Source: a virus (taxonomy: Duplodnaviria > Caudoviricetes). Taken from it: a DNA stretch of 64,000 bases. The stretch spans positions 32,001-96,000 of IMG/VR virus record IMGVR_UViG_3300025838_000023; one strand, written 5' to 3'. Positions 1 to 64,000 of the stretch are shown one piece after another. The notes under the pieces are model-generated. The model was given only the letters and a program-made list of their open reading frames with translations, was not told where the DNA came from and ran no database searches. The translations under genes and the position numbers were made by a program. Within the stretch, counting starts at the first letter, position 1, and each line of letters opens with the position of its first letter.

Positions 1-801
1 ACTCACGTATTAGTAAATCGGAGCAATTTAATTAGAAACCTGCAAAAATCTTGTGGATGTCTAAGAAAAACCCAAAACGAATTATTAGCAGGAAAAACAT
101 TTGGAAAATTATTAGTATTAAATATTAATACTAAAACAAAAAAAGATGCAATGGGTAGCACATTTTGGGATTGTAAATGTGAATGCGGAAAAATTATAAG
201 TTTGCCAACATATTTATTAACCAGATCATATAACTCAAGAACATGTTGTGGTTGTGAATCTTTAGAAAGAATTCGGTCACATAAAATAATAAATTTAGAT
301 GGACAAATTTTTGGAAAATTAACAGCAATTAAACGTATGCCAGTATCCAAACGTGGGCAATTTTATTTATGTCGATGTGAATGTAAAAAAGAAGTTATAA
401 TTAGAGTAGATGCACTTAGAGAAGGTAGAGCACAATCATGTGGATGTATGAAAATGTCCATACACGAACAAATAATTTATAATATATTATATAATCTTAA
501 TGTCGATTTTGGAACTCAATATAGTTTTGATAATTGTAGATATAGTAGAAAAAATAGATTAAGATTTGACTTTAATGTTTTTAATAACGGAAAACTACAT
601 CTTATTGAATATCACGGCAAACAACATTATGAATCCGTGATATGTTGGGGTGGAGAAGATACATTTAAAATAAACAACATTAGAGATAAAATAAAATTAG
701 ATTATTGTAAGGATAATAATATACCATTATTAATTATTCCATATACAATAAAAAATAGTGAAATAAAAAATATAATTTCCAAATTTTTATTTACGACTTA
801 A
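1..801 (+). CDS. Homing-endonuclease-like protein (repeated FGKL..CxCxCG..SCGC modules + C-terminal PD-(D/E)xK/Vsr-like domain), 5'-partial
   Basis: Frame open from base 1; three CxC/SCGC repeats; RFDF..IEYHGKQHY motif. Confidence 0.75.
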   Translation, partial: THVLVNRSNLIRNLQKSCGCLRKTQNELLAGKTFGKLLVLNINTKTKKDAMGSTFWDCKCECGKIISLPTYLLTRSYNSRTCCGCESLERIRSHKIINLDGQIFGKLTAIKRMPVSKRGQFYLCRCECKKEVIIRVDALREGRAQSCGCMKMSIHEQIIYNILYNLNVDFGTQYSFDNCRYSRKNRLRFDFNVFNNGKLHLIEYHGKQHYESVICWGGEDTFKINNIRDKIKLDYCKDNNIPLLIIPYTIKNSEIKNIISKFLFTT

Positions 802-2404
802 CATTTTTATTAAACCCCTCAGTAGTAATGAAATATAATTCCTTTTTTGCTCTAGTAACTGCAACATATTCTATGTTTTTTTCTTGTTTCAAATGGTGTT
901 CTAACCTTGCATATTTAGAAGGCATATACTTCTCTTTATCTAAAATAAAAACTCTATCATATTCCATACCTTTCGCTCGGTGACAAGTAGATAATGTTAA
1001 TAAATTAGTATCTGTATCATCAAACATTCGAGTAATAAAATCCATCAATTTTATTACTGATCCATCCTGCATTTTTGATATAATATTTAAAATACAAGTT
1101 ACATTATCTTCTACATTTAATGCTGCCATAGGATTCTTACGTTCTATATATTTAGCTTTTTCTTTTTCCATATATACAACCAAATCCGATTTTAATTCTA
1201 GTAATGTATTCGCACTTTGTTTTTTAATAATAGTGATCAAATTTGCACCAATATCTTTACCAACAATTCTGCATCCAACTCCATTAACAATTAAATTATA
1301 TGCTAATCCAACTAATGGTGCAGTATTTCTACAAAGTATAACGTCACTATTAGTAAAAAAATTTACACCATAACTGTTCAAACATTCGACAATTCCTTCT
1401 TCTGCATCTTCTTTATATTGAATTTCTGGTACCATTTTTTGTGCTAATTGAACCACACTTTTTGGGCAACGATAAGAAATAGATAATGGTAGAACTTTAC
1501 AATTAAAAGATTCTTTAATGATATTCATAGAATTTACATCCGCTCCACGAAATTGGTAAATTCCCTGGTTACAATCTCCTACAAAAATTGCTCTACCATC
1601 TGGAGTTAGTATTTTCTTAACAATTTCAATTTGGCATGAGTTTACATCTTGCGCTTCATCAACTAATATCCAACTATACTTCGGAAATTTTATTTTATGA
1701 TATAAGCTAAGATAAATCAAATCATCAAAATCCACACTTTCTCTTCCTTCCTTTGTCGAAATACTCAATACTTGTTGGGAAATTTCAATAGCTCTTTTTT
1801 CTGACAACATGGTATCTTCTAATGTTAAATCTTGATGCGCAATTAAATCATACCAAGATTCCTCTTCATCAGGTATTAACACTCCAATTCCTACATTCTT
1901 TGCTAACGATACCAGTTTAGTAACATATCGAATATATTTTCTTTCTTCTTTACCTTTTAGTAATCCACTTGTAATATTGTAGACTTTGTATATATCTAAA
2001 TTTAATTTTGAAACTCTATAAAAATCTTGCAATGCACCATAACAAATTGAATGGAAAGTTTTTGATAATACATTGTTTGGAACACGAGTAGATAGATATT
2101 CTGCAATGTTTTTATTGAATGCTAAAAATAAAGCTTTTTGCCTACGAGGGAAATTCTTTGCAATCATTAACAATACTGTAGATTTCCCTGAACCTGCAAC
2201 TGCTTCAATTATTGCACAACCTTTTCCATTCTCTGCAAAATCAAAAATCGCTTTCTGGTAATCGGAAGGAATGAATACAGTTGGTAAAGGGGCTATAATG
2301 TCCTTTGTATTGTGTATTGGCGTGTCTGTGCGTCTTGGTGCCTTTGGAGGTCGTACATAGGGCTTTGCGGGTCGCCTTTCGCCTTTTAATTTATATTCTC
2401 TCAT
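791..2404 (-). CDS. UvrD/Rep-family SF1 helicase
   Basis: AVAGSGKS, LVDEAQD, VGDCNQGIYQFRGA, SYRCP, TCHRAKGMEY, YVAVTRAK. Confidence 0.9.
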   Translation of the reverse strand: MREYKLKGERRPAKPYVRPPKAPRRTDTPIHNTKDIIAPLPTVFIPSDYQKAIFDFAENGKGCAIIEAVAGSGKSTVLLMIAKNFPRRQKALFLAFNKNIAEYLSTRVPNNVLSKTFHSICYGALQDFYRVSKLNLDIYKVYNITSGLLKGKEERKYIRYVTKLVSLAKNVGIGVLIPDEEESWYDLIAHQDLTLEDTMLSEKRAIEISQQVLSISTKEGRESVDFDDLIYLSLYHKIKFPKYSWILVDEAQDVNSCQIEIVKKILTPDGRAIFVGDCNQGIYQFRGADVNSMNIIKESFNCKVLPLSISYRCPKSVVQLAQKMVPEIQYKEDAEEGIVECLNSYGVNFFTNSDVILCRNTAPLVGLAYNLIVNGVGCRIVGKDIGANLITIIKKQSANTLLELKSDLVVYMEKEKAKYIERKNPMAALNVEDNVTCILNIISKMQDGSVIKLMDFITRMFDDTDTNLLTLSTCHRAKGMEYDRVFILDKEKYMPSKYARLEHHLKQEKNIEYVAVTRAKKELYFITTEGFNKNVKS

Positions 2405-2416
2405 TTAGAATTATAT

Positions 2417-2809
2417 TTAATCACAATCATTTAACTCGTTATCGGTATAATGATAATACTCGATATATTCTTCTTTTTTAAATTCTATAGGTAATTTCAA
2501 ATACCTTTCATAATACATAGGTGCGCTCATCATTCCACAATTACAAACAAATCTATATTGAGTAATTTCAAAACCAACTTCAGGATACGGATTATGACAT
2601 TCCATTCTTGTTGATATTTCTCCACAAAAAGGACACATCATCTGTTCATTAAACCAACGTTCTTTATTTCTTCGTTCCACTTCCTCATAAAGAGGAATAC
2701 AACTTAAAGAATTATTGGTTTTCTCACAATATTTGATCGAATTAATAAGATGCAAATCCTCCATATCTTTAATATCCATCACAGAACCTTCTTTAGTTTT
2801 CCATTTCAT
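2417..2809 (-). CDS. Hypothetical protein (MKWKTKEG start, Zn-ribbon CPFC..CNC)
   Basis: ORF; start adjusted to avoid overlap. Confidence 0.55.
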   Translation of the reverse strand: MKWKTKEGSVMDIKDMEDLHLINSIKYCEKTNNSLSCIPLYEEVERRNKERWFNEQMMCPFCGEISTRMECHNPYPEVGFEITQYRFVCNCGMMSAPMYYERYLKLPIEFKKEEYIEYYHYTDNELNDCD

Positions 2810-2810
2810 A

Positions 2811-3035
2811 TTAATCGTATTCCACCCACCATGAAACACCACAATGAGGACAAGTATATTTATCATCCGCCCCGTCCCAAGAAGATACTGAGGTTGCATC
2901 TCCATGATATACTCGCAAGCCATTCCGTATCTTATCCTTCTTTGGTTCTTCTTTGATGCATTTAATCCATAAAGTTCCATCTTTATAGGTTTCGATTGGT
3001 GCTATATATTTTTGTTCTAATTTGTTATTTTCCAT
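2811..3035 (-). CDS. Small Zn-ribbon hypothetical protein
   Basis: ORF with CPHCG. Confidence 0.5.
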   Translation of the reverse strand: MENNKLEQKYIAPIETYKDGTLWIKCIKEEPKKDKIRNGLRVYHGDATSVSSWDGADDKYTCPHCGVSWWVEYD

Positions 3036-3843
3036 TTTTGTAATCCTCCCATGCAATTTCACTAACTCGCTTTACAATAGCTTCTTTATCATTTGCGTAT
3101 AATCCTGCTGATGAAAAACTAGTTAACTCCATCAACCAAAAATTTCCATCATTATCTTCTACTACATCCACGCAAAATACTGAATCTGGAAAATACCCCA
3201 CAGATAAAATTTCTTCACAGAATTCTCTAGCCTTTGGTGGAGCGGATGGAATTTGAGTTGCTAACCCCTGATATCTGTAAGAAGAAACGCTAATTATCTC
3301 CTTATGTCGAGTGCAAACAAATCTCCACTCACCACGAATGTTCTTAGGAATAGAAATAATTGCCAAATCGTTTTTGTATGATTCGAATTCTTCAAAAAAT
3401 CCAGTTGTATCATTTAAATCCAGTATTCCACCCTTAAATGTTTTGTCGCCAGTATCAGGACGAATGAAAATACAAGCTTCCTTTCCAAAGATTGCATAAA
3501 ATTGATACAATCTTCTTTTCAATTCAGATAGTGGAACCATTACATAATTATCGTTGAACAAATACTTACCAAAATGAGGGTAATATTTCGAACAATAATA
3601 GTTATCCCAATTACAATAAAGAATAGGATAATTGTTGTTACTTGATAATTGTTTATTTACTAATTTGCACATTTCAATACTACCATTAAATACCACACAT
3701 TCGTTTTTATAATGTGAAATATCATTGTGTGCAAAATCCCCTTTAATATCTTGTACAGGGAATCCTAGTTTTTTAGCAGCATCTGATAGTTGCAAAAAAC
3801 TTTCTTCTTTTGCCAAATTTTCAATAATCCAATTAACTTTCAT
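3025..3843 (-). CDS. ATP-grasp domain protein (DUF4343/R2K-like)
   Basis: FIRPDTGDKTFKG, EWRFV, FCVDV, LMELTSFSSAGLY. Confidence 0.8.
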   Translation of the reverse strand: MKVNWIIENLAKEESFLQLSDAAKKLGFPVQDIKGDFAHNDISHYKNECVVFNGSIEMCKLVNKQLSSNNNYPILYCNWDNYYCSKYYPHFGKYLFNDNYVMVPLSELKRRLYQFYAIFGKEACIFIRPDTGDKTFKGGILDLNDTTGFFEEFESYKNDLAIISIPKNIRGEWRFVCTRHKEIISVSSYRYQGLATQIPSAPPKAREFCEEILSVGYFPDSVFCVDVVEDNDGNFWLMELTSFSSAGLYANDKEAIVKRVSEIAWEDYKNGK

Positions 3844-4123
3844 AATTTTTATAACTTTCAGAAATTTCTTTATACCGTTCAATCATATTTTTTGTTAGTA
3901 GTTCATATGTTTTGTCAGAAAAATTTAGTAATGGCATAGCATAAGTAATAGGTTGTGAATTTCCATCAATAACTACTCGTATCCTTCCCATCATACAACC
4001 ACAAAAATATGATTTATCGGATACCCAAACATCACAAATCTTTTTAGTTTCGGTATTAAAAGCTACATGTTCGGTATCTATATTAAAATTATCAAGATTG
4101 TATTCATCAATTTTTTGTAACAT
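3833..4123 (-). CDS. Hypothetical protein
   Basis: ORF in tightly packed operon. Confidence 0.5.
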   Translation of the reverse strand: MLQKIDEYNLDNFNIDTEHVAFNTETKKICDVWVSDKSYFCGCMMGRIRVVIDGNSQPITYAMPLLNFSDKTYELLTKNMIERYKEISESYKNYES

Positions 4124-4292
4124 TTAAATCCTTTTCTAATTTTTTTAATCGAGTTATTTCATGTTTCATGGATTTATAATAACTTTCACTCAAAATTATA
4201 ACTTCGCTACCTTCTTCGAATCCAGAACAATCTTCTTCTCCAGCTACAAAGGTTCCACTTTCTATATATTCAGCTTTAATTACTTTTTTCAT
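4107..4292 (-). CDS. Hypothetical protein
   Basis: ORF in operon. Confidence 0.5.
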   Translation of the reverse strand: MKKVIKAEYIESGTFVAGEEDCSGFEEGSEVIILSESYYKSMKHEITRLKKLEKDLNVTKN

Positions 4293-4545
4293 AAAGATTT
4301 TCTCCTACTCTATATTCTAGTGTTGCAAATTCTCTCCCCCAACGCTTTAATGCCCATGACCACAATCTCCGCATTATCAAATTAGAATCTCTTTTCCCTG
4401 CCCTTGTAGATGATCCAGTAAATTCAGTATGGCTATCAACAACATTCAGCGCATATGCAATTTCAGCAAAGGAATCTGCCTCTGCTCTATGTAATGCTTT
4501 TATAGCTCGATAACAAAATTTTGAATTAGGAAATACTTTTTTCAT
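4276..4545 (-). CDS. Hypothetical protein
   Basis: ORF in operon. Confidence 0.5.
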   Translation of the reverse strand: MKKVFPNSKFCYRAIKALHRAEADSFAEIAYALNVVDSHTEFTGSSTRAGKRDSNLIMRRLWSWALKRWGREFATLEYRVGENLYEKSN

Positions 4546-4903
4546 TGCGATTCTTAATTATAACGAACTTTCCAGATGTTTCAAGAGATTTATCTTCTTT
4601 TTTTATCATATCAATCGGATGGTGAACTGCTCTACCACCAAAAGCAGTATCTTCATATAAAAACTGAGAGTTGCTAATAGGCGCAGAAGGCAGAAATTTT
4701 ATCTTAATTCCACTTTGCTTAATCGACTCGCAAAATTTCTCTCCTAACTTTTTAAAACATTCTTTCTGTTCATCAGTTAAATGGGAATCGTCCATTATTT
4801 TATATACAGGATCAGGAAAAAAGGGATAAGGATATGGTTCCTTTTCCTTATTCTTATCCAACATTTCCTCTATCTCTGCAATCGTTATAGAATCGTTTTT
4901 CAT
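4526..4903 (-). CDS. Hypothetical protein
   Basis: ORF in operon. Confidence 0.5.
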   Translation of the reverse strand: MKNDSITIAEIEEMLDKNKEKEPYPYPFFPDPVYKIMDDSHLTDEQKECFKKLGEKFCESIKQSGIKIKFLPSAPISNSQFLYEDTAFGGRAVHHPIDMIKKEDKSLETSGKFVIIKNRNEKSIS

Positions 4904-5160
4904 TTCTTATAAAAAGGATTATCCATTAAATGTTCTGTTAATCTACTAAAATAATGTTTTATACATATAGGGAGTTTGCAGTATTCTAAAATCTTCTCCA
5001 AGCACATTACAATTAAAAACGAAGGCATGAATATCCAACAAAGAAACAACATCAATAAATCTTCTCCGGTAACTTTTGGAGAATTTTTCATAACATCTCT
5101 CCATACCAATGTTCCAACAACTAGTGCAAATATTGAATATGTAATTAAATAGTAGTTCAT
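4900..5160 (-). CDS. Small membrane protein
   Basis: Two hydrophobic segments. Confidence 0.55.
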   Translation of the reverse strand: MNYYLITYSIFALVVGTLVWRDVMKNSPKVTGEDLLMLFLCWIFMPSFLIVMCLEKILEYCKLPICIKHYFSRLTEHLMDNPFYKK

Positions 5161-5378
5161 GCTTTTGTTTTCTTTTTTATTGTTAAATCATCTATCACAT
5201 TTTTAGTAACATCATCCAATACAGTTTCAATAAAAGTTCTTTGTCTGTTTGTCAATCCTTTGGTTTTAATATGGGTTACTAATGTATTGCAAAAATATAC
5301 CTCCATCCCTTCATAACTAAATATATTCTCAAATAACATTAATAGACATCTGTTATCAGCAACTTTAAAATCTTTCAT
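5157..5378 (-). CDS. Hypothetical protein
   Basis: ORF in operon. Confidence 0.5.
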   Translation of the reverse strand: MKDFKVADNRCLLMLFENIFSYEGMEVYFCNTLVTHIKTKGLTNRQRTFIETVLDDVTKNVIDDLTIKKKTKA

Positions 5379-5384
5379 ATTAAT

Positions 5385-5822
5385 CTACTTTAAAAGTTCA
5401 GGATTCTCAAAAATATTTCCAATAACGGTATCCCAATATAATACACCAAACTTTCGATGAGAAAATGTATTTATATCATCATTACAAAACATTGGAACTT
5501 TAGCCACCTTTTCTTCTATACAGTAATGACCATTTGAAAATACCACAACTCCTATAAAGTCCGAAGTTTCTATAATATCGCCTTCGTAAATTTCTTTGTC
5601 GTTCTTATCTTTCAAACCAGTCCATTGCATTATTTTATAAGTGTCACTAGGAAAAGCTTTTAATTTCGCAATATTATAATTGCAATATAATCTCCCACTA
5701 GCAGAAACCATATTTTCAGAACCATATAACATTTCTTTGAACTCAATATCCCAAACTCTAAATTTAAATGGAATACATTCTTTCATTTGTTCCTCATTTT
5801 CATATCCATAAAAATTATTCAT
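5385..5822 (-). CDS. YopX-family protein
   Basis: KFRVWD..MQWTGLKDKNDKEIYEGDI..VIGNIFENPELL. Confidence 0.9.
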   Translation of the reverse strand: MNNFYGYENEEQMKECIPFKFRVWDIEFKEMLYGSENMVSASGRLYCNYNIAKLKAFPSDTYKIMQWTGLKDKNDKEIYEGDIIETSDFIGVVVFSNGHYCIEEKVAKVPMFCNDDINTFSHRKFGVLYWDTVIGNIFENPELLK

Positions 5823-5823
5823 T

Positions 5824-6336
5824 TTATGCTACTTTCTCTATTGCTGCATTTATCGTATCTTCTAAAGTGCTATATATGATCCAATTTTTAGTATCCGCTT
5901 CTTTACCATGTTGCGTCCACATAATATCACCATACGCAATTCTATACGCATCATTAGGCCGACCATAAACCAACTTCTCACGATCTTTCGCAATCCAATA
6001 CCCAAACTCAAAATTTGTAGTAAGTGCAATCAATTCTCTCGTTCTCGCAATCCAAAATAAAATACAATCCGCTCTCTTCAACCCCTCGTTCTCCCACAAA
6101 GGAATGTCAAACTTACCTTTATCAGACTCCGTATTAGATGTGAACTCTGGAATAATAATAGTTCCATCAAAATTCGACTTCTGAAATATCTCTTCTGCCT
6201 TATACCTCCAAGATGGTTGTAAATGCAATTGATTACCTCTCACAGTCGGCCCCGCAAGAAATATTACCTTTCCTGTAACATTCTTCACAGTCTCAACAGG
6301 AGTTTCATATCTAAATGTAGTTGTCATAATTCCCAT
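5824..6336 (-). CDS. Nucleoside 2-deoxyribosyltransferase-like protein
   Basis: IFLAGP..WR..WENEGLKRADCILFW..TTNFEFG. Confidence 0.8.
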   Translation of the reverse strand: MGIMTTTFRYETPVETVKNVTGKVIFLAGPTVRGNQLHLQPSWRYKAEEIFQKSNFDGTIIIPEFTSNTESDKGKFDIPLWENEGLKRADCILFWIARTRELIALTTNFEFGYWIAKDREKLVYGRPNDAYRIAYGDIMWTQHGKEADTKNWIIYSTLEDTINAAIEKVA

Positions 6337-6371
6337 ACTTTAACAGATTCTATGGTTTTGTCAACGAAATT

Positions 6372-6935
6372 CTAATATGGAAATACATTTTTATCATAAT
6401 ACTTTTCTACTGCATTACGACAAAACATAATAGTATTTTCACTAACTGGTTTAAAATGCCATGCGTCAACTCCAACATTTATCATATTCTTCTGAACCTT
6501 CCACAATCCATGAATATGTCCTGTTATCGAAAATGACTTATCAATACAATTAGCAGGATAATGATTCAAATAAAATGACTTCCCTTGAACTTCTATCATA
6601 AAATCATCTTTAATAACATCAAAATACCTTCCTAACATTTTAAGCTTCGTCACATCTTCGTCATAATTTCCAATAATAAGCGTGAACGTAGATTTTGGAA
6701 ATTTATCACGCAACCATGACAATTCATTTATAGAATTTTTGTTGTTAAAATCATATACAACATCACCTAAATGTATAATCTCATCACCATCCACAAATCC
6801 TGATCTTATAACATTATCAATAATAACATAATCTTGTATTCCAATAGATGCAAACGGACGATAAAATAAGTTCGGATTTCCGTTAATCCCTATCCTATCT
6901 TCCCCTAAATGCCAATCTGATGTGAAGTATTTCAT
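6372..6935 (-). CDS. Calcineurin-like metallophosphoesterase
   Basis: FTSDWHLG, HLGDV, GNYD, LNHYP, GHIH, NVGVD. Confidence 0.88.
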   Translation of the reverse strand: MKYFTSDWHLGEDRIGINGNPNLFYRPFASIGIQDYVIIDNVIRSGFVDGDEIIHLGDVVYDFNNKNSINELSWLRDKFPKSTFTLIIGNYDEDVTKLKMLGRYFDVIKDDFMIEVQGKSFYLNHYPANCIDKSFSITGHIHGLWKVQKNMINVGVDAWHFKPVSENTIMFCRNAVEKYYDKNVFPY

Positions 6936-7158
6936 ATTAAGTATTTTTCATTTGTCAATCTTTATATGGGTCAAATTCGCTCGCTCCTGCCATTACGACA
7001 CGTTACTTTTTGTTATACATATTTTTTCATCAAATATCCCATTCGCGTATGAATGTAAATTTCCTGTTGTTATATCTCCCACCAAAGGATGAAGTTTTAA
7101 TGTTTCAACGTTCTTTTCTATGTAATCTATTATATCATGTATTTCTTTTCTCATAATT

Positions 7159-7350
7159 TTATTTTTCCTTTTTTTCGTAATCCAAAGTCATGTTAAGATG
7201 CACCCAATTAGTAGGTTCATGCATAAGGCAAACTGGAACATCTTCGGATTTCATCATAAAGTTTGGGAAATCGTCAGGAGTAACAATTTGAAGGTGGATT
7301 CCATGTTTTGCTAATGCTTCGACTAATCCATAAGCAGGAATATCAGGCAT
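7159..7350 (-). CDS. Hypothetical protein
   Basis: ORF. Confidence 0.4.
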   Translation of the reverse strand: MPDIPAYGLVEALAKHGIHLQIVTPDDFPNFMMKSEDVPVCLMHEPTNWVHLNMTLDYEKKEK

Positions 7351-7578
7351 ATCTAATCCTGTTATAAATTTTGGTAAGTTTTCGGTTATATTAAAATCTA
7401 AAAAAATTCACAAGTTCTTCGGAAGGATTTTTTATTTCCATATAAGATTCTGGACTACATTTTGGGCAGAGTCGAGCTTCCTCAATCTGTTTATATAAGG
7501 TTTCTTGAAATTTGACTATACCTTCTTGGCTAGTTACATTATAATAGCAATTTGGACAAGAATCATGGTATCGTTCAC

Positions 7579-7761
7579 TCATATTATAAATTCCTTTCCA
7601 CAACGTTTACAAGTATGGGTATAAAAGTGCCAAGGTTCTCCAATTTTCGAATCTGGATAATCATGGTAATCATTCCAATTTTGTTTTCCCTTGGACATTT
7701 CACATATTATATTATCATTAAATCTAAATAATGCAATTAGTGTTTTTATTAATTTTTTCAT
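7579..7761 (-). CDS. Hypothetical protein (DYHDY..CKRCG)
   Basis: ORF. Confidence 0.5.
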   Translation of the reverse strand: MKKLIKTLIALFRFNDNIICEMSKGKQNWNDYHDYPDSKIGEPWHFYTHTCKRCGKEFII

Positions 7762-8777
7762 ATAATTTTTCTCCGTTTATCTATACATCCTGCAATTTTA
7801 CCCATTTTAAATCTTTTTTGATAATTTTTTATTGTTCCTATCGGTATATTCATTTTTTTAGATACCTCAGTAGCTAACATAAATTTCAAATTTTCGTATA
7901 TTTTTTCTTTTATTTCATTGGTATATACTGGATATATATGTCCTTTTCTAGTTTTTTTAGGAATTAAAGATTTCTCATATATCTGTTTAAATATATTATG
8001 TTTTCTATCTAAGAATATGCCACAATTAGAATATAAAAACATATATATTTTTGCTATTTGTTGCACTCCACTAATACCTAACCGCCCAATAACTTTAGAT
8101 TTCTTTTTTCTATAAATATGACATCTACTCATTCCTAATTTAGTATTTAAATAATCATCATACATTTTTAAAAATTTCAAATTTGCGGTTAAATCAAACG
8201 ATTCTTTTCCGTGTTTATTACTAATACTACCGTCTCCATCGAAACATCCTAATAAAAAAGATGACATATATTCTTCAGGTAATTTAGGCATTAATATAGT
8301 ATCTGATTTATTAGGGAACAATCCTAATTTCTCTAAGCTTTTTCTAAACTTTTCATTCGTCACACTAAAAGATATAGAAGGATAACCTTTATTTTTTATT
8401 TTTGCAATATATTTTTTGATAGGTGCATTACTTTCTATTGATAGTTTAAACTTTTCTAAATGTTTGATATCCTTAATACTCAAATTTATTATTACCGCAT
8501 TACTATTTTTTCTCAAGTTTCCATCTGCATAAATAAACCCTAACCAATACGCCTTTTCATTACAATCTATATCCTCAAAATATTTTTCATTAACTATATA
8601 TTTAGAATGTGCTTCGGAATGAGTTCGTAACTTAATATTATTACCTAACAATCTTCTTTTAATAGTTCCTGCAAAACATCCACACATTTTAGCAAGTTCA
8701 TTTTGAGATATCTTTTCATCAACATAAAGCCTTACAATTTCTTCGGTTTTAAGTTTTAATGTTTTTCTAGTTTTCAT
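7758..8777 (-). CDS. LAGLIDADG homing endonuclease with HTH domains
   Basis: AYWLGFIYADG and FLLGCFDGDGS motifs. Confidence 0.88.
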   Translation of the reverse strand: MKTRKTLKLKTEEIVRLYVDEKISQNELAKMCGCFAGTIKRRLLGNNIKLRTHSEAHSKYIVNEKYFEDIDCNEKAYWLGFIYADGNLRKNSNAVIINLSIKDIKHLEKFKLSIESNAPIKKYIAKIKNKGYPSISFSVTNEKFRKSLEKLGLFPNKSDTILMPKLPEEYMSSFLLGCFDGDGSISNKHGKESFDLTANLKFLKMYDDYLNTKLGMSRCHIYRKKKSKVIGRLGISGVQQIAKIYMFLYSNCGIFLDRKHNIFKQIYEKSLIPKKTRKGHIYPVYTNEIKEKIYENLKFMLATEVSKKMNIPIGTIKNYQKRFKMGKIAGCIDKRRKII

Positions 8778-8784
8778 TTCAATA

Positions 8785-9057
8785 TTATTTATCTGAAATT
8801 ATCGTTTTTTGAGAAGATAAATAGTGTTTTTTATTAAAAAAAGTGGCCCTGCATGAACAAGAACAAAATTCAATTTTGTTTGAATTACAATATGATTTAT
8901 ATGGAATTGCACCATTACATTCCATACACAATTTTGGAGTTTTTTCATACATAACTTGTTTCTTCGTTATATATTTTAGATTTAGATGAAATTTTAAATG
9001 ACTTGATAATCCACGTTTAGTAGAAAATTGTTTATTACACTTATTACACTTATACAT
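8785..9057 (-). CDS. C2H2 zinc-finger protein (possible endonuclease remnant)
   Basis: CNKC..H..H; CMEC; FCSCSC. Confidence 0.6.
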   Translation of the reverse strand: MYKCNKCNKQFSTKRGLSSHLKFHLNLKYITKKQVMYEKTPKLCMECNGAIPYKSYCNSNKIEFCSCSCRATFFNKKHYLSSQKTIISDK

Positions 9058-9058
9058 A

Positions 9059-10471
9059 TTATATTATGAATAATTTGTTTCTAGGTCTACTACATGCGGT
9101 ATATAATATTTTCCTACGTTCTTCTTCATTTCCACTTGACCATATATCACTGGCAACCACAAAGGTATTAAGATAAGTTGAACCTTGCGCACGATGGGCA
9201 GTTATAGCATAGTTATATTTCACATGAGCAAACGTTTCTTTAATCTTATAAAATTTTTTCCATGCTCTTGATCTTTCTGAACCAGTTGGAAGATTTTTTG
9301 CATCGTTTGCCAATTTATCGCAAATGTTTTTAAACTTTTCTTCATCTTCTTGCAGCAACAATTTAATAGTTTCCATTCCACTATCACAAGAAACTATAGC
9401 ATCATAATATCGGATATTTTTACCTTCAATGTTCTTATAGGTTTCCGTTAATCTTCGAACTGTCATATCTTCGTTCGTATTAATGATTTTGCCTTTGCTT
9501 ATTTCAATTGCTTTATCAGCTATCAACTTTTCACCAACGATAATATTTTTCACATCATTACCAAACAAGAATTTACGGATGATAGTATTGAAGGTATTTA
9601 CAGTAACGTTTCTCCATGCCACGACTTTACAATAATCACAATCTTCTTCAAATTGTTTTCCAGTAAAATATTCTTTAAGTTTAGATTTTATGGTAGCAGT
9701 ATCTTCGATGAAATATACTCCATGACCATCCATATCTTCTTTTATAAATTCTTTTTTATCGATACTAGTAAATTCCCCATCCCGAATAGTTTTAGTTACT
9801 TTGATAATTGGATTTTCCGCAGATTGACGAATAATTTTTGTAAGACTGAATTTCTCTATTCCATATTGTTCCCGTTTTGCATCATCGAAAGGAATTGCAA
9901 TAACTTGATTAATAGGTGGAATTTGTTCTGAATCGCCAACGAAAATGATCTTGCTATTATTTACATTCTGTTTCATTATTTCTGCAAACATCGCATCATC
10001 AATCATCGAAGCTTCATCAATAATAATCAAATCAAATTCAACAAAGCGGGATTGGAAATATGGGTCTTTTTTGAATACTTGGCAACCATCATCATCAACA
10101 ACTGGACGCAACCCCAAGATACTATGAAGTGTTGCAAATTCTACACTTCTCGCAGCTTGGTTAGTCAATGACATCTTTTTAAGAACCTTTACTGCTTTAT
10201 GAGTAGGAGCAGTAACTACAACACTCATAAACATCTTCGCACCACTAAACCACTCAATGAATTTAGTGATTAATGTGGATTTTCCTGTCCCTGCGCTCCC
10301 CGAAACCAGAATTTGATTTCTCTCGGAATTCTTACAAAAATCTTTTAACTGATTGAATATTTCTGATTGTTCTTCAGATAAAACAATCTCTTTTGATTTA
10401 TTACTTGCATTATCTACAATATCCACCGTAGAACTAACTGGTGATTTGTATTTATTTTTTGATTTAGGCAT
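9059..10471 (-). CDS. Dda/RecD-like SF1B DNA helicase
   Basis: GSAGTGKS, APTHKA, IIDEASM, GDSEQIPP, IIRQ, YAITAHRAQGSTY, YTACSR. Confidence 0.9.
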   Translation of the reverse strand: MPKSKNKYKSPVSSTVDIVDNASNKSKEIVLSEEQSEIFNQLKDFCKNSERNQILVSGSAGTGKSTLITKFIEWFSGAKMFMSVVVTAPTHKAVKVLKKMSLTNQAARSVEFATLHSILGLRPVVDDDGCQVFKKDPYFQSRFVEFDLIIIDEASMIDDAMFAEIMKQNVNNSKIIFVGDSEQIPPINQVIAIPFDDAKREQYGIEKFSLTKIIRQSAENPIIKVTKTIRDGEFTSIDKKEFIKEDMDGHGVYFIEDTATIKSKLKEYFTGKQFEEDCDYCKVVAWRNVTVNTFNTIIRKFLFGNDVKNIIVGEKLIADKAIEISKGKIINTNEDMTVRRLTETYKNIEGKNIRYYDAIVSCDSGMETIKLLLQEDEEKFKNICDKLANDAKNLPTGSERSRAWKKFYKIKETFAHVKYNYAITAHRAQGSTYLNTFVVASDIWSSGNEEERRKILYTACSRPRNKLFII

Positions 10472-10511
10472 GATCAGTATAGTTTAACATAGAACCAAAA
10501 CATATCAAATC

Positions 10512-10751
10512 TTATATAGAATCTTCTTGGAATTTCATACCAATCAAATCTGCAAATCCTATTGTTCCTTCGTTATAATGGTAATGCGCAATTTGTCGAG
10601 TAGCTTTATTAACATTTTCTTGACCAACAGTTTCGTTTTCTAATAATGAACTAAATTGATTGCGAACTTTTTCTGCATCTTTATAACCAATATTGATAAC
10701 TTGTTCGCACATTCTACATCGGTACAATAATGTTGCTTTAGATTCGTTCAT
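10512..10751 (-). CDS. Hypothetical protein
   Basis: ORF. Confidence 0.5.
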   Translation of the reverse strand: MNESKATLLYRCRMCEQVINIGYKDAEKVRNQFSSLLENETVGQENVNKATRQIAHYHYNEGTIGFADLIGMKFQEDSI

Positions 10752-10961
10752 CGTGCTCCTTATTATTTGGTTTATTATTGTATATTTGAATCATTTCCAA
10801 TGCTTTCATTTTATCTTCGTCCGTTGGTTGAGATTCTGATAACATGAAAACTCCTTGTGGAATTTCTTCACCATTAATATACGCATCCCGACATAAAAAC
10901 CACATATTAGCCGCGAATTCAATTTGTTCCTGTGTTTTGTTTTTTAAATAGTTTTTATTAT

Positions 10962-11312
10962 TCATACTGATTTTCCGACAACCACATAACCATTTTCCCA
11001 ACAAACAGTCCAAGGTTTTACTTTATTTTCGTTTTCTATATCCTTTAACATTTCAATCATCTTCAATGCTGATTCTAAACTATCAAACGATTTTCCGCCA
11101 TCAAAATCTCTCGAAAAATCTATTTGTTTTTTGTTTCCATTATATACAACAACTCCACTATAAGTTTCCCACAAATCATAGGAATACTTATATAAAAATC
11201 CCATAGGAACTTTCTTTTGTAACTGTTGTATTTTATAATAATTTTCGTTGGTTATAATACGAAAATCTCCTACTTTAGATTTCGGAACTTTATCAGAATG
11301 TATTTCAGGCAT
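10962..11312 (-). CDS. Hypothetical protein
   Basis: ORF; start MPEIH chosen because upstream codons lie in the IS end. Confidence 0.5.
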   Translation of the reverse strand: MPEIHSDKVPKSKVGDFRIITNENYYKIQQLQKKVPMGFLYKYSYDLWETYSGVVVYNGNKKQIDFSRDFDGGKSFDSLESALKMIEMLKDIENENKVKPWTVCWENGYVVVGKSV

Positions 11313-11355
11313 ATGTTTTATGTGGAGGTATATGAGATATACAAACAATAGAAGT

Positions 11356-12729
11356 TTAGTAAAAAGTATAACAATTTACAGAACTTTTATATGATTTGAA
11401 CTTAAAACCCTTATATGGATCACATTCATCTAAGGAAACTCTATATCTCTCTTTAGAGTTTTTTATATTAGAACATGTAGATATCCATTTATATTCATTA
11501 GTCAGTGAATTCTCCGTTTCCTTCCAATGGTGTAAGAATTTTGACTTAATATTAAATAAAGGAAAATACATATCTTTATTTCTACCAATTTTATACTGAA
11601 ATCCTCTTCTAGCTATTTCAATTGCTGCATTTACACAATCATAACTATTATATTGTAAGTTACCTATATAAGAACTATAAGCAGCAGTTACTTCATATAT
11701 TTTAACTCCTAAACATGGAATGTTATTTTTTAATTGATTTATTATAAGATTTCTATCCCATTTATTGTTACATAATCTATTATAATTCTTTCCTTTCTTT
11801 TTATCATTCGATTCCATTTTAAGTTCTTCTAATATACAATATTGAACTTTAAAATGTTTACATAAAGATATAATAGATTTTGATATTTCTAGAGTTTCAT
11901 GTTTTAGTTTATTATTCTTATAAATTGATTTAGGATGTGATGATTTGAATCCAGAAGAATCCGTCAGGCCGTTTAATTTATACATTTGTTTATGTATTAC
12001 TTTAAACTCATCATTTTTGAAATCTATAATAGCCAATCCAACATAATTCGGGTTTAAATCGATACCTAATATTCTTCCTTGTTTGAGTTTAGGATTTAGA
12101 ATTGAATAAGATACGGTTTCTGGTTCGTGGGTTTCAATAACTTTTAATAATTCAGGTTTATCATATGTTAGATAAATATATTCAGCATCTAGTTTAATTC
12201 CATATGAAAATAACTTCTTAGAAGAATATTTTTGTATATTTTCTAAAGTTTTCTTTATATTCTTTTTTGGAGTTAATATTTCCAGATTAAATTTCTTCTT
12301 ATTTAGTTTGAACAAAAATGAAAGTGATTCTAGGTATATTTCTATATGTCGATTTCCATTAGTTGCTATATCTCCTTGGAATTGAATTGAACGTAATTTT
12401 TTATTTGAGTATTCTTCTTTTGATATTATATTTTTAGCTCTTTTAATAAAATTTGATTTGCCACCAAAGATACATAATTTATTCTTTTCTAATTCAATAT
12501 CTGATGAATACATTCCTTTAGCTTCTATTATTGCAGTATCTAATATTCTTGAGTTCAAATTTGATATATTATTTAAATAATTCACAAGAGGTTTGATTTC
12601 TTTAGTATCTAAATTATCATAAAATCTATTATAAGCAAATCGAATTACATTAGTATATTCATTTCTAATGAGTTTTAGGTAATCATAGAACTCTTTTGAT
12701 GCTGTATATTTAAATTTTAGAGTTATCAT
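11356..12729 (-). CDS. tnpB: IS607-associated TnpB RNA-guided nuclease (no Zn finger)
   Basis: RuvC motifs ILGIDLNP, ILEEL, AAYSSYIGN..DCVNAAIEIARRG. Confidence 0.88.
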   Translation of the reverse strand: MITLKFKYTASKEFYDYLKLIRNEYTNVIRFAYNRFYDNLDTKEIKPLVNYLNNISNLNSRILDTAIIEAKGMYSSDIELEKNKLCIFGGKSNFIKRAKNIISKEEYSNKKLRSIQFQGDIATNGNRHIEIYLESLSFLFKLNKKKFNLEILTPKKNIKKTLENIQKYSSKKLFSYGIKLDAEYIYLTYDKPELLKVIETHEPETVSYSILNPKLKQGRILGIDLNPNYVGLAIIDFKNDEFKVIHKQMYKLNGLTDSSGFKSSHPKSIYKNNKLKHETLEISKSIISLCKHFKVQYCILEELKMESNDKKKGKNYNRLCNNKWDRNLIINQLKNNIPCLGVKIYEVTAAYSSYIGNLQYNSYDCVNAAIEIARRGFQYKIGRNKDMYFPLFNIKSKFLHHWKETENSLTNEYKWISTCSNIKNSKERYRVSLDECDPYKGFKFKSYKSSVNCYTFY

Positions 12730-13321
12730 TAGATATTTCTTTTTTTAGTTTATTTAATGTTCTTCTGTGAGAATACATTTTATCAGAGAAGCAATCTATA
12801 ATAGATATCAAGTCTTCTGTTAGTTCTTGTTCGTATGTTTTATTTTGTATAGTATCGTTTATTACTAATATTTTTGTTCCAAAGTATTTAAAAATTGATT
12901 CAAGGAGTTCGAATCCAAATCTGACTAATCTATCTTTATTTTCTATTATGATTAGTTCTACATTTCCTTTTATGGTTTCTTGTATTAGGTTATTGAATCC
13001 ATTTCTTTCGAAGTTCATTCCACTTTTGATATCTTCGAGTTGAGAATCTAGATGTATATTATTTAAAATACACCAATTATAAATTCTATTTGATTGTTCT
13101 TTTAGTTGGGATTTTCTATCATTGGAAGAGACTCTAGCGTATGATATATTGATCTTATTTTTCTTTTCTTTTTTTATCCCTATTAGTTTGTATACTGAGT
13201 TATCATCGTAGATGTAATGTTTATCATTGATTTTTGTGTATTTTATGTTACCATTTTTTACGTAATTATATAGAGTTTGTCTAGTTACGTTTAACAGTTT
13301 CATTACTTCTTTTGATTTCAT
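12710..13321 (-). CDS. tnpA: IS607 serine recombinase TnpA
   Basis: N-terminal MerR-like HTH; YARVSS, DIKSG, ENKDRLVRFGFE, ELTEDLISII. Confidence 0.93.
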   Translation of the reverse strand: MKSKEVMKLLNVTRQTLYNYVKNGNIKYTKINDKHYIYDDNSVYKLIGIKKEKKNKINISYARVSSNDRKSQLKEQSNRIYNWCILNNIHLDSQLEDIKSGMNFERNGFNNLIQETIKGNVELIIIENKDRLVRFGFELLESIFKYFGTKILVINDTIQNKTYEQELTEDLISIIDCFSDKMYSHRRTLNKLKKEISNDNSKI

Positions 13322-13431
13322 TCTAATTATATTTAACCATTTTTGTATAAAAAACTTGATTTGTTTTTATTTTATTTTATAAATTTATGGAAAATATGTT
13401 GACATTTCTATCATATGCCTCCATAATCTAA

Positions 13432-14850
13432 TTAGAGTTCTGCGTTTTTCCGAACTTCATCAAAAGTGTATGTTTTCAACATCATACCATTTTCAAAAAC
13501 AGTAACCAATTGACTTTCTCTATCTCCTAAATCCTTTTCTGGAATAGTTTGGTATTTTCCGTTTTCATCTTTAATAAGTTCCAATCTTCCCTTTTTCGAC
13601 ATCTTACCTTTATCATCAACAGGGTCTTTATATACTTCCACCCATTCATCTCCAAGCTTTGCAGCAGAACACTTAAATGCAAACTTTTGATCATCTCTCG
13701 AATGTCCCTGCAATAATTGGCCCCCCATTCCGAAGATAATACAATCAGTCGAATATCCATTATTAGTTACACAGTCAAGAATATATTTGATAGTTTCATG
13801 GCATAATCCATCACCATAGATCACTCCTATCTTTGGATTTAACACTTTATACCCTTTACTATTTATGGTATGTCCAAAGTATTTATCCAATTCTCGAATA
13901 ACACGAATGGAGGTTTCAACAGGATCACCACTATCAGGACGAACTACAAACTTTGCAAATCCTGTTTTTTGTCCACGATTAAGAATAGGCAATTTTAATT
14001 CTGTACCAAAAAATTCAATAGCCTTCCAAATATTATAACTATCAGATACAACACTTAATATTCCTTCTGGATATTCCTCAACAAATCTACGATATGCATC
14101 AAATTCGTGCTCTCTACCATAGATGCAAGTCGTTGAATGTTCTGTAGCCGCTACCGAATGTCCAACTCCCTTATCTGCACCATAATATCTTCGTGCATAT
14201 ACAATACCTTGAAGTGTATCAGTTCCTTTGAAATTTACTAGATGTGCGCTACCACCAATTCCAGCACTTTCCACACTAGAAACCCCACGGAATCCAAAAC
14301 AATTCAAATGAAAAGGAGAAACACCAGTATCACTACTAAACTTTGCGTATTGCCCTATGGTTTTTTTAATTTGATAACTTGTCGAACAAACCGAAATCGG
14401 GTACCATATTTCGTGTAAGACCGTTTCAGACCAATTGGTAAGCCATGCCAATTCTTCATCAGTAGATTCTACAATCACTAAAACATTCCGAGTTCCAACT
14501 ACTGATCCTTCTCTTACTGCACGAATTTTTATAGGCAATTTACCACCATGAACTTCAAGAATTCTTTCCCAACCTTTACGATTGAAATATTCATGAGTAA
14601 AAAATACATCACCCAAAATATCATCAGCATCATCAAGCATCCAAGGCTCGACAACAACACCAGAGAAATATTTCTCTAATACCATTTGTAGTCCGAAAAA
14701 TACCGTTTCGTCATATTTTCCTCCCCTACTTTCCAAATAACTATAAATTACTTTAGTGTTTTTTGGATATTGCAACCAATGTGTTTCCTTATAAGCATCT
14801 GCCAAAAGGATCGTGTTTTCTGTTCGTCTTGTCATATTATCTTTTATCAT
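13432..14850 (-). CDS. nadV: Nicotinamide phosphoribosyltransferase (NAMPT)
   Basis: DAYKETHWLQYP, FGFRG, HLVNFKGTDT, ATEHS, VSDSY, VRPDSGDP, FGMGG. Confidence 0.93.
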   Translation of the reverse strand: MIKDNMTRRTENTILLADAYKETHWLQYPKNTKVIYSYLESRGGKYDETVFFGLQMVLEKYFSGVVVEPWMLDDADDILGDVFFTHEYFNRKGWERILEVHGGKLPIKIRAVREGSVVGTRNVLVIVESTDEELAWLTNWSETVLHEIWYPISVCSTSYQIKKTIGQYAKFSSDTGVSPFHLNCFGFRGVSSVESAGIGGSAHLVNFKGTDTLQGIVYARRYYGADKGVGHSVAATEHSTTCIYGREHEFDAYRRFVEEYPEGILSVVSDSYNIWKAIEFFGTELKLPILNRGQKTGFAKFVVRPDSGDPVETSIRVIRELDKYFGHTINSKGYKVLNPKIGVIYGDGLCHETIKYILDCVTNNGYSTDCIIFGMGGQLLQGHSRDDQKFAFKCSAAKLGDEWVEVYKDPVDDKGKMSKKGRLELIKDENGKYQTIPEKDLGDRESQLVTVFENGMMLKTYTFDEVRKNAEL

Positions 14851-14878
14851 ATGTTTTATTTTTGTTTTGTGTTTTAGC

Positions 14879-14897
14879 GACCTATCTTTATCAGGTC
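14879..14897 (-). promoter_or_regulatory. Hairpin GACCTGATAAAGATAGGTC upstream of nadV
   Basis: Near-identical to the hairpin upstream of NadM-Nudix. Confidence 0.5.
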
Positions 14898-14950
14898 AAA
14901 ATCTTAATTTTTAATATTATATCAAATTTCTAACTGTTTGTAAGTTTTAT

Positions 14951-15862
14951 TTAGATGATTCCCTTTTCCATCATCATTTCAATAAGAGGGTGATGAACAT
15001 TTTCAATAATGTTCTTATAATCCTTTTTTATATCAGCAGTTTTAATCCATTTCACAAAAGCTACATCATCCCCACCTTCAGGTCTTCCATAGATGTATTT
15101 TGTTTGAAATAATGCAGTTTTTACTTTATCCATTTCATTTCGATATCTAAAGTCATTGGTAAGCAAACTACCCACATATTGAATATCACCAACTTCAACA
15201 TTAGCTTCTTCCATTGCTTCTTTCGCAACATCAAATTCCAAGCTAGTAGAAGTTGGCTCCGAAAAACCGCCTACGAACCTCCAGTTTCTTTCTTGGGGTT
15301 TCTGTGCCATAAGCATTTCTGTTTTATCCTCGTTAAAGATAATAACATCTACAGCTTGATATGCAGTAGGATACCGACTTCCAGTTGCAGCAATCAATCC
15401 TGCTCTATAATCTTTTGTGGGAGGATAGTTATTAATTACTTGTCTACGAACTTCAGAACCAGAAACAAACAATTCAGGTTCCAATTCGCAAGTGGTATAA
15501 CTTCCTTTGTAATATGGCAAAAATGAATCACGACTACCATACAAAGTTACTGTTTGCATTGGCTGCGTCCATTTCTTAATTTGAGAATCGAGATTTTTAC
15601 TCCACAATTCATCACTTGGAACATCCTCAATATAGTATATATCAAGTGAAGGAAATGTTTCGAGAATCATTGCTTTCCTCGAACGAAAATCCAAAGGGTT
15701 GTTATAAGTATTACGCAATGGACTCAATCCTAGAAATAGGATAATCTTTTCATGCCTATCTAGAACTGTTTGTATCAAATCTCTATGGGCTAAATGTAAT
15801 TCATGCACCATAAATCTACCAACAATTACACCAACATCAGTTTTATTAATTTTTTCTTTCAT
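14951..15862 (-). CDS. nadM: Bifunctional NMN adenylyltransferase / Nudix hydrolase (NadM-Nudix)
   Basis: IVGRF..HLAH (HxGH-like), NPLDF, SGSEVR; Nudix box GG..KEAMEEAN; GGDD. Confidence 0.9.
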   Translation of the reverse strand: MKEKINKTDVGVIVGRFMVHELHLAHRDLIQTVLDRHEKIILFLGLSPLRNTYNNPLDFRSRKAMILETFPSLDIYYIEDVPSDELWSKNLDSQIKKWTQPMQTVTLYGSRDSFLPYYKGSYTTCELEPELFVSGSEVRRQVINNYPPTKDYRAGLIAATGSRYPTAYQAVDVIIFNEDKTEMLMAQKPQERNWRFVGGFSEPTSTSLEFDVAKEAMEEANVEVGDIQYVGSLLTNDFRYRNEMDKVKTALFQTKYIYGRPEGGDDVAFVKWIKTADIKKDYKNIIENVHHPLIEMMMEKGII

Positions 15863-15868
15863 AATTTT

Positions 15869-15886
15869 ACCTTATCTTTATCAGGT
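15869..15886 (-). promoter_or_regulatory. Hairpin ACCTGATAAAGATAAGGT immediately upstream of nadM
   Basis: Repeat of the 14879 motif; 3' arm contains SD-like AAGGT. Confidence 0.5.
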
Positions 15887-16034
15887 TTGTTATATTTTTT
15901 GCAACAACTTCCATCTATATCGGTTATTGTTACGTTTTTATTTATCCTGTTTTTATCAACTTTCAACATCTTATCAGAAAAAAATTTTTAAGTCAACAAA
16001 AATATATTCCACTGAAAGTTTGCAAAAAGACAAA

Positions 16035-16838
16035 CTATTTTTTATAATTTTTGAACTTTTGCAAAATTGGGAATCCTAAGTTCAAACCACCAAACATAAG
16101 CAAGGCGATAGTAACGTTTGGTTCAGGAGTTTGTGCAATATAAGATTCTTGAGTTCCATTAATCGTTTCAAAAATAACACCAGGCAACGTTCCATCAGTA
16201 TTAACATTGTATGCCTCTACTCTAGAAGTGAAATTATCCGCTTCAAATCCAGTAGCAAGTGAATTTTTTATAACAATAGATTTCCATGATGTATCCGTAG
16301 TTCCGAAAAAATTAATAAAGGCAAATGGTTCTCCCGCATCTTTTCCTTCATTATATCCAGAATTCGGATTACCATAATAACTTTTTGGAAGGGTTTTAAG
16401 TAGGTTTGTTGTTGTGAATTGTGCTACCAAATTTCCTGTTCCATTCGCTCCACTATAGAAATCTAAAACATTTTCTTTATCTCCTGCTGACCACCAAAAT
16501 CCAAAATACGAACTTGGGGTATTCAAAGTTAAAGTAGATTTTGTATTCACATCAACACCAACTACCATGTAATTTGTATTATTTGCTCCACCATAAGGTC
16601 CAGCACTAACAATATTCAGATTATCAAAGGTTCCTACTCCTGCCCATGTTAAAGCTGTATCGTTTGTTGAAGTATGATAACCAGTAGCAATATTATCAAA
16701 AGTTAAAACAGACGAATTGACAATACTGGATGTTTCTGATCCAGCCTTTTCTGCATAAGTGACAATAACAGTAGCTTTTGCTGAAATTGTCAATATCGCA
16801 AATAATCCTATAATCAAAGTAATAATTCTATTTCTCAT
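16035..16838 (-). CDS. Secreted PEP-CTERM (exosortase-sorted) surface protein
   Basis: Signal peptide; YFGFWWSAGD..N; C-terminal TPEP + TM helix + basic tail. Confidence 0.8.
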   Translation of the reverse strand: MRNRIITLIIGLFAILTISAKATVIVTYAEKAGSETSSIVNSSVLTFDNIATGYHTSTNDTALTWAGVGTFDNLNIVSAGPYGGANNTNYMVVGVDVNTKSTLTLNTPSSYFGFWWSAGDKENVLDFYSGANGTGNLVAQFTTTNLLKTLPKSYYGNPNSGYNEGKDAGEPFAFINFFGTTDTSWKSIVIKNSLATGFEADNFTSRVEAYNVNTDGTLPGVIFETINGTQESYIAQTPEPNVTIALLMFGGLNLGFPILQKFKNYKK

Positions 16839-16881
16839 ATGTAATATTTATCATATTATCACACTTTTAAAATACGTCAAT

Positions 16882-16918
16882 AAAAAACTCCATTATGCTA
16901 AAAACATAATGGAGTTTT
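16882..16918. terminator. Intrinsic terminator after groEL (bidirectional)
   Basis: aaaaaactccattatg-loop-cataatggagtttt. Confidence 0.75.
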
Positions 16919-16937
16919 ATCTATATATCAGTTGCTA

Positions 16938-18566
<1,629 letters not shown>

Positions 18567-18617
18567 ATTTGTATTTGTTTATATTTTAACGTATATTACT
18601 TTAAAATCAAATTATTT

Positions 18618-19262
18618 TTAAATATTATTGTTGAAGAAAAATAAAATTTCATCATCTTTATGTTTAGTATCAGTATATGTGTCGTTTATTTTTCCGAATA
18701 AATGTTTAAATGCGTTCTTAAAAAGTTCTATCTTTTTCGTTTCGCCTTTTCTAACCACAAAAAACACAACATCTGGTGAAATATTTCCATTATTATACAT
18801 ACTATCAACAATGGCTCTCCTTACTCCACTTATAACAGAAAATGCATAATTTCCAACATTATTTGTAGTATGCACATTTTCATATTCATCTATAAAATTA
18901 ATATTCATTATAGGATATTTTGTATTATCTATTGCACTTTTTAACTCTAGTATTTTCGATTTATCATTTAAATTTGAAACCAAAGCACTTAATACCCATC
19001 CTTCAACCATATCCTTTGATTTGTAATTTATAAATACTCTATAGTTTAATCCATTTGTAGTTGTTACTTTATATTCATCTGATTTTTTTGAAGATGATAT
19101 TTTTTCAAAAGATTCATATAATGGAGAATAATTTTGTTCACAGAAGAAATAATACTTCCAAAATTCACTCCAATTAAAATTTTCTACATTCTCACATAGA
19201 AGATAGTCCGTTGATTTTGCTTTAGATTGCTCGTATATTATTTCCAATTCTTTATATTTCAT
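18618..19262 (-). CDS. Hypothetical protein, paralogue of 28645-29328
   Basis: Shared Y+V..NG..F.D..T pattern. Confidence 0.55.
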   Translation of the reverse strand: MKYKELEIIYEQSKAKSTDYLLCENVENFNWSEFWKYYFFCEQNYSPLYESFEKISSSKKSDEYKVTTTNGLNYRVFINYKSKDMVEGWVLSALVSNLNDKSKILELKSAIDNTKYPIMNINFIDEYENVHTTNNVGNYAFSVISGVRRAIVDSMYNNGNISPDVVFFVVRKGETKKIELFKNAFKHLFGKINDTYTDTKHKDDEILFFFNNNI

Positions 19263-19270
19263 AACTCTTC

Positions 19271-19978
19271 TTATAATAATCGCAAATTCTTCGGTGGAAT
19301 ATTTTTAGTTGTGAATACGCCAAAAATCCCCCGTTCCAGTAATATCGTAGTATCATCAAGATAATAAGTATCATCAGGAACATAATCAGTAACTAAAACA
19401 TTCATATGTTTTGGATCAATTTCTTTATCTCTTGCTAAAACATTGCGCATAGAAGATAAAATTACTGAAGTTTGTATTTGTGTTTTCTTAGGAATCCATA
19501 TCAAATAAATTCTGTTATCAGGATGATCAAATATTGTCTGCGAACTTTTTGGCGTTAATCCTATTTTAGAAATCTTATCAATGAATTTATCTCTGGTAAT
19601 ATGATATAATTTCATATCTCCTATATTTTCTATAATCGAATTCATTTTAACTGGATATTTAGGCTCCAATTGCAATTGCTTTTCGCTTATATATGCTAAT
19701 GAATTGGTATATCCATATAATGACAATATACAATCTAGTTTTTTCGTTTCTTCTGACGATAAAGGAGAGATAAGTTCAATATTTACCGTGAATATTTTGC
19801 CATATTTTGTGCTGGTTAGTTCATTGGGTAGAATAGGATAATCAATATTTAATATTTTAGTTTTTAATATCCTTTTTACATTGTCTACTAATTTAGAAGT
19901 ATCCCAAGAAGCAATTAAACCTTCAGATATGAACTTTGTATTTAACTCTTCTTTTAGATATGTTTTAAACGTTTTCAT
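19271..19978 (-). CDS. ART-fold / KptA(Tpt1)-like domain protein with capsid-targeting-like N-terminus
   Basis: MKTFKTYLKEE; LYHIT..I..IGLTP..NRIYL..IPP. Confidence 0.55.
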   Translation of the reverse strand: MKTFKTYLKEELNTKFISEGLIASWDTSKLVDNVKRILKTKILNIDYPILPNELTSTKYGKIFTVNIELISPLSSEETKKLDCILSLYGYTNSLAYISEKQLQLEPKYPVKMNSIIENIGDMKLYHITRDKFIDKISKIGLTPKSSQTIFDHPDNRIYLIWIPKKTQIQTSVILSSMRNVLARDKEIDPKHMNVLVTDYVPDDTYYLDDTTILLERGIFGVFTTKNIPPKNLRLL

Positions 19979-20009
19979 TATCTATATTATATCCTTAAAT
20001 TACAAAACA

Positions 20010-20396
20010 TCAAGAAATTTCCGCAAGCCATTCAAATTTGTCCTCTTTCACTGAGGGATGATTTGGGGATATTTTGCGAATTATTTCTTTAACTTTCTCG
20101 ATAATAACATCACCATGACATTTTTTAGGATAGCACCAACAAAGCAATCGAATTCTCTCACCATTCACCACTCGTAATGCAAGTTCTTCAGTGGCTTGTA
20201 ATCGCTCCACGTTGTCACTGTAGGCGTTTTTATATGCTTCTATTACTCTGATGCGTTCTGCCTTAGTTTTATCAGTGGTGCGGAAAGGATTACCAAAAAT
20301 AGGATTAGTTCTATCAATATAAATTACAGTTTCTCCTATTTCAGGCTTTGATAAACTATTTTCTCTTTGATTTCCTAATTTGATATAACCTTCCAT
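20010..20396 (-). CDS. DUF4326-like protein
   Basis: IDR..FGNPF..LLCWCYPKKCHGDVI. Confidence 0.8.
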   Translation of the reverse strand: MEGYIKLGNQRENSLSKPEIGETVIYIDRTNPIFGNPFRTTDKTKAERIRVIEAYKNAYSDNVERLQATEELALRVVNGERIRLLCWCYPKKCHGDVIIEKVKEIIRKISPNHPSVKEDKFEWLAEIS

Positions 20397-20399
20397 ATT

Positions 20400-20900
20400 T
20401 CATGAAGATAATGAATTCAACAAAGAATGTATCTTATAATTTTCTGCTGGTTCCAATCCCATAGAATCTCTTAGTTCTTGTTCACTTTCCGCTCTACATA
20501 AACGATACTTCAATGGAATGTTCTTCATGAAATTGGGAGTTATTAAAATGTTACTAATAATTCTTATTTTTTGAAAGTCAGGCAAATAAACAAAATCTCC
20601 ATCAGCGTCAATTAAGATATATGCAGCTTCTTTCTCGCTATATTCGCAAACATAAACATATCCTGCGGCTGCTCTATATAGAATATCTCCTTCATATATT
20701 TCTTTTCCGTTTATATCTTTAACTCCTGTATATTGTTGTATTATTGCATCATCAGAATTAAAACAATGATATAACAATTCTTTATTACCATTGGAATTTA
20801 ATGTATAACTAAAATCCCTATAAAATAAATTTAAAGAATCAAAAAACAAAAAAGATTGCCATTCTGGATGCCACGCTCTAAATTTAAAATCTCTTTTCAT
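20400..20900 (-). CDS. YopX-family protein
   Basis: KFRAW..QQYTGVKDINGKEIYEGDI. Confidence 0.85.
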   Translation of the reverse strand: MKRDFKFRAWHPEWQSFLFFDSLNLFYRDFSYTLNSNGNKELLYHCFNSDDAIIQQYTGVKDINGKEIYEGDILYRAAAGYVYVCEYSEKEAAYILIDADGDFVYLPDFQKIRIISNILITPNFMKNIPLKYRLCRAESEQELRDSMGLEPAENYKIHSLLNSLSS

Positions 20901-21073
20901 ATTATTCTTTAAAAATTACAAATACTGTTATATAGATACCTAGAACCATTCCTATAATTGCTGTTAAAATTGCTGCTGATCCTTCGATATAATGTCCTCC
21001 TAACAATCCTCCACCAGCACACAAAAAGAATGTTAATAAAAATCCTAAAATTAATTTAAATATAGATTTCATA

Positions 21074-21274
21074 TTAATATTCCGTTACTTCGCATTTATC
21101 TTGATCAAATGTTGCATAGAATTTTTGACCTTTTTTATTTGTAACATATCCAGCATAGAATGGATTGTCGGTATAAAAACCATCATCTTGTGATTTCACT
21201 GTGAATTCATAACCTTTTGGAAGATTAAAAAAGGTATCTTTTTCTTTTAATTTAACTCTCATATTAATATCCAA
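21074..21274 (-). CDS. Hypothetical protein
   Basis: ORF. Confidence 0.5.
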   Translation of the reverse strand: MDINMRVKLKEKDTFFNLPKGYEFTVKSQDDGFYTDNPFYAGYVTNKKGQKFYATFDQDKCEVTEY

Positions 21275-21515
21275 ATCTTGTTAATACTTCTTCTGCGGTG
21301 ATTTGATGTATCCGTATCGCTTTTGTCAATTCTGATATAGCATCCATTGCATCACATAATTCAATTTTAGCTTCTTTCTCTGTTAATTCTGAAACTTCTT
21401 TTATTCCATTATTACTATAACGATTAATATCATCAACTTGATAATTTGCAATACGTTTTTCATATTGAGACTTCGAAACTTCTGAAATTGGTTTGTTTAA
21501 TTTTTTTGTTATCAT
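21264..21515 (-). CDS. Hypothetical protein
   Basis: ORF with sigma70-like promoter upstream. Confidence 0.5.
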   Translation of the reverse strand: MITKKLNKPISEVSKSQYEKRIANYQVDDINRYSNNGIKEVSELTEKEAKIELCDAMDAISELTKAIRIHQITAEEVLTRFGY

Positions 21516-21555
21516 ATTTCTATATTATACCATATAATAAAAATTGTCAATAAAA

Positions 21556-21795
21556 TTATTCTTTCCACCAAGAATCATCATTATCTTCTTGATGTTTTTC
21601 GATTTCTTTATCAAGTTCTTCAAATTTTTCGTCGATTAGTATAGTTTCACCCTCTAATGCAGCTAATCTTATCAACAGATTATCTAACTTTTTCTGATTT
21701 ATTTTCTTTGCACTATTAATTTCTTTTATAAATTCTTTTACTGTAAATAATGCTTCATCTAAATCCGCTGATAATGATTTAATTTTGTTTTCCAT
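21556..21795 (-). CDS. Hypothetical coiled-coil protein
   Basis: ORF. Confidence 0.5.
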   Translation of the reverse strand: MENKIKSLSADLDEALFTVKEFIKEINSAKKINQKKLDNLLIRLAALEGETILIDEKFEELDKEIEKHQEDNDDSWWKE

Positions 21796-21819
21796 GTTTT
21801 GTAATAATTCTAAAAAAAA

Positions 21820-22485
21820 TTAATAATAAAATTTAATTCGTTTATCGAAATTTGCAATATTTTCTGTAGTTTCCCAATAAGATTCTGCGTTATTTAGTTT
21901 ATAAGGAATTTCTTTACCATTTGCAATAATATTAACTACTTTTCCTTGTTGTATGAAATATTTTGCTAAATTCTGATAAAACTTTTTACCTTTTTTATTA
22001 GCTACTGCATCTGATTCTATACCCAAGAAATGTTTAGAGTAATAATCCATAATTAATCCTCGAACCAAACCTAAAACAGAATCAATTTGCCACAACCCAC
22101 CAATTTCCATTATATTACCTTTTGGGTTATATTTTATAAATGCTGAAATAATCTCCCAAGGCGATTCTCCACTAATAAAGAAATCCCAAATATATCCTTC
22201 AGAAATTATTCTATATAAATCATAACTTTTATCATTAATAGTTAAATTCTCAACGTATTCGCTATCTCTTATCCTTTCTACTGCCCAACTATGATTTAAT
22301 TCTTTATTATTTAAAAAATCAAAATATTCGGATTCGTAATATAGAGGAGATTCAAATACAGGAATTCTATTAATAGGAACATTTTTGTCTTTTTCTGCTT
22401 CTTCATTTAATTGATTTATCGTAAAATCAAAATAATCATTAACACTTTTTCCTTTAAATTTGCTTGTGTATATATTTAACTTCAT
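21820..22485 (-). CDS. Hypothetical protein, ESP...SD..G..F/W family (paralogue of 58336-60031)
   Basis: FESP, GLWQ, DYY, ESD..KGKKFY, YW..RIK. Confidence 0.6.
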   Translation of the reverse strand: MKLNIYTSKFKGKSVNDYFDFTINQLNEEAEKDKNVPINRIPVFESPLYYESEYFDFLNNKELNHSWAVERIRDSEYVENLTINDKSYDLYRIISEGYIWDFFISGESPWEIISAFIKYNPKGNIMEIGGLWQIDSVLGLVRGLIMDYYSKHFLGIESDAVANKKGKKFYQNLAKYFIQQGKVVNIIANGKEIPYKLNNAESYWETTENIANFDKRIKFYY

Positions 22486-22637
22486 ATCATTTCCCGCTTT
22501 TACTCATACGAATTTTAATACAATCCCACATAGTTGGAAGATTTGGTTGTAAGAGTTCCGCCTTGGATGGAATAATTAAAACTCCCACAACTAATAATAT
22601 TCCGATTACAATAATTAAAATTTCCGATTTATTCATA

Positions 22638-23153
22638 TTATAATACATCCTTCCATTTTTCGAGCATTTCTTCAGTAGATAGATTTCCTTTTTTAGGATT
22701 TATTTCACATCCTTCTAATGCTTTCCCTAATTGTTCATAAAGTTCTTTCGCTGCATTCAAAGAAAGTCGCACAGAAGGTTCAGCAAAACTTATCATAAAT
22801 GTATCCTCATAATCAATTGAAGGATTTTCAGGACGTTCTTCCTTATATACTCCATAAGGAAGCTTAATTGAATAATTATGCACACATGATTGAACAATAT
22901 CAGGAAATGGGCGATCTAACGCATCTTGTAATATTTTAGGAATTTTAGGTTCAATATTATGGTTTAGTTTTTCTGGTTGTATTGACATTCCTGCTCTATG
23001 TTCCGCAAAATTTTCACATGAAGGGCAAATCAAATCTTCTGTATGTCCTTCTGTGATAATTACTCGACAAACATTACATAAAGTTGCTCCTCTCCCATTA
23101 TTAAATTTATAAATTGGATTCATATTCAGTTTTTGTTCTATTATATCGTTCAT
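22638..23153 (-). CDS. Hypothetical protein (KFNNGRGATLC motif)
   Basis: ORF. Confidence 0.55.
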   Translation of the reverse strand: MNDIIEQKLNMNPIYKFNNGRGATLCNVCRVIITEGHTEDLICPSCENFAEHRAGMSIQPEKLNHNIEPKIPKILQDALDRPFPDIVQSCVHNYSIKLPYGVYKEERPENPSIDYEDTFMISFAEPSVRLSLNAAKELYEQLGKALEGCEINPKKGNLSTEEMLEKWKDVL

Positions 23154-23635
23154 TGCTTTCTAACCCCAACATCAACATATTCAGTTTTTGGAGTATATGG
23201 AAAAGTAACAACCACATGAGAATCCTTACCAGTGAAAGATGAAGTTTGTTCTACACCTTCTTCATCAAAATAATGTTCTGTAAATACTTTCCCTTGAACA
23301 TCATAACATTCACCATTTTTATCTTTAAAAACTCTACTACAACATTTATTCTGATATTTTGGCTTGACTCCCATATAATAAACATCATTCCATTCACTAT
23401 CTTCTCCTATTAATGGCGATAAAGTTTCAAACGCTAGAACCTTTTCCAGAATATTCAATGCATAAGCCGCAGAAAATCCTGAATGGCCTTCTTTGGAAAA
23501 CTCTTCAACCATGTGAAGAATATGGTTTCTCATAGCAACTTTCATAACATCATTACTATCTTCCGACATTCCGATTATATCCAATTCTTGTTTTGTGTGT
23601 TCTATTAAATTCATATTGTTTGTATTATAACTCAC
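23150..23635 (-). CDS. Conserved phage hypothetical protein
   Basis: EGHSGFSA..LSPL.GEDSEW..QNK..SRVFKD..FPYTP. Confidence 0.65.
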   Translation of the reverse strand: MSYNTNNMNLIEHTKQELDIIGMSEDSNDVMKVAMRNHILHMVEEFSKEGHSGFSAAYALNILEKVLAFETLSPLIGEDSEWNDVYYMGVKPKYQNKCCSRVFKDKNGECYDVQGKVFTEHYFDEEGVEQTSSFTGKDSHVVVTFPYTPKTEYVDVGVRKQ

Positions 23636-23859
23636 TTCCTGTAGATGTCAAACGCAGCTATCAATTCTAATCGTAAGTTTTCTCTACATGATTCCCTCGC
23701 TTCTCCAATAGCACCAGTTGAATCCACTAGAAACTCCAACATAGCAAAACTCAATTGTTCTTTCGATAAATGTGATAATTCATCAGGAACTATTCCATAA
23801 CCACGATATAAATCATAAACAGCACCACTTGAAAATTCTCCCACTGGTTTTTTATTCAT
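23632..23859 (-). CDS. Hypothetical protein
   Basis: ORF. Confidence 0.5.
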   Translation of the reverse strand: MNKKPVGEFSSGAVYDLYRGYGIVPDELSHLSKEQLSFAMLEFLVDSTGAIGEARESCRENLRLELIAAFDIYRK

Positions 23860-24133
23860 AATTCAAATCTTCTATTGTTGGGCGGGTCAATTCTTTTGGG
23901 GTATCTGTCAATTCTTCGATAAATTCTTCAACATCACACAATTCACCATCAATCCAAACCTCTCCATCTTCATCTTCTCTGATACCTCTGAAAAGCCCTG
24001 AACCTTCAGATTTTAAAACTTCCCATTGGATTTCTGTAGGCCGAACATTAATATATCGTGAATCCTCCCATAAAACTTCCGTTCCTTCTTTAAACCAAGT
24101 ATCTGCGTTTGCTATGAGTTTAACATATTTCAT
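23852..24133 (-). CDS. Hypothetical protein
   Basis: ORF. Confidence 0.5.
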   Translation of the reverse strand: MKYVKLIANADTWFKEGTEVLWEDSRYINVRPTEIQWEVLKSEGSGLFRGIREDEDGEVWIDGELCDVEEFIEELTDTPKELTRPTIEDLNYE

Positions 24134-24137
24134 AAAT

Positions 24138-24509
24138 TTAGTATTTTATCACAACTTGAGCATAACTAGGAAAATTTTTATAAACTTCTTCGCTGTTAGT
24201 TATCAATATTCCTTCTTGCCCATCAAACCAACTAATAGAATTATCATCAACTTTAATTGTGAATGGATGTTTCAATGAGGAATTAAATTCTTCCACTAAT
24301 GGGATTATATCTTTAATATCAAAATATTCAGAATACCAAAATGCATCACCATCTCCACCAGCACTAATACATTCTTCAAACAACCAAACTATTAGGTTCT
24401 TTATATGTTGTATGTTTATATCACCAATTTTGCAGTATCTCATGATAGTATCCTTTATAACATCCATGAATCTTTTGTAATAATTCAGGATTTTCAAATA
24501 TATTACCAA
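24138..24509 (-). CDS. Hypothetical protein
   Basis: ORF; true start probably MDVIKD. Confidence 0.45.
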   Translation of the reverse strand: MVIYLKILNYYKRFMDVIKDTIMRYCKIGDINIQHIKNLIVWLFEECISAGGDGDAFWYSEYFDIKDIIPLVEEFNSSLKHPFTIKVDDNSISWFDGQEGILITNSEEVYKNFPSYAQVVIKY

Positions 24510-24846
24510 TTATCATAGCATCACCAAATTGCCCATAGGTATCTCTAATTACCCACCCTGGATGATTGTCGTGTCCATTATCTGTTCTTCTAACTAAAAC
24601 TGTATCATATTGGAAATTTTTATCATATGTTTTAGTTCCCTCTTTATATTGAATAAAATCTCCGTCATAAATATCTATACCATTCGAATCTTGAATTCCT
24701 ATATATTGCTGCCAAACTAAATCTTTTTCAATAACATAAGTTCTTAATGCAGCAAAATCATCAAAAAAATCACTTAACGGATTTCCTTGCACTACATAAA
24801 TGTTCCTTTTCGGACACCAAACCCTAAATTTTATTTCTTGTTTCAT
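24421..24846 (-). CDS. YopX-family protein
   Basis: KFRVW..QQYIG..D.NG.DIYDGD..IGNIFENPELL. Confidence 0.85.
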   Translation of the reverse strand: MKQEIKFRVWCPKRNIYVVQGNPLSDFFDDFAALRTYVIEKDLVWQQYIGIQDSNGIDIYDGDFIQYKEGTKTYDKNFQYDTVLVRRTDNGHDNHPGWVIRDTYGQFGDAMIIGNIFENPELLQKIHGCYKGYYHEILQNW

Positions 24847-25015
24847 AATATTTGTTTTCCATCTTTATCAATATATACAGGATCATCAAATCCTCCTTGT
24901 CCACAATCATAACATTCCAATTCCATAATAACCGCAGCAGAAGGATCAAATGGTTCACGATCAACTAACTTCTCTCGTTTACATTTTGGACATTTAAGTT
25001 TTATTTTATCGAGTT

Positions 25016-25288
25016 TCATGCTAGTTTAATATATTCTAAATACTTTGGATATAATTCCGTCAATTTTTTAATCCTCTCAAATTCCGCTTTAGAAATCGTC
25101 CATCCTCCATAAGTTTCATTTTTAAATGTTCTATTTGTGAAGTGTAATTCTCTTTCGAAAATAGAATTGATGAAAGTTCCAGATATATGTATTGGGACAT
25201 CTATACTTTCCCATATTTTATCATTTTCTTGGGAAACAATTTTAGTGAACCATTGGACGCTATTATCAATTATTAGGTAATATTTCAT
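25016..25288 (-). CDS. Hypothetical protein
   Basis: ORF. Confidence 0.5.
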   Translation of the reverse strand: MKYYLIIDNSVQWFTKIVSQENDKIWESIDVPIHISGTFINSIFERELHFTNRTFKNETYGGWTISKAEFERIKKLTELYPKYLEYIKLA

Positions 25289-25557
25289 ATTTTATTATGT
25301 TGTATATATACATCTGCAATAATAGAAACTTTTGCATTACGCACTTGTTTTCTATTAAAAATGTTCATCCACAATTTCTTAAACCATGACCAAGAATTAT
25401 ATACCGTTTTAACATCAATACGACAGTTATCAGTAGGCAATGTTTTTAGTATTGATTCTTTAATGTTGTTCGTTGTAGTTTCCGTTATAGGTTCGAAAAC
25501 ATACCCTGATAATGTTTCTTTCAATCTTTGCTCTAGTTCGTTATTATATATTGTCAT
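25285..25557 (-). CDS. Hypothetical protein
   Basis: ORF. Confidence 0.5.
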   Translation of the reverse strand: MTIYNNELEQRLKETLSGYVFEPITETTTNNIKESILKTLPTDNCRIDVKTVYNSWSWFKKLWMNIFNRKQVRNAKVSIIADVYIQHNKI

Positions 25558-25558
25558 A

Positions 25559-25990
25559 TTATTTTAAAATTTCAGGATGTTCTAATATATTTCCAATTAC
25601 CTCTACATCATATATATTATCAATATTGCAGCTTGATTCAGAATATAAATGATTAAATGAAACTACCCATTCCGCAATATTACTACTAGGATTTGCATAC
25701 CAAATATGTCCAATAACTTCTTGGCCTTCTCTTATCCAATCTTCTATATCATAATCGAAATATTGACATTTAACTTTCAATAAATCCCCCTCATAAATTT
25801 CATTTCCGTTTATATCCTTTAATCCAGTATATTGTTGGATAATACAATCACTTATAAGATATGCTCCTCCACATTTTCCTAAATATGTCATATATCCTTT
25901 TCTATCCGTGCTTTCAAACATTGGGTATAAATCTGTCCATTTCTTATCTACAATACTCCAAACTCTAAATTTTATTTCTCTGGTATTCAT
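25559..25990 (-). CDS. YopX-family protein
   Basis: REIKFRVW..QQYTGLKDINGNEIYEGD..VIGNI. Confidence 0.88.
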   Translation of the reverse strand: MNTREIKFRVWSIVDKKWTDLYPMFESTDRKGYMTYLGKCGGAYLISDCIIQQYTGLKDINGNEIYEGDLLKVKCQYFDYDIEDWIREGQEVIGHIWYANPSSNIAEWVVSFNHLYSESSCNIDNIYDVEVIGNILEHPEILK

Positions 25991-25993
25991 ATT

Positions 25994-26260
25994 TTAAATT
26001 TCCCAAGTTGTCCAGCTAACTCTATCTCCACACTGTTCGCAATTATGTTCATCAAAATCATAATCACTATATTGAAAAATCTTTACAAAATCTTGAAATT
26101 GCACTGATCCTTCTTCTAATTGTATTTTAAATTGTTCATACAAATAATCAAGAACTTCTAATTGTTTTTCTTTGGATATATCAATTAAAGATATTCCATT
26201 AATAGTAAAATCAAAAGCTGTGCATCCTTCAATTTCTACGAATTTATATTTTGTAATCAT
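25994..26260 (-). CDS. Hypothetical protein
   Basis: ORF. Confidence 0.5.
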   Translation of the reverse strand: MITKYKFVEIEGCTAFDFTINGISLIDISKEKQLEVLDYLYEQFKIQLEEGSVQFQDFVKIFQYSDYDFDEHNCEQCGDRVSWTTWEI

Positions 26261-26261
26261 A

Positions 26262-26603
26262 TTATTTTGTTAATTCTTCCCAAGTGAAACTATTTAAACA
26301 TTCTTGTTCTTCTTCCGTTAGATTTCTTTGTGATCCTAGAAGGTTATCCGCAAAATCTTCAAGTTCCTTTTCTCTATTTAAACCAACAGGAGGATACCAA
26401 CTTACATGCGCATCCACTGTCCTCGTTAGCAACTTAATATTATGTTCCGAAGGTTCAATTACTACCACTTTATTTTCTTGCGTTAATCCTACAATATAAG
26501 AACCATCAAAATCCTTAACGAAATTTTTCAAATCTTCACTTAAATCACTATCCAATATTGCGGCGACAGTAACTAATCCTCGTTCGTCTCTTAAATCTTT
26601 CAT
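26262..26603 (-). CDS. Hypothetical protein
   Basis: ORF. Confidence 0.5.
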   Translation of the reverse strand: MKDLRDERGLVTVAAILDSDLSEDLKNFVKDFDGSYIVGLTQENKVVVIEPSEHNIKLLTRTVDAHVSWYPPVGLNREKELEDFADNLLGSQRNLTEEEQECLNSFTWEELTK

Positions 26604-27190
26604 AATTGTTTTTTATATATTTTAATTCTATACTCCGAAAAAGAACTAGTATTTCCCCAATAAGCATTCATATCGTCTATATCAAATTCTTTATCATCTC
26701 TTGTTATTACCGTTACAGTATATCCCTCTTTAGTTGCACTGTCAATTATTTTTTTCCAAAATGCTTCTCCTTGAGTGCTATGTTGTTTATCACTAATAAC
26801 AAAACTATAATTCTTTAGATAATACGAAAACAATAATTCTCTAGCTGATCCTTTATGTCGCATATCATTCCATACCCCTAAAGATTGAATTCCATTTTCA
26901 GGAACTGATTGAAACATATAATAACAACTAATAAATGGTTGTTTCGTTATCCAATAATCCATAAACCGTCCAGTAACATAGACATCCCGATACAATCCCA
27001 ATTCTACGCTTAAAGGAGTTTGGTTTATAATATGTGGATAACTTTCAACTACATTCTTTGCATTTTCTACATTGAACATCATATTATCCAAATCTTCTCC
27101 ATAATTTCTACCAATCCTTTGCGGAGATTCTATGAGTTTCACTTCTTTCTCTCTATAATATTCAAGAAATGTTTTAAAATTTGAAGTCAT
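26600..27190 (-). CDS. Hypothetical protein, paralogue of 58336-60031 family
   Basis: FKTFLEYY..IESPQR; ISDKQHSTQGEAFWKKII; YWGN..YRIKIYKK. Confidence 0.7.
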   Translation of the reverse strand: MTSNFKTFLEYYREKEVKLIESPQRIGRNYGEDLDNMMFNVENAKNVVESYPHIINQTPLSVELGLYRDVYVTGRFMDYWITKQPFISCYYMFQSVPENGIQSLGVWNDMRHKGSARELLFSYYLKNYSFVISDKQHSTQGEAFWKKIIDSATKEGYTVTVITRDDKEFDIDDMNAYWGNTSSFSEYRIKIYKKQL

Positions 27191-27194
27191 AATT

Positions 27195-27443
27195 TCATCT
27201 TTTCACTTGTTTACCATAATAGTGATATTTTTCTGCATCCTTTTTCGAATCATATCTATTCCATTCTCCGCACTCCAAACATATAGCGTCAACCCAATAA
27301 CAATCATCGTTACTGCACCAATTTCCTGTATCTGCCCCATACTTACAATACGCTGTTTCGTGATTACATGCTGCTCTAATTTCTTCAATACGAGCTTCCG
27401 CAATATCAATTTTCTTCTGTAATTTTATAATTTCTTTATTCAT
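27195..27443 (-). CDS. Hypothetical protein
   Basis: ORF. Confidence 0.5.
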   Translation of the reverse strand: MNKEIIKLQKKIDIAEARIEEIRAACNHETAYCKYGADTGNWCSNDDCYWVDAICLECGEWNRYDSKKDAEKYHYYGKQVKR

Positions 27444-27649
27444 ACTAATCCTGTAATAATATTCTTTTGGTCGATCAAATAATTCACTTCATCCGCATCA
27501 ACTCTAAAATTATGGTGGGTTGACATTAACGAAACAATATCATTAATCGACATACCTCTCAAATAATTCGAATAAATGGTTTCTACTACATTAATATTCC
27601 ATTGTTCTAGAGGCAATAATACAAAAGGTGATATATTTTTAGATTTCAT
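27440..27649 (-). CDS. Hypothetical protein
   Basis: ORF. Confidence 0.45.
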   Translation of the reverse strand: MKSKNISPFVLLPLEQWNINVVETIYSNYLRGMSINDIVSLMSTHHNFRVDADEVNYLIDQKNIITGLV

Positions 27650-27651
27650 GT

Positions 27652-28641
27652 TTAAAATTTAATTAAAGGTTTCCACCAATGCTCATTATTCAAATACCAA
27701 TCTATAGTATTCTTAATTCCTGATTCAAATGTATGAGAAGGTTTCCAGCCTATAGTATCACGAATTTTACTAGAATCAATAGCATATCTCCAATCATGCC
27801 CCTTTCTATCCTCCACGAACGTAATCAAACTCATAGGTTTACCCAAATGATTCAAAATAGTTTCTACAATTTCGATGTTCGGTTTTTCGTTATTTGATCC
27901 TATATTATATACTTCTCCAGCTTCTCCATCAAATAAAACAGCCGCAACAGCAGAACAATGATCATCAACATGAATCCAATCTCTGACATTGTTTCCCGTT
28001 CCATATATAGGTAAAGATTTATCATTCTTCGCCAACAATATCATTAATGGAATCAATTTTTCAGGATATTGATAAGCACCATAATTATTCGAACAACGAG
28101 TAACAACAACATCCATATCATACGTTTTGTGATAGGACAATGCAATCAAATCCGCAGAAGTTTTACTGGCAGAATATGGAGAACTTGGTTGTAAAGGTGA
28201 AGTTTCCGTAAATGCTCCAATATCTCCTAATGATCCATATACTTCATCCGTTGATATTTGCAAAAATCTTTTAACTTTATGATTCTTTGCACACTCAAGA
28301 AGATTACTAGTGCCTAAAACATTAGTCGTTACGAATATTTGTGGAGTGTAAATGCTTCTATCCACATGAGTTTCTGCTGCAAAATTAACCACATAATCAA
28401 AAGAATTTTCCTGAAAAACTCTATTAATCCTTTCATCATGTGAAATATTAGTATTATAATGGTTATATCTATCTCTATACCCTTCCCATACATCATGCAA
28501 ATTTGTATAGTTTCCAGCATAAGTCATATTATCTACATTCGTAATATAAACATTCAAATAATGTTTAAGCATATATCGAATGAAATTACTACCAATAAAT
28601 CCATATCCACCAGTAACTAAAATGTTAATTTTCTTGTTCAT
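27652..28641 (-). CDS. rfbB: dTDP-glucose 4,6-dehydratase
   Basis: TGGYGFIGSNF, AAETHVDRSI, STDEVYG, PYSASK, RCSNNYG, GHDWRY. Confidence 0.95.
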   Translation of the reverse strand: MNKKINILVTGGYGFIGSNFIRYMLKHYLNVYITNVDNMTYAGNYTNLHDVWEGYRDRYNHYNTNISHDERINRVFQENSFDYVVNFAAETHVDRSIYTPQIFVTTNVLGTSNLLECAKNHKVKRFLQISTDEVYGSLGDIGAFTETSPLQPSSPYSASKTSADLIALSYHKTYDMDVVVTRCSNNYGAYQYPEKLIPLMILLAKNDKSLPIYGTGNNVRDWIHVDDHCSAVAAVLFDGEAGEVYNIGSNNEKPNIEIVETILNHLGKPMSLITFVEDRKGHDWRYAIDSSKIRDTIGWKPSHTFESGIKNTIDWYLNNEHWWKPLIKF

Positions 28642-28644
28642 ATT

Positions 28645-29328
28645 TTATTCTTTCACTGCAAATAACAGAATATTATCTTCTTCTGCAAGTTTATCTTCAA
28701 AATGTATATTAAATTCTGTGAGAAATTTATTAAACAAAAATTTATAAAAATCAAGACGTTTATTGTCTTTTTTATCTACTCTAACCATAAACGCTTTAAT
28801 GTTTCTCATATTATTTCTAATTGATATTCTATCTAATATAGCATTTTTTAGTGTGATAAAAAGTTCTTTGGCATACATTTGAATTTCTCCCGTTCTTTCA
28901 AATCTTCCCATTTCATCTTTAAACATAATAATACAAATATATTCCGAATCATTAATAGTTGCGAAATGTTTTTTATATTCTGTTGCTAAAATATTATCCT
29001 TTTTATATTCAGCATTAACCCTTTTCTTATCAATACTACTTTTTGCAGATTTTCCATTCACATAGTTAAGATGTAATTGAAATGTTTTTCCATTATGTAG
29101 AACAATTTTATATACATCTTCGGTTCCATCTTTAGTGGTAATATTGCTATGTATCCTATCAAAACTTTCCAAAACATAATCATAGATATCCATAGAATTT
29201 AAATTTGAAAACTCTTCATCAATCTTTATAAAATCTTCCCATATAAAATCCGGCTTGTCTACTACAAAATAATCAGTTTTATGAATAAAATCATATAATT
29301 TTTTTATGTTTTTATTATCACTATTCAT
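28645..29328 (-). CDS. Hypothetical protein, paralogue of 18618-19262
   Basis: ORF with shared pattern. Confidence 0.55.
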   Translation of the reverse strand: MNSDNKNIKKLYDFIHKTDYFVVDKPDFIWEDFIKIDEEFSNLNSMDIYDYVLESFDRIHSNITTKDGTEDVYKIVLHNGKTFQLHLNYVNGKSAKSSIDKKRVNAEYKKDNILATEYKKHFATINDSEYICIIMFKDEMGRFERTGEIQMYAKELFITLKNAILDRISIRNNMRNIKAFMVRVDKKDNKRLDFYKFLFNKFLTEFNIHFEDKLAEEDNILLFAVKE

Positions 29329-29329
29329 A

Positions 29330-29743
29330 TTATTTCAACAATTCAGGATTTTCATAAATATTACCAACAATTTCATAGTATTTATTTTCTGCTTTAAGAT
29401 TCCATTGTATACTATTATCTATCGCAATCAATATCCATCCATTGTAATAATTATATTTGAAACTACCATCCGCCCAAGTTACAATCATTAAAGATCGAGT
29501 ATTCGTTTTTATAAGATCACCTTCATAGATTTCAATACCATTCATATCATTTATTCCAGTGTATTGTTCTATAATCCAATCATCATCTATAAAAGGAAAC
29601 TGAAATTCATAACGGAAATCATGATCTTTCTCCCACATAAACCACAATCCATCATCATTTTCTATCTGCACAAATTTCATTGCACCTTCTACAGTTTCAA
29701 AATCTGGCGTATACCATGCTCTAAATTTTAATTCTCTTTTCAT
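29330..29743 (-). CDS. YopX-family protein
   Basis: RELKFRAW..EQYTG.ND.NG.EIYEGD..VGNIYENPELL. Confidence 0.88.
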   Translation of the reverse strand: MKRELKFRAWYTPDFETVEGAMKFVQIENDDGLWFMWEKDHDFRYEFQFPFIDDDWIIEQYTGINDMNGIEIYEGDLIKTNTRSLMIVTWADGSFKYNYYNGWILIAIDNSIQWNLKAENKYYEIVGNIYENPELLK

Positions 29744-29744
29744 A

Positions 29745-30251
29745 TTATTCTTCTTTTGGTAGATGTTTAATATTATCATGCAAAATATCATAAGCGGTTT
29801 CATAATACTTCAACAAACATTGAAGATCAACAAACCATTCATCTTGATCTGAAGTCGAAATAACCGCAGAAGTTTCTAAAAGATTGTATAAAACATCTAA
29901 TACATCAAAAAATTTCTTGCGATATATTGTCAATTCTTCTTTATATTTTTCTCGTTCTTTAATTGCATTCAAAGCTACTTGACGTTCTGCTGTCATTGCA
30001 TTTGTTTTTAACCCCTCATGAAAAGTATAAAATATATCTTCTACATCAAATGCCTTTCTACAAGAAGTTTTTTCAAATTCTGACATTGCATTACAAGGAA
30101 TTCCATTATTTTTATATGCTTCCTTCATCTGCTCCGCTACCTTAACCGCATATATAGGAGGATAATCACCAATACGATACGGAACTATAGCATCCTCAGT
30201 CTCCTTCGTGATATTTCTCAAATCTTCTTTAAGTTTCTCTATTTCTTGCAT
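29745..30251 (-). CDS. Hypothetical protein
   Basis: ORF. Confidence 0.5.
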   Translation of the reverse strand: MQEIEKLKEDLRNITKETEDAIVPYRIGDYPPIYAVKVAEQMKEAYKNNGIPCNAMSEFEKTSCRKAFDVEDIFYTFHEGLKTNAMTAERQVALNAIKEREKYKEELTIYRKKFFDVLDVLYNLLETSAVISTSDQDEWFVDLQCLLKYYETAYDILHDNIKHLPKEE

Positions 30252-30287
30252 ATTTTCATGTTATCACAAAAAAACAAAAAGTCAAAA

Positions 30288-30956
30288 TCATATGGATTTC
30301 TTCTTAGTATATTTTTTGAAAACTTTCTTAAATGGTTTACTATATACCTTCATCATATCAAGAGAAACCTCATCAAAAAAATCATCAGAAGGTCGATGTG
30401 TTGAAAGATATGCATGAATTTCATCATCATATACTTTTGGCGTATATCCCATAAATTTCAATTGCTTGCCCATATAATACTTCAATTTTTTTGGAAGATT
30501 ATTAACCAAGGCCAACATCTCTTGTTTATACTCGGCATTAGTATAAAACAAAGCATGTGCCAATTCATGTTCAAACACACAACCATATGTAGTATCAGTT
30601 CCTATAATGTATGAACCACTCTCATTTATTTGATCTAATATCTTACAATCAAAAATTTCATCGTATGGAGTTTGATATTTATAATTTAGTTTTTCGTAAC
30701 ATTCCTTCGCAATATCAAAAGGCAAATTAAATCCTGCCCAATCAGAAGCATACGTGAACGCTCCTGATCTTTTTGACTGTGCAGAATACCACTTCATAAA
30801 ATCAAAAAAACAAAATGCCTTATTACGAAATTTTGCACTAGGAGATTCGTAATATTCCTGCGCTCTCAAAAATAATAAATTCCTATCATATGAATTAGGA
30901 ACAATAACCGCATATATTTTATCCGCAATTTTTTGTATTGTCAATTTTATTTGCAT
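30288..30956 (-). CDS. Hypothetical protein with HExxH metalloprotease-like motif
   Basis: RAQEYYESP, WAGFN, HELAH, DEIHAY. Confidence 0.6.
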   Translation of the reverse strand: MQIKLTIQKIADKIYAVIVPNSYDRNLLFLRAQEYYESPSAKFRNKAFCFFDFMKWYSAQSKRSGAFTYASDWAGFNLPFDIAKECYEKLNYKYQTPYDEIFDCKILDQINESGSYIIGTDTTYGCVFEHELAHALFYTNAEYKQEMLALVNNLPKKLKYYMGKQLKFMGYTPKVYDDEIHAYLSTHRPSDDFFDEVSLDMMKVYSKPFKKVFKKYTKKKSI

Positions 30957-31003
30957 TTTCAGATTATATCACAAAATTTAATAAGCACAATAAAAATTTA
31001 CAC

Positions 31004-31032
31004 AAAAAAACCGAAGGACATTAATCCTTCGG
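31004..31032 (-). terminator. Intrinsic terminator of GOLLD-like RNA
   Basis: CCGAAGGA-loop-TCCTTCGG + T7 on - strand. Confidence 0.85.
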
Positions 31033-31376
31033 AAGTTTAGAACACGGTTGAGATTAAACCGTTTGTAGTATCACCTTCGGAACATTATAGTATAATTGCG
31101 TCATACTTTCTTTCCTTATCCTCGTAACCCCTACTTAAAGGCAATTACGACTGATACCAAAGCTGCTTTTTTATAGATGTAGCATTTCATCTGAAATGTT
31201 AAGTTATTCTACCTTCCTCTTACACTCAAGCTTGCGACCTGTTCAACTCCGCTAAGAGTTTAGCTGCGATTCCGATAAACAATCTGAAACCTTGCGAGTC
31301 TCACACTGCCCTAATTATGTTACCATTTAGGGATTAAGCCATTTTCGCTTAACATCACCAACGACTTTGCTGTTTG

Positions 31377-31830
31377 TAGTAATAATCGGATTTGAACCGA
31401 TAACATTTAGTTTAATAGAGTTATCATAAGCATAGAAGAATATAACTATTTTCTAGATTTATGCCTTAAAGACTTTTTATTCTATTTTATAGGATTTAAA
31501 AGGAAATCTATAACTCAATTTAGATTTCTTTAATTTGGAATATAACGTTTCTATGAACCAATTTTAGTATTTGATCTACCATTTTCTTCCAATGAGTAGG
31601 AAGAATACTAAAACCAATTCAAAGATATATTTTATATCCATTTTTATTATCATCTTTCAATGATAAAAATTGTTTTATTATAATAGTATTTATTCTACTT
31701 TATATCAAAATCAAGAGATAAATATAAAAATAATTTAAATTGTATAATATTTTTCTTAACTTATCTTAAAAATGTTATATTATGTATTAAGTTTTATTAG
31801 ACTAATGCGCTACCATTGCGCTATATTGCA
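31377..31830 (-). tRNA. tRNA-like domain (anticodon ATT, Asn-type) embedded in the ncRNA and interrupted by mini-element A
   Basis: After removing 31419-31800: D arm GCGC-AATGGTA-GCGC, TTAGT-CTATTAA-ACTAA, T arm ATCGG-TTCAAAT-CCGAT; weak acceptor stem. Confidence 0.65.
31419..31800 (-). mobile_element. Non-coding IS607-derived mini-element A, copy 1
   Basis: Near-identical to 47939-48303; TCT core at both junctions; left end matches 63219ff; right part is a decayed tnpB 3' end. Confidence 0.85.
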
Positions 31831-32371
31831 ACCTATCCAAGTGGAGCGTTGGTTGTAGCCTCATTCTCTTTTGAAGAACGGATACTACTCCACTTATATC
31901 TTTCTCTTGCGGATACTTGATGTTATTTCTAGATCGAAGCTGAAAATTAAAGTAATCAACTTAAACCTATCATAATGCTACTAAGCCCTTGGTTGCTTAA
32001 CGACCTCGAACCTAATAACTCCCCTTTACTGTCAAAACTCAATGTTTGGCATAGAATCGTTTCAGACGCTACTCTTTAGAATCAAATATACTACAGTGTT
32101 ACCCTCATATATCTAATTCCCGATTCCCATTTTCGCTTATACCTCACGAGTATGAGTCGTAAGGATACCAGGCGGGTTTGCATAAATGTCCATATTGCTA
32201 TGGTGCGGCTCTGTAGGAGAATTCCGCTTTCCTCACCTTTCGATGATGTATCTTCATCTCCACCTTTCGATGGAAATTGTTGGACGTTATACCGCCCAAA
32301 ATTTTTAAAATGTAAAAGATCAAAACAAACTTCAGTTTGCTTATTGTTATCTTATTTATCCAAATCCGAAG

Positions 32372-32590
32372 ATTTTTCTAAACAAGATTCAATTTATTGT
32401 TTAAGTAGTTTACCAGTTTTTTCAAATTGTCAAACTATTTTTCTAAACAAGATTCAATTTATTGTTTAAGTAGTTTACCAGTTTTTTCAAATTGTCAAAC
32501 TATTTTTCAATTTTTTATTTCATCTAATTGATAGTTACTTCAATTTCAATGTTTAAGTAGTTTACCAGATTTTTAGAAATATGCAAGAAC
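32372..32590 (-). promoter_or_regulatory. Tandem 65-bp duplication (plus a third degenerate copy) each carrying a TTGACA..TGGTAAACT promoter
   Basis: Direct repeat starting at 32372 and 32437; extended -10; points into the GOLLD-like RNA. Confidence 0.7.
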
Positions 32591-32598
32591 TTTTTTAA

Positions 32599-33339
32599 TT
32601 ATTCTTTAAAAATTTTAATATGCGTTCTTGGAATAGCATTAAAAGTGAAAACCGCATAACATATTTTCGGAATCTGGACAAATGCCATATCTAAAAAATA
32701 CTCTTCATCAGTATTAAAATTTGGTGATACTTCTAATGCAATCATATCCTCCACATTTTTATTTTTATCTTTTGCCAACATTTCTTTTAATTTGGGAATG
32801 CATTTTTCTGGATCATTTGTAATAAATAAATAAATTCGATTTCCTTGATGTGAAAATGTTGTTCTACTATCCTTCGCACAAAGCCCAATTTTCATTATTT
32901 TATCCAATATACTTTTTTCCGTTATATGAAACATTCTAATTTTATTCATAGGAAATTTAAGAACAACAGGAAATTTTGGTTCCATTTGATATAACTTTGT
33001 AATACTTCCTTTATAATTAAAATTTAAATCTTGTTTTGCAATAAAATATCCACATTGATCTAAAATTCTTTGCATTTCTTTTAGATCATTAAAATCTTGG
33101 TCAAAAATAAAAACTACAGTATTTGGATTTTTAAGCTGTGGGCGAGTTACATATCCAATTAAAAGATTGTCTTCCTCTATATGAACGATTCTACCTTTAA
33201 AAGCATAATTCATTGCAGATTTAAAATTATCAGAACTATACGAAAATATCAAACCTTCTCGTAACATAACTTTTTGTTCCGTCCGTTGAAAGAACCTCGT
33301 ATGTTTAAATATATTCTCCGCTAGTTCATCAAATTCCAT
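32599..33339 (-). CDS. ART-fold / KptA-like domain protein, paralogue of 19271-19978
   Basis: EGLI.S; EPKFPV; MFHIT..I.KIGL..NRIYL..IP. Confidence 0.55.
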   Translation of the reverse strand: MEFDELAENIFKHTRFFQRTEQKVMLREGLIFSYSSDNFKSAMNYAFKGRIVHIEEDNLLIGYVTRPQLKNPNTVVFIFDQDFNDLKEMQRILDQCGYFIAKQDLNFNYKGSITKLYQMEPKFPVVLKFPMNKIRMFHITEKSILDKIMKIGLCAKDSRTTFSHQGNRIYLFITNDPEKCIPKLKEMLAKDKNKNVEDMIALEVSPNFNTDEEYFLDMAFVQIPKICYAVFTFNAIPRTHIKIFKE

Positions 33340-33398
33340 AAGTCTTAAAAAAATTAGAATGGTGGCTAGTTTCCCAACCACCATTCTAAACATTCTTA

Positions 33399-33986
33399 TC
33401 AGTTGTTCGTTGGCTTCTTCAAGAACATATCCCATTCAGGGAAATTATTCTTGTTTGTGATCTGTTCACAAGGCTTTTTCCCTCTAGGAGCAAAAGGTTT
33501 CCATAAAGGAAATTTACCAAATTTTTCGTGGGACATATTACCACGTTCTGAATTTAAATCCCTATCACATAAGGCGACGTTTTCCCAAGAATCCACACCG
33601 TTGAGTGAGGTTGGTACCAGATGTTCTTTACTCATCTGAGAAGGTTTCAACTTCTTGCCAGAATAAATACAAGTATCTTTGTCTCTTTCTCTCAATGCCT
33701 TCATCGTCAATTTAGGTGCTTTGACAATCAATTTATCGAAATGGGTTGCGATAATAACTCTTGGAATCAAAACCCTAGAATTTACCGTAGAAATATAATC
33801 ATCCGTATCATTTACGGTAATATTCAACCATTCTCTCCAACGAAGAGGGGTAACTTGTCCATCCGCAGTATATAAACCAGTTACAGCACCAGCAGCCATG
33901 TCTTCCAAACTTTTTCTTACCGTTGAAAGCCCAATTACCTGCCAGTTCTTGTTTAGTTTTAATACTTCTTGATTTAGTTTGCTCAT
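33399..33986 (-). CDS. HNH endonuclease (McrA-like)
   Basis: VLKLN.NW, RD..TCIYSG, EHLVPTS..G..SWENVALC...N..RG; SD AAGGAG. Confidence 0.85.
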   Translation of the reverse strand: MSKLNQEVLKLNKNWQVIGLSTVRKSLEDMAAGAVTGLYTADGQVTPLRWREWLNITVNDTDDYISTVNSRVLIPRVIIATHFDKLIVKAPKLTMKALRERDKDTCIYSGKKLKPSQMSKEHLVPTSLNGVDSWENVALCDRDLNSERGNMSHEKFGKFPLWKPFAPRGKKPCEQITNKNNFPEWDMFLKKPTNN

Positions 33987-34006
33987 ATTTTCTCCTTTTG
34001 TTAAAT

Positions 34007-34442
34007 TACAGTTAGATAAAACATCAATTTTTATCTTTTTAAATGGGCAGGGACTGTAAGCTCCTACCAACCATAGAAGAAAGTGAATAACTTGGTGTTT
34101 ATTCCGATCAACGAATACGGTTATGTATGCATAATACGGGTCTTCGGGTATTTCATAGGGTTACATACCTTTTCCGATTCGACTATACATACACTGGTTA
34201 ATTACAGTAATAAAACAATTTAATTTTCTGATAACCTATCTTACGATTAAACCTTTAGATTCTATCTTATTTTATACCTTATCTTCCTCTTTTATTTTTG
34301 TTTCGAATATTAAAATACCCCCTCTCTTCTAATACTCTGTTCTTATTTAATCATAAATAATTTTTAAATCAACTACTATTTACATTTAATTCATATCATT
34401 CCTTTATAAAAATGTATATTATATGCGACTAGTCGCTAACAC
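34007..34442 (-). mobile_element. Non-coding mini-element B, copy 1
   Basis: Near-identical to 53019-53454; AC/GT core at both junctions; sits between the HNH promoter and its SD. Confidence 0.82.
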
Positions 34443-34478
34443 ACATAATATACGGTGTTTATTGTTTATAGTCAAGTT

Positions 34479-35558
34479 TTATTTATGAAAATCAATCAGA
34501 AAATGGGTCATACGCAGTTTTTTCACTTCTGCTCTGGATTTTCTATTAATTTTTAACATTTTCAATCTTTCCGCTTCTTTTTGGTTTATTTTATTTATTT
34601 GTTCTAATTCTTCTGGAGTTATATCATCTGCTGCATCGCCTCTACCAAAAGTGCTTAAGAATTTATTAACTTTATATGCCATACCATGAACTTTAATATA
34701 AATGTCTTTTTCGTTCATACTATTACCACAACATTTTAAACAATCTATACATAAAGTTCCATCTATAGCATTAGTGCAAGGAATTTCATTTTTCTTTTTC
34801 ACAAACCAATTAGGGGAAATTCTAAATGTTTTCCATCCCATATTTTTTGCAGTTTCGTATTGACTTGGAGTATCTATTGATGCCATCAAATATTTTTTAT
34901 ATGATGAAAACATTGGATTCTTCCATTGATGTGTATATCCAGTAATTCCTTTACTAACATTTGCAATTTTTTCAATTATAGAAAATGGTATTACAATAGG
35001 TTCTCCGTATGCTCCAAATCTTACATATTCTCCTCTAAATTTATCCCAATCTCCCATTTCTAAATATGTAGATATCTTACTTTCTACATTAGTATTATCA
35101 AATTTTGTGTTTGGTGGACATATACTTGGATAATTGCCTTTTTTATAGGATTGATAAATATTTCCAACGCCCTGTCCAAGGTTTACATAACATCCTTTAC
35201 CTCTCATTGCACAATTGAAACATACTCCCTTATCCTGACCAGTTTTGACAGCAACAGTAGGTTCCACATCAGCAAGCATAATATAAACCTGAATCATCGG
35301 TCCAGTTTTTTCGTTTGAACTTCTATCATTAAATCCTGTAGCAATACATACAATTTTTTCACCATTAGAAATGCCATGATAAATAATATATCCATTAGAA
35401 TTAACTCGTTCTTCGTTTAATTGTCGTTGATTACTATGGTATATTTCCTCTTTGGTTAATATACTTCCACAACAATTACATACAGAATTTCGTAATATTC
35501 CCTCTTGCTTAACTTCTGTATATGCCTTTTCTAATAAAATCTGATCTTTTGTATTCAT
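34479..35558 (-). CDS. Cys-rich phage protein (Gp88-like / radical-SAM-like)
   Basis: SNEKTGPMIQ, VC..C....CY, RFGAYGEP, GYTHQW, MASID, C..C..C. Confidence 0.6.
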   Translation of the reverse strand: MNTKDQILLEKAYTEVKQEGILRNSVCNCCGSILTKEEIYHSNQRQLNEERVNSNGYIIYHGISNGEKIVCIATGFNDRSSNEKTGPMIQVYIMLADVEPTVAVKTGQDKGVCFNCAMRGKGCYVNLGQGVGNIYQSYKKGNYPSICPPNTKFDNTNVESKISTYLEMGDWDKFRGEYVRFGAYGEPIVIPFSIIEKIANVSKGITGYTHQWKNPMFSSYKKYLMASIDTPSQYETAKNMGWKTFRISPNWFVKKKNEIPCTNAIDGTLCIDCLKCCGNSMNEKDIYIKVHGMAYKVNKFLSTFGRGDAADDITPEELEQINKINQKEAERLKMLKINRKSRAEVKKLRMTHFLIDFHK

Positions 35559-35568
35559 TATGGAATAT

Positions 35569-36234
35569 TTAATGCAAATCTTCAATAAAAACTTCCAAAT
35601 GATCTTTTGTTATGTTAGAAAATGGTTGTCCTGTGCGTTTCCAATTAGGATCATATTTAGCATTTTTGGTATTTCCCCAACTACTAAAAATATCCGAACT
35701 TAAGGCATTATGGACTTCTTTTTTTAAAGCTTCAATATAAGTTTCAAAAGAAGTTTTTATCCAATCACCACGTTCGATTAGTATTTTATTTCTAGGAGTA
35801 GTTTCTTTTAAATGATGCCAAATATCCCCATAATAATCAAAAACTCGCATCTTTGGAATCTGTTTTTCAGGCCATTTCTTCTCTACATCATCAGGATCAT
35901 ATATCTTATTGCCTTTATGATCTTTCTTATATTCCCATTTTGTTGTTCCTCCCAATAAAAACAATTCAACATAAGGCCAAAGAAATGCATAAATACCTTT
36001 TCTTGCTGGAGGAGTATGAAAGGTAGGAGGAAGTTTTTTACCCTCTTCATCATCAAACGAAATTCCTATTGGTATATCATCCGGTTCATCAACATTCTTC
36101 CAACGCTTAAATCCTTTTTGTGGCACAGGAGATAACCCACCATAACGAGCAAATCTTACTGGTTTTCCTGCAACTTTAAAAATTTTCTTATTTCTAACAA
36201 AATTTTCATATAAATCTTCTAACTCTTCATTCAT
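35569..36234 (-). CDS. Hypothetical protein
   Basis: FARYGGLSP, FHTPP.RKGIYAF, IWHHL. Confidence 0.55.
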   Translation of the reverse strand: MNEELEDLYENFVRNKKIFKVAGKPVRFARYGGLSPVPQKGFKRWKNVDEPDDIPIGISFDDEEGKKLPPTFHTPPARKGIYAFLWPYVELFLLGGTTKWEYKKDHKGNKIYDPDDVEKKWPEKQIPKMRVFDYYGDIWHHLKETTPRNKILIERGDWIKTSFETYIEALKKEVHNALSSDIFSSWGNTKNAKYDPNWKRTGQPFSNITKDHLEVFIEDLH

Positions 36235-36536
36235 CCCATTATTTTTTTGTATATTGTTTTTAATGTATCATTTTCATCAAATACATCACCAAAAATTTTC
36301 GCATATCCCTTTTCTACCCAAAGTAACCACGCAGTTTTCCAATCTATCTCTATATTTTGATTTTTACTCTCTTCGTATTTGAATTTATTAACGCAAGCAC
36401 TCTGTAGCAACAATCTTTCGTTATATTTATTATCATGCAGAACCATCTCTTTTAAAACGCAATAATCATTTTCTCCTTTGTGGCATGGTTGATCACAAGT
36501 AATTTCATTTATAAGTTTTTGATTTTTTGTGCTCAT
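36231..36536 (-). CDS. Hypothetical protein
   Basis: ORF. Confidence 0.5.
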   Translation of the reverse strand: MSTKNQKLINEITCDQPCHKGENDYCVLKEMVLHDNKYNERLLLQSACVNKFKYEESKNQNIEIDWKTAWLLWVEKGYAKIFGDVFDENDTLKTIYKKIMG

Positions 36537-36589
36537 AATATTAAAATCTTACGTGAAATTACGAAGAAGTCAATATTATTTATCGAAAA

Positions 36590-36685
36590 TGGCGGAAAGT
36601 TGAGGATTTGCACCCCATGCACGATTGGTTACGGCACTACCTGTTTTCGAGGCAGGATCAGCATCGCTTGTCTGATTAACTTTCC
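36590..36685 (-). tRNA. tRNA-Ser(CGA)
   Basis: Cloverleaf, loop CT-CGA-AA, long V arm, CCA. Confidence 0.85.
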
Positions 36686-36695
36686 ATAAAGATTT

Positions 36696-36728
36696 AAAAG
36701 GGTGGGAGGAGATTTCCTCCCACCCTTC
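36696..36728 (-). terminator. Hairpin terminator after hsp20
   Basis: AAGGGTGGGAGGA/TCCTCCCACCCTT + TT. Confidence 0.65.
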
Positions 36729-36733
36729 ATTAT

Positions 36734-37138
36734 TTAACTAATTTTAATTGTTTTTGGTTTGCTTTCCTCACTTCGTTTAAAAGTGATTTGCAATATTCCA
36801 TTTTCAAGTTTCGCATCAACAGGATCAGCAACAACTCCATTAGGAACTGTGCTAGAGAAATACGCAGATTTCTTAGCGTTTTTACAATCAATAAAAAGAG
36901 TTTTCTTATCAATTGTAATTTTAATATCCTCTTTTGCGAAACCAGGAACTTCGACATCCACGGTAATATTCTCTTCATCCCCACCAACAGAGATAGGAAC
37001 AAATGGTTTAATTACTGATGGAAAATCGAAATCATCAAAGTTACCATTCCACCGAGTAGGCCAAAAGTCAAAAAGGCTATGCAATGGTGATAATACTCTA
37101 TCTGATTTCTTTACTATTTCTTTATTATATGTTGTCAT
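36734..37138 (-). CDS. Small heat-shock protein Hsp20
   Basis: VEVPGF.KEDI.I..A.LENGILQI. Confidence 0.9.
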   Translation of the reverse strand: MTTYNKEIVKKSDRVLSPLHSLFDFWPTRWNGNFDDFDFPSVIKPFVPISVGGDEENITVDVEVPGFAKEDIKITIDKKTLFIDCKNAKKSAYFSSTVPNGVVADPVDAKLENGILQITFKRSEESKPKTIKIS

Positions 37139-37250
37139 GTTTTTTATTTAGTTTAGTTTGTAATCGCCTTTTAGTTTAGGTTAGTTTGTTGTATTTGTGG
37201 CGATATTGAACAAATACAAAATTATTTATCTTCAAAGTATTTTAGCACAA

Positions 37251-37571
37251 CTAAAAATTTTGTCTATAATAAATCATAAAACTTTTCACAGTATTTTGAT
37301 TGTCTTTATCTGTGTATATTTTTGCAGTCACATAACAATGAATCTTGCCATCTAAATAAGGCTTGTTATAAATATCCCACCACATATTATAAGTCCCAGG
37401 ATCGTTATAATAATTGCATGGAGACATATCATATTCTGTAACTCCTACATTAGTTTCAATAGAAGATGTATATTCTTGTATTGACGAACATGAGGATAAA
37501 AATAACAATGAAATCAATACCAATATAACAAAACAAAAATCAAATATTAATTGTATTTTATCATTTTTCAT
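37251..37571 (-). CDS. Putative lipoprotein
   Basis: Hydrophobic signal + LSSC lipobox. Confidence 0.55.
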   Translation of the reverse strand: MKNDKIQLIFDFCFVILVLISLLFLSSCSSIQEYTSSIETNVGVTEYDMSPCNYYNDPGTYNMWWDIYNKPYLDGKIHCYVTAKIYTDKDNQNTVKSFMIYYRQNF

Positions 37572-38455
37572 ATTACGGGATGAACATTGAAAACCGTCTC
37601 TAATTTTGCAATCTCAACTTCAATTTTAGGAACATAACCTTTCGGTAAACGATTCTCGATACCTGCAAATTCTACATTTTCATCAACCACAAAGGTTAAA
37701 CGTAAATCAGTTAAATTTAGCATTATTTGAGAAGATGTCCAAACTTTATAATTTGTTCTATATGGTTCTAAATATCCTAAAACATTTTTTCTATGAGTTC
37801 TAAGCAATCTTAATAAATCTTCTGGTGTCTTTGCCATTCTTGCATCTTTATTAGCGAAAAATACACGACTTAACGTAGATTCTCTATCATCTCCATGTTG
37901 ATACCCTTGATCAGGATAAGCAATACCGTGATTTGCTCTTACCACAATTTCATTCTTATCATGCTGTATAAACTTCGGCTTACCAAAAGATAATTTCTCA
38001 ATGGATAACAAACCATCTTTATGTCCTATTACAGTATGCCCTCCTAACCCACGATGATACAAATCTAATATCTTTGCAATTTTTCTTATATCACTATATC
38101 CTAAAGCAGTTCGTATTTTATGCCCATCTTCATTAAGTTTTGAATTTTCTCGTTTCTTATCATCCGTTCCTTCTTTTTCATCTTCCTTACCAGTCAATGT
38201 AGTATTAAGAATTCCAATACCTTCAGCATTCATACCTTCAGCATAATCAGTATCAATATCATACATATACGCACATTCAATACCATTAATAATCTCTCTA
38301 ACAATCTTTAGTTTCGGATAATAACAACGGTCACGATTTTTACACAGAATATATTTACCATCAATTAACGTAGAAACGGAAACACATTCATTCAATAGCT
38401 CATTAGCCTTTATTTGCTTATATGCTTCTTGTAATAAAATCTCGTCTTTCTTCAT
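37568..38455 (-). CDS. Ntn-hydrolase-like protein (C45/NRDE-like)
   Basis: NE-CVSV..KNRDR, EGMNAEGIGI.N, RANHG, S.SR, TSSQ. Confidence 0.6.
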   Translation of the reverse strand: MKKDEILLQEAYKQIKANELLNECVSVSTLIDGKYILCKNRDRCYYPKLKIVREIINGIECAYMYDIDTDYAEGMNAEGIGILNTTLTGKEDEKEGTDDKKRENSKLNEDGHKIRTALGYSDIRKIAKILDLYHRGLGGHTVIGHKDGLLSIEKLSFGKPKFIQHDKNEIVVRANHGIAYPDQGYQHGDDRESTLSRVFFANKDARMAKTPEDLLRLLRTHRKNVLGYLEPYRTNYKVWTSSQIMLNLTDLRLTFVVDENVEFAGIENRLPKGYVPKIEVEIAKLETVFNVHPVI

Positions 38456-38478
38456 ACTACTATTTAACAAAAATCGTA

Positions 38479-38736
38479 TTACAAACCAGCTTTATCGAGT
38501 TTTGTATAGTATTTTGATTTTCCTGGTTGCACTAAATGATCCTTTGCGGTCTTTTTAGCCATTGCCTTTTCTATTCCTATTTTATTAGGGTCTTTTTCTT
38601 TAGGATCGCGGAAATGTTCTTCATATTCATCCTTTATTCCTTTTTTAAGTTCTTTAGGATCAACTTTATTATCAGGAGATTTTCTAGATAACCCACCAGG
38701 AAGTATTTTTTTAACCAATGCATCGAATTTATTCAT
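38479..38736 (-). CDS. DUF5661-like small phage protein
   Basis: ELKKGI..EEH..AKDHL..YYTKL. Confidence 0.6.
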   Translation of the reverse strand: MNKFDALVKKILPGGLSRKSPDNKVDPKELKKGIKDEYEEHFRDPKEKDPNKIGIEKAMAKKTAKDHLVQPGKSKYYTKLDKAGL

Positions 38737-38763
38737 AATATTACTTATCTAAATATAAGCAAT

Positions 38764-40005
38764 CTATTTTCTATTCTTGATATCAGATAAAAGTTCTTCC
38801 AGAACCAAATTTAAGTTTTTAATTCCTAAATTCCCCTTTCCATGCACTCGCAAACCAACATTTTCATCTTCTACATCTCTATCTCCAATTACTAACATAG
38901 TATGAGATTTTTCTTGTTCTGCCTTTCGTATCTTATTTTTAATGTTATCATTCGACAAATCAGATTTAACTCTAATACCACTATACAATAATTTCATTTT
39001 AATAAATTCTGCATATTTCAGAACAGACTCGGTATTTTTAACCGTCATAATATTAATTTGTATTGGGGAAAGCCATAACGGAAAATTGCCATTATAATGT
39101 TCAATAAGAAATCCTATAAATCTTTCATGTGTACCCAATGGAGCACGATGAATACATAAAGGAGTTTCCTCAGTGTTATTTTCAGTTTTATATTTTAAAT
39201 TGAATCTAGCAGGAACAGCAAAATCTATTTGGTTTGTGGCAAGAGTGAATTCTTTTCCTGCCGTTGACCAAACTTGAACATCAATTTTAGGACCATAAAA
39301 TGCAGCTTCATTAGGAACTTCAACAAAATTAATACCACTTTTAATTAAAGCATTACGTAACATATCCTCGGTTTTCTTCCATAATTCAGGAGAGTCTACA
39401 AATTTCTGGCCGAGTTTAGATGAGTCGTGAGTAGAAAACCGCATTAAATATTTTTCAATACCAAAGATTTTAAAATATTTGAGATACATTTCATTAACTG
39501 CATTGAATTCTTTTTCAAATTGATCTTCGGTACAATAAATATGTGCATCATTCATTTGCATACTTCTTACTCGCATTAATCCAAAAAGTTCTCCTGATTG
39601 TTCATAACGATAACAAGTCCCATATTCAGCAAGTCGTAAAGGTAAATCACGGTAGCTTCGAGGAGATGAACCAAATATTTTATGATGATGTGGGCAGTTC
39701 ATTGCTTTGAGATAATATTTCTCAATATTCCCACTCTCGCTTTCCATATTCATAAAAGGAAACATCCTATCCTCATAATATGGAAGATGCCCGCTTGTCA
39801 GATATAAATTTTCTCTAGCAATATGAGGGGTACGTACTCTATCATATCCCGCAAGAAATTCAGTTTCTTTTGCCAGTTTTTCAAGTTCTTCAATTAAAAC
39901 CGTTCCACTTGGCAACCAAAGCGGAAGTCCTGCCCCCACATCATCATCAAAACAAAACAGTTTCAAAGTTTTCCCTATTTCCCTATGATCATTTATCTCT
40001 ACCAT
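38764..40005 (-). CDS. thrS: Threonyl-tRNA synthetase lacking the N-terminal TGS/editing domains
   Basis: DHREIG, SGHLPYY, KAMNCPHH, SYRDLPLR, RYEQSG, AFYGPKID, HRAPLGTHERF. Confidence 0.95.
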   Translation of the reverse strand: MVEINDHREIGKTLKLFCFDDDVGAGLPLWLPSGTVLIEELEKLAKETEFLAGYDRVRTPHIARENLYLTSGHLPYYEDRMFPFMNMESESGNIEKYYLKAMNCPHHHKIFGSSPRSYRDLPLRLAEYGTCYRYEQSGELFGLMRVRSMQMNDAHIYCTEDQFEKEFNAVNEMYLKYFKIFGIEKYLMRFSTHDSSKLGQKFVDSPELWKKTEDMLRNALIKSGINFVEVPNEAAFYGPKIDVQVWSTAGKEFTLATNQIDFAVPARFNLKYKTENNTEETPLCIHRAPLGTHERFIGFLIEHYNGNFPLWLSPIQINIMTVKNTESVLKYAEFIKMKLLYSGIRVKSDLSNDNIKNKIRKAEQEKSHTMLVIGDRDVEDENVGLRVHGKGNLGIKNLNLVLEELLSDIKNRK

Positions 40006-40029
40006 ATTTAAATTTTATCTACGTTTTCT

Positions 40030-40356
40030 TTATTCAGGTTCCAAATATGCCTCAACGCAATCCAATAAATTCTTTAGATTTGTAATTTTGAATTCTTTTC
40101 CTCCATTGAGAGAAACCTTCAATTTTTTCTTCCCACATTCGTTTTCCCAAATATACCAATCTAACCATTCATGTTTATCACCTAAAAGCATCGACAAAGT
40201 TTTAGTATAGTTATCAAAACCATCATATAAAGCTTTCAAAACTTTACAATCAGGATCACAACTATATAAACTTCGCAATTCATCGTAAACTTTTCCAATA
40301 ACATGAAAATTATCTACCCAATCTTGCAACAATTTAAGTTTTTCAGTGCTGTTCAT
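40030..40356 (-). CDS. Hypothetical protein
   Basis: WLDWYIWENECG. Confidence 0.55.
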   Translation of the reverse strand: MNSTEKLKLLQDWVDNFHVIGKVYDELRSLYSCDPDCKVLKALYDGFDNYTKTLSMLLGDKHEWLDWYIWENECGKKKLKVSLNGGKEFKITNLKNLLDCVEAYLEPE

Positions 40357-40357
40357 A

Positions 40358-40567
40358 TTACTTATTCTCCTTTGAGAGTTGAAGATTAATTACTTCCTCT
40401 ACTGCTTGTCTTACTGCATCTTGATAATCTCTTGTACCAAATCTACGGCACAATGTCTCCAATTGCAAAGACAAAAAGGAATTCGAAACCTTAAATTTCT
40501 TTGATCGGATTTTTTGGATGTCTCTTCTCGATAATGTTTGTAAGTCATTTGTATTCATAATGCTCAT
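40358..40567 (-). CDS. Hypothetical (RHH-like) protein
   Basis: ORF with sigma70 promoter upstream. Confidence 0.45.
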   Translation of the reverse strand: MSIMNTNDLQTLSRRDIQKIRSKKFKVSNSFLSLQLETLCRRFGTRDYQDAVRQAVEEVINLQLSKENK

Positions 40568-40614
40568 ATATTATCACCACTTTATTGTTTTGTCAATGAG
40601 TTTTTTAAAATTTT

Positions 40615-40764
40615 TGGAGTTCCAGTAGGCTACGATCCTACATTATCTATGATAGTTACCGAAATAACCTCATTACGGCGATTTGAGTTCATCCACTCCA
40701 TCACTTCCGAATACTCTCTCTTTTTATGAGAGGATGTTTACCAATTTCATCATGGTTTAGCTCC
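40615..40764 (-). ncRNA. tRNA-like RNA with ~75-nt variable region
   Basis: D arm GATG-AAATTGGTAAA-CATC, CTCTC-ATAAAAA-GAGAG, T arm GTAGG/CCTAC, CCA. Confidence 0.55.
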
Positions 40765-40795
40765 AAAAATTTAAAGTTCATATATTTATCAAAAA

Positions 40796-40882
40796 TGGAG
40801 TGGGAGAGTGTTTTTCAACGAACCTTGGCATTTATGATAGCAACATCATAAATCTTCGGAGCAACCACCAAGCCTCCCCCAC
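40796..40882 (-). ncRNA. CCA-ending hairpin RNA
   Basis: GTGGG../..CCCAC-TCCA with internal ATTTATGAT/ATCATAAAT stem. Confidence 0.4.
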
Positions 40883-40884
40883 AT

Positions 40885-41412
40885 TTAAAATTTTTCACAA
40901 TCCTTAAATGATATTCCTTTCTTATCCTTTTCAGATATAACTAAAATGTCATTATCAGGCCACATAATATTCAAATCCGTATCATTCCATATAAGTGTTC
41001 TCTCCGCTTCTGGATTATATGGCTTATCTACCAAATAATTGAATTCTGCGGGAGATTCACCAACAACCATAAATCCATGCGCACAACCAGCAGGAACCCA
41101 TACCTTATTCCCAAATTCTTCACTCAATAAACATGAATCCCACTTACCAAACGTTTCCGAATCTTTGCGCAAATCTACAAAAACATCATAAACCATTCCT
41201 TTAGTAACCCAACATAATTTTCCTTGTGCAGAATCCCCCACTTGATAATGTAAACCTCGCAAAACCTTCGGAAATGATACACTATGATTAATCTGAACAA
41301 AATTACAGCCCTCAATCTTCCCACCCTCTACAAACATTCCTCTGTTATCTATATTGTATTTATCATGAGTTAATATCTTTGCTCCAACCACCTTAGTATC
41401 AGTATATTTCAT
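40885..41412 (-). CDS. rfbC: dTDP-4-dehydrorhamnose 3,5-epimerase
   Basis: DNRG.F, FVQ.NHS.S, LRGLHYQ, VDLR..S.TFGKW, AHGF, SEKD. Confidence 0.93.
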   Translation of the reverse strand: MKYTDTKVVGAKILTHDKYNIDNRGMFVEGGKIEGCNFVQINHSVSFPKVLRGLHYQVGDSAQGKLCWVTKGMVYDVFVDLRKDSETFGKWDSCLLSEEFGNKVWVPAGCAHGFMVVGESPAEFNYLVDKPYNPEAERTLIWNDTDLNIMWPDNDILVISEKDKKGISFKDCEKF

Positions 41413-41449
41413 TTCTATAGTTTATCAGAAATATCAAAAAATGCAAATC

Positions 41450-41523
41450 TGGTGGGAATTGATGGTAACTCTCCATCTACTTTACAATGTCAACGTAATA
41501 TGATAATTTTTCACTAAACTCCC
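41450..41523 (-). tRNA. tRNA-Val(GAC)
   Basis: TTACG-TTGACAT-TGTAA, CCA. Confidence 0.8.
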
Positions 41524-42107
41524 AACTTTATAAAAATATCCACAAGCTTTTTGATGATATTTCGACCAAACTTATGCTTATACTTTACTTGAAATTTCCA
41601 AAATAACATACCCAAATATGAAAATTTTAATCCATCAAAATATCTAACCAAATATTTGTCGGATAACTTACTCTTTAAAATTCCATGAACCAATAAATGC
41701 GAATCATCTAGAAATTCTATAACATCCACATCAGAATCAAATACTCTAGATGTTGCTTCATATGCCGAACTCCCACATAAAATAACTGGATTAGGAAAAT
41801 CAGTATTCACATATACTAAATGCGAAAAATCCTTGGTAACATCTTCCGAAGCTGAATAACCAAAAGGAACCTCTACTTCCCCTTCTTCAAGCTTTGGTGG
41901 TATATAATTTTTATTAAACCCAACAGTTTGATCAACAAAATCAAAAGCTTTAACTACATTCTTATCTGTATACTTGTAATAATCATCACTACTAATATAA
42001 CCAATATCTTCTTCCTTTACTTTAATTTTAGAATTTAAAACTTCATCATATCTTTTTGATAATTCTAATGTTGGATTCTCTTGTTTTTTCGGTGTTTGTT
42101 CGCTCAT
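41514..42107 (-). CDS. Hypothetical protein
   Basis: ORF; 3' end overlaps tRNA-Val. Confidence 0.5.
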   Translation of the reverse strand: MSEQTPKKQENPTLELSKRYDEVLNSKIKVKEEDIGYISSDDYYKYTDKNVVKAFDFVDQTVGFNKNYIPPKLEEGEVEVPFGYSASEDVTKDFSHLVYVNTDFPNPVILCGSSAYEATSRVFDSDVDVIEFLDDSHLLVHGILKSKLSDKYLVRYFDGLKFSYLGMLFWKFQVKYKHKFGRNIIKKLVDIFIKLGV

Positions 42108-42148
42108 ATTTTTTATATTTATCTTATAGTTAATTTTAATCAAACTTT

Positions 42149-42229
42149 TGGTATTCCAGAAAGGACTTGCACCTTCATGAATTCTATTTACTCTTTCTAA
42201 AGTTTAGGAAACTTAGGAGATACTGGAAT
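42149..42229 (-). tRNA. D-armless tRNA-Arg(CCT)
   Basis: ATTCCAG/CTGGAAT, loop TT-CCT-AA, T arm, CCA. Confidence 0.6.
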
Positions 42230-42238
42230 ATTTAAAAT

Positions 42239-42314
42239 TGGTGCTCACGATAGGTCTTGCACCTACACTGTCAACGTTCTCAACGTTGTTTCTCTGCTTT
42301 TGGAATACGTAAGC
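42239..42314 (-). tRNA. tRNA-Leu(GAG), short V loop
   Basis: CAACG-TTGAGAA-CGTTG, CCA. Confidence 0.8.
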
Positions 42315-42320
42315 ATATTA

Positions 42321-42524
42321 TCAATTAGAGTTTTCTCTATTGTTTGAAATTCTACATTCCAAACAATCAAAAGTATCAAAATTATTTCCTTTATTTGGTT
42401 CACTTTCCCAAGATATTTCATGGCCGCATTCTAAAGTAATAATATATCCTTCATGAAAAGATCGATACTTACTAACTCTTTTATATCCAGCAATTGTCCA
42501 ACAATCTATTTTTGTATTTTTCAT
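42321..42524 (-). CDS. Small Zn-binding hypothetical protein
   Basis: LECGH..CLEC. Confidence 0.5.
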   Translation of the reverse strand: MKNTKIDCWTIAGYKRVSKYRSFHEGYIITLECGHEISWESEPNKGNNFDTFDCLECRISNNRENSN

Positions 42525-42529
42525 AAATT

Positions 42530-42617
42530 TGGCGGAACGCTAAGGACTTGCACCCTAAACCATTTCTAGTTCCAATTGATTTCCAATCAATGTTCAACCT
42601 TGTTGAATTAACGTTCC
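42530..42617 (-). tRNA. tRNA-Ser(GGA)
   Basis: ATTGA-TTGGAAA-TCAAT, long V arm, CCA. Confidence 0.85.
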
Positions 42618-43034
42618 ATTTAAATTTTTCTTCTCATATACTGGCAAAAACATTTGAGATTCTTCAAAACTCTTATGCACTAAAGAAATTCCATTTTTCA
42701 CACTATCTTCAATATCCCTCATAAATGGTGTCTGCCCTTTCGTATCCTTATTACCAGTTATATCTAGATAAGAATATATTAAATTTATTGCCATCTCTTC
42801 CAATGCATTAACGTTCATCTTCTCTAAATCATCAATAAGAGATAAACTATAACGAAAAATCTTATCATCAATAGTTATTTTTATTCTCTCATCAATAACA
42901 AATAAGAAATCTGTAGGAAACCTTACAAATATTTTCTTATCAGGAAGAGATTTTTGTAATATTTCCTGAAGTTTTCTTTCAAATTCAAATTGTTCAGATA
43001 TTGTCATTTTATTCTTCGTCAAAAATATCTCCAC
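42594..43034 (-). CDS. Hypothetical protein
   Basis: ORF. Confidence 0.45.
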   Translation of the reverse strand: MEIFLTKNKMTISEQFEFERKLQEILQKSLPDKKIFVRFPTDFLFVIDERIKITIDDKIFRYSLSLIDDLEKMNVNALEEMAINLIYSYLDITGNKDTKGQTPFMRDIEDSVKNGISLVHKSFEESQMFLPVYEKKNLNGTLIQQG

Positions 43035-43269
43035 CGTTTAAATATGCATCAACTTCTTCAACAATAACATTCCATATTTCATCTTCCGCTTCCGCACCAT
43101 GCATCTTTTTAATATCCTTAATCATCCCATTGTCCCATTCTACTGTCATTACTGCACCATCAACAGTAATAGCCCTACGCTGATACTCCTTGTTTGATGT
43201 AGTATTCATGTTCTTCAATCCAAATACATGCCCTGGAAATTCTTCTCTCAATATCTCTAAAATTTTCAT
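43009..43269 (-). CDS. Hypothetical protein, tandem paralogue of 43266-43547
   Basis: M.ILE.LR..FP.HV..LK; DG..M...W. Confidence 0.55.
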   Translation of the reverse strand: MKILEILREEFPGHVFGLKNMNTTSNKEYQRRAITVDGAVMTVEWDNGMIKDIKKMHGAEAEDEIWNVIVEEVDAYLNGGDIFDEE

Positions 43270-43547
43270 ACTAGTATATTATCACAAGGATTTGAATTAT
43301 CAATATCATTTTCAGATAATTGTTTTCTAATTTCAGATATAAACAAATCTATAATATATTGTTCCATATTCAATCCATAATAAAATTTGGCATCATCCAC
43401 CATATCCTCATTCCAAGAAATTTTCATCTTCCTGCCATCAATCATTAAATACTTTCTAGGTGCAAAATCATTAAGTTGAATTTCATATTCTTTCAACTCT
43501 ATAACATGATCAGGAAAGTGGTTTCTTAATACTTCTAATATATCCAT
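43266..43547 (-). CDS. Hypothetical protein, tandem paralogue of 43009-43269
   Basis: Shared motifs. Confidence 0.55.
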   Translation of the reverse strand: MDILEVLRNHFPDHVIELKEYEIQLNDFAPRKYLMIDGRKMKISWNEDMVDDAKFYYGLNMEQYIIDLFISEIRKQLSENDIDNSNPCDNILV

Positions 43548-43585
43548 TACAATATTATATCAGAAATTATTAACTTGTCAAAATT

Positions 43586-43661
43586 TGGTCCGGTATCTGA
43601 GTGCTGCCCTCAGTATCTCCTGATCCCAAGTCAGGCGGATTTGCTGTCTTCCTCATACCGG
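43586..43661 (-). tRNA. tRNA-Pro(TGG)
   Basis: CCTGA-CTTGGGA-TCAGG, CCA. Confidence 0.85.
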
Positions 43662-43670
43662 ATATAAAAT

Positions 43671-43754
43671 TGGTGCGTAGGGAGAGAATTTGCACTCTCA
43701 CAGAATTAACGGGTGTTTTACAGACACTTGGACTCACTCTTGTCCAGCCGACGC
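43671..43754 (-). tRNA. tRNA-Tyr(GTA)
   Basis: Loop CT-GTA-AA, CCA; near-copy of 52288. Confidence 0.8.
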
Positions 43755-43766
43755 AATAAAAATTAT

Positions 43767-44021
43767 AATCTTAGTAATAGCCGATTTTCTGTATCTAGTT
43801 TTCTCATTTGACTATGTAATATTACTATCACATCTCCCCGTTTATAGAGAAGCGCACCAACCCGAAGATTAAAACGATCAGCACCAATCTATCTTCTGTT
43901 TGGCTTGCACCGTAACCATCGTGGTATTAACAAGTATTACTACTCTCCCATCGGTTCTGCTGTGGTGTATCGAACTTCCTCTGCAATCCTTTGAAAGGTG
44001 CAGCGAGAAACTGCCAAGATT
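43767..44021 (-). ncRNA. rnpB: RNase P RNA, minimal (reduced S-domain)
   Basis: P1 AATCTTGGCAG/TTACTAAGATT; GAGGAAGTTCG, GCAAGCCAAA, CGGGTTGG..GCT, ACAGAAAATCGGCTATTA. Confidence 0.8.
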
Positions 44022-44027
44022 AAAGTT

Positions 44028-44103
44028 TGGAGCCTGTTGAAAGACTTGCACTTTCCATATTTGAATTACCGATTCAATACATCGCTATCTATGTTTAACA
44101 GGC
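44028..44103 (-). tRNA. tRNA-Thr(GGT)
   Basis: TTGAA-TCGGTAA-TTCAA, CCA. Confidence 0.8.
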
Positions 44104-44113
44104 GTTTAAAAAT

Positions 44114-44256
44114 TGGTAGTTCGTGACGGATTCGCACCCTCATGTGTCATAATTTATTCTATAGTTGAATAAACAACACCAAACGCTTTTAGTCTACCAT
44201 TTTATTGCAAGTTTACGTAATTTTGCAATGATTTCGTGACGTTTAAGCTACAACTT
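44114..44256 (-). ncRNA. Expanded tRNA-like RNA
   Basis: T arm GGTGCGAATCC + CCA; extra hairpins in place of D and anticodon arms. Confidence 0.4.
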
Positions 44257-44278
44257 ATTGGCATATATTATTAAAAAT

Positions 44279-44353
44279 TGGCCGCTGATAGATTATTTGC
44301 AAATCTCTCTATGGTGTTTCAAGCCATTACATTCCTACATATGTTAACCAGCG
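44279..44353 (-). tRNA. tRNA-Phe(GAA)-like, diverged copy
   Basis: CGCTGGT/ATCAGCG, same D arm as 45185, loop TTGAAAC. Confidence 0.6.
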
Positions 44354-45119
44354 ATAAAAAAGTTTCTTTAGAATCACATTTAAGGAGTTTCTTATAAATA
44401 TCTTCTTTAATTATCTTAACTTTATTAATAGATTCAGGATTCTGTTCAAATACTAATTTCATTTTGTTTTCATCGTCTCCCCACCAGTAACCTTTAATTT
44501 CTAAATAAAAATCATAATCAACTAAATGAAAATCTGGAGTATACGAATGTTCACACTCATCTTTAATATAAGAGAAAGTGTAATTATTAGTCCCTATTTT
44601 CTTCCAAGAAATTTCCAATTCTTCCATTTTAAGTGCAATATTTCGTTCCCATGTTCCTTGAACTTTTTGACCACTTACTTCATACCATTTACATCTTCCA
44701 CCTTTATTTTTCACCGACATTATTTTACTTAACTTTTTCTTGGTTTCTAAAGTATGTTTATGATTTTTCCAATATGGGGTATTTTCGGTATAAAACTTTT
44801 TAACAGACAAAGCATTTTGCATCACTCTAGAATCTGTTTCTTTTGATAACCCTTTATTCCAAGCTACATGAGTTCCTTTAGTAATTGAAACAAACCCTAT
44901 ACCATTTTCATGTTTTCTCCATATATGACTACCTATTCCTGATTTAGTTGTTGATTTGAATTCACATTTCGGACAAATATAGTATCCATCTATAAACATA
45001 TCATCTGTTATTTTCCTATGAACTTTCTTATTAGGGTTATTACATGCCTTTTTATGTGCTTTGATATTCGAATTTGATATCATTCTATTACAATAAGGGC
45101 ATTCGGTTTTTTGTCTCAT
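44319..45119 (-). CDS. Free-standing homing endonuclease (Zn fingers, NUMOD-like, PD-(D/E)xK)
   Basis: AWNKGL.KETD.RV; HTLETKKKLS; YTPDF..LEIKG. Confidence 0.75.
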   Translation of the reverse strand: MRQKTECPYCNRMISNSNIKAHKKACNNPNKKVHRKITDDMFIDGYYICPKCEFKSTTKSGIGSHIWRKHENGIGFVSITKGTHVAWNKGLSKETDSRVMQNALSVKKFYTENTPYWKNHKHTLETKKKLSKIMSVKNKGGRCKWYEVSGQKVQGTWERNIALKMEELEISWKKIGTNNYTFSYIKDECEHSYTPDFHLVDYDFYLEIKGYWWGDDENKMKLVFEQNPESINKVKIIKEDIYKKLLKCDSKETFLSLVNICRNVMA

Positions 45120-45184
45120 ATAATATATTTAACACATTCATATGAAATAAGTCTAACTCTTATCTATTAAAGCTATATTCAAAT

Positions 45185-45259
45185 TGGTGGCTGGAGAGGT
45201 ATTTGCAACCCCCTGTATGGATTTTCAGTCCACCACATTCCTACATATGTTATCCAGCC
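45185..45259 (-). tRNA. tRNA-Phe(GAA)
   Basis: GTGGA-CTGAAAA-TCCAT, CCA. Confidence 0.85.
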
Positions 45260-45271
45260 ATTTTTAAATTG

Positions 45272-45547
45272 TTATATTTTATTTTGCATATAATCAGGAA
45301 ATTTTATTGCAATCCCCTCTCCTTCATTTTCTCCAATTTCCCATCCATAACTGCAATAACTACTAAAATGTGTCTTTTCTTTATATCCTACTACATAATC
45401 TGTTGGCACGGTATGAGGAATATAAACAGTCACAAATTCCCCGTATCCACAATCTTTTTTAATCCCCACACAAGACATTCCATCATGTTCAGTAATAAAC
45501 ATATCTTCCGCATTAAACTCAATTGTCATTTTTAATTCGTATTTCAT
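45272..45547 (-). CDS. Hypothetical protein
   Basis: ORF with its own sigma70-like promoter. Confidence 0.5.
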   Translation of the reverse strand: MKYELKMTIEFNAEDMFITEHDGMSCVGIKKDCGYGEFVTVYIPHTVPTDYVVGYKEKTHFSSYCSYGWEIGENEGEGIAIKFPDYMQNKI

Positions 45548-45594
45548 GTTGATATTATATTACAAAATTACATAATGTCAATATGATTTTAAAT

Positions 45595-45698
45595 TGGAGG
45601 GCTTCAACAGGAACTTACCCTGTTCGTATTGTAACATAATCAATCTCGATCTTTCGAAGATTCACTCAGTATGATTATGGTATACTACAATTTCGCCC
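45595..45698 (-). ncRNA. tRNA-like RNA: acceptor + T arm + one long hairpin
   Basis: GGGC/GCCC-TCCA; ACAGG/CCTGT; long stem capped by TTCG. Confidence 0.5.
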
Positions 45699-45706
45699 AT
45701 TTAAAT

Positions 45707-45856
45707 TGGTTCTAGAGGTTAGATTCACACTAACTTAGTCTTGTCGAAGGTTTTAATTTTTGACTACTTAAAGCTTCTATAAATTATTTTCTCGTAGTAT
45801 GCCATGATAATACTCTTTGGACGCAATACTCATAATTTACTTACAGCAACTCTAAA
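45707..45856 (-). ncRNA. Expanded tRNA-like RNA (~150 nt)
   Basis: TTTAGAG/CTCTAGA-ACCA; T arm GTTAG-TGTGAAT-CTAAC. Confidence 0.5.
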
Positions 45857-45953
45857 TTATAGGCGGGTTGAAATGTGTCACTCAGAACATTGCAATCTTC
45901 TCAAGCACCTTTTTATTGGCTAATCGAATTCGCCACGCCGATCTTGAAAATTA

Positions 45954-46305
45954 TGGTGGAGAGCAGGGAGGATCGAACTCCCTGTCCTAAAAAAACTTCA
46001 TTTATATATCTACATGCTTATATTCTTTAATGTATTCGGTAGCATAACAAAGAATAAAACTTTCTACCATAGTTAAATTATTTTCTAGCATCCGTCTCAC
46101 AAATATAACGAGAAACTCGACGGACTATCCTATGCAGCACGTTTTCAAATATAGGAGTCTTTGAAACGTGGATTAACTTAAGCAGCTAACGCTAGTTCTG
46201 TATTATCAGCACTTATCTTTTCGATTGATTTTTAAAGAAGCCAACAATCATCTTCTACATGCAACAATAAACTCGATCTTTTTAGTCGAATCCAAGTAGC
46301 TCCCC
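45954..46305 (-). ncRNA. ssrA: tmRNA
   Basis: GGGGAGC..GGATTCGAC 5' end, G3-U pair, T arm + CCA; tag (A)ADNTELALAA*. Confidence 0.93.
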
Positions 46306-46310
46306 AAAAA

Positions 46311-46385
46311 TGGTAGGCATGGAAGAAATTGCATCCTCACCAAGAGCTTCGTAAACTCGTGTGCTATCTGTTACACTACACGCCC
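46311..46385 (-). tRNA. tRNA-Arg(ACG)
   Basis: Loop TT-ACG-AA, CCA. Confidence 0.85.
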
Positions 46386-46509
46386 ATTTAAAATTCTTCG
46401 CTAAAAATAATACCTACCAAGGCACTAAGGAATTGAACCATTTATTCTTAGCGAAAAGTAATTGTAATAAGTTCTAGAATATTTCAATTACTTTCTTTTA
46501 TATAAAATT

Positions 46510-46585
46510 TGGTAGGCATGGAGAGAATCCCACTCTCACCCTTCGGTTTCGAAGACCGATGCGCTAATAATTACGCTACACGCCC
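46510..46585 (-). tRNA. tRNA-Arg(TCG)
   Basis: TCGGT-CTTCGAA-ACCGA, CCA. Confidence 0.85.
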
Positions 46586-46592
46586 ATAAATT

Positions 46593-46667
46593 TGGGGGTT
46601 TAGTTCGGTTACTCTCCGAATCCGGTAAATTCACAGTTTACAGTGCTAATATTACACCACAAAACCC
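46593..46667 (-). tRNA. tRNA-His(GTG)
   Basis: GTAAA-CTGTGAA-TTTAC, CCA. Confidence 0.85.
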
Positions 46668-46715
46668 ATCTAAAAACTTTTGGCATTGTATTTCCGCTAT
46701 ACGAAAAGCTAATAT

Positions 46716-47089
46716 TCGTCATAACCACTACTCACAATCAGAAGATATCATTCCGATATTCTATAGTGGGGTTGGCTTATTTGATTCCCATTAACTTTAA
46801 AGGATTCGAACCTTTGATTCTGCCTTATTATCTAAATTCATCCAAAACTTACCGTAGTCGTATTGCAAATCCGAGCCTATGCAGTTTTGGCAGTATTATA
46901 TGTTATGGAGTCCACGTTCCACTCCCGTAACCTTTATAATACTGAAATTTGATGCCCTGCTACCATTACACCACAGATACCACAAATCGTCATAACCAGC
47001 TACTATATCATATGATCATCTCTGATACTTCGTAGTGGGGTAGGCTTACTTGATTCATTGTTTATATACATGAACGGACTCGAACCGTT
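46716..47089 (-). repeat. Two copies of a T-arm + hairpin RNA motif (46716-46815, 46987-47089)
   Basis: GGTTCGARTCC..GAATCAARTAAGCCWACCCCACTA..TGGTTATGACGA in both. Confidence 0.65.
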
Positions 47090-47118
47090 TCTTTCACCTT
47101 ACATTCTTAAAAAATTAC

Positions 47119-47205
47119 CGGATGGCTGATATCCCGCCTACCATGCCCTTTTAGAGCACCATCGATTTAGCAAATCGCGCTAGTCACTCGACTAGTTAAC
47201 CATCC
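47119..47205 (-). tRNA. tRNA-Ser(GCT), no encoded CCA
   Basis: Loop TT-GCT-AA, long V arm. Confidence 0.75.
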
Positions 47206-47355
47206 ATATTAAAAAATTCTGAGTAAATATCAATCTCCCATAGGAGACAAATGTTATAGCTTTATTACATTAAGATTTGTTGTTACCATAAAAGCAATAC
47301 TCTCACAACTCTAATCCGATTATTACTCAACGTTATCCGCTAAGATAACGAAAAT

Positions 47356-47442
47356 TGGAGTGTAGTTAGGGGATCGCACCCTACGTAGGCTTTCGCCCAA
47401 CTGGTTTGCAAGCAGCAAAGTTCACTAGCTCTCTCACTACAC
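47356..47442 (-). tRNA. tRNA-Cys(GCA), long V arm
   Basis: Loop TT-GCA-AA; V arm GGGC-GAAA-GCCT; CCA. Confidence 0.75.
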
Positions 47443-47517
47443 ATTAAAAGTGACCCGCTAATATTTTACAACCATATGCAGGGCTGGTTGGATATGATTA
47501 CTACCATATCAAAATTA

Positions 47518-47793
47518 TTACCATGTTACATTTCCATCTTTAATCCATCCATGAAACTTACAACTACTATCTGGAAAATCACAGTTAATAGAAGGAGTTA
47601 CTGATAGATTTGAAATGTCTCCAGATTTATTCCAAACTGCTCCAGAATCATAAATAGGCGGCAATTCAAAATTAACTAAAATAGAATGTCCAGAATCGCA
47701 TTTCGGACAAACAAATCTTAATACTTTATCCGATCTTTCATTGTATCGAATCATCTCACCTTCTAGTTTCTCTAATGATACTAAATTACTCAT
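47518..47793 (-). CDS. DUF6527-like protein
   Basis: F.CPKC..GH; LSVTPSI; C.FHGWI.DG. Confidence 0.7.
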   Translation of the reverse strand: MSNLVSLEKLEGEMIRYNERSDKVLRFVCPKCDSGHSILVNFELPPIYDSGAVWNKSGDISNLSVTPSINCDFPDSSCKFHGWIKDGNVTW

Positions 47794-47938
47794 ACTATTA
47801 TTTAGCAAACTTTTAATCCTTATAAATTCATATCAAAGATAAAACTTCATAAATATTAAAACCATTGCTAATAGATAAATAACTATATGAATAAAGATAC
47901 CATACTTCTAGAAGAATTATATATGAAAATCGTAGAAG

Positions 47939-48303
47939 AGTTATCATAAGCATAGAAGAATATTACTATTTTCTAGATTTATGCCTTAAAGACTTTTTAT
48001 TCTATTTTATAGGATTTAAAAGGAAATCTATAACTCAATTTAGATTTCTTTAATTTGGAATATAACGTTTCTATGAACCAATTTTAGTATTTGATCTACC
48101 ATTTTCTTCCAATGAGTAGGTAGAATACTAAAACCAATTCAAAGATATTTTATATCCATTTTATCATCTTTCAATGATAAAAATTGTTTTATTATAATAG
48201 TATTTATTCTACTTTATATCAAAATCAAGAGATAAATAATTTAAATTGTATAATATTTTTAACTTATCTTAAAAATGTTATATTATGTATTAAGTTTTAT
48301 TAG
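47939..48303 (-). mobile_element. Non-coding IS607-derived mini-element A, copy 2
   Basis: Copy of 31419-31800; precise removal restores the reading frame. Confidence 0.88.
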
Positions 48304-48646
48304 ACCAATTCGGAAATGCTACTCTCATATGGCTAGAAAAAGATGGAACAGTTTATGATACAGAAGAAACCCAACATGGAATCTACGTAGCGGATAATGC
48401 CTCTTTATTTGGCGTGAATTATAACTTCGCAAAAAAGACTTTCGATAAATATGGAGACGAAGGAATTGATGAAGCAGCAGCAATAATGTGTGAACAAGCC
48501 TTCAAAAAAGGTTGGATGCGTGTTGTTAAAGTGCCTTGGAATAAAAAGATTTTCGTCGAAGGAAACGAACCAACAAAAGCACAAAAACATGTAATCGAAG
48601 ATTGGTATTTCGAAGATACTAGTTGGGATGTCATTTGGCAAAGATG

Positions 48647-49878
48647 GGTTGGTAACAGTAGTTTGAAATTCTAAAAAATCTAAAGTTATAAAAATAATTC
48701 ATTATTATGGGTTAAATTACAAGAAAAGTAAAACACATTTAGATAAATATAAATGTGAAGATAATAAGAGCAGTTAAATGCACAAACAAATTTGCTACTA
48801 AAAAGAAGCAAGATGTTCTTACATCTTTACTTGCCGAATACGGCAATGTTGTAAATTTCTTCATTGAATTCTTTTGGTTAAAAGATAAACTTCCAACTAA
48901 GAACGATCTTTTAAAACATATAGTTGATCTACCAATACAAACAACTTGGCTTTCAGCCAGATTACGTAAAACTGCTGCTAGAGAAGCTATAGATATGATC
49001 TTAGCAGTAAAAGAAAGATGGAAAGATAAACCAGATAAAATAAATAAACCAACACACCAAGGTAAAAGAATGTGCTGTTCTTCAACAATAGCAGAACTCC
49101 AAAACTCAAAATCTTCATTCGATAAATACCTTAAAATAGGTTCTGTTGGTAAGAAAATTAAACTAGAAATACCAATCAAAAAACATAAACAGTTTAATTA
49201 TTGGGAACGTCAAGGCAGACGCCTTAACTCATATATTATAACTAAAGACTATACTCAGTTCGTTTTCGAAATCGAAACTGGAACTAAAAAGGATCAAGGT
49301 AAAACAATTGGTATTGATACTGGTATTAAATGTCTAGCAACTCTGTCCAATGGACAAAGAATAGGAGACAAAATAGAAGATATAATAATTAAAATCAATA
49401 GATGCAAACATGGTTCTAAAAGACAAAAGCAATTAAGGAATTATCTACGTCATTATATTGATACTAGTGCAAAAGAAGTTTTTAAGCAGAATCCTAATTT
49501 GAGTAGGATTATAGTCGAAAGACTAAGTAATATGAATTTTAAATCGAAGATTAAGCGTAAGCTTGGTCGTAAGATGAGAAAAACTATCGGTAGTTGGAAC
49601 TACAGATATTGGCTATCTAGAATGGAAAGAAACTGTGAGGAGAACCGTGTTCGATATTCCAGTATAAATCCAGCTTATACGAGTCAATGCTGTAACCAAT
49701 GTGGTCATACTGACAGGATGAATCGATCAAAACAAGATACTTTTTATTGTGTTAAATGTGGTCATACTGACCATGCTGACCATAATGCAGCTAAGAATAT
49801 TTTGGATCGTGGAATCTCCCTAGTTTATCGTCGGGGGTAATAGTTTAAATTTTAGATTTTTTAGAATTTAAACAACGG
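48647..49878 (+). mobile_element. tnpB-only IS607-like element
   Basis: GG at both junctions; subterminal inverted repeat aaattctaaaaaatctaaa; removal extends the host ORF. Confidence 0.75.
48755..49840 (+). CDS. tnpB: TnpB RNA-guided nuclease (Zn-ribbon type)
   Basis: IGIDTG, IVERL, INPAYTSQCCNQCG, C.KCGH..HADHNAAKNI. Confidence 0.92.
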   Translation: MKIIRAVKCTNKFATKKKQDVLTSLLAEYGNVVNFFIEFFWLKDKLPTKNDLLKHIVDLPIQTTWLSARLRKTAAREAIDMILAVKERWKDKPDKINKPTHQGKRMCCSSTIAELQNSKSSFDKYLKIGSVGKKIKLEIPIKKHKQFNYWERQGRRLNSYIITKDYTQFVFEIETGTKKDQGKTIGIDTGIKCLATLSNGQRIGDKIEDIIIKINRCKHGSKRQKQLRNYLRHYIDTSAKEVFKQNPNLSRIIVERLSNMNFKSKIKRKLGRKMRKTIGSWNYRYWLSRMERNCEENRVRYSSINPAYTSQCCNQCGHTDRMNRSKQDTFYCVKCGHTDHADHNAAKNILDRGISLVYRRG

Positions 49879-49937
49879 TCAGTAATCAATTCGGACCACC
49901 AAAACCAATCACTCTGTTCAACGCAGAATAAAAAAAT

Positions 49938-50028
49938 TGGCGGAAGACTGAGGAGTTGCGCCCCAAACCTTTTAGAGTTCCTTCTGTTTTCAAGGCAGAG
50001 TCAGTATCGCTTGTCTGATTAATCTTCC
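49938..50028 (-). tRNA. tRNA-Ser(TGA)
   Basis: Loop CT-TGA-AA, long V arm, CCA. Confidence 0.85.
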
Positions 50029-50045
50029 ATAATAAAATTTAAAAT

Positions 50046-50119
50046 TGGTAGGAGATAAAAGTGCCGCCCTTTTGACTCATGGATGTAAACCAAGCATTAT
50101 ACTGTTTAACTAATCTCCC
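50046..50119 (-). tRNA. tRNA-Val(TAC)
   Basis: Loop TT-TAC-AT, CCA. Confidence 0.8.
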
Positions 50120-50130
50120 ATTACTAAATT

Positions 50131-50206
50131 TGGAAGACCCACCCCGATTTGCACGGAAGGACGATGAAGTTCAAAGCTTCATATGCTACTTTTACATCAT
50201 GGGTCT
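50131..50206 (-). tRNA. tRNA-Gln(TTG)
   Basis: TGAAG-CTTTGAA-CTTCA, CCA. Confidence 0.8.
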
Positions 50207-50216
50207 ATTAAAATCT

Positions 50217-50303
50217 TAGAAGTGTACGGTAATGCTCCGTATCGAGGCCCCAATCTAGGACAAAAAGTTTATAAAACTTTCTTGGCTACTTAGCCACACT
50301 TCC
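50217..50303 (-). tRNA. tRNA(TAT), Ile-type anticodon, tiny D loop and long V arm
   Basis: AAAGT-TTTATAA-ACTTT; GGAAGTG/CACTTCT. Confidence 0.65.
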
Positions 50304-50312
50304 ATTTAAAAT

Positions 50313-50390
50313 TGGTTGCGGAAGGGCCGAACTCGAATCGGGCAGTTTTAGCTTATGAGACTAACGTGTTTACCTTGACACTACCCCGCA
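50313..50390 (-). tRNA. tRNA-Met(CAT)
   Basis: TTAGT-CTCATAA-GCTAA, CCA. Confidence 0.8.
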
Positions 50391-50403
50391 ATATAAATCT
50401 GTA

Positions 50404-50475
50404 AACCCCATCATGGAATCGCACCACAATTCTGTCTTTCAGAGAGACTCGTAATAACTGTTATACGAATGGGGT
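50404..50475 (-). tRNA. tRNA-Gln(CTG)
   Basis: Loop CT-CTG-AA. Confidence 0.78.
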
Positions 50476-50483
50476 ATAAAAAC

Positions 50484-50594
50484 TTGCGGAGATGGGATTC
50501 AAACACCATCATAGCATATTAATCATTTTGCGAACAATTAATACTATTTGCCAGAGTTATGAGCACTGTTAGCCTCTCAGGGCTTGTCTCCGCT
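50484..50594 (-). tRNA. tRNA(CAT) with ~40-nt variable arm
   Basis: GCGGAG/CTCCGC; loop CT-CAT-AA. Confidence 0.55.
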
Positions 50595-50614
50595 ATTTAA
50601 AAACTTTAAAAATT

Positions 50615-50700
50615 TGGTAGCAGAAAAGAGAATTGCACTCTTACAGTCTTACGACAATTGCTTATGAAACAATCCCCACACTAATACGGGTTGCTCTGCC
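50615..50700 (-). tRNA. tRNA(CAT), Met/Ile2, with V arm
   Basis: ATTGT-TTCATAA-GCAAT, CCA. Confidence 0.7.
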
Positions 50701-50817
50701 ATTTTTCAAAAATTGTAACCTTTACTAAAATTTTGGCACAATGCCTATGCTTAGTTAATAATACAAACTTCGAAAACTTGTATTTAAAACTCTTACATAA
50801 CATCATATTAAAAAATT

Positions 50818-50893
50818 TGGTGGACCGTAAGGGATTCGCACCCTTCACACAAATATTGCAAGTATTCATCGCCCCTGTGGAACATGACAGCCC
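50818..50893 (-). tRNA. tRNA-Ala(TGC)
   Basis: G3-U pair, loop CT-TGC-AA, CCA. Confidence 0.82.
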
Positions 50894-50976
50894 ATATTAA
50901 AAATTTGTTGTAGTATCGAGAATCTACTACATTTATCTTCCGAATTTAACGGACGAATCTCGTCGTTTAAAGAAAT

Positions 50977-51056
50977 TGGTGGAGAATATCGGCATCGAAC
51001 CGATCTGAAAATTTCTGATTGCAAATCAGACGATCACCCAAGCAATCCCATCCCCC
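50977..51056 (-). tRNA. tRNA-Ala(TGC)
   Basis: TCTGA-TTTGCAA-TCAGA, G3-U pair, CCA. Confidence 0.82.
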
Positions 51057-51066
51057 ATATAAAAAT

Positions 51067-51159
51067 TGGCACCAAGACTAGGACTCGCACCTAGATACCG
51101 TTCAAGACGGATTACACGAAGGTAACAACTTCGCCACTTACTAGTTAGTGTATCTTGGT
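51067..51159 (-). tRNA. tRNA-Asn(GTT), long V arm
   Basis: CGAAG-TTGTTAC-CTTCG, CCA. Confidence 0.75.
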
Positions 51160-51166
51160 ATAAAAT

Positions 51167-51241
51167 TGGCTCCAACGCTAGGTTCTGCCCCTAGACCGTC
51201 TCGCTTAACAGGCGAATGGACTACTGTTATCCCACGTTGGA
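51167..51241 (-). tRNA. tRNA-Asn(GTT)
   Basis: Loop CT-GTT-AA, CCA. Confidence 0.85.
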
Positions 51242-51249
51242 ATTTAAAT

Positions 51250-51325
51250 TGGCACCGTTGACAGGACTCGCACCCGCTAAAAACAGCTTGAAAAACTGCT
51301 CACTCGACTCTTTGTATTCAACGGC
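51250..51325 (-). tRNA. tRNA-Glu(TTC)
   Basis: Loop TT-TTC-AA, CCA. Confidence 0.8.
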
Positions 51326-51389
51326 ATAAAATTTGATCATAAATGTATATTTGCACCCACATTTTAATATAAATTGATTAAATATAAAT

Positions 51390-52136
51390 ATGAAGGTTCA
51401 ATTCAAACATACAGAAGAATCAAAAGCAAACTTAAGTATAAAACGGAAAGAATGGCTTAAAAATAATCCTGATAAACATCCTTGGAAACGTCATGATAAA
51501 TTTAAATCAAAACCATGCGAAAACGCAAAACAGTTTTTGAGAGATAATAATATTCCATTCATTGAAGAATATACTCCAGAAAATATAGATAGAAATTATT
51601 CTATTGATATTGCATTACCTGATAAAATGATTTCTTTGGAGATAAACGGTAATCAACATTATAATCGAGACGGAACATTAAAACCTTATTATCAGGAAAG
51701 ACAAGATATATTAGAAAAAGCTGGATGGATAGTATACCAAATACATTATTCTGCATGTTTTAATCTTGATAAGTGGAAAGATTTTTTTAATATACTTAAA
51801 TATGCTGTGGTTAAAGTCGATTTCGATTATTTTACATATGTTCCTAAGAAATTAGAAAGAAAAACACTACATGATAAATGTGGTTGTGGTAATAAAAAAC
51901 TTATTAAGTCTAAAAATTGTTTTATATGTAATAATAAAATGCCTAAAATATATAAAAGAAAAACTGTTAGACCAACAAAAGAATTACTTACAAAATTAAT
52001 ATGGGAAAAACCATTAACTAAAATAGGAAAAGATTTTAATGTAACCGATAATGCTATAAGAAAATGGTGTAAATTATATAACATAACAGAATTTCCAAAA
52101 CGTGGATATTGGCTGAAATCTAAATTGGTAAACTAG
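51390..52136 (+). CDS. Free-standing endonuclease (NUMOD3-like + DUF559/Vsr-like + HTH)
   Basis: HTEESK..LS; YSIDIA..EINGNQHY; GW; C-terminal HTH. Confidence 0.75.
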   Translation: MKVQFKHTEESKANLSIKRKEWLKNNPDKHPWKRHDKFKSKPCENAKQFLRDNNIPFIEEYTPENIDRNYSIDIALPDKMISLEINGNQHYNRDGTLKPYYQERQDILEKAGWIVYQIHYSACFNLDKWKDFFNILKYAVVKVDFDYFTYVPKKLERKTLHDKCGCGNKKLIKSKNCFICNNKMPKIYKRKTVRPTKELLTKLIWEKPLTKIGKDFNVTDNAIRKWCKLYNITEFPKRGYWLKSKLVN

Positions 52137-52207
52137 ATGGGACTTGCACCCCACATGTTTTCTAATTACTCTTTCACCTGTTTAGAAGACAGAGGAGATA
52201 CTAGTTT
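52126..52207 (-). tRNA. D-armless tRNA-Arg(TCT)
   Basis: AAACTAG/CTAGTTT, loop CT-TCT-AA, CCA. Confidence 0.65.
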
Positions 52208-52210
52208 GTT

Positions 52211-52278
52211 TGGAGCCGTATAGGATATTGCAATCCTCCTGCTATATTACGAGTATAGGCTGTGTGCTTACATACGGC
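52211..52278 (-). tRNA. tRNA-Thr(CGT), reduced D arm
   Basis: CTATA-CTCGTAA-TATAG, CCA. Confidence 0.72.
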
Positions 52279-52287
52279 ATAGAAAAT

Positions 52288-52370
52288 TGGTGCGTAGGAG
52301 AAGAATTTGCACTTCCACAGATTAACGGGTGTTTTACAGACACTTGGACGCACTCTTGTCCATCCTACGC
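52288..52370 (-). tRNA. tRNA-Tyr(GTA)
   Basis: Loop CT-GTA-AA, CCA. Confidence 0.8.
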
Positions 52371-52383
52371 ATAATTAAATTCC

Positions 52384-52456
52384 CGGTATGGACGAGTGCT
52401 GCCCTCGCTTAAACTTGATTGACAATCAAGTATCGATGCTGTTCGAACTCCATACC
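52384..52456 (-). tRNA. tRNA-Asp(GTC)
   Basis: CTTGA-TTGTCAA-TCAAG. Confidence 0.78.
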
Positions 52457-52530
52457 ATTAAAAATTGGTCAAGTTATGTAGATTGCCTCCACTACTAAGG
52501 TTTACTTGCACGACCTAGCTATATTTAAAT

Positions 52531-52604
52531 TGGCGCGACATAGGGGTTACGCTCCCCTGACTCCTCTTGGACAGAGAGATAGGTTACTATTACTTCAATG
52601 TCGC
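52531..52604 (-). tRNA. tRNA-Asp(GTC)
   Basis: Loop CT-GTC-CA, CCA. Confidence 0.82.
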
Positions 52605-52613
52605 ATTTAAAAT

Positions 52614-52689
52614 TGGTAGCCTCAGATGGATTTTCACCATCTTCTAAAGGTTGAGAACCTATGATCCTGTGTCATTAGACGATGAGGCC
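52614..52689 (-). tRNA. tRNA-Glu(CTC)
   Basis: Loop TT-CTC-AA, CCA. Confidence 0.82.
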
Positions 52690-52697
52690 ATTTAAAT

Positions 52698-52773
52698 TGG
52701 TCGGATACCAGAGAATCGCACTCTGTCACCCCACTTCCAAGGCGGGTAAGCACACTTGCGCTATTCGTATCCG
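52698..52773 (-). tRNA. tRNA-Pro(TGG)
   Basis: CCCGC-CTTGGAA-GTGGG, CCA. Confidence 0.82.
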
Positions 52774-52782
52774 TTATAAAAT

Positions 52783-53463
52783 TGGTTTTCGTTGCAGCTT
52801 TCGACTCTGCTATAGTAGCTACAAATGCGATGTGCTAATGCTACCGTGTTTCCCATGCAATGCCTCTCATATACCCTTTATGGTATTGTCACTGATTTAT
52901 TATAAGTGCCTGTCTAGCCTTTCTACTAGCTCACGTTTTTTATGGTTAGCCCATCGCATTGTTACACTTTATCTTCTATCAGCGTTTTACATATACTATC
53001 TATTACCCACATATACTATACAGTTAGACAAAACATCAATTTTTATATTTTTAAATGGGCAGGGACTGTAAGCTCCTACCAACCATAGAAGAAAGTGAAT
53101 AACTTGGTGTTTATTCCGATCAACGAATACGGTTATGGATGCATAATACGGGTCTTCGGGTATTTCATAGGGTTACATACCTTTTCCGATTCGGCTATAC
53201 ATACACTGGTTAATTACAGTAATAAAACAATTTAATTTTCTGATAACCTATCTTACGATTAAACCTTTAGATTCTATCTTATTTTATACCTTATCTTCCT
53301 CTTTTATTTTTGTTTCGAATATTAAAATAACCCCTCTCTTCTAATACTCTGTTCTTATTTAATCATAAATAATTTTTAAATCAACTACTATTTGCATTTA
53401 ATTCATATCATTCCTTTATAAAAATGTATATTATATGCGACTAGTCGCTAACACTAAACGAAA
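52783..53463 (-). ncRNA. tRNA-like RNA with a ~175-nt structured insert in place of the anticodon loop, interrupted by mini-element B
   Basis: TTTCGTT/AACGAAA-ACCA; ATAGTA/TACTAT; T arm GCAG/CTGC. Confidence 0.55.
53019..53454 (-). mobile_element. Non-coding mini-element B, copy 2
   Basis: Copy of 34007-34442 with a handful of SNPs. Confidence 0.82.
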
Positions 53464-53467
53464 TTGT

Positions 53468-53551
53468 TGGCACGGAAATGAGGTAACGCTCCCCTTAGTA
53501 TGAATACGCTAGTTTTGGAGACTAGATGCAATCCTTCTTGCGAGTTTCCGT
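53468..53551 (-). tRNA. tRNA-Trp(CCA)
   Basis: CTAGT-CTCCAAA-ACTAG, short V arm, CCA. Confidence 0.78.
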
Positions 53552-53563
53552 ATGATAAATTGT

Positions 53564-53653
53564 TACAACGGGTGGGCTTCGCTCCCACGGTGAGGCTTGT
53601 AACCTGTCGGATTAAAAGTCCGATACTTTCGACTGGACTAAGTGAACCGTTGC
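53564..53653 (-). tRNA. tRNA-Lys(TTT), long V arm
   Basis: TCGGA-CTTTTAA-TCCGA. Confidence 0.75.
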
Positions 53654-53661
53654 ATTAAAAG

Positions 53662-53736
53662 TGGTGGGGTCACGGGGACTTGCACCCCGACTTAACGATT
53701 TAAAAGACCGTTGTGCAGCTATTACACCATAACCCC
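53662..53736 (-). tRNA. tRNA-Lys(TTT)
   Basis: Loop CT-TTT-AA, CCA. Confidence 0.87.
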
Positions 53737-53748
53737 ATTATAAAAATT

Positions 53749-53827
53749 TGGTGGAATCGGAGGTAGTTGCAACCTCACGAATGGTCTAGTTAAGAGCTAG
53801 TTGCCCGTCTACTGTAGCTTCGATTCC
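53749..53827 (-). tRNA. tRNA-Lys(CTT)
   Basis: Loop CT-CTT-AA, CCA. Confidence 0.82.
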
Positions 53828-53872
53828 TTTTGTGTCGTTATTTTTCTATGGTTGAAAAAATAACACTAAAAT

Positions 53873-53947
53873 TGGAGCACATGATGGGTATCCCGCCCAC
53901 ATAAACTTCTTTGGAAGAGAAGCGCATTAGTTGTCTGCCACATGTGC
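53873..53947 (-). tRNA. tRNA-Gly(TCC)
   Basis: CTTCT-CTTCCAA-AGAAG, CCA. Confidence 0.85.
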
Positions 53948-53955
53948 ATTAAAAT

Positions 53956-54043
53956 TGGAGCCTACAGAGGGACTCGCACCCCCGGTGAACCTTGCGGTTA
54001 CAAGCTTACAAAGCTAGTCCTATCGCTACTAAGGGATGTAGGC
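53956..54043 (-). tRNA. tRNA-Thr(TGT), long V arm
   Basis: Loop TT-TGT-AA; V arm AACC-GCAA-GGTT; CCA. Confidence 0.78.
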
Positions 54044-54050
54044 ATTAAAT

Positions 54051-54118
54051 TGGAGCCGTATAGGATATTGCAATCCTCCTGCTATATTACAAGTATAGGC
54101 TGTGTGCTTACATACGGC
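54051..54118 (-). tRNA. tRNA-Thr(TGT), reduced D arm
   Basis: Identical to 52211-52278 except the wobble base. Confidence 0.72.
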
Positions 54119-54130
54119 ATTAATAAAATC

Positions 54131-54202
54131 TAGCGCATAAGGGTTATGCTCCCTTGTCTATTCCTTGAAGGGGAATCGTCCTAGCTATTAGACGAATGCG
54201 CC
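54131..54202 (-). tRNA. tRNA-Glu(TTC)
   Basis: ATTCC-CCTTCAA-GGAAT. Confidence 0.78.
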
Positions 54203-54211
54203 ATTTAAAAT

Positions 54212-54287
54212 TGGTAGTTCTAGAGTTGGTTGCAAACTCATCCATAATTTCTTGAGAATTATCGCTCTGCTCTTGGCGTATAGAACC
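54212..54287 (-). tRNA. tRNA-Leu(CAA), short V loop
   Basis: TAATT-CTCAAGA-AATTA, CCA. Confidence 0.78.
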
Positions 54288-54298
54288 ATTTTTGAAAT

Positions 54299-54373
54299 TG
54301 GTGCCTATGGAGAGATTTGCACTCTCACTGTTCGGTGTCTAAGGCCGATTTCTCTGCATTGGAATACATAGGC
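54299..54373 (-). tRNA. tRNA-Leu(TAG), short V loop
   Basis: Loop CT-TAG-AC, CCA. Confidence 0.8.
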
Positions 54374-54420
54374 ATGTGTTATTAATATTTTCTATAGTTG
54401 GAAATATCAAAACTAAAAAT

Positions 54421-54495
54421 TGGTGCTCATAGTCGGTCCCGCCCCGACACTGTTCGAATTTTAAGTTCGATTTCTCTGCGTTGGAATATATGAGC
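54421..54495 (-). tRNA. tRNA-Leu(TAA), short V loop
   Basis: TCGAA-CTTAAAA-TTCGA, CCA. Confidence 0.8.
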
Positions 54496-54505
54496 ATTTT
54501 GAAAT

Positions 54506-54584
54506 TGGTTGCGGGGAGTGAAAATTGCATTCACTGTCAAGAAGCTTATGAGACTACTGCTGGTCTACTCCAGTCCACCCTGCA
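54506..54584 (-). tRNA. tRNA-Met(CAT)
   Basis: Loop CT-CAT-AA, CCA. Confidence 0.75.
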
Positions 54585-54591
54585 TATAAAT

Positions 54592-54667
54592 TGGTCCCTC
54601 GTGTTGGCTTTGCTCCAACCACCTAACGGTTATCAACCATTTGCTCTCCTGAATGAGCTAACGAGGG
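54592..54667 (-). tRNA. tRNA-Ile(GAT)
   Basis: Loop TT-GAT-AA, CCA. Confidence 0.85.
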
Positions 54668-54676
54668 ATTAAAATT

Positions 54677-54750
54677 TGGAGCGGGTAATCGAAATCGAAT
54701 CGATATTTTCGCCTTGGCAAAGCAACGTAATACCACTATACCATACCCGC
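54677..54750 (-). tRNA. tRNA-Gly(GCC)
   Basis: Loop TT-GCC-AA, CCA; first tRNA of the array. Confidence 0.85.
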
Positions 54751-54842
54751 AAATTTTTATTTAGGTTAACATTAAGAATTTATTCAGAAGGTATATATCA
54801 TTCTACCCATTATTGGATGGGTATGTTAGCCTAAGAAATTGT

Positions 54843-55160
54843 GAGACTTGCCAATAATTTTATATAATTGGCAAGTCTCTTTTGGGAATACTGCCGAAAT
54901 TTTTAAGGTTTGGCAGTATTCCCAAAGTTTTGTTACAGTTTGTTATGAACTAGTGGTATGGGTTTCACGCCATTTGACTAATTCCTGTAACGGTTTAACT
55001 ATAAAGAACAAACACCTATTATTCCGAGTTTCGCTATTTCTATTGATAAGCCGATTTCTCTTTCGAGGGTGTGTCGGACATTCGTTTCGCTTCTGGTTGA
55101 AACTCTCAAAACTCCTTTTAAATTTCCTAAATGGCCTACTATATTTCGGTGTTCCACGTA
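54843..55160 (-). ncRNA. Structured leader RNA of the tRNA array
   Basis: Pseudoknot-compatible pairings plus two long perfect hairpins. Confidence 0.45.
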
Positions 55161-55197
55161 TTCAATTATATGTAATTAAAATTATTATATTTTTGCA

Positions 55198-55236
55198 ATA
55201 AAAAACTCGAACCTTTTTATTTTTCGGGTTCGAGTT
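55198..55236 (-). terminator. Attenuator terminator upstream of the tRNA array
   Basis: AACTCGAACC/GGTTCGAGTT + T tract. Confidence 0.85.
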
Positions 55237-55275
55237 AAGAAAACTTTTTATAAGTCTAACTATTTTCTTAACTCG
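55231..55275 (-). promoter_or_regulatory. Antiterminator hairpin overlapping the terminator and the leader stop codon
   Basis: 13-bp perfect stem CGAGTTAAGAAAA/TTTTCTTAACTCG sharing 55231-55236 with the terminator. Confidence 0.8.
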
Positions 55276-55399
55276 TTTGCCCTCCTTGTGTATACTGTTC
55301 AAATGACCAGCAACGTTCACAAGTGGGCAGACTATTACCATTAATGGATTTTCTATCCATCTTGGTAAGTTGTCTTGCTATATGTAAGTTCGCTTTCAT
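55268..55399 (-). CDS. Putative attenuator leader peptide (43 aa)
   Basis: MKANLHIARQLTKMDRKSINGNSLPTCERCWSFEQYTQGGQTS*; not in the ORF track (<60 aa). Confidence 0.7.
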   Translation of the reverse strand: MKANLHIARQLTKMDRKSINGNSLPTCERCWSFEQYTQGGQTS

Positions 55400-55495
55400 T
55401 TTTGAAGATTTTGGTTATAGTTGATTGTTGTAATTATATTTAACGTGATTTACTATTTTTTCTTAGATTTTTTAAACTTTTTTTAATATTTGGTA

Positions 55496-55690
55496 ATCTT
55501 AGTGGATTTTCTTTTTATTGTCAATTAGTTTTTTAATTTCTTTTTAGTTAGTATTTCGTGTTATTGGAGTATCTTAGCAGAATATTTTGGGAAGTCAACT
55601 TTTATTTTCGATTTCTTTTTAATTTTCTGTTTTTGTTACTCTTTCGATTTATTGTGAAAGTATCTTAGCAGACTTTTCACATATTGTCAA
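55496..55690 (-). promoter_or_regulatory. Three tandem sigma70 promoters for the leader/tRNA array
   Basis: TTGACA-17-TAAGAT (55524-55496), TTGACT-16-TAAGAT (55598-55571), TTGACA-17-TAAGAT (55690-55662). Confidence 0.8.
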
Positions 55691-55711
55691 ATTATTTTTT
55701 GATTTTCTTTT

Positions 55712-55783
55712 TAAGAGCAGAGTTGGTGAGTGATAATTAACAACAAGAGGATTTTTTTATCTCACCCACCAACTCTGCTCTTA
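55712..55783. repeat. Long inverted repeat
   Basis: taagagcagagttggtg / caccaactctgctctta. Confidence 0.7.
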
Positions 55784-55804
55784 GAATTTCGATCTATTTG
55801 AAGT

Positions 55805-56143
55805 TTACCATATCTTCTTAGGATTGCAAGGATTATTTTCGATTTCTTTTTGATATTCTTGAAATTCTGCCAATTCCAGTCCTTCTAGGGATTCTTCTCC
55901 TTCCATTAGTGGTTTTATAATATTCACTATGGAGTTTACATTATCGAAGCCATTTAACCATCGGTATTTTCCATCTCCTTTATTATTGAGCATGAGTTTT
56001 GCCCAACGGTTTACGGTATTTGGTGCAATATTCTGAATTATATATTCTCTTATAGGTTCAGGGATATTCACCAAAATTTTGTAAACTTGTTTGGCGATTT
56101 CAATTTCAGAGAAGTATGGGGATTTTAGATATTCGGCGTCCAT
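55805..56143 (-). CDS. Hypothetical protein
   Basis: ORF (MDAEYL start). Confidence 0.5.
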   Translation of the reverse strand: MDAEYLKSPYFSEIEIAKQVYKILVNIPEPIREYIIQNIAPNTVNRWAKLMLNNKGDGKYRWLNGFDNVNSIVNIIKPLMEGEESLEGLELAEFQEYQKEIENNPCNPKKIW

Positions 56144-56147
56144 AATG

Positions 56148-56390
56148 TTATATATCGTCCAACAAAGCTGATAATTTATTAAATGCTTGTATATCTCTAC
56201 GGAACGAATCAAATTCTTTATCGACTCGTAATTCAGAAGCATTAAGTTCAACGGCACATTTCAAGCAACAATCTACAGTTTTATACATTGTTGATCCATT
56301 ATGAGGATGTTCACCATCTAAAAAAGTTATTCGGAGAACTTCGTTTGGTCGAATTTCTTTATCACATAGATCGCAAGTTATTTTTATCAT
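56148..56390 (-). CDS. Small Zn-ribbon protein
   Basis: CDLC..C.KC. Confidence 0.55.
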   Translation of the reverse strand: MIKITCDLCDKEIRPNEVLRITFLDGEHPHNGSTMYKTVDCCLKCAVELNASELRVDKEFDSFRRDIQAFNKLSALLDDI

Positions 56391-56616
56391 AATTTTAAAT
56401 TTATCCAGTTATTTTTCTAATATTTTGGCAGATTACTCTTAGGATACTTTTGATTGGTTTATTTTTATATATTTCGATAGGCCAACCAAGTTTATCTTTC
56501 AAATACCACGGAGCTTCATTTATTGGTTCCCTTAAATTAATATATCGAGAGAAAAAAAAACTGATAAACTTCGCGGGATATTCTTTGTGATAGTGTGTAT
56601 TGTTTAGAAGGAGTAA

Positions 56617-57102
56617 TCATGCCAATATTTTAATCCATTTTTTATATTTGTCAACATTTTTATTGTGAATTTCTATTATACCGTCAGGATATATTATGAT
56701 GGTTGGAATTTCTTTTTTCTTTGCGTATCGGATTGTTGCCCAAGTTCCTGATCTTAGTTGCATTTCTTTTTCTTTTGGAGTTGCAATCAATAAGTTGGAA
56801 GAATTAACAATGTCGTGATTTCTATCTAAGTAAGGTTTTGGTGGATGTATAAGAAATGCGTTTTTGCAGAATGCTCTTTTATTTTCTATGATGGGGGGAT
56901 GGATGATGATGTTAATATTTCCAAATTGATTGATGATATTGTGGGAATCTTCATCGGCTCCTATGCAATCTCCGTGGTGGTAGGATTCTATTTTATTTTC
57001 CACGAGCATTTGGGATATTATTTTTTTGAATTGGTGTTTTTGTGAATCCGACATACCAATTTGAGTTCCAGTGAATCCTACAGATTTTTTAACATTTTTC
57101 AT
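56617..57102 (-). CDS. SLOG/DprA-like nucleotide-binding protein
   Basis: GFTGT..G, HHGDCIGAD, RNHDIV, SGTWATIRYA. Confidence 0.75.
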   Translation of the reverse strand: MKNVKKSVGFTGTQIGMSDSQKHQFKKIISQMLVENKIESYHHGDCIGADEDSHNIINQFGNINIIIHPPIIENKRAFCKNAFLIHPPKPYLDRNHDIVNSSNLLIATPKEKEMQLRSGTWATIRYAKKKEIPTIIIYPDGIIEIHNKNVDKYKKWIKILA

Positions 57103-58129
57103 AAGAGAAGTGCATTGTTATATCTACTGGTTTAGCTTCGACATTAAGGTATGAAGGGAATTGTATATTATCAACAATTTTAGTTTTAAGTTCATTGAAA
57201 TACAAAGCGGATATTTGGCTTGCAGTATTCCAAATAGTGAAAAGTTCTTCAGGGTTCCACCAACTATAACCTCCATATTTTCTACTTAATCCTATATCGA
57301 CGCATTTAAAATAATATTGTGGATTTTTATTTGCAAAGATTAAGAATTTTGATATTTGCAAAGTTAGAAAATTAGTATCTACGATTCCTTGCTTTCCTGG
57401 TGCTTCTGTTGTGATTATTCCGTATGATTTACCTTCTTTACCTATCATGAATCCGTTTTCTCCTAGAACTGACCATTTGCCGATTAATTTTTCTTTATTG
57501 TATGGGTGATTTTTATTTTTCTTATTAAGTTCTGTTAATGCTTGGAGAAAAATATCGTCCGTTCTCCAATTGTTTTTAGAATCTCCTCTTTGCGCATATC
57601 CAGCAGAACCCGCACCATGAAAACCATTTTTATTACTACCGAAAATAAAAACTTCATTTGATTTTAATTCAGTAATCAATTTCTTTTTATTCATAAGTTT
57701 TAATTCAAATGGATTCACATATATTTTTCCGACTTTATAATCCGCGTATCCTTCTTCTCTATTACCTTTAAATCCTCCTGCTGGTGGGTTTTTAAGATTT
57801 TTCACATCTTTCTTCTGGTCGTATACTTTCACTCCACTTCCATCTTCTGGTTCAAGCCATTCATAATAACAATTAGCGGGAAGATCGGAATTGAATTTAC
57901 TTCGAAGTTTGCATTGAATATGTGATTGTTCAAATTCTATATATGCTCCATGATCACCATAAACAATACGATTATATCCGATAGCAAAAATATTATTCTT
58001 TAAGGTATAAAATATAGTATTTTCGTTTCCTTTCTCTTGGAGTTTCAATTCTTTTTCAACTTTTTTCTTAGCTCTAATACGGTTTGGATATATAGCAGTT
58101 GTATAGAAATTTAGATCATCGATATTCAT
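57089..58129 (-). CDS. Two-domain phage protein (C-terminal macro-like FIFGSN..G.HGAG domain)
   Basis: GYNRIVYGDHGAYIEF; EVFIFGSNKNGFHGAGSA. Confidence 0.6.
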   Translation of the reverse strand: MNIDDLNFYTTAIYPNRIRAKKKVEKELKLQEKGNENTIFYTLKNNIFAIGYNRIVYGDHGAYIEFEQSHIQCKLRSKFNSDLPANCYYEWLEPEDGSGVKVYDQKKDVKNLKNPPAGGFKGNREEGYADYKVGKIYVNPFELKLMNKKKLITELKSNEVFIFGSNKNGFHGAGSAGYAQRGDSKNNWRTDDIFLQALTELNKKNKNHPYNKEKLIGKWSVLGENGFMIGKEGKSYGIITTEAPGKQGIVDTNFLTLQISKFLIFANKNPQYYFKCVDIGLSRKYGGYSWWNPEELFTIWNTASQISALYFNELKTKIVDNIQFPSYLNVEAKPVDITMHFSYEKC

Positions 58130-58331
58130 AATCGTTTATTATTTCTACTACATGGTTATGGTTTCTTAAAACTCTCACTGTGCTAGAATATGTTATACAA
58201 CCATCTCTTGGGTATGTATTAAAACAAAATCTCCACATTTGTTCGCTTGTCATTTCTTTACCATCAACAATATAAAAAGTTTCTAATCTTTTCACTTTAT
58301 CTTCGCCAAATATCCAATTAAGTAATCCCAT
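58116..58331 (-). CDS. Hypothetical protein
   Basis: ORF (MGLLNW start). Confidence 0.45.
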   Translation of the reverse strand: MGLLNWIFGEDKVKRLETFYIVDGKEMTSEQMWRFCFNTYPRDGCITYSSTVRVLRNHNHVVEIINDYEYR

Positions 58332-58335
58332 ATTT

Positions 58336-58899
58336 TTATTTCTTATAAATTTTAATTCTGTAATCGTAAAATTCTTTAGCATTTCCCCAAAATCTTTCTT
58401 TATCATCAATATCAATTTCCTCTCCGTTTGTCAATAATACAGAGAGTTTATTACCATTTTTATTACCCACATCAATAATACGTTTCCAAAAATCCTCTCC
58501 TTGGGTAGAATGTTTGTTACCACTTACTACAAAATCATAATCTTTTAAATAATAATCAAATAATAGACGAAACGCAAATCCCCTTGATGCTTTCCACTGC
58601 CACACGCTATCAATAAACATTCCTCCATTTTTAATAATATAAATAAATTGTGCTCTGGTTTCCGGTTTTGGTGTAATAAAAGAATCATAAATTATCCCTT
58701 TAATGTTCTCTCTTATACATCGTAATTGGTAATCAAAATAATCTACGTCTACATTTATTGGAATACTTTTAGATAACAACATTTTAGTATCTTCAATATT
58801 ATATGCCAAATTATCCATAACATCTCCATGATATTTTCCTATACGCATTGGAGATTCTGTTAGTATTTTATTTTTGTAATATTCCTTAAATGTTATCAT
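58336..58899 (-). CDS. Tandem paralogue 1 (187 aa), putative internal head protein, GNAT-like
   Basis: MITFKEYYKNKILTE-SPMR. Confidence 0.7.
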   Translation of the reverse strand: MITFKEYYKNKILTESPMRIGKYHGDVMDNLAYNIEDTKMLLSKSIPINVDVDYFDYQLRCIRENIKGIIYDSFITPKPETRAQFIYIIKNGGMFIDSVWQWKASRGFAFRLLFDYYLKDYDFVVSGNKHSTQGEDFWKRIIDVGNKNGNKLSVLLTNGEEIDIDDKERFWGNAKEFYDYRIKIYKK

Positions 58900-58901
58900 A
58901 A

Positions 58902-59465
58902 TTATTTTTTATAAATTTTAATTCTGTAATCATAAAATTCTTGAGTGTTCCCCCAAAACCGTTCTTTATCATCTATGTCAATTTCCTCTCCGTCTCTTAG
59001 TATTACTGAGAGTTTATTACCATTAGAGTTTCCATAATCAATAATACGCTTCCAAAGTTTTTCTCCTTGTGTTGTATGTTTATTATCACTTACTATAAAA
59101 TCATATTTCTTCAAATAAAAATCAGTAAGTATTTTAAATGCTAGTCCCATTTGCGTTTTATATCTCCAAACACTATCAATATATATGCCATTATCCTTTT
59201 CCTTGAAGAAAAAATACGCAATAATTGATGGCATTGGGTCTATAAAATAATCATGAGCCACTTCATTATAAACTTCTCTGACATATTTCATCGGGTAAGA
59301 AAAATATCCCAAGTCTATATCTTTGGATGGAGTGGTTTCTAATAATTCCTTTGTTTCTTCAGTATTTAGAAGTATATGGTCTAAGTATTCTCCAAAATGC
59401 ATACCTGAACGCATTGGAGATTCTGTTAGTATTTTATTTTTGTAATATTCCTTGAATGTTATCAT
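58902..59465 (-). CDS. Tandem paralogue 2 (187 aa)
   Basis: Same termini as neighbours. Confidence 0.7.
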   Translation of the reverse strand: MITFKEYYKNKILTESPMRSGMHFGEYLDHILLNTEETKELLETTPSKDIDLGYFSYPMKYVREVYNEVAHDYFIDPMPSIIAYFFFKEKDNGIYIDSVWRYKTQMGLAFKILTDFYLKKYDFIVSDNKHTTQGEKLWKRIIDYGNSNGNKLSVILRDGEEIDIDDKERFWGNTQEFYDYRIKIYKK

Positions 59466-59467
59466 AA

Positions 59468-60031
59468 TTATTTTTTATAAATTTTAATTCGGTAATCATA
59501 AAATTCTGGAGTGTTCCCCCAAAACCGTTCTTTATCATCTATGTCAATTTCCGTTCCGTTCTTTAATAACACAGAAAGTTTATTTCCATTTTTTGTTCCG
59601 TAATCAATAACACGTTTCCAAAAATCCTCTCCTTGGGTTGTATGTTTATTATCACTAATTATAAAATCATATTTTTGTAAATAATAATCAATCAACAATC
59701 TATATGCCATACCAATTTTCATTTTAAATTGCCAAACACTATCCATTATTATCCCTCCATTAGATTTCTTATACATAAACAATGCAACTATTAATGGCAT
59801 AGGATCAATAAAATAATCATAGTTTATTGTATCATGAACATCATTAATATATTTCAACTGATATGTAAGATATGGCAAATTTAATTCAGTATAGGAATTT
59901 TTATCAATTAGTGTTTTAGCATCATCAACATTTAACGCCATATCATCCATGTAATCAGGAAAATATATACCCAAACGCATTGGAGATTCTGTTAATATTT
60001 TATTTTTATAATATTCCTTAAAAGATTCCAT
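59468..60031 (-). CDS. Tandem paralogue 3 (187 aa)
   Basis: Same termini as neighbours. Confidence 0.7.
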   Translation of the reverse strand: MESFKEYYKNKILTESPMRLGIYFPDYMDDMALNVDDAKTLIDKNSYTELNLPYLTYQLKYINDVHDTINYDYFIDPMPLIVALFMYKKSNGGIIMDSVWQFKMKIGMAYRLLIDYYLQKYDFIISDNKHTTQGEDFWKRVIDYGTKNGNKLSVLLKNGTEIDIDDKERFWGNTPEFYDYRIKIYKK

Positions 60032-60033
60032 AT

Positions 60034-60243
60034 TTATAATTCGTTTAATGATAGGAGAAAATGTGCGAATAATTTAGCTCGATTTTTCATTGTATCAGGA
60101 CAATTATCATCAAAGAACTCGGCAAAAATAATACTTCCATGATTATCATTAACTACCACGCCATGTTCATTGCATTGTTCTAAATACCAAGGTTGTGGAG
60201 CATAATACCTATAATTTTTTAGATTTTCTTTAATATTTTCCAT
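60034..60243 (-). CDS. Hypothetical protein
   Basis: ORF. Confidence 0.5.
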   Translation of the reverse strand: MENIKENLKNYRYYAPQPWYLEQCNEHGVVVNDNHGSIIFAEFFDDNCPDTMKNRAKLFAHFLLSLNEL

Positions 60244-60244
60244 A

Positions 60245-60877
60245 TTATGCTTTCAGTTCATTCACATTATAATTTTTATTTTCAAATCCTTCTATATATT
60301 GAAGTTTTAGTATGTTATATTCTTCATCTTTAATAACATCGATACAATCATCCCAATATTTCTCTTCTTTGTCATTAATAGAACTACCAATAGAATCAAA
60401 ATCTTTTCTTATCAATTTAGGATTTTCATCAAAAAATTTATCCATATAATCAACAATAAATGGAGTTAGTTGTATTGACAATAAATCATTTATTTTTTTA
60501 CCTATGTATTTATTAAAATGATTTCTTTTTATATCAATACCACATTTAACATGTTCTGATATACATTGGTTTGCCTGTTCTTTAAACCTGTCGCTTCCTT
60601 CTAATATTAAATCCGTTACATCTTCAACTTCCCAACAAATAGATTCAAGTGATAATCCTTTTAATTCTAGTTTCCACCCTTCTCTAACTTCTTTCATTCC
60701 AACAACATCATAATAAGGGGCTTTAGATTCATCTCGTATTAAAACCTGCAAACTAATACCATCATAATATGCAGGAAGTTTATCTACAAAATATATATCA
60801 CCTCCAGCACAGTTCACTTCAATTTCTCCTGTTGGATCAAGTTCTTGTAATTGTCGTATTAATTCTTTAGATTTCAT
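60245..60877 (-). CDS. Hypothetical protein
   Basis: LQELDP.GE; PAYYDG. Confidence 0.55.
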   Translation of the reverse strand: MKSKELIRQLQELDPTGEIEVNCAGGDIYFVDKLPAYYDGISLQVLIRDESKAPYYDVVGMKEVREGWKLELKGLSLESICWEVEDVTDLILEGSDRFKEQANQCISEHVKCGIDIKRNHFNKYIGKKINDLLSIQLTPFIVDYMDKFFDENPKLIRKDFDSIGSSINDKEEKYWDDCIDVIKDEEYNILKLQYIEGFENKNYNVNELKA

Positions 60878-61485
60878 GCCATCATCGTTCCTTTTGTTTT
60901 AATAACCATTCCATCTTTCACGATAGCTACCCCTGCTGATCCACAAAGTATTCCAAGATCATCCCAAGTATATAATTCTTCACCTTCTTTTAGTTCGATT
61001 TTAGTATTACCAATAATTCTCCGTTGATGTTCTGAATCAGGAGAATATGGTATTAAATTGCCTCCTGCTTTTGAAATTGGATAAGGAGATTTCTCAATAA
61101 AAAATCCAGATTCTTCTTTTCTATACGTATCATAAATTACAAATTGCCCATATGTTGCTTTCCATGACACCCAAATATCATCTACAATTTTCTCATGAGA
61201 ATGTCGAAGTTCCATATACTCTTTATTTGGTTTAGGAATAGGAGCACCAATTTTCTCTTCCAATTGTTCTATCTGATAAAGAAGAGTTTTAGCACTATCA
61301 ATTGCTGCATCTTCTGTTGACCCCATACCTAAAACACCTAAATGTTTAAAATAAGGGCGGAAAATAACACATCTCACAAAAGGACCATAGGCATCATCAT
61401 AATCCATAAGAATACGATATCGATTTTTATCACTACGTTTTGCGCCAGTTCCATGTTGCCATAGTTTATCTATTTGTTCATTCAT
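60874..61485 (-). CDS. Hypothetical protein
   Basis: ORF. Confidence 0.5.
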   Translation of the reverse strand: MNEQIDKLWQHGTGAKRSDKNRYRILMDYDDAYGPFVRCVIFRPYFKHLGVLGMGSTEDAAIDSAKTLLYQIEQLEEKIGAPIPKPNKEYMELRHSHEKIVDDIWVSWKATYGQFVIYDTYRKEESGFFIEKSPYPISKAGGNLIPYSPDSEHQRRIIGNTKIELKEGEELYTWDDLGILCGSAGVAIVKDGMVIKTKGTMMA

Positions 61486-61856
61486 AATTTTTTATTTCCA
61501 ATTAAAAGAGGAACCATATCTAATAAACAAGAACGGAAATCCTCATCAGTTTCCACTTCTCTTCCATTCCAATAAATATTACCATCTTTATTAATTCTAA
61601 TAATCTCTTTATTTTCAACTACTATAAGGAGAGGAACGAAATTATTAAGAGTATCATCTACAACAACGAAAGCTTCTTTTTTCCCCATTAGTTTCTTAAT
61701 ATTATTTGATTGTTCTAAAATTTTCAACGCTTCGTCTTCGTCCACTTCCCAAACCCCTCCACTAAATTGTCCACCACCAGAAAATCTTGGAGGATTTGAA
61801 TCAGGGATTAAAAAATATCCAATCTTTTCTAATTGTTCTATATCAGTTTGGTTCAT
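61482..61856 (-). CDS. Hypothetical protein
   Basis: ORF. Confidence 0.5.
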   Translation of the reverse strand: MNQTDIEQLEKIGYFLIPDSNPPRFSGGGQFSGGVWEVDEDEALKILEQSNNIKKLMGKKEAFVVVDDTLNNFVPLLIVVENKEIIRINKDGNIYWNGREVETDEDFRSCLLDMVPLLIGNKKL

Positions 61857-62791
61857 ATAATATTGTAATCACATTTTAATAACGACTTTAATTCTTTCCC
61901 ACCACTATATGAGATACTAGACTGAAGTGCCATAGTGATTTCATCGATTCTTTCTTCCACAGTAACGCCAGAATCCATAACTAATGAAATTCCTTCGATG
62001 TGTCTATTTTCTTTCTTAACTGCAAATGATGTTGAGCCATTATATTGTTTCTTGCCGTTTACTATTTCTGCTGGAGAGTTTATACATTCGGCAAACAGAC
62101 CACCCGCCATTATCATTGTGGCACCTGCATTGATAGCTTTGGCAATATCCCCCATATACTTCACACCACCATCAGCAATAACAGGAATTTGTATATCCGA
62201 ATCACAAATATCTTTAATGCAAGTATACATAGGAACATGAAATCCAGTTTGATATCTCGTACTACAAATTTTTCCTCCTCCAATTCCTGCCTTAACACAA
62301 GATGCTCCCCATATTTCCAAAGATTTTGCGGCTTCTGCTGTCGCTACATTTCCTGCAATAATTTTGGTGTTTGGAAATTTGTTTTTTATCCATTCAATTT
62401 GTTTCCACACCTTTAGATGAAAGCCGTGTGCCACATCGATTGTAATAACATCTATATTATATCCGTCAATAGATATTTTTTCTAATGATTGTTTACTAAC
62501 ATCATTTACTCCAGTGCTAATGCTCGCAAGTTTCCAATTTTCTTCATTTGCACGTTTAACAAATTCATGATTATCTACATCAAATCTATGCATGATATAG
62601 AAAAGATCATTCTCACTAAACCATTTTGCTAATGTGGGATTAATTACATCCTTCATATTAGCAGGGATGATAGGAAGTTTGAATTTTCTTCCTAAAAAAT
62701 CTACGCTAGTATCTGCTAATGATCGAGAAGATAAATCAGAATAATCTGGTATTAAAAGAACGTTATCATATGCTAAAGCTTTTGTTTTCAT
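61853..62791 (-). CDS. guaC: GMP reductase
   Basis: PANM, YIMHRF, ITIDVAHG, IAGNVAT, GIGGGKICST, IADGG, LQSSISYSGG. Confidence 0.88.
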   Translation of the reverse strand: MKTKALAYDNVLLIPDYSDLSSRSLADTSVDFLGRKFKLPIIPANMKDVINPTLAKWFSENDLFYIMHRFDVDNHEFVKRANEENWKLASISTGVNDVSKQSLEKISIDGYNIDVITIDVAHGFHLKVWKQIEWIKNKFPNTKIIAGNVATAEAAKSLEIWGASCVKAGIGGGKICSTRYQTGFHVPMYTCIKDICDSDIQIPVIADGGVKYMGDIAKAINAGATMIMAGGLFAECINSPAEIVNGKKQYNGSTSFAVKKENRHIEGISLVMDSGVTVEERIDEITMALQSSISYSGGKELKSLLKCDYNII

Positions 62792-62934
62792 ATTATTTCA
62801 AATCAGTAAATTCTACAGGCATTTTATTTCCTTTTTTATGTCCCGTCAAGATTTTAATTTGAACCCAACCTTTTACGGTAAGTTCTTTTACGATTTCAAC
62901 TTCTTGTTTATTATAAGTGTATTTTTTTGACATA

Positions 62935-63162
62935 TTAATAGATTTTAACAAATGTTCCTTCATCCAGAGATTTTCTTATGTACCGCATTAGGAATATCGC
63001 ACGTTCTTGAGCATTAAAAGTTGCATTTCCGATATCACTAATTGGAACAGGAAATTGATAGATGGAATTTAAATAGTTCACAGTATAATACAAAATGCTT
63101 TCTCTATAATGAGAGAAAACTACAGTATTATCTTTGATGATATCTTTAATATTTGGTTTCAT
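62935..63162 (-). CDS. Conserved phage hypothetical protein
   Basis: FPVPISDIGNATF..MRYIRK. Confidence 0.6.
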   Translation of the reverse strand: MKPNIKDIIKDNTVVFSHYRESILYYTVNYLNSIYQFPVPISDIGNATFNAQERAIFLMRYIRKSLDEGTFVKIY

Positions 63163-63218
63163 TGTTAAATTCTATTATAATTTTTATGTTTTGTCAACTC
63201 TTTTATCCAATTCCCAAT

Positions 63219-64000
63219 CTAATAAAACTCAATACATAATACAGCATTTTTAAGATAAATCAAGAAAATTATTACACAATCAAATTTATTTTAAAAATGA
63301 TTCATTTTATCTCTAGTTTTTAATACAAATTAGGTTAAATATAAATGGATGTAATAATCCATAGATGATAACAATTAAAGCAAAGATAAAAAACGAAATA
63401 CATATTGAAGACTATATACGTCAATTCAATAATGTAAAGAGATTTGCTTTTAATAGATTCTTAGAAGAAAAATCACTATCAGAAGTATATCATCTTTCTT
63501 GTAAAACTCTAAATAACTGTGACTTGTTAGATGCATCATTCAGAGAATCTGCTGTATTCAAAGCTAAAGAATTATATGATACAGGTAATCATAAAGTTAT
63601 CTTCGGAGGAAGAAACAATTTCAATAAACTAAAATATAAGAAAGAGTCTGCTTTGCCACTTAAAAAAAATGTATGGCTTTATTCTCAAGGAAGATCAAAT
63701 TTTAAAGGAAATAGAAAGTTTAATTTCGATTTAACGAATAATAAGATTACATTTAAACCCGAAAGAGGTATTAAAATAGATATAGAATTTGAGAATGTAT
63801 CAAAGAATGAAAGAAAGTTATTAGATGAAGCACAGTTCTTAGCTCAACAAAAGCAATGTCCAATATCAGTTTCATTATCGCAAGAATACGTTTTATTTTC
63901 TATAGATGAAACAATAATAAAACAAAATAGAACTAAAATAATTAAAAATAGAATATTATCTTTAGATTCAAATCCAGAAAACATAGGAATTAGCATTATT
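63219..64000 (+). mobile_element. tnpB-only IS607-like element (3'-partial), likely parent family of mini-element A
   Basis: Starts TCT-aataaaactcaatacataat.., matching the left end of mini-element A. Confidence 0.75.
63365..64000 (+). CDS. tnpB: TnpB (3'-partial), same subfamily as 11356-12729
   Basis: MITIK..RFAFNR..IFGGR.NF..GNRKF..RILSLDSNPENIG (RuvC-I). Confidence 0.85.
   Translation, partial: MITIKAKIKNEIHIEDYIRQFNNVKRFAFNRFLEEKSLSEVYHLSCKTLNNCDLLDASFRESAVFKAKELYDTGNHKVIFGGRNNFNKLKYKKESALPLKKNVWLYSQGRSNFKGNRKFNFDLTNNKITFKPERGIKIDIEFENVSKNERKLLDEAQFLAQQKQCPISVSLSQEYVLFSIDETIIKQNRTKIIKNRILSLDSNPENIGISII

Follow-up and report, generated by a model that had tools for sequence, protein, structure and literature searches.

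A protein-free derivative of an IS607-type tnpB transposon with a conserved guide-RNA scaffold in a large uncultured phage

Introduction

Two gene-less segments, 384 and 367 nt long and nearly identical, interrupt a tRNA-like gene and a small protein gene in a phage contig. The locus raises the question of what these segments are, how they came to be where they are, and whether the RNA they could specify might direct a nuclease that they do not encode.

The window analysed here is a stretch of 64 kb, corresponding to bases 32001-96000 of a linear virus record of 106,782 bp in IMG/VR (contig G000) with a CheckV completeness of about 49% and a GC content of 31%. Ten tRNA genes and one tmRNA are present in the window, and its helicases, GroEL-like chaperonin and nicotinamide phosphoribosyltransferase match phage families; the source is therefore a large uncultured phage. 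A BLAST search of the locus against a public phage genome collection gave no match and no close relative. The closest complete phages, G001 and G002, carry one apiece of the full-length elements described below, and neither a miniature copy nor a homologue of the GOLLD sequence flanking one of the segments was found in them.

Results

Anatomy of the miniature copies

The two segments, referred to as mini-A, lie at 31418-31801 (M1, minus strand, 384 nt) and 47938-48304 (M2, minus strand, 367 nt), in each case including a TC core at both junctions. BLAST aligned them at 95% identity across the whole 382 nt, and a repeat finder reported the blocks 31417-31635 and 47937-48155 at 98%, with further blocks beyond, so that the near-identical copies originally predicted near 31419-31800 and 47939-48303 are real. 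Most of the differences are small indels in A/T runs. A third copy, M3, 98% identical to M2, was found in the metagenome contigs Ga0208872_1000274 and Ga0208111_1000700, where its flanks are unrelated to contig G000; with the two in the phage contig this makes three copies. Exact-pattern scans of IMG/VR for mini-A or right-end motifs found none.

Both M1 and M2 are in the minus orientation relative to the full-length copy in the window, and the right ends of the minis on the plus strand, when reverse-complemented, match the start of that element at 63218 (inverted repeats I1/I2, 83-87%). The left-end module is approximately 122 nt (31680-31801, minus strand, in M1). Its homologue in the full copies is their untranslated left end, which it matches at 77% identity to just short of the tnpB start. 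The original prediction had placed this match correctly, but at about 60 nt had made it too short. The right-end module of about 262 nt is 83% identical to the last 270 nt or so of three full 1,460-bp elements. An unrelated right end in the full element at 63219 would have spoken against the proposed derivation; instead the right ends align at this 83%. The right part is, as claimed, a remnant of the 3' end of tnpB, but the TnpB at 11356 is not its nearest counterpart. It is far closer to the TnpB of the element at 63217, and since the 11356 protein shares only 28% identity with TnpBs of that type, the parentage is assigned to the latter.

Compared with a full tnpB, the remnant has six indel sites and a TGG to TAG change, and is therefore non-coding. 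The left and right parts meet at an AATA microhomology, a little before the would-be tnpB start. This junction is common to M1, M2 and M3 while their flanks differ, which implies one deletion followed by transposition of the product. A promoter-like sequence, TTGATA-17-TATTAT (score 10 of 12), spans the deletion junction in M1; sigma-70-like sites of this kind occur in the window at chance frequency, no more commonly than in shuffled sequence. A reading of TAAATA as a late promoter found no support, as TATAAATA is not enriched and is in fact under-represented in the window.

Several shorter or similar pieces were noted in passing. Near M3, at 6977-7072 of locus L096 (Ga0208111_1000700, 1-8141), there is a 96-nt right-end remnant truncated at its 5' side, and the same contig has 64-nt repeats that are also present near the start of contig G000. 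In another phage (IMGVR_UViG_3300005976_000005) a right end of about 185 nt stands alone at 1410-1606 (minus strand) of locus L090, near 91.8 kb of the record, and is 97.8% identical to the same phage's full tnpA-tnpB element. It has a TATAAATG box directly upstream and no left end that could be recognised, and is either a guide scaffold left stranded or what remained after a deletion. Lastly, the window has a second gene-less repeat family of 436 nt (34007-34442 and 53019-53454, 98.6% identical). On the minus strand it ends in TCTAACTGTA, which resembles the right ends of some tnpA-bearing relatives (L011 and L012). It was rejected as a second guide cassette, its match to the guide-RNA model described below being only 3.6 bits.

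Full-length elements and their nuclease

Three full-length 1,460-bp elements (F1 to F3), each containing tnpB only, are present in contig G000 at 12081-13540, 95217-96676 and 98456-99915. Each consists of a 146-nt left untranslated part and a single ORF of 434-435 codons whose stop is 2-5 nt from the right end. F2 (G000 95217-96676) begins at 63217 of the window on the plus strand and leaves the window at 64000. Its tnpB starts at 63365 and encodes 434 amino acids, with the stop 5 nt before the right end.

The 434-aa ORF had no match by sequence in the local Pfam, in PHROGs or in the PDB. It had 187 significant relatives in a large protein collection, and a few sources label these as IS605 OrfB or predicted transposase; PF27229, which is missing from the local Pfam, is a precomputed tag on relatives. 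A locus search with a single protein query gave no matches, and an alignment-based search gave 209 in IMG/VR phage contigs, often several per genome. An AlphaFold model of the protein, built on 44 sequences (pLDDT 87.6, pTM 0.79), was compared with known structures by Foldseek and matched Cas12f (1.7e-9), the ISDra2 TnpB (8h1j, 3.5e-6) and also a mimivirus Fanzor2. Assignment to TnpB follows from this fold search, the searches of Pfam, PHROGs and PDB sequences being uninformative. D201, E267 and D331, the D/E/D of the RuvC site, are invariant, and the zinc-ribbon CxxC pair is absent. By fold and by these invariant residues the parent ORF belongs among the accessory nucleases of the TnpB superfamily.

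Differences between the full copies are concentrated at third codon positions (76 of 112 between F1 and F2), a pattern from which the three intact tnpB copies are judged to be under purifying selection. Per site, variation in the last 89 codons is 3-5 times lower than in the remainder of the gene, which is what an RNA overlapping the coding sequence would lead one to expect.

Two side observations concern other nucleases of this kind. In the loci L046, L055, L056, L059, L060, L067, L068 and L072 the tnpB-like gene is full of table-11 stops, and tblastn aligns it from end to end, which suggests stop-codon recoding in the phages concerned, whose contigs are large (up to 554 kb). In the window itself, a TnpB of yet another kind, the third, is encoded at 48755-49840 (plus strand), approximately 450 nt from M2. 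This 361-aa ORF carries a Cas12f1-like TNB zinc-ribbon domain (PF07282, 1.4e-15), matches a PHROG transposase and has no relationship to the mini-A scaffold. Elsewhere in the window, three tandem 566-nt repeats at 58257-60037 (minus strand), 68-86% identical and each with a 187-codon ORF, form a small array of paralogous genes.

Junctions, core and predicted TAM

Full and miniature copies alike start TC-TAATAAAAC and finish ATAAC-TC, with TC at both junctions in F1-F3 and M1-M3. The right TC is followed by T in five copies, by C in M3 and by G in the relative L010. The original prediction named a core of TCT; this triplet does stand at both junctions of M1 and M2, but what all copies share is TC (M3 has TCC at its right junction), and given the C in M3 and the G in L010 the core is best read as the dinucleotide. 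The C in M3 may be a point change that postdates insertion.

The five-base stretch that closes with the left core is CAATC in two of the full copies and TAATC in the third; the minis have TAGTC, TGGTC and TAGTC, and two related phages have AAATC and AAGTC. At its right end the element reads AACTC. Every target thus has a purine at position -3, where the element has C, a difference of the kind that would let a nuclease spare the occupied site. From this comparison of target and element bases the predicted TAM is approximately RRTC, in place of the TAM ending in TCT that had been proposed.

The predicted guides are the 20 nt directly 3' of the right end, at 31398-31417 for M1 and 47918-47937 for M2 (both minus strand); these positions are deduced from the fact that the scaffold described below ends at the element boundary. 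They begin one base earlier than the guide starts first put forward, which were therefore misplaced. The M1 guide would correspond to the 3' side of a tRNA-like anticodon arm, and neither 20-nt sequence occurs a second time in the contig.

Insertion sites

M1 lies in a tRNA-like gene (31376-31830, minus strand) whose halves, 31376-31419 and 31802-31830, are separated in the anticodon loop. ARAGORN recognised the 73-nt tRNA-like fold, called Asn-ATT, only when M1 was removed and one core kept; the acceptor stem is imperfect and the insertion falls between loop positions 33 and 34. The tRNA-like unit is nested inside a match to GOLLD RNA (Rfam RF02032), itself split by M1 into 31045-31466 and 31758-31895 (minus strand). 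The split match scores 130.9 bits (E 1e-35), just below the gathering score of 150, and is followed by a terminator-like hairpin at 31011-31032. M1 has the same orientation as the surrounding GOLLD RNA.

M2 splits a gene on the plus strand (47887-48671) near its start and is antisense to it. Removal of M2 restores a single plus-strand frame of about 140 codons, and the short N-terminus of this frame is matched in homologues of 141-148 aa (78-81% identity) that carry no interruption. The downstream part of the split gene (48600-48671, plus strand) diverges after WQRWV and stops approximately 12 codons before its homologues, and it may already be decaying. M2 is co-oriented with the minus-strand tRNA genes called in the window. 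The M3 site, in an 8-kb contig, is poor in ORFs (none above 185 codons), and no tRNA or Rfam match was found there. Exact-pattern scans of IMG/VR for natural empty alleles of M1, M2 and M3 found none. No target-site duplication was seen in the predicted empty sites, where a single TC core restores both the tRNA-like fold and the gene.

The location of M1 in an anticodon loop, in the orientation of the host RNA, brings to mind an intron or an IStron that splices itself out of RNA and so leaves the tRNA-like/GOLLD transcript functional. IS607 IStrons do exist (10.1101/2023.11.20.567912). However, neither the full nor the mini element had a group I or II intron match in Rfam at E values up to 1, M2 is antisense to the gene that it splits, and the left end is only about 122 nt long. 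We regard self-splicing as scarcely credible for mini-A.

Assignment to IS607 and the candidate TnpA

The minis and their full-length parents have no tnpA of their own. One complete IS607-type element does occur in the window, on the minus strand at 11333-13433, with its right end near 11333 and an approximate left boundary; it has a PHROG transposase match (5.5e-46). Its serine tnpA (12710-13321, minus strand) encodes 203 aa with a MerR-type HTH, a Pfam Resolvase domain and a YARVSS motif. The end of this gene overlaps the tnpB-like ORF at 11356-12729 (minus strand), whose product is homologous to the TnpB of the full copies (28% identity, E 6e-44), and this tnpA-tnpB overlap within 11356-13321 is the IS607 arrangement. 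The tnpA at 12710 is the only serine recombinase in the contig. The same type of TnpA was found in 18 of 79 related phage loci, in 17 of them directly upstream of the nuclease gene and on the same strand.

The ends of mini-A are unrelated to each other in sequence, ie there are no terminal inverted repeats. Folding of the left end gave no significant hairpin (z 0.38 and 0.09 against shuffles), and no match to a Y1 transposase (Y1_Tnp) was found in the contig. The serine TnpA of the relatives, the lack of a Y1 enzyme and of a left hairpin, and the TC core without duplication together assign the family to IS607 and not to IS200/IS605.

The competing assignment is to a PATE of IS200/IS605 type, which a Y1 (HUH) TnpA would move in single-stranded form; RRTC would then be the target motif on the 5' side of the left end, and ACTC the motif cleaved at the right end. 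The empty site which it predicts is identical to that expected for IS607, and the right end does have a hairpin, about 18 nt from the terminus. A palindromic hairpin is lacking at the left end, however, as is the Y1 transposase, and the nuclease relatives lie directly behind serine TnpA genes, with the same TC at both junctions in every copy. On this evidence the PATE assignment is very improbable.

The features of a non-autonomous IS607 derivative that can be sought in a sequence were found, and mini-A is accordingly identified, with high confidence, as a protein-free deletion derivative of an IS607-family tnpB-only transposon. The grounds are the common junction at three sites, the precise empty sites, the covarying RNA described below, the TnpB/Cas12f fold and the serine TnpA beside relatives. 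The central part of the original prediction, a mobile, protein-free IS607-type derivative reduced to the left end and the 3' end of tnpB, is thereby borne out. Which TnpA mobilised it is less certain, since the ends of the resident element at 11333-13433 resemble those of mini-A at the tips only and half of the genome is missing. The TnpA at 12710 is a candidate.

The guide-RNA scaffold

The right ends of the full copies, the minis and five related loci were aligned, and the alignment contained hairpins with compensatory changes. A covariance model of 190 positions, R1, matched tnpB-like 3' ends at 70 places, ending at the element boundary. The full copies scored about 199 bits, M2 174, M1 168 and the resident IS607 element 41. 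In M1 the predicted omegaRNA scaffold occupies 31418-31645 (minus strand; 168 bits, E 9e-29), with 31 of 33 pairs intact, and in M2 47938-48160 (minus strand; 173.7 bits, E 8e-30), with 32 of 33. The M2 scaffold has an MFE of -46.6 kcal/mol (z -3.49). No Rfam family matched the scaffold at E values up to 1.

In 64 distinct sequences the 33-pair structure was 85.5% paired, compared with 61% in shuffles and at most 47% with the partners slid, figures that are favoured by the alignment, as five of the seven helices were in the model that built it. Changes on both sides were seen in 28 of the 33 pairs, and none of 500 shuffles reached the observed values. A pseudoknot joins the hairpin loop GAGTTA to the last six scaffold bases, TAACTC, and is 92% paired. 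It covaries as CAGTTA/TAACTG and as GAGATA/TATCTC, the latter being the pair found in the resident IS607 element (match at 11333-11540). As the pseudoknot uses the last six bases, the end of the RNA coincides with the boundary of the transposon. A further hairpin and a long stem precede the modelled part and bring the structured domain to approximately 225 nt in all. In the parent the scaffold lies wholly inside the tnpB coding sequence; the mini has kept all of the structured domain and about 35 nt more.

An intact scaffold with no nuclease gene, and with a sequence that differs from the resident TnpB scaffolds, might be viewed as a decoy or regulator, ie an RNA that titrates or redirects TnpB and serves something other than its own retention. 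RNA anti-CRISPRs titrate or redirect a nuclease in this decoy fashion. Against such a function, each copy of mini-A has the normal flank-derived guide position, the guides match nothing else in the contig, and nothing suggests selection for inhibition. We consider a decoy quite improbable.

Preservation of the scaffold in the minis

Relative to F1, M2 has 26 substitutions in 188 aligned columns and one broken pair, and M1 has 28 substitutions and two broken pairs. The same base changes placed at random break 7.3-7.8 pairs (P 0.0003 and 0.0017), although M1 and M2 are one lineage and not independent samples, and both were in the alignment from which the structure was partly derived. Two pairs of one hairpin are compensated, TA to CG and GC to AT. 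None of the 29 positions conserved in the family (the same base in at least 80% of 59 other members) is changed in the minis, compared with 28-30 of the 160 variable positions (Fisher P 0.006-0.009). The sites of all the indels fall in loops or linkers. This pattern fits selection on the RNA, as judged from the substitutions, some of which may have arisen in an unsampled coding parent. Codon-position analysis, aimed at dating the divergence relative to the loss of coding, gave no informative pattern; the coding relatives, too, have little third-position excess in the RNA-constrained stretch.

These data bear on the main alternative, in which mini-A is an inert, decaying derivative that moves by means of its TnpA-binding ends and the omegaRNA is an unused passenger, its scaffold seeming intact only because most divergence took place in a coding parent, before a comparatively recent deletion. 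Such a history would agree with the single documented deletion event and with substitutions that lack an informative codon-position pattern. It would also agree with the disruption of genes by the insertions (the tRNA-like/GOLLD unit at M1 and the gene of about 140 codons at M2), and the 96-nt remnant and the solo right end in another phage show that such pieces decay. It accounts less readily for the extent of the right end. The end segments bound by TnpA in the IS607 literature are far shorter than the approximately 262 nt that mini-A has kept, and the retained length covers the whole structured domain. Moreover, the frameshifting indels must postdate the loss of coding, and they avoid the stems; 31-32 of the 33 pairs and every one of the 29 conserved positions survive. 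An inert passenger is a possible account of mini-A, which we nevertheless think unlikely.

Discussion

Proposed origin and use

In the reading preferred here, one deletion at the AATA microhomology removed almost all of tnpB and fused a left end of about 122 nt, containing a promoter-like region, to a right end of about 262 nt containing a complete omegaRNA scaffold. The product was then transposed to at least three sites, precisely at TC and without target duplication, presumably by a serine TnpA supplied in trans. Each copy is most probably transcribed, from its own left-end promoter or by read-through, the latter being plausible because M1 is co-oriented with the GOLLD RNA and M2 with minus-strand tRNA genes. 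The transcript would consist of the scaffold and a flank-derived guide. The TnpB of the full-length copies, which is intact and under selection, could take up this RNA, and the complex would cut the empty allele (purine-purine-TC plus flank) after excision or in a co-infecting genome; recombination would then restore or copy the insert. The mini scaffold is 83% identical to those of the resident TnpBs, and the true TnpB partner may be another, unsampled element.

The steps of this scheme differ in strength. Anatomy, mobility, family, RNA structure and the preservation of that structure are observed, whereas transcription, loading, cleavage, homing and the choice of TnpA are inferred, and so are the use of the guides in trans by the TnpB at 63365 and the drive in mixed infections that the original prediction put forward. 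For functional use of the guide by mini-A we see even chances on the present analysis. Identity and guide use taken together as a single explanation are rated as moderately probable, a compromise between the two. A stronger version, in which mini-A is a long-lived, selected, guide-only selfish element that borrows the phage TnpB, homes into the uninterrupted alleles of co-infecting phages and is maintained at the anticodon-loop/GOLLD site, seems doubtful to us. If true, it would make mini-A a hyperparasite of TnpB transposons and a protein-free analogue of the homing endonuclease genes of phages.

Comparison with known systems

The guide-only principle is already published, both for the IS605 PATEs and for engineered IS607 mini-elements acting in trans. 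In the open-access literature we found no description of a natural guide-only mini-element of IS607 type, or of one in a phage.

The PATE-like protein-less IS200/IS605 elements of Geobacillus stearothermophilus encode omegaRNAs, and their dependence on TnpA and TnpB in trans has been stated explicitly (10.1101/2023.03.14.532601). PATEs and mini-A are alike in being gene-less miniature transposons that have kept both ends and a guide-RNA scaffold and that need TnpA and TnpB in trans. They differ in mechanism and in host: PATEs have palindromic subterminal hairpins, a Y1 TnpA and a single-stranded DNA pathway and reside in a bacterial chromosome, whereas mini-A has no left hairpin, a TC core and relatives with serine TnpA, and resides in a phage.

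Short non-autonomous transposon derivatives that multiply in a viral genome are also known as MITEs, for example the submariner elements of Pandoravirus (PMC4495683, PMC6004678). Viral MITEs resemble mini-A in that respect and are unlike it in having inverted repeats, target duplications, a DDE-type origin and no guide RNA.

The closest experimental parallel is the Clostridium botulinum IStron. There, an IS607 TnpA excises a mini element without tnpA and tnpB, the IS607 TnpB works equally well with its omegaRNA in trans, and the omegaRNA of the CboIStron has the downstream strand of its pseudoknot at the right end (10.1101/2023.11.20.567912). Each step of the scheme proposed above thus has a precedent in IS607, with an engineered mini element and an omegaRNA supplied in trans. 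Like the mini-A family, the IStron lacks inverted repeats and target duplications, and in both there is a dinucleotide core, with the pseudoknot strand at the right end; a scarless donor joint is likewise shared and so, to judge from the relatives of mini-A, is probably the serine TnpA. However, the C. botulinum mini-IS is engineered and mini-A is natural and has spread, the core is GG in the former and TC in the latter, and the group I intron of the IStron has no counterpart in mini-A. In addition, the nuclease of the mini-A family belongs to a zinc-finger-less clade that is missed by the local Pfam-A, and the mini-A scaffold matches no Rfam family.

Several features are now defined for this clade of TnpB, which large phages commonly carry: its ends, the TC core, the predicted RRTC TAM and the scaffold of about 225 nt with its terminal pseudoknot. 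This makes the clade directly testable. Mini-A is a natural IS607-type counterpart of the guide-only IS605 PATEs. It suggests that the separation of guide and nuclease also arises with a serine-recombinase transposon, and does so in a phage genome of virulent type, where co-infection would allow homing.

Follow-up and report, generated by a model that had tools for sequence, protein, structure and literature searches.

The reason why phages possess large tRNA arrays has long been debated, with codon compensation and the replacement of tRNAs destroyed by the host as the competing answers. The locus considered here raises a more specific one, namely whether such an array may be switched on by the state of translation itself. 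It lies within a stretch of 64,000 nucleotides (the window), which corresponds to positions 32,001 to 96,000 of the IMG/VR record IMGVR_UViG_3300025838_000023. A preliminary description of this sequence had proposed a translational attenuator, in which a short ORF sampling many codons decides whether transcription proceeds into the tRNA genes. This model is supported in silico by alternative folds, codon diversity, conservation of the ORF and its stop, and covariation in a relative. We consider it very probable that the leader acts as a transcription attenuator coupled to the ribosome, which checks the decoding of nearly every amino acid and controls transcription of the phage tRNA/tmRNA operon.

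The window is contained in a linear virus record of 106.8 kb, which is around half complete, has a GC content of 30.8% and originates from a bog lake. The T4-type tail gene gp15 is present; the phage is T4-like, and its host is probably a member of the Verrucomicrobia. As the phage threonyl-tRNA synthetase (ThrRS) shares 75% identity with Verrucomicrobiota enzymes, the host would be Chthoniobacterales-like. The ThrRS (window 38764-40005, minus strand) has 413 amino acids and comprises just the catalytic and anticodon-binding domains, whereas the enzymes closest to it have around 610 amino acids and harbor an N-terminal editing domain that is absent from the phage enzyme. The record also encodes an RNA ligase and a CCA-adding enzyme (G000 28.2-29.2 kb and 102.5-104.0 kb), which together with the tmRNA and ThrRS make up a tRNA repair and maturation kit. 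Identical copies of the window sequence are found in several JGI metagenomes, without variants. Use of the neighbouring genes and ThrRS as queries revealed no close phage in IMG/VR, and blastn of the window region against cultured phages gave no match.

Anatomy of the leader and its competing folds

The features of the locus are collected in Table 1. The three sigma70 promoters that the preliminary description had placed ahead of the ORF were all found. Between the upstream gene and promoter P1 lies a perfect inverted repeat of 17 bp, with 38 nt in its loop (window 55783-55712), which may insulate the promoters.

Table 1. Features of the leader and the operon behind it, in window coordinates
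Feature	Coordinates	Strand	Details
Sigma70-type promoter P1	55662..55690	-	TTGACA, extended -10 TAAGAT, A-rich upstream element
Sigma70-type promoter P2	55571..55598	-	Promoter scan
Sigma70-type promoter P3	55496..55524	-	Promoter scan
Candidate sensor leader ORF, 43 codons	55268..55399	-	19 amino acids, 35 codons; ortholog L397:13757-13882
Hairpin in 3' half of ORF	55278..55330	-	-21 kcal/mol; -18 in L397, outer arms conserved
Shine-Dalgarno-like AAGGAGG, codons 38-40	55281..55287	-	Pairing with 16S tail
Antiterminator hairpin, 13 bp, stop codon in 5' arm	55231..55275	-	-19.6 kcal/mol
Intrinsic terminator, 10-bp stem, 13-nt loop, U tract	55200..55236	-	-13 kcal/mol
Structured non-coding RNA, first element after switch	54930..55157	-	75% identical in L397 (13970-14190)
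Two long perfect hairpins before first tRNA	54843..54926	.	L397: two hairpins, different sequence, same place
Main tRNA array	45620..54750	-	First tRNA-Gly GCC 54750-54677, tmRNA 46305-45954; tRNA/tmRNA detection

The codon counts given earlier for the ORF hold, in that it lacks Val and uses all four Thr codons, three codons each for Gly, Ser and Leu, and both codons each for Cys, Lys, Asn and Gln. Its start is A-rich and without a Shine-Dalgarno (SD) sequence, as is likewise the case for the phage's own genes, and its start context scores at the 33rd percentile of phage genes and in the top 3% of other ATGs. The hairpin in the 3' half of the ORF is a candidate RNA-polymerase pause hairpin. 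The SD-like tract pairs with the 16S tail at -11.9 kcal/mol, against about -2.4 elsewhere in the ORF, and such a tract within the last eight codons is also present in the ortholog (L397) and in 29 of 31 leaders of a second family, both described below. Speculatively, it may keep the ribosome positioned on the antiterminator arm, or it could simply be a by-product of G-rich helix arms.

The perfect 13-bp hairpin (55275-55263 with 55243-55231), which had been reported to enclose the ORF stop codon in its 5' arm, was confirmed. The terminator fared less uniformly: its 10-bp stem (55236-55227 with 55213-55204) stands, but the six T residues said to follow it (55205-55200) include two bases of the stem. 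Positions 55236-55231 are common to the two helices. The leader terminator is not reported by a consensus terminator scan because its 13-nt loop places it outside the scan. Rfam models, including those for the T-box and cis-regulatory RNAs, gave no match at the leader, and a T-box riboswitch was rejected on that account. A terminator pattern had three matches in IMG/VR, all unrelated, and an antiterminator/terminator pattern had 113 matches in metagenomes, all of them unrelated repeats; the latter pattern is too strict, since a true ortholog carries compensatory changes.

The antiterminator and terminator compete, and in silico the position of the ribosome selects the fold, as the attenuator model would have it. 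In these calculations the ribosome footprint was blocked at each codon in turn and the remaining RNA was folded to equilibrium, kinetics being ignored. A ribosome at codons 1-38, or no ribosome at all, is predicted to leave the antiterminator in place (probability around 0.95 or more). A ribosome at codons 40-44 is predicted to give the termination fold, with a terminator probability of around 0.96 at codons 41-44. The last new amino acid of the leader appears at codon 36, within the sensing zone.

Codon diversity and conservation in a relative

The codon diversity of the leader is above chance, with p=0.0025 for nucleotide shuffles and p=0.007 for dinucleotide shuffles. None of 21,348 gene windows of 43 codons reaches even 34 distinct codons, and the leader ranks first among the 247 short ATG ORFs of the genome, at 5.8 codons over expectation, with the next at 3.0. 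The diversity maximum coincides with the ORF's own coordinates. Stops included, 32 distinct triplets are also found in the two remaining frames of this DNA, so that the diversity statistic alone is not decisive; against a uniform draw from 61 codons the leader gives p=0.054, and its spread over codon classes, taken alone, is marginal (p=0.06). The term 'pan-codon' under which the leader was introduced is retained only in part: the amino-acid set and the spread over anticodon classes are kept, but not all codons are sampled (32 of 45 classes), and the sensing would be amino-acid-wide rather than pan-codon. The proposal that Val is missing from the leader because the array lacks a tRNA-Val was rejected, as the array carries tRNA-Val(TAC) at 50119-50049.

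Comparison with a relative carries the argument further. With gp15 as the query, one close relative was recovered (64% identity), and a walk along its contigs led to L397, in which tandem promoters are followed by a 41-codon leader ORF (13757-13882) that holds all 20 amino acids in 34 different codons, a composition with a shuffle p of 0.01. Both helices are present as well, as are the 75% identical downstream RNA and, in the same order as in the window, tRNA-Gly(GCC) and tRNA-Ile(GAT); around 35 tRNAs follow in another assembly of the relative (L406). The two leader peptides are 43% identical (E=9e-8). The stop falls in the same alignment column, and the three indels between the ORFs are all multiples of 3. 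The codon changes comprise 19 nonsynonymous and 2 synonymous differences, including a Cys/Trp swap, and the conserved residues coincide with the RNA helices. In a neutral simulation, with indels not yet counted, frame and stop survive in 6% of runs. Taken together, the excess of nonsynonymous changes, the in-frame indels and the shared stop indicate that frame, length and composition have been selected, and that the peptide sequence has not.

These data also bear on the proposal that the product of the ORF is a small protein with a function of its own, the hairpins merely ending its transcript. A gene is called on the ORF in several assemblies and the ortholog shares 43% of its residues, but the substitution pattern, with its Cys/Trp swap, and the coincidence of conserved residues with the helices speak against a selected protein, as does the outcome of a protein search with the leader peptide, which matched itself only and found no family or protein homologue. 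We give this proposal almost no credence.

The helices themselves covary. Among the 9 core pairs of the antiterminator there are 3 double-compensatory changes in L397, and the terminator shows 2 double-compensatory changes and 1 wobble. Base 55233, which belongs to both structures, changes jointly with both of its partners, 55273 and 55207, whereas 55235 changes with 55271 and its terminator pairing stays as a G-U. In a comparison of this kind, a shared base that changes with both partners is the hallmark of a switch between two states. Moving the ribosome along the L397 leader gave the same switch outcome as for the window leader. It is highly unlikely that the reading frame is open by chance within a structured RNA that ends in a constitutive terminator, the array being served by other promoters. 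Long perfect palindromes do cluster in the region, triplet diversity is high in all frames, and candidate promoter elements occur downstream of the terminator; against this stand the covariation of the competing helix, the frame, stop and in-frame indels kept in L397, the gene-like start context, and the recurrence of the layout in over 100 loci of the second family.

One ortholog of the window leader was found. The sequence of another close relative, G004, breaks off ahead of the array; more distant gp15 relatives with tRNAs (G005, G007, G032 and G033), as well as G002, showed no leader of this kind, which is thus not universal. Blastn of the L397 region against cultured phages and a tRNA-Gly pattern search gave no match. 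A short ORF in a family-level relative was considered as a leader and rejected as an unrelated basic protein; there (L046:7309-8000; L047:5050-5700) RNase P-like motifs occur in the non-coding stretch behind this protein. L397, from a related peat phage, also contains a region (6909-13357) in which a Cas3-like helicase and a 900-amino-acid protein with TNB and RuvC-like (Cas12-type) domains precede a CRISPR array (36-bp repeat, around 17 spacers). This region lies immediately upstream of the tRNA-operon promoters.

A second family of leaders

The search for short codon-diverse ORFs with overlapping hairpins before other phage arrays was productive: it yielded two more leaders of this kind and, from these, a second family (DRTPEI). 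The search pattern for this family fixes nothing but the helix cores and one short word in the reading frame, and gave 108 matches in IMG/VR, so that conservation of the cores is a selection criterion. In each of the 67 unique complete loci there is an ATG ORF of 43-64 codons whose stop precedes the terminator arm by 19-32 nt, and where the sequence extends far enough it always continues into tRNAs. One position beside the helix core, which the pattern leaves free, covaries in 28 of 31 divergent members. No match to cultured phages was found by blastn. In two loci (L149:5124-4740 and L152:1800-1400) the terminator is separated from the first tRNA by an ORF of around 50 amino acids and a further conserved non-coding RNA, and L149 has an extra promoter directly before that tRNA.

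All 20 amino acids are held by 61 of the 67 loci and by 24 of 27 further loci, compared with 3% of control ORFs. Among the 31 divergent members, whose mean identity is 40%, 84% are complete, where column shuffling leads one to expect 25% (maximum 55% in 3000) and nucleotide shuffling 6%. The single Cys, Tyr and Phe residues shift between alignment columns, and in 20 of the 31 (5.5 expected) the full set has appeared by the time the switching zone begins. Cys is absent from one in six representatives. Synonymous choices are spread over anticodon classes in 30 of the 31 members, and U-ending codons of four-fold boxes are rarer than in neighbouring genes.

The window leader resembles this family in layout, length, switch direction, completeness and SD-like tail, and fits its architecture (41-55 codons, 19-20 amino acids, a tRNA array next) with 43 codons, 19 amino acids and 31 nt from stop to terminator. 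The antiterminator arm, however, ends inside the ORF in the DRTPEI family and spans the stop in the window leader. Detectable sequence homology was rejected, since the window leader scores 0 bits against the family profile, with its GGGTCC/GGACCC cores; the two leaders reflect either independent origin or divergence beyond recognition.

This second family also bears on a further reading, in which a translation-coupled attenuator reports overall ribosome availability or speed, as altered by host shut-off, antibiotics or ribosome shortage, and codon diversity is incidental. The state without a ribosome is read-through both in the window leader and in L397, from which it follows that the switch must also respond to blocked initiation; the window leader lacks Val; and the uORFs of toiL (PMC12121999) and of the vmlR type (PMC9226507) sense general stress. 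However, completeness survives residue turnover far beyond the shuffles, the L397 ortholog holds all 20 amino acids, and completeness is reached before the switching zone, which a pure speed sensor would not need. We regard this reading as unlikely.

The downstream operon, the proposed mechanism and its relatives

The first element behind the switch, a structured RNA of around 230 nt directly after the terminator, has a GTAGGCC with GGCTTAT pairing conserved in both phages. The pairing of a GCCATTT/AAATGGC pseudoknot is not intact in L397. The RNA (55157-54930) has no Rfam match, and a pattern for it found no match in GTDB genomes. Of the genes said to follow the switch, the tRNA array and tmRNA are confirmed, but an RNase P RNA was not detected by Rfam. 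RNase P-like motifs (GAGGAAGTTCG ... ACAGAAAATCGGCT) are present at window ~44070-43755 (minus strand) in an RNA that the Rfam models miss. This RNase P-like RNA lies behind internal promoters at 45581 and 44228, nearer to it than the leader promoters.

Further tRNAs reach to around 41450, also behind internal promoters, and with the main array all 20 amino acids are covered; tRNA-Trp(CCA), near 53551, was read by eye. No strong terminator was detected inside the array, and strong internal promoters at 45581, 44228 and 43581 serve its far end. ThrRS lies 15 kb downstream of the switch, behind internal promoters; directly after the switch are the RNA and tRNAs. Two further elements follow the terminator, namely a promoter-like site at 55165, which is weak, and a TAAATA located 13 nt ahead of the first tRNA; either may bypass the switch, in which case gating of the array would be only partial. 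Many of the array tRNAs escape the ARAGORN defaults, and the variable arm is short in several of the Leu tRNAs. A reduced D arm is seen in two short tRNA-Thr-like genes that are nearly identical to each other (54120-54055 and 52280-52215, minus strand; TGT and CGT anticodons).

Sequence and comparison establish the anatomy of the locus and selection for frame, length, stop position and completeness; from these we infer translation of the leader, pausing, coupling and the physiological trigger. RNA polymerase would pause near the in-ORF hairpin until the ribosome arrives. With fast decoding, transcription would stop at around 55200; if any of the sampled codons is decoded slowly, or if initiation fails, it would enter the array and phage tRNAs would be supplied. 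A literature search found no documentation of transcription-translation coupling in Verrucomicrobia. The likeliest purpose would be to make up for host tRNAs that are removed by tRNA-cleaving defences or by the decay of host RNA. Loss of tRNA is a more logical trigger than amino-acid shortage, because extra tRNA cures the former better and because phage tRNAs rescue phages from tRNA-cleaving defences (PMC11555353). Starvation would also trip the switch, and tRNA damage is not separable from starvation or blocked initiation. More tentatively, and with somewhat less than even confidence, unrelated large phages may have independently evolved a census leader that samples the host tRNA pool by codon class and turns on a replacement tRNA/tmRNA set specifically when defences cleave tRNAs, as an inducible, RNA-only counter-defence.

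The closest classical relatives are the trpL, hisL, thrL, pheL and ilvL attenuators, which comprise a promoter, leader ORF, pause hairpin, and competing antiterminator and terminator; in leaders of the trpL type a ribosome at the stop favours termination, and termination is also the untranslated default. The window leader shares the short ORF between promoter and regulated genes and the covarying, mutually exclusive helices. It differs in having no run of codons for one to three amino acids, in a read-through default, and in its target, which is tRNA genes rather than genes for amino-acid biosynthesis or synthetases.

The whiB7/wblC uORF attenuator of mycobacteria is nearer in logic. Its uORF contains 19 of 20 amino acids in M. 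smegmatis, stalling gives the antiterminator and read-through, and loss of the start codon raises expression (PMC10274678). It responds to knockdown of tRNAs and synthetases, and removal of a codon type abolishes a response; it is also Ala-enriched, and the M. tuberculosis version lacks several amino acids (PMC10274678). Both leaders thus sample nearly all amino acids with read-through as the untranslated default. Whereas the whiB7/wblC uORF controls a transcription factor in Actinobacteria, the phage leader gates a tRNA/tmRNA operon; it is compact (41-43 codons), is kept complete, and closes a direct tRNA feedback loop. With a tRNA array following it and a host that points to Verrucomicrobiota, it falls outside the whiB7/wblC locus family. 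In toiL and the vmlR leader, too, stalls at many uORF positions relieve repression, but these sense antibiotics and have protein targets, toiL acting via translation initiation and Rho; the abstracts of these papers do not report selection for amino-acid completeness (PMC12121999, PMC9226507). The switch logic is therefore already known from the whiB7 uORF, and the tRNA-array target and the selection for completeness appear undescribed. A literature search, with most subscription papers outside its reach, found no attenuator of phage tRNA arrays.

This would be the first attenuator for tRNA genes that we found described, and it appears in two or more phage lineages that are non-homologous and differ in their hosts. 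To report on tRNA nuclease activity or translation health, a 200-nt sensor of all amino acids would be useful. A sensor on the array also makes the question of why phages carry tRNAs testable, as the leader codons tell what the phage monitors and the inducing conditions tell what the array is used for. The phage probably makes its own tRNAs whenever ribosomes struggle with any codon.
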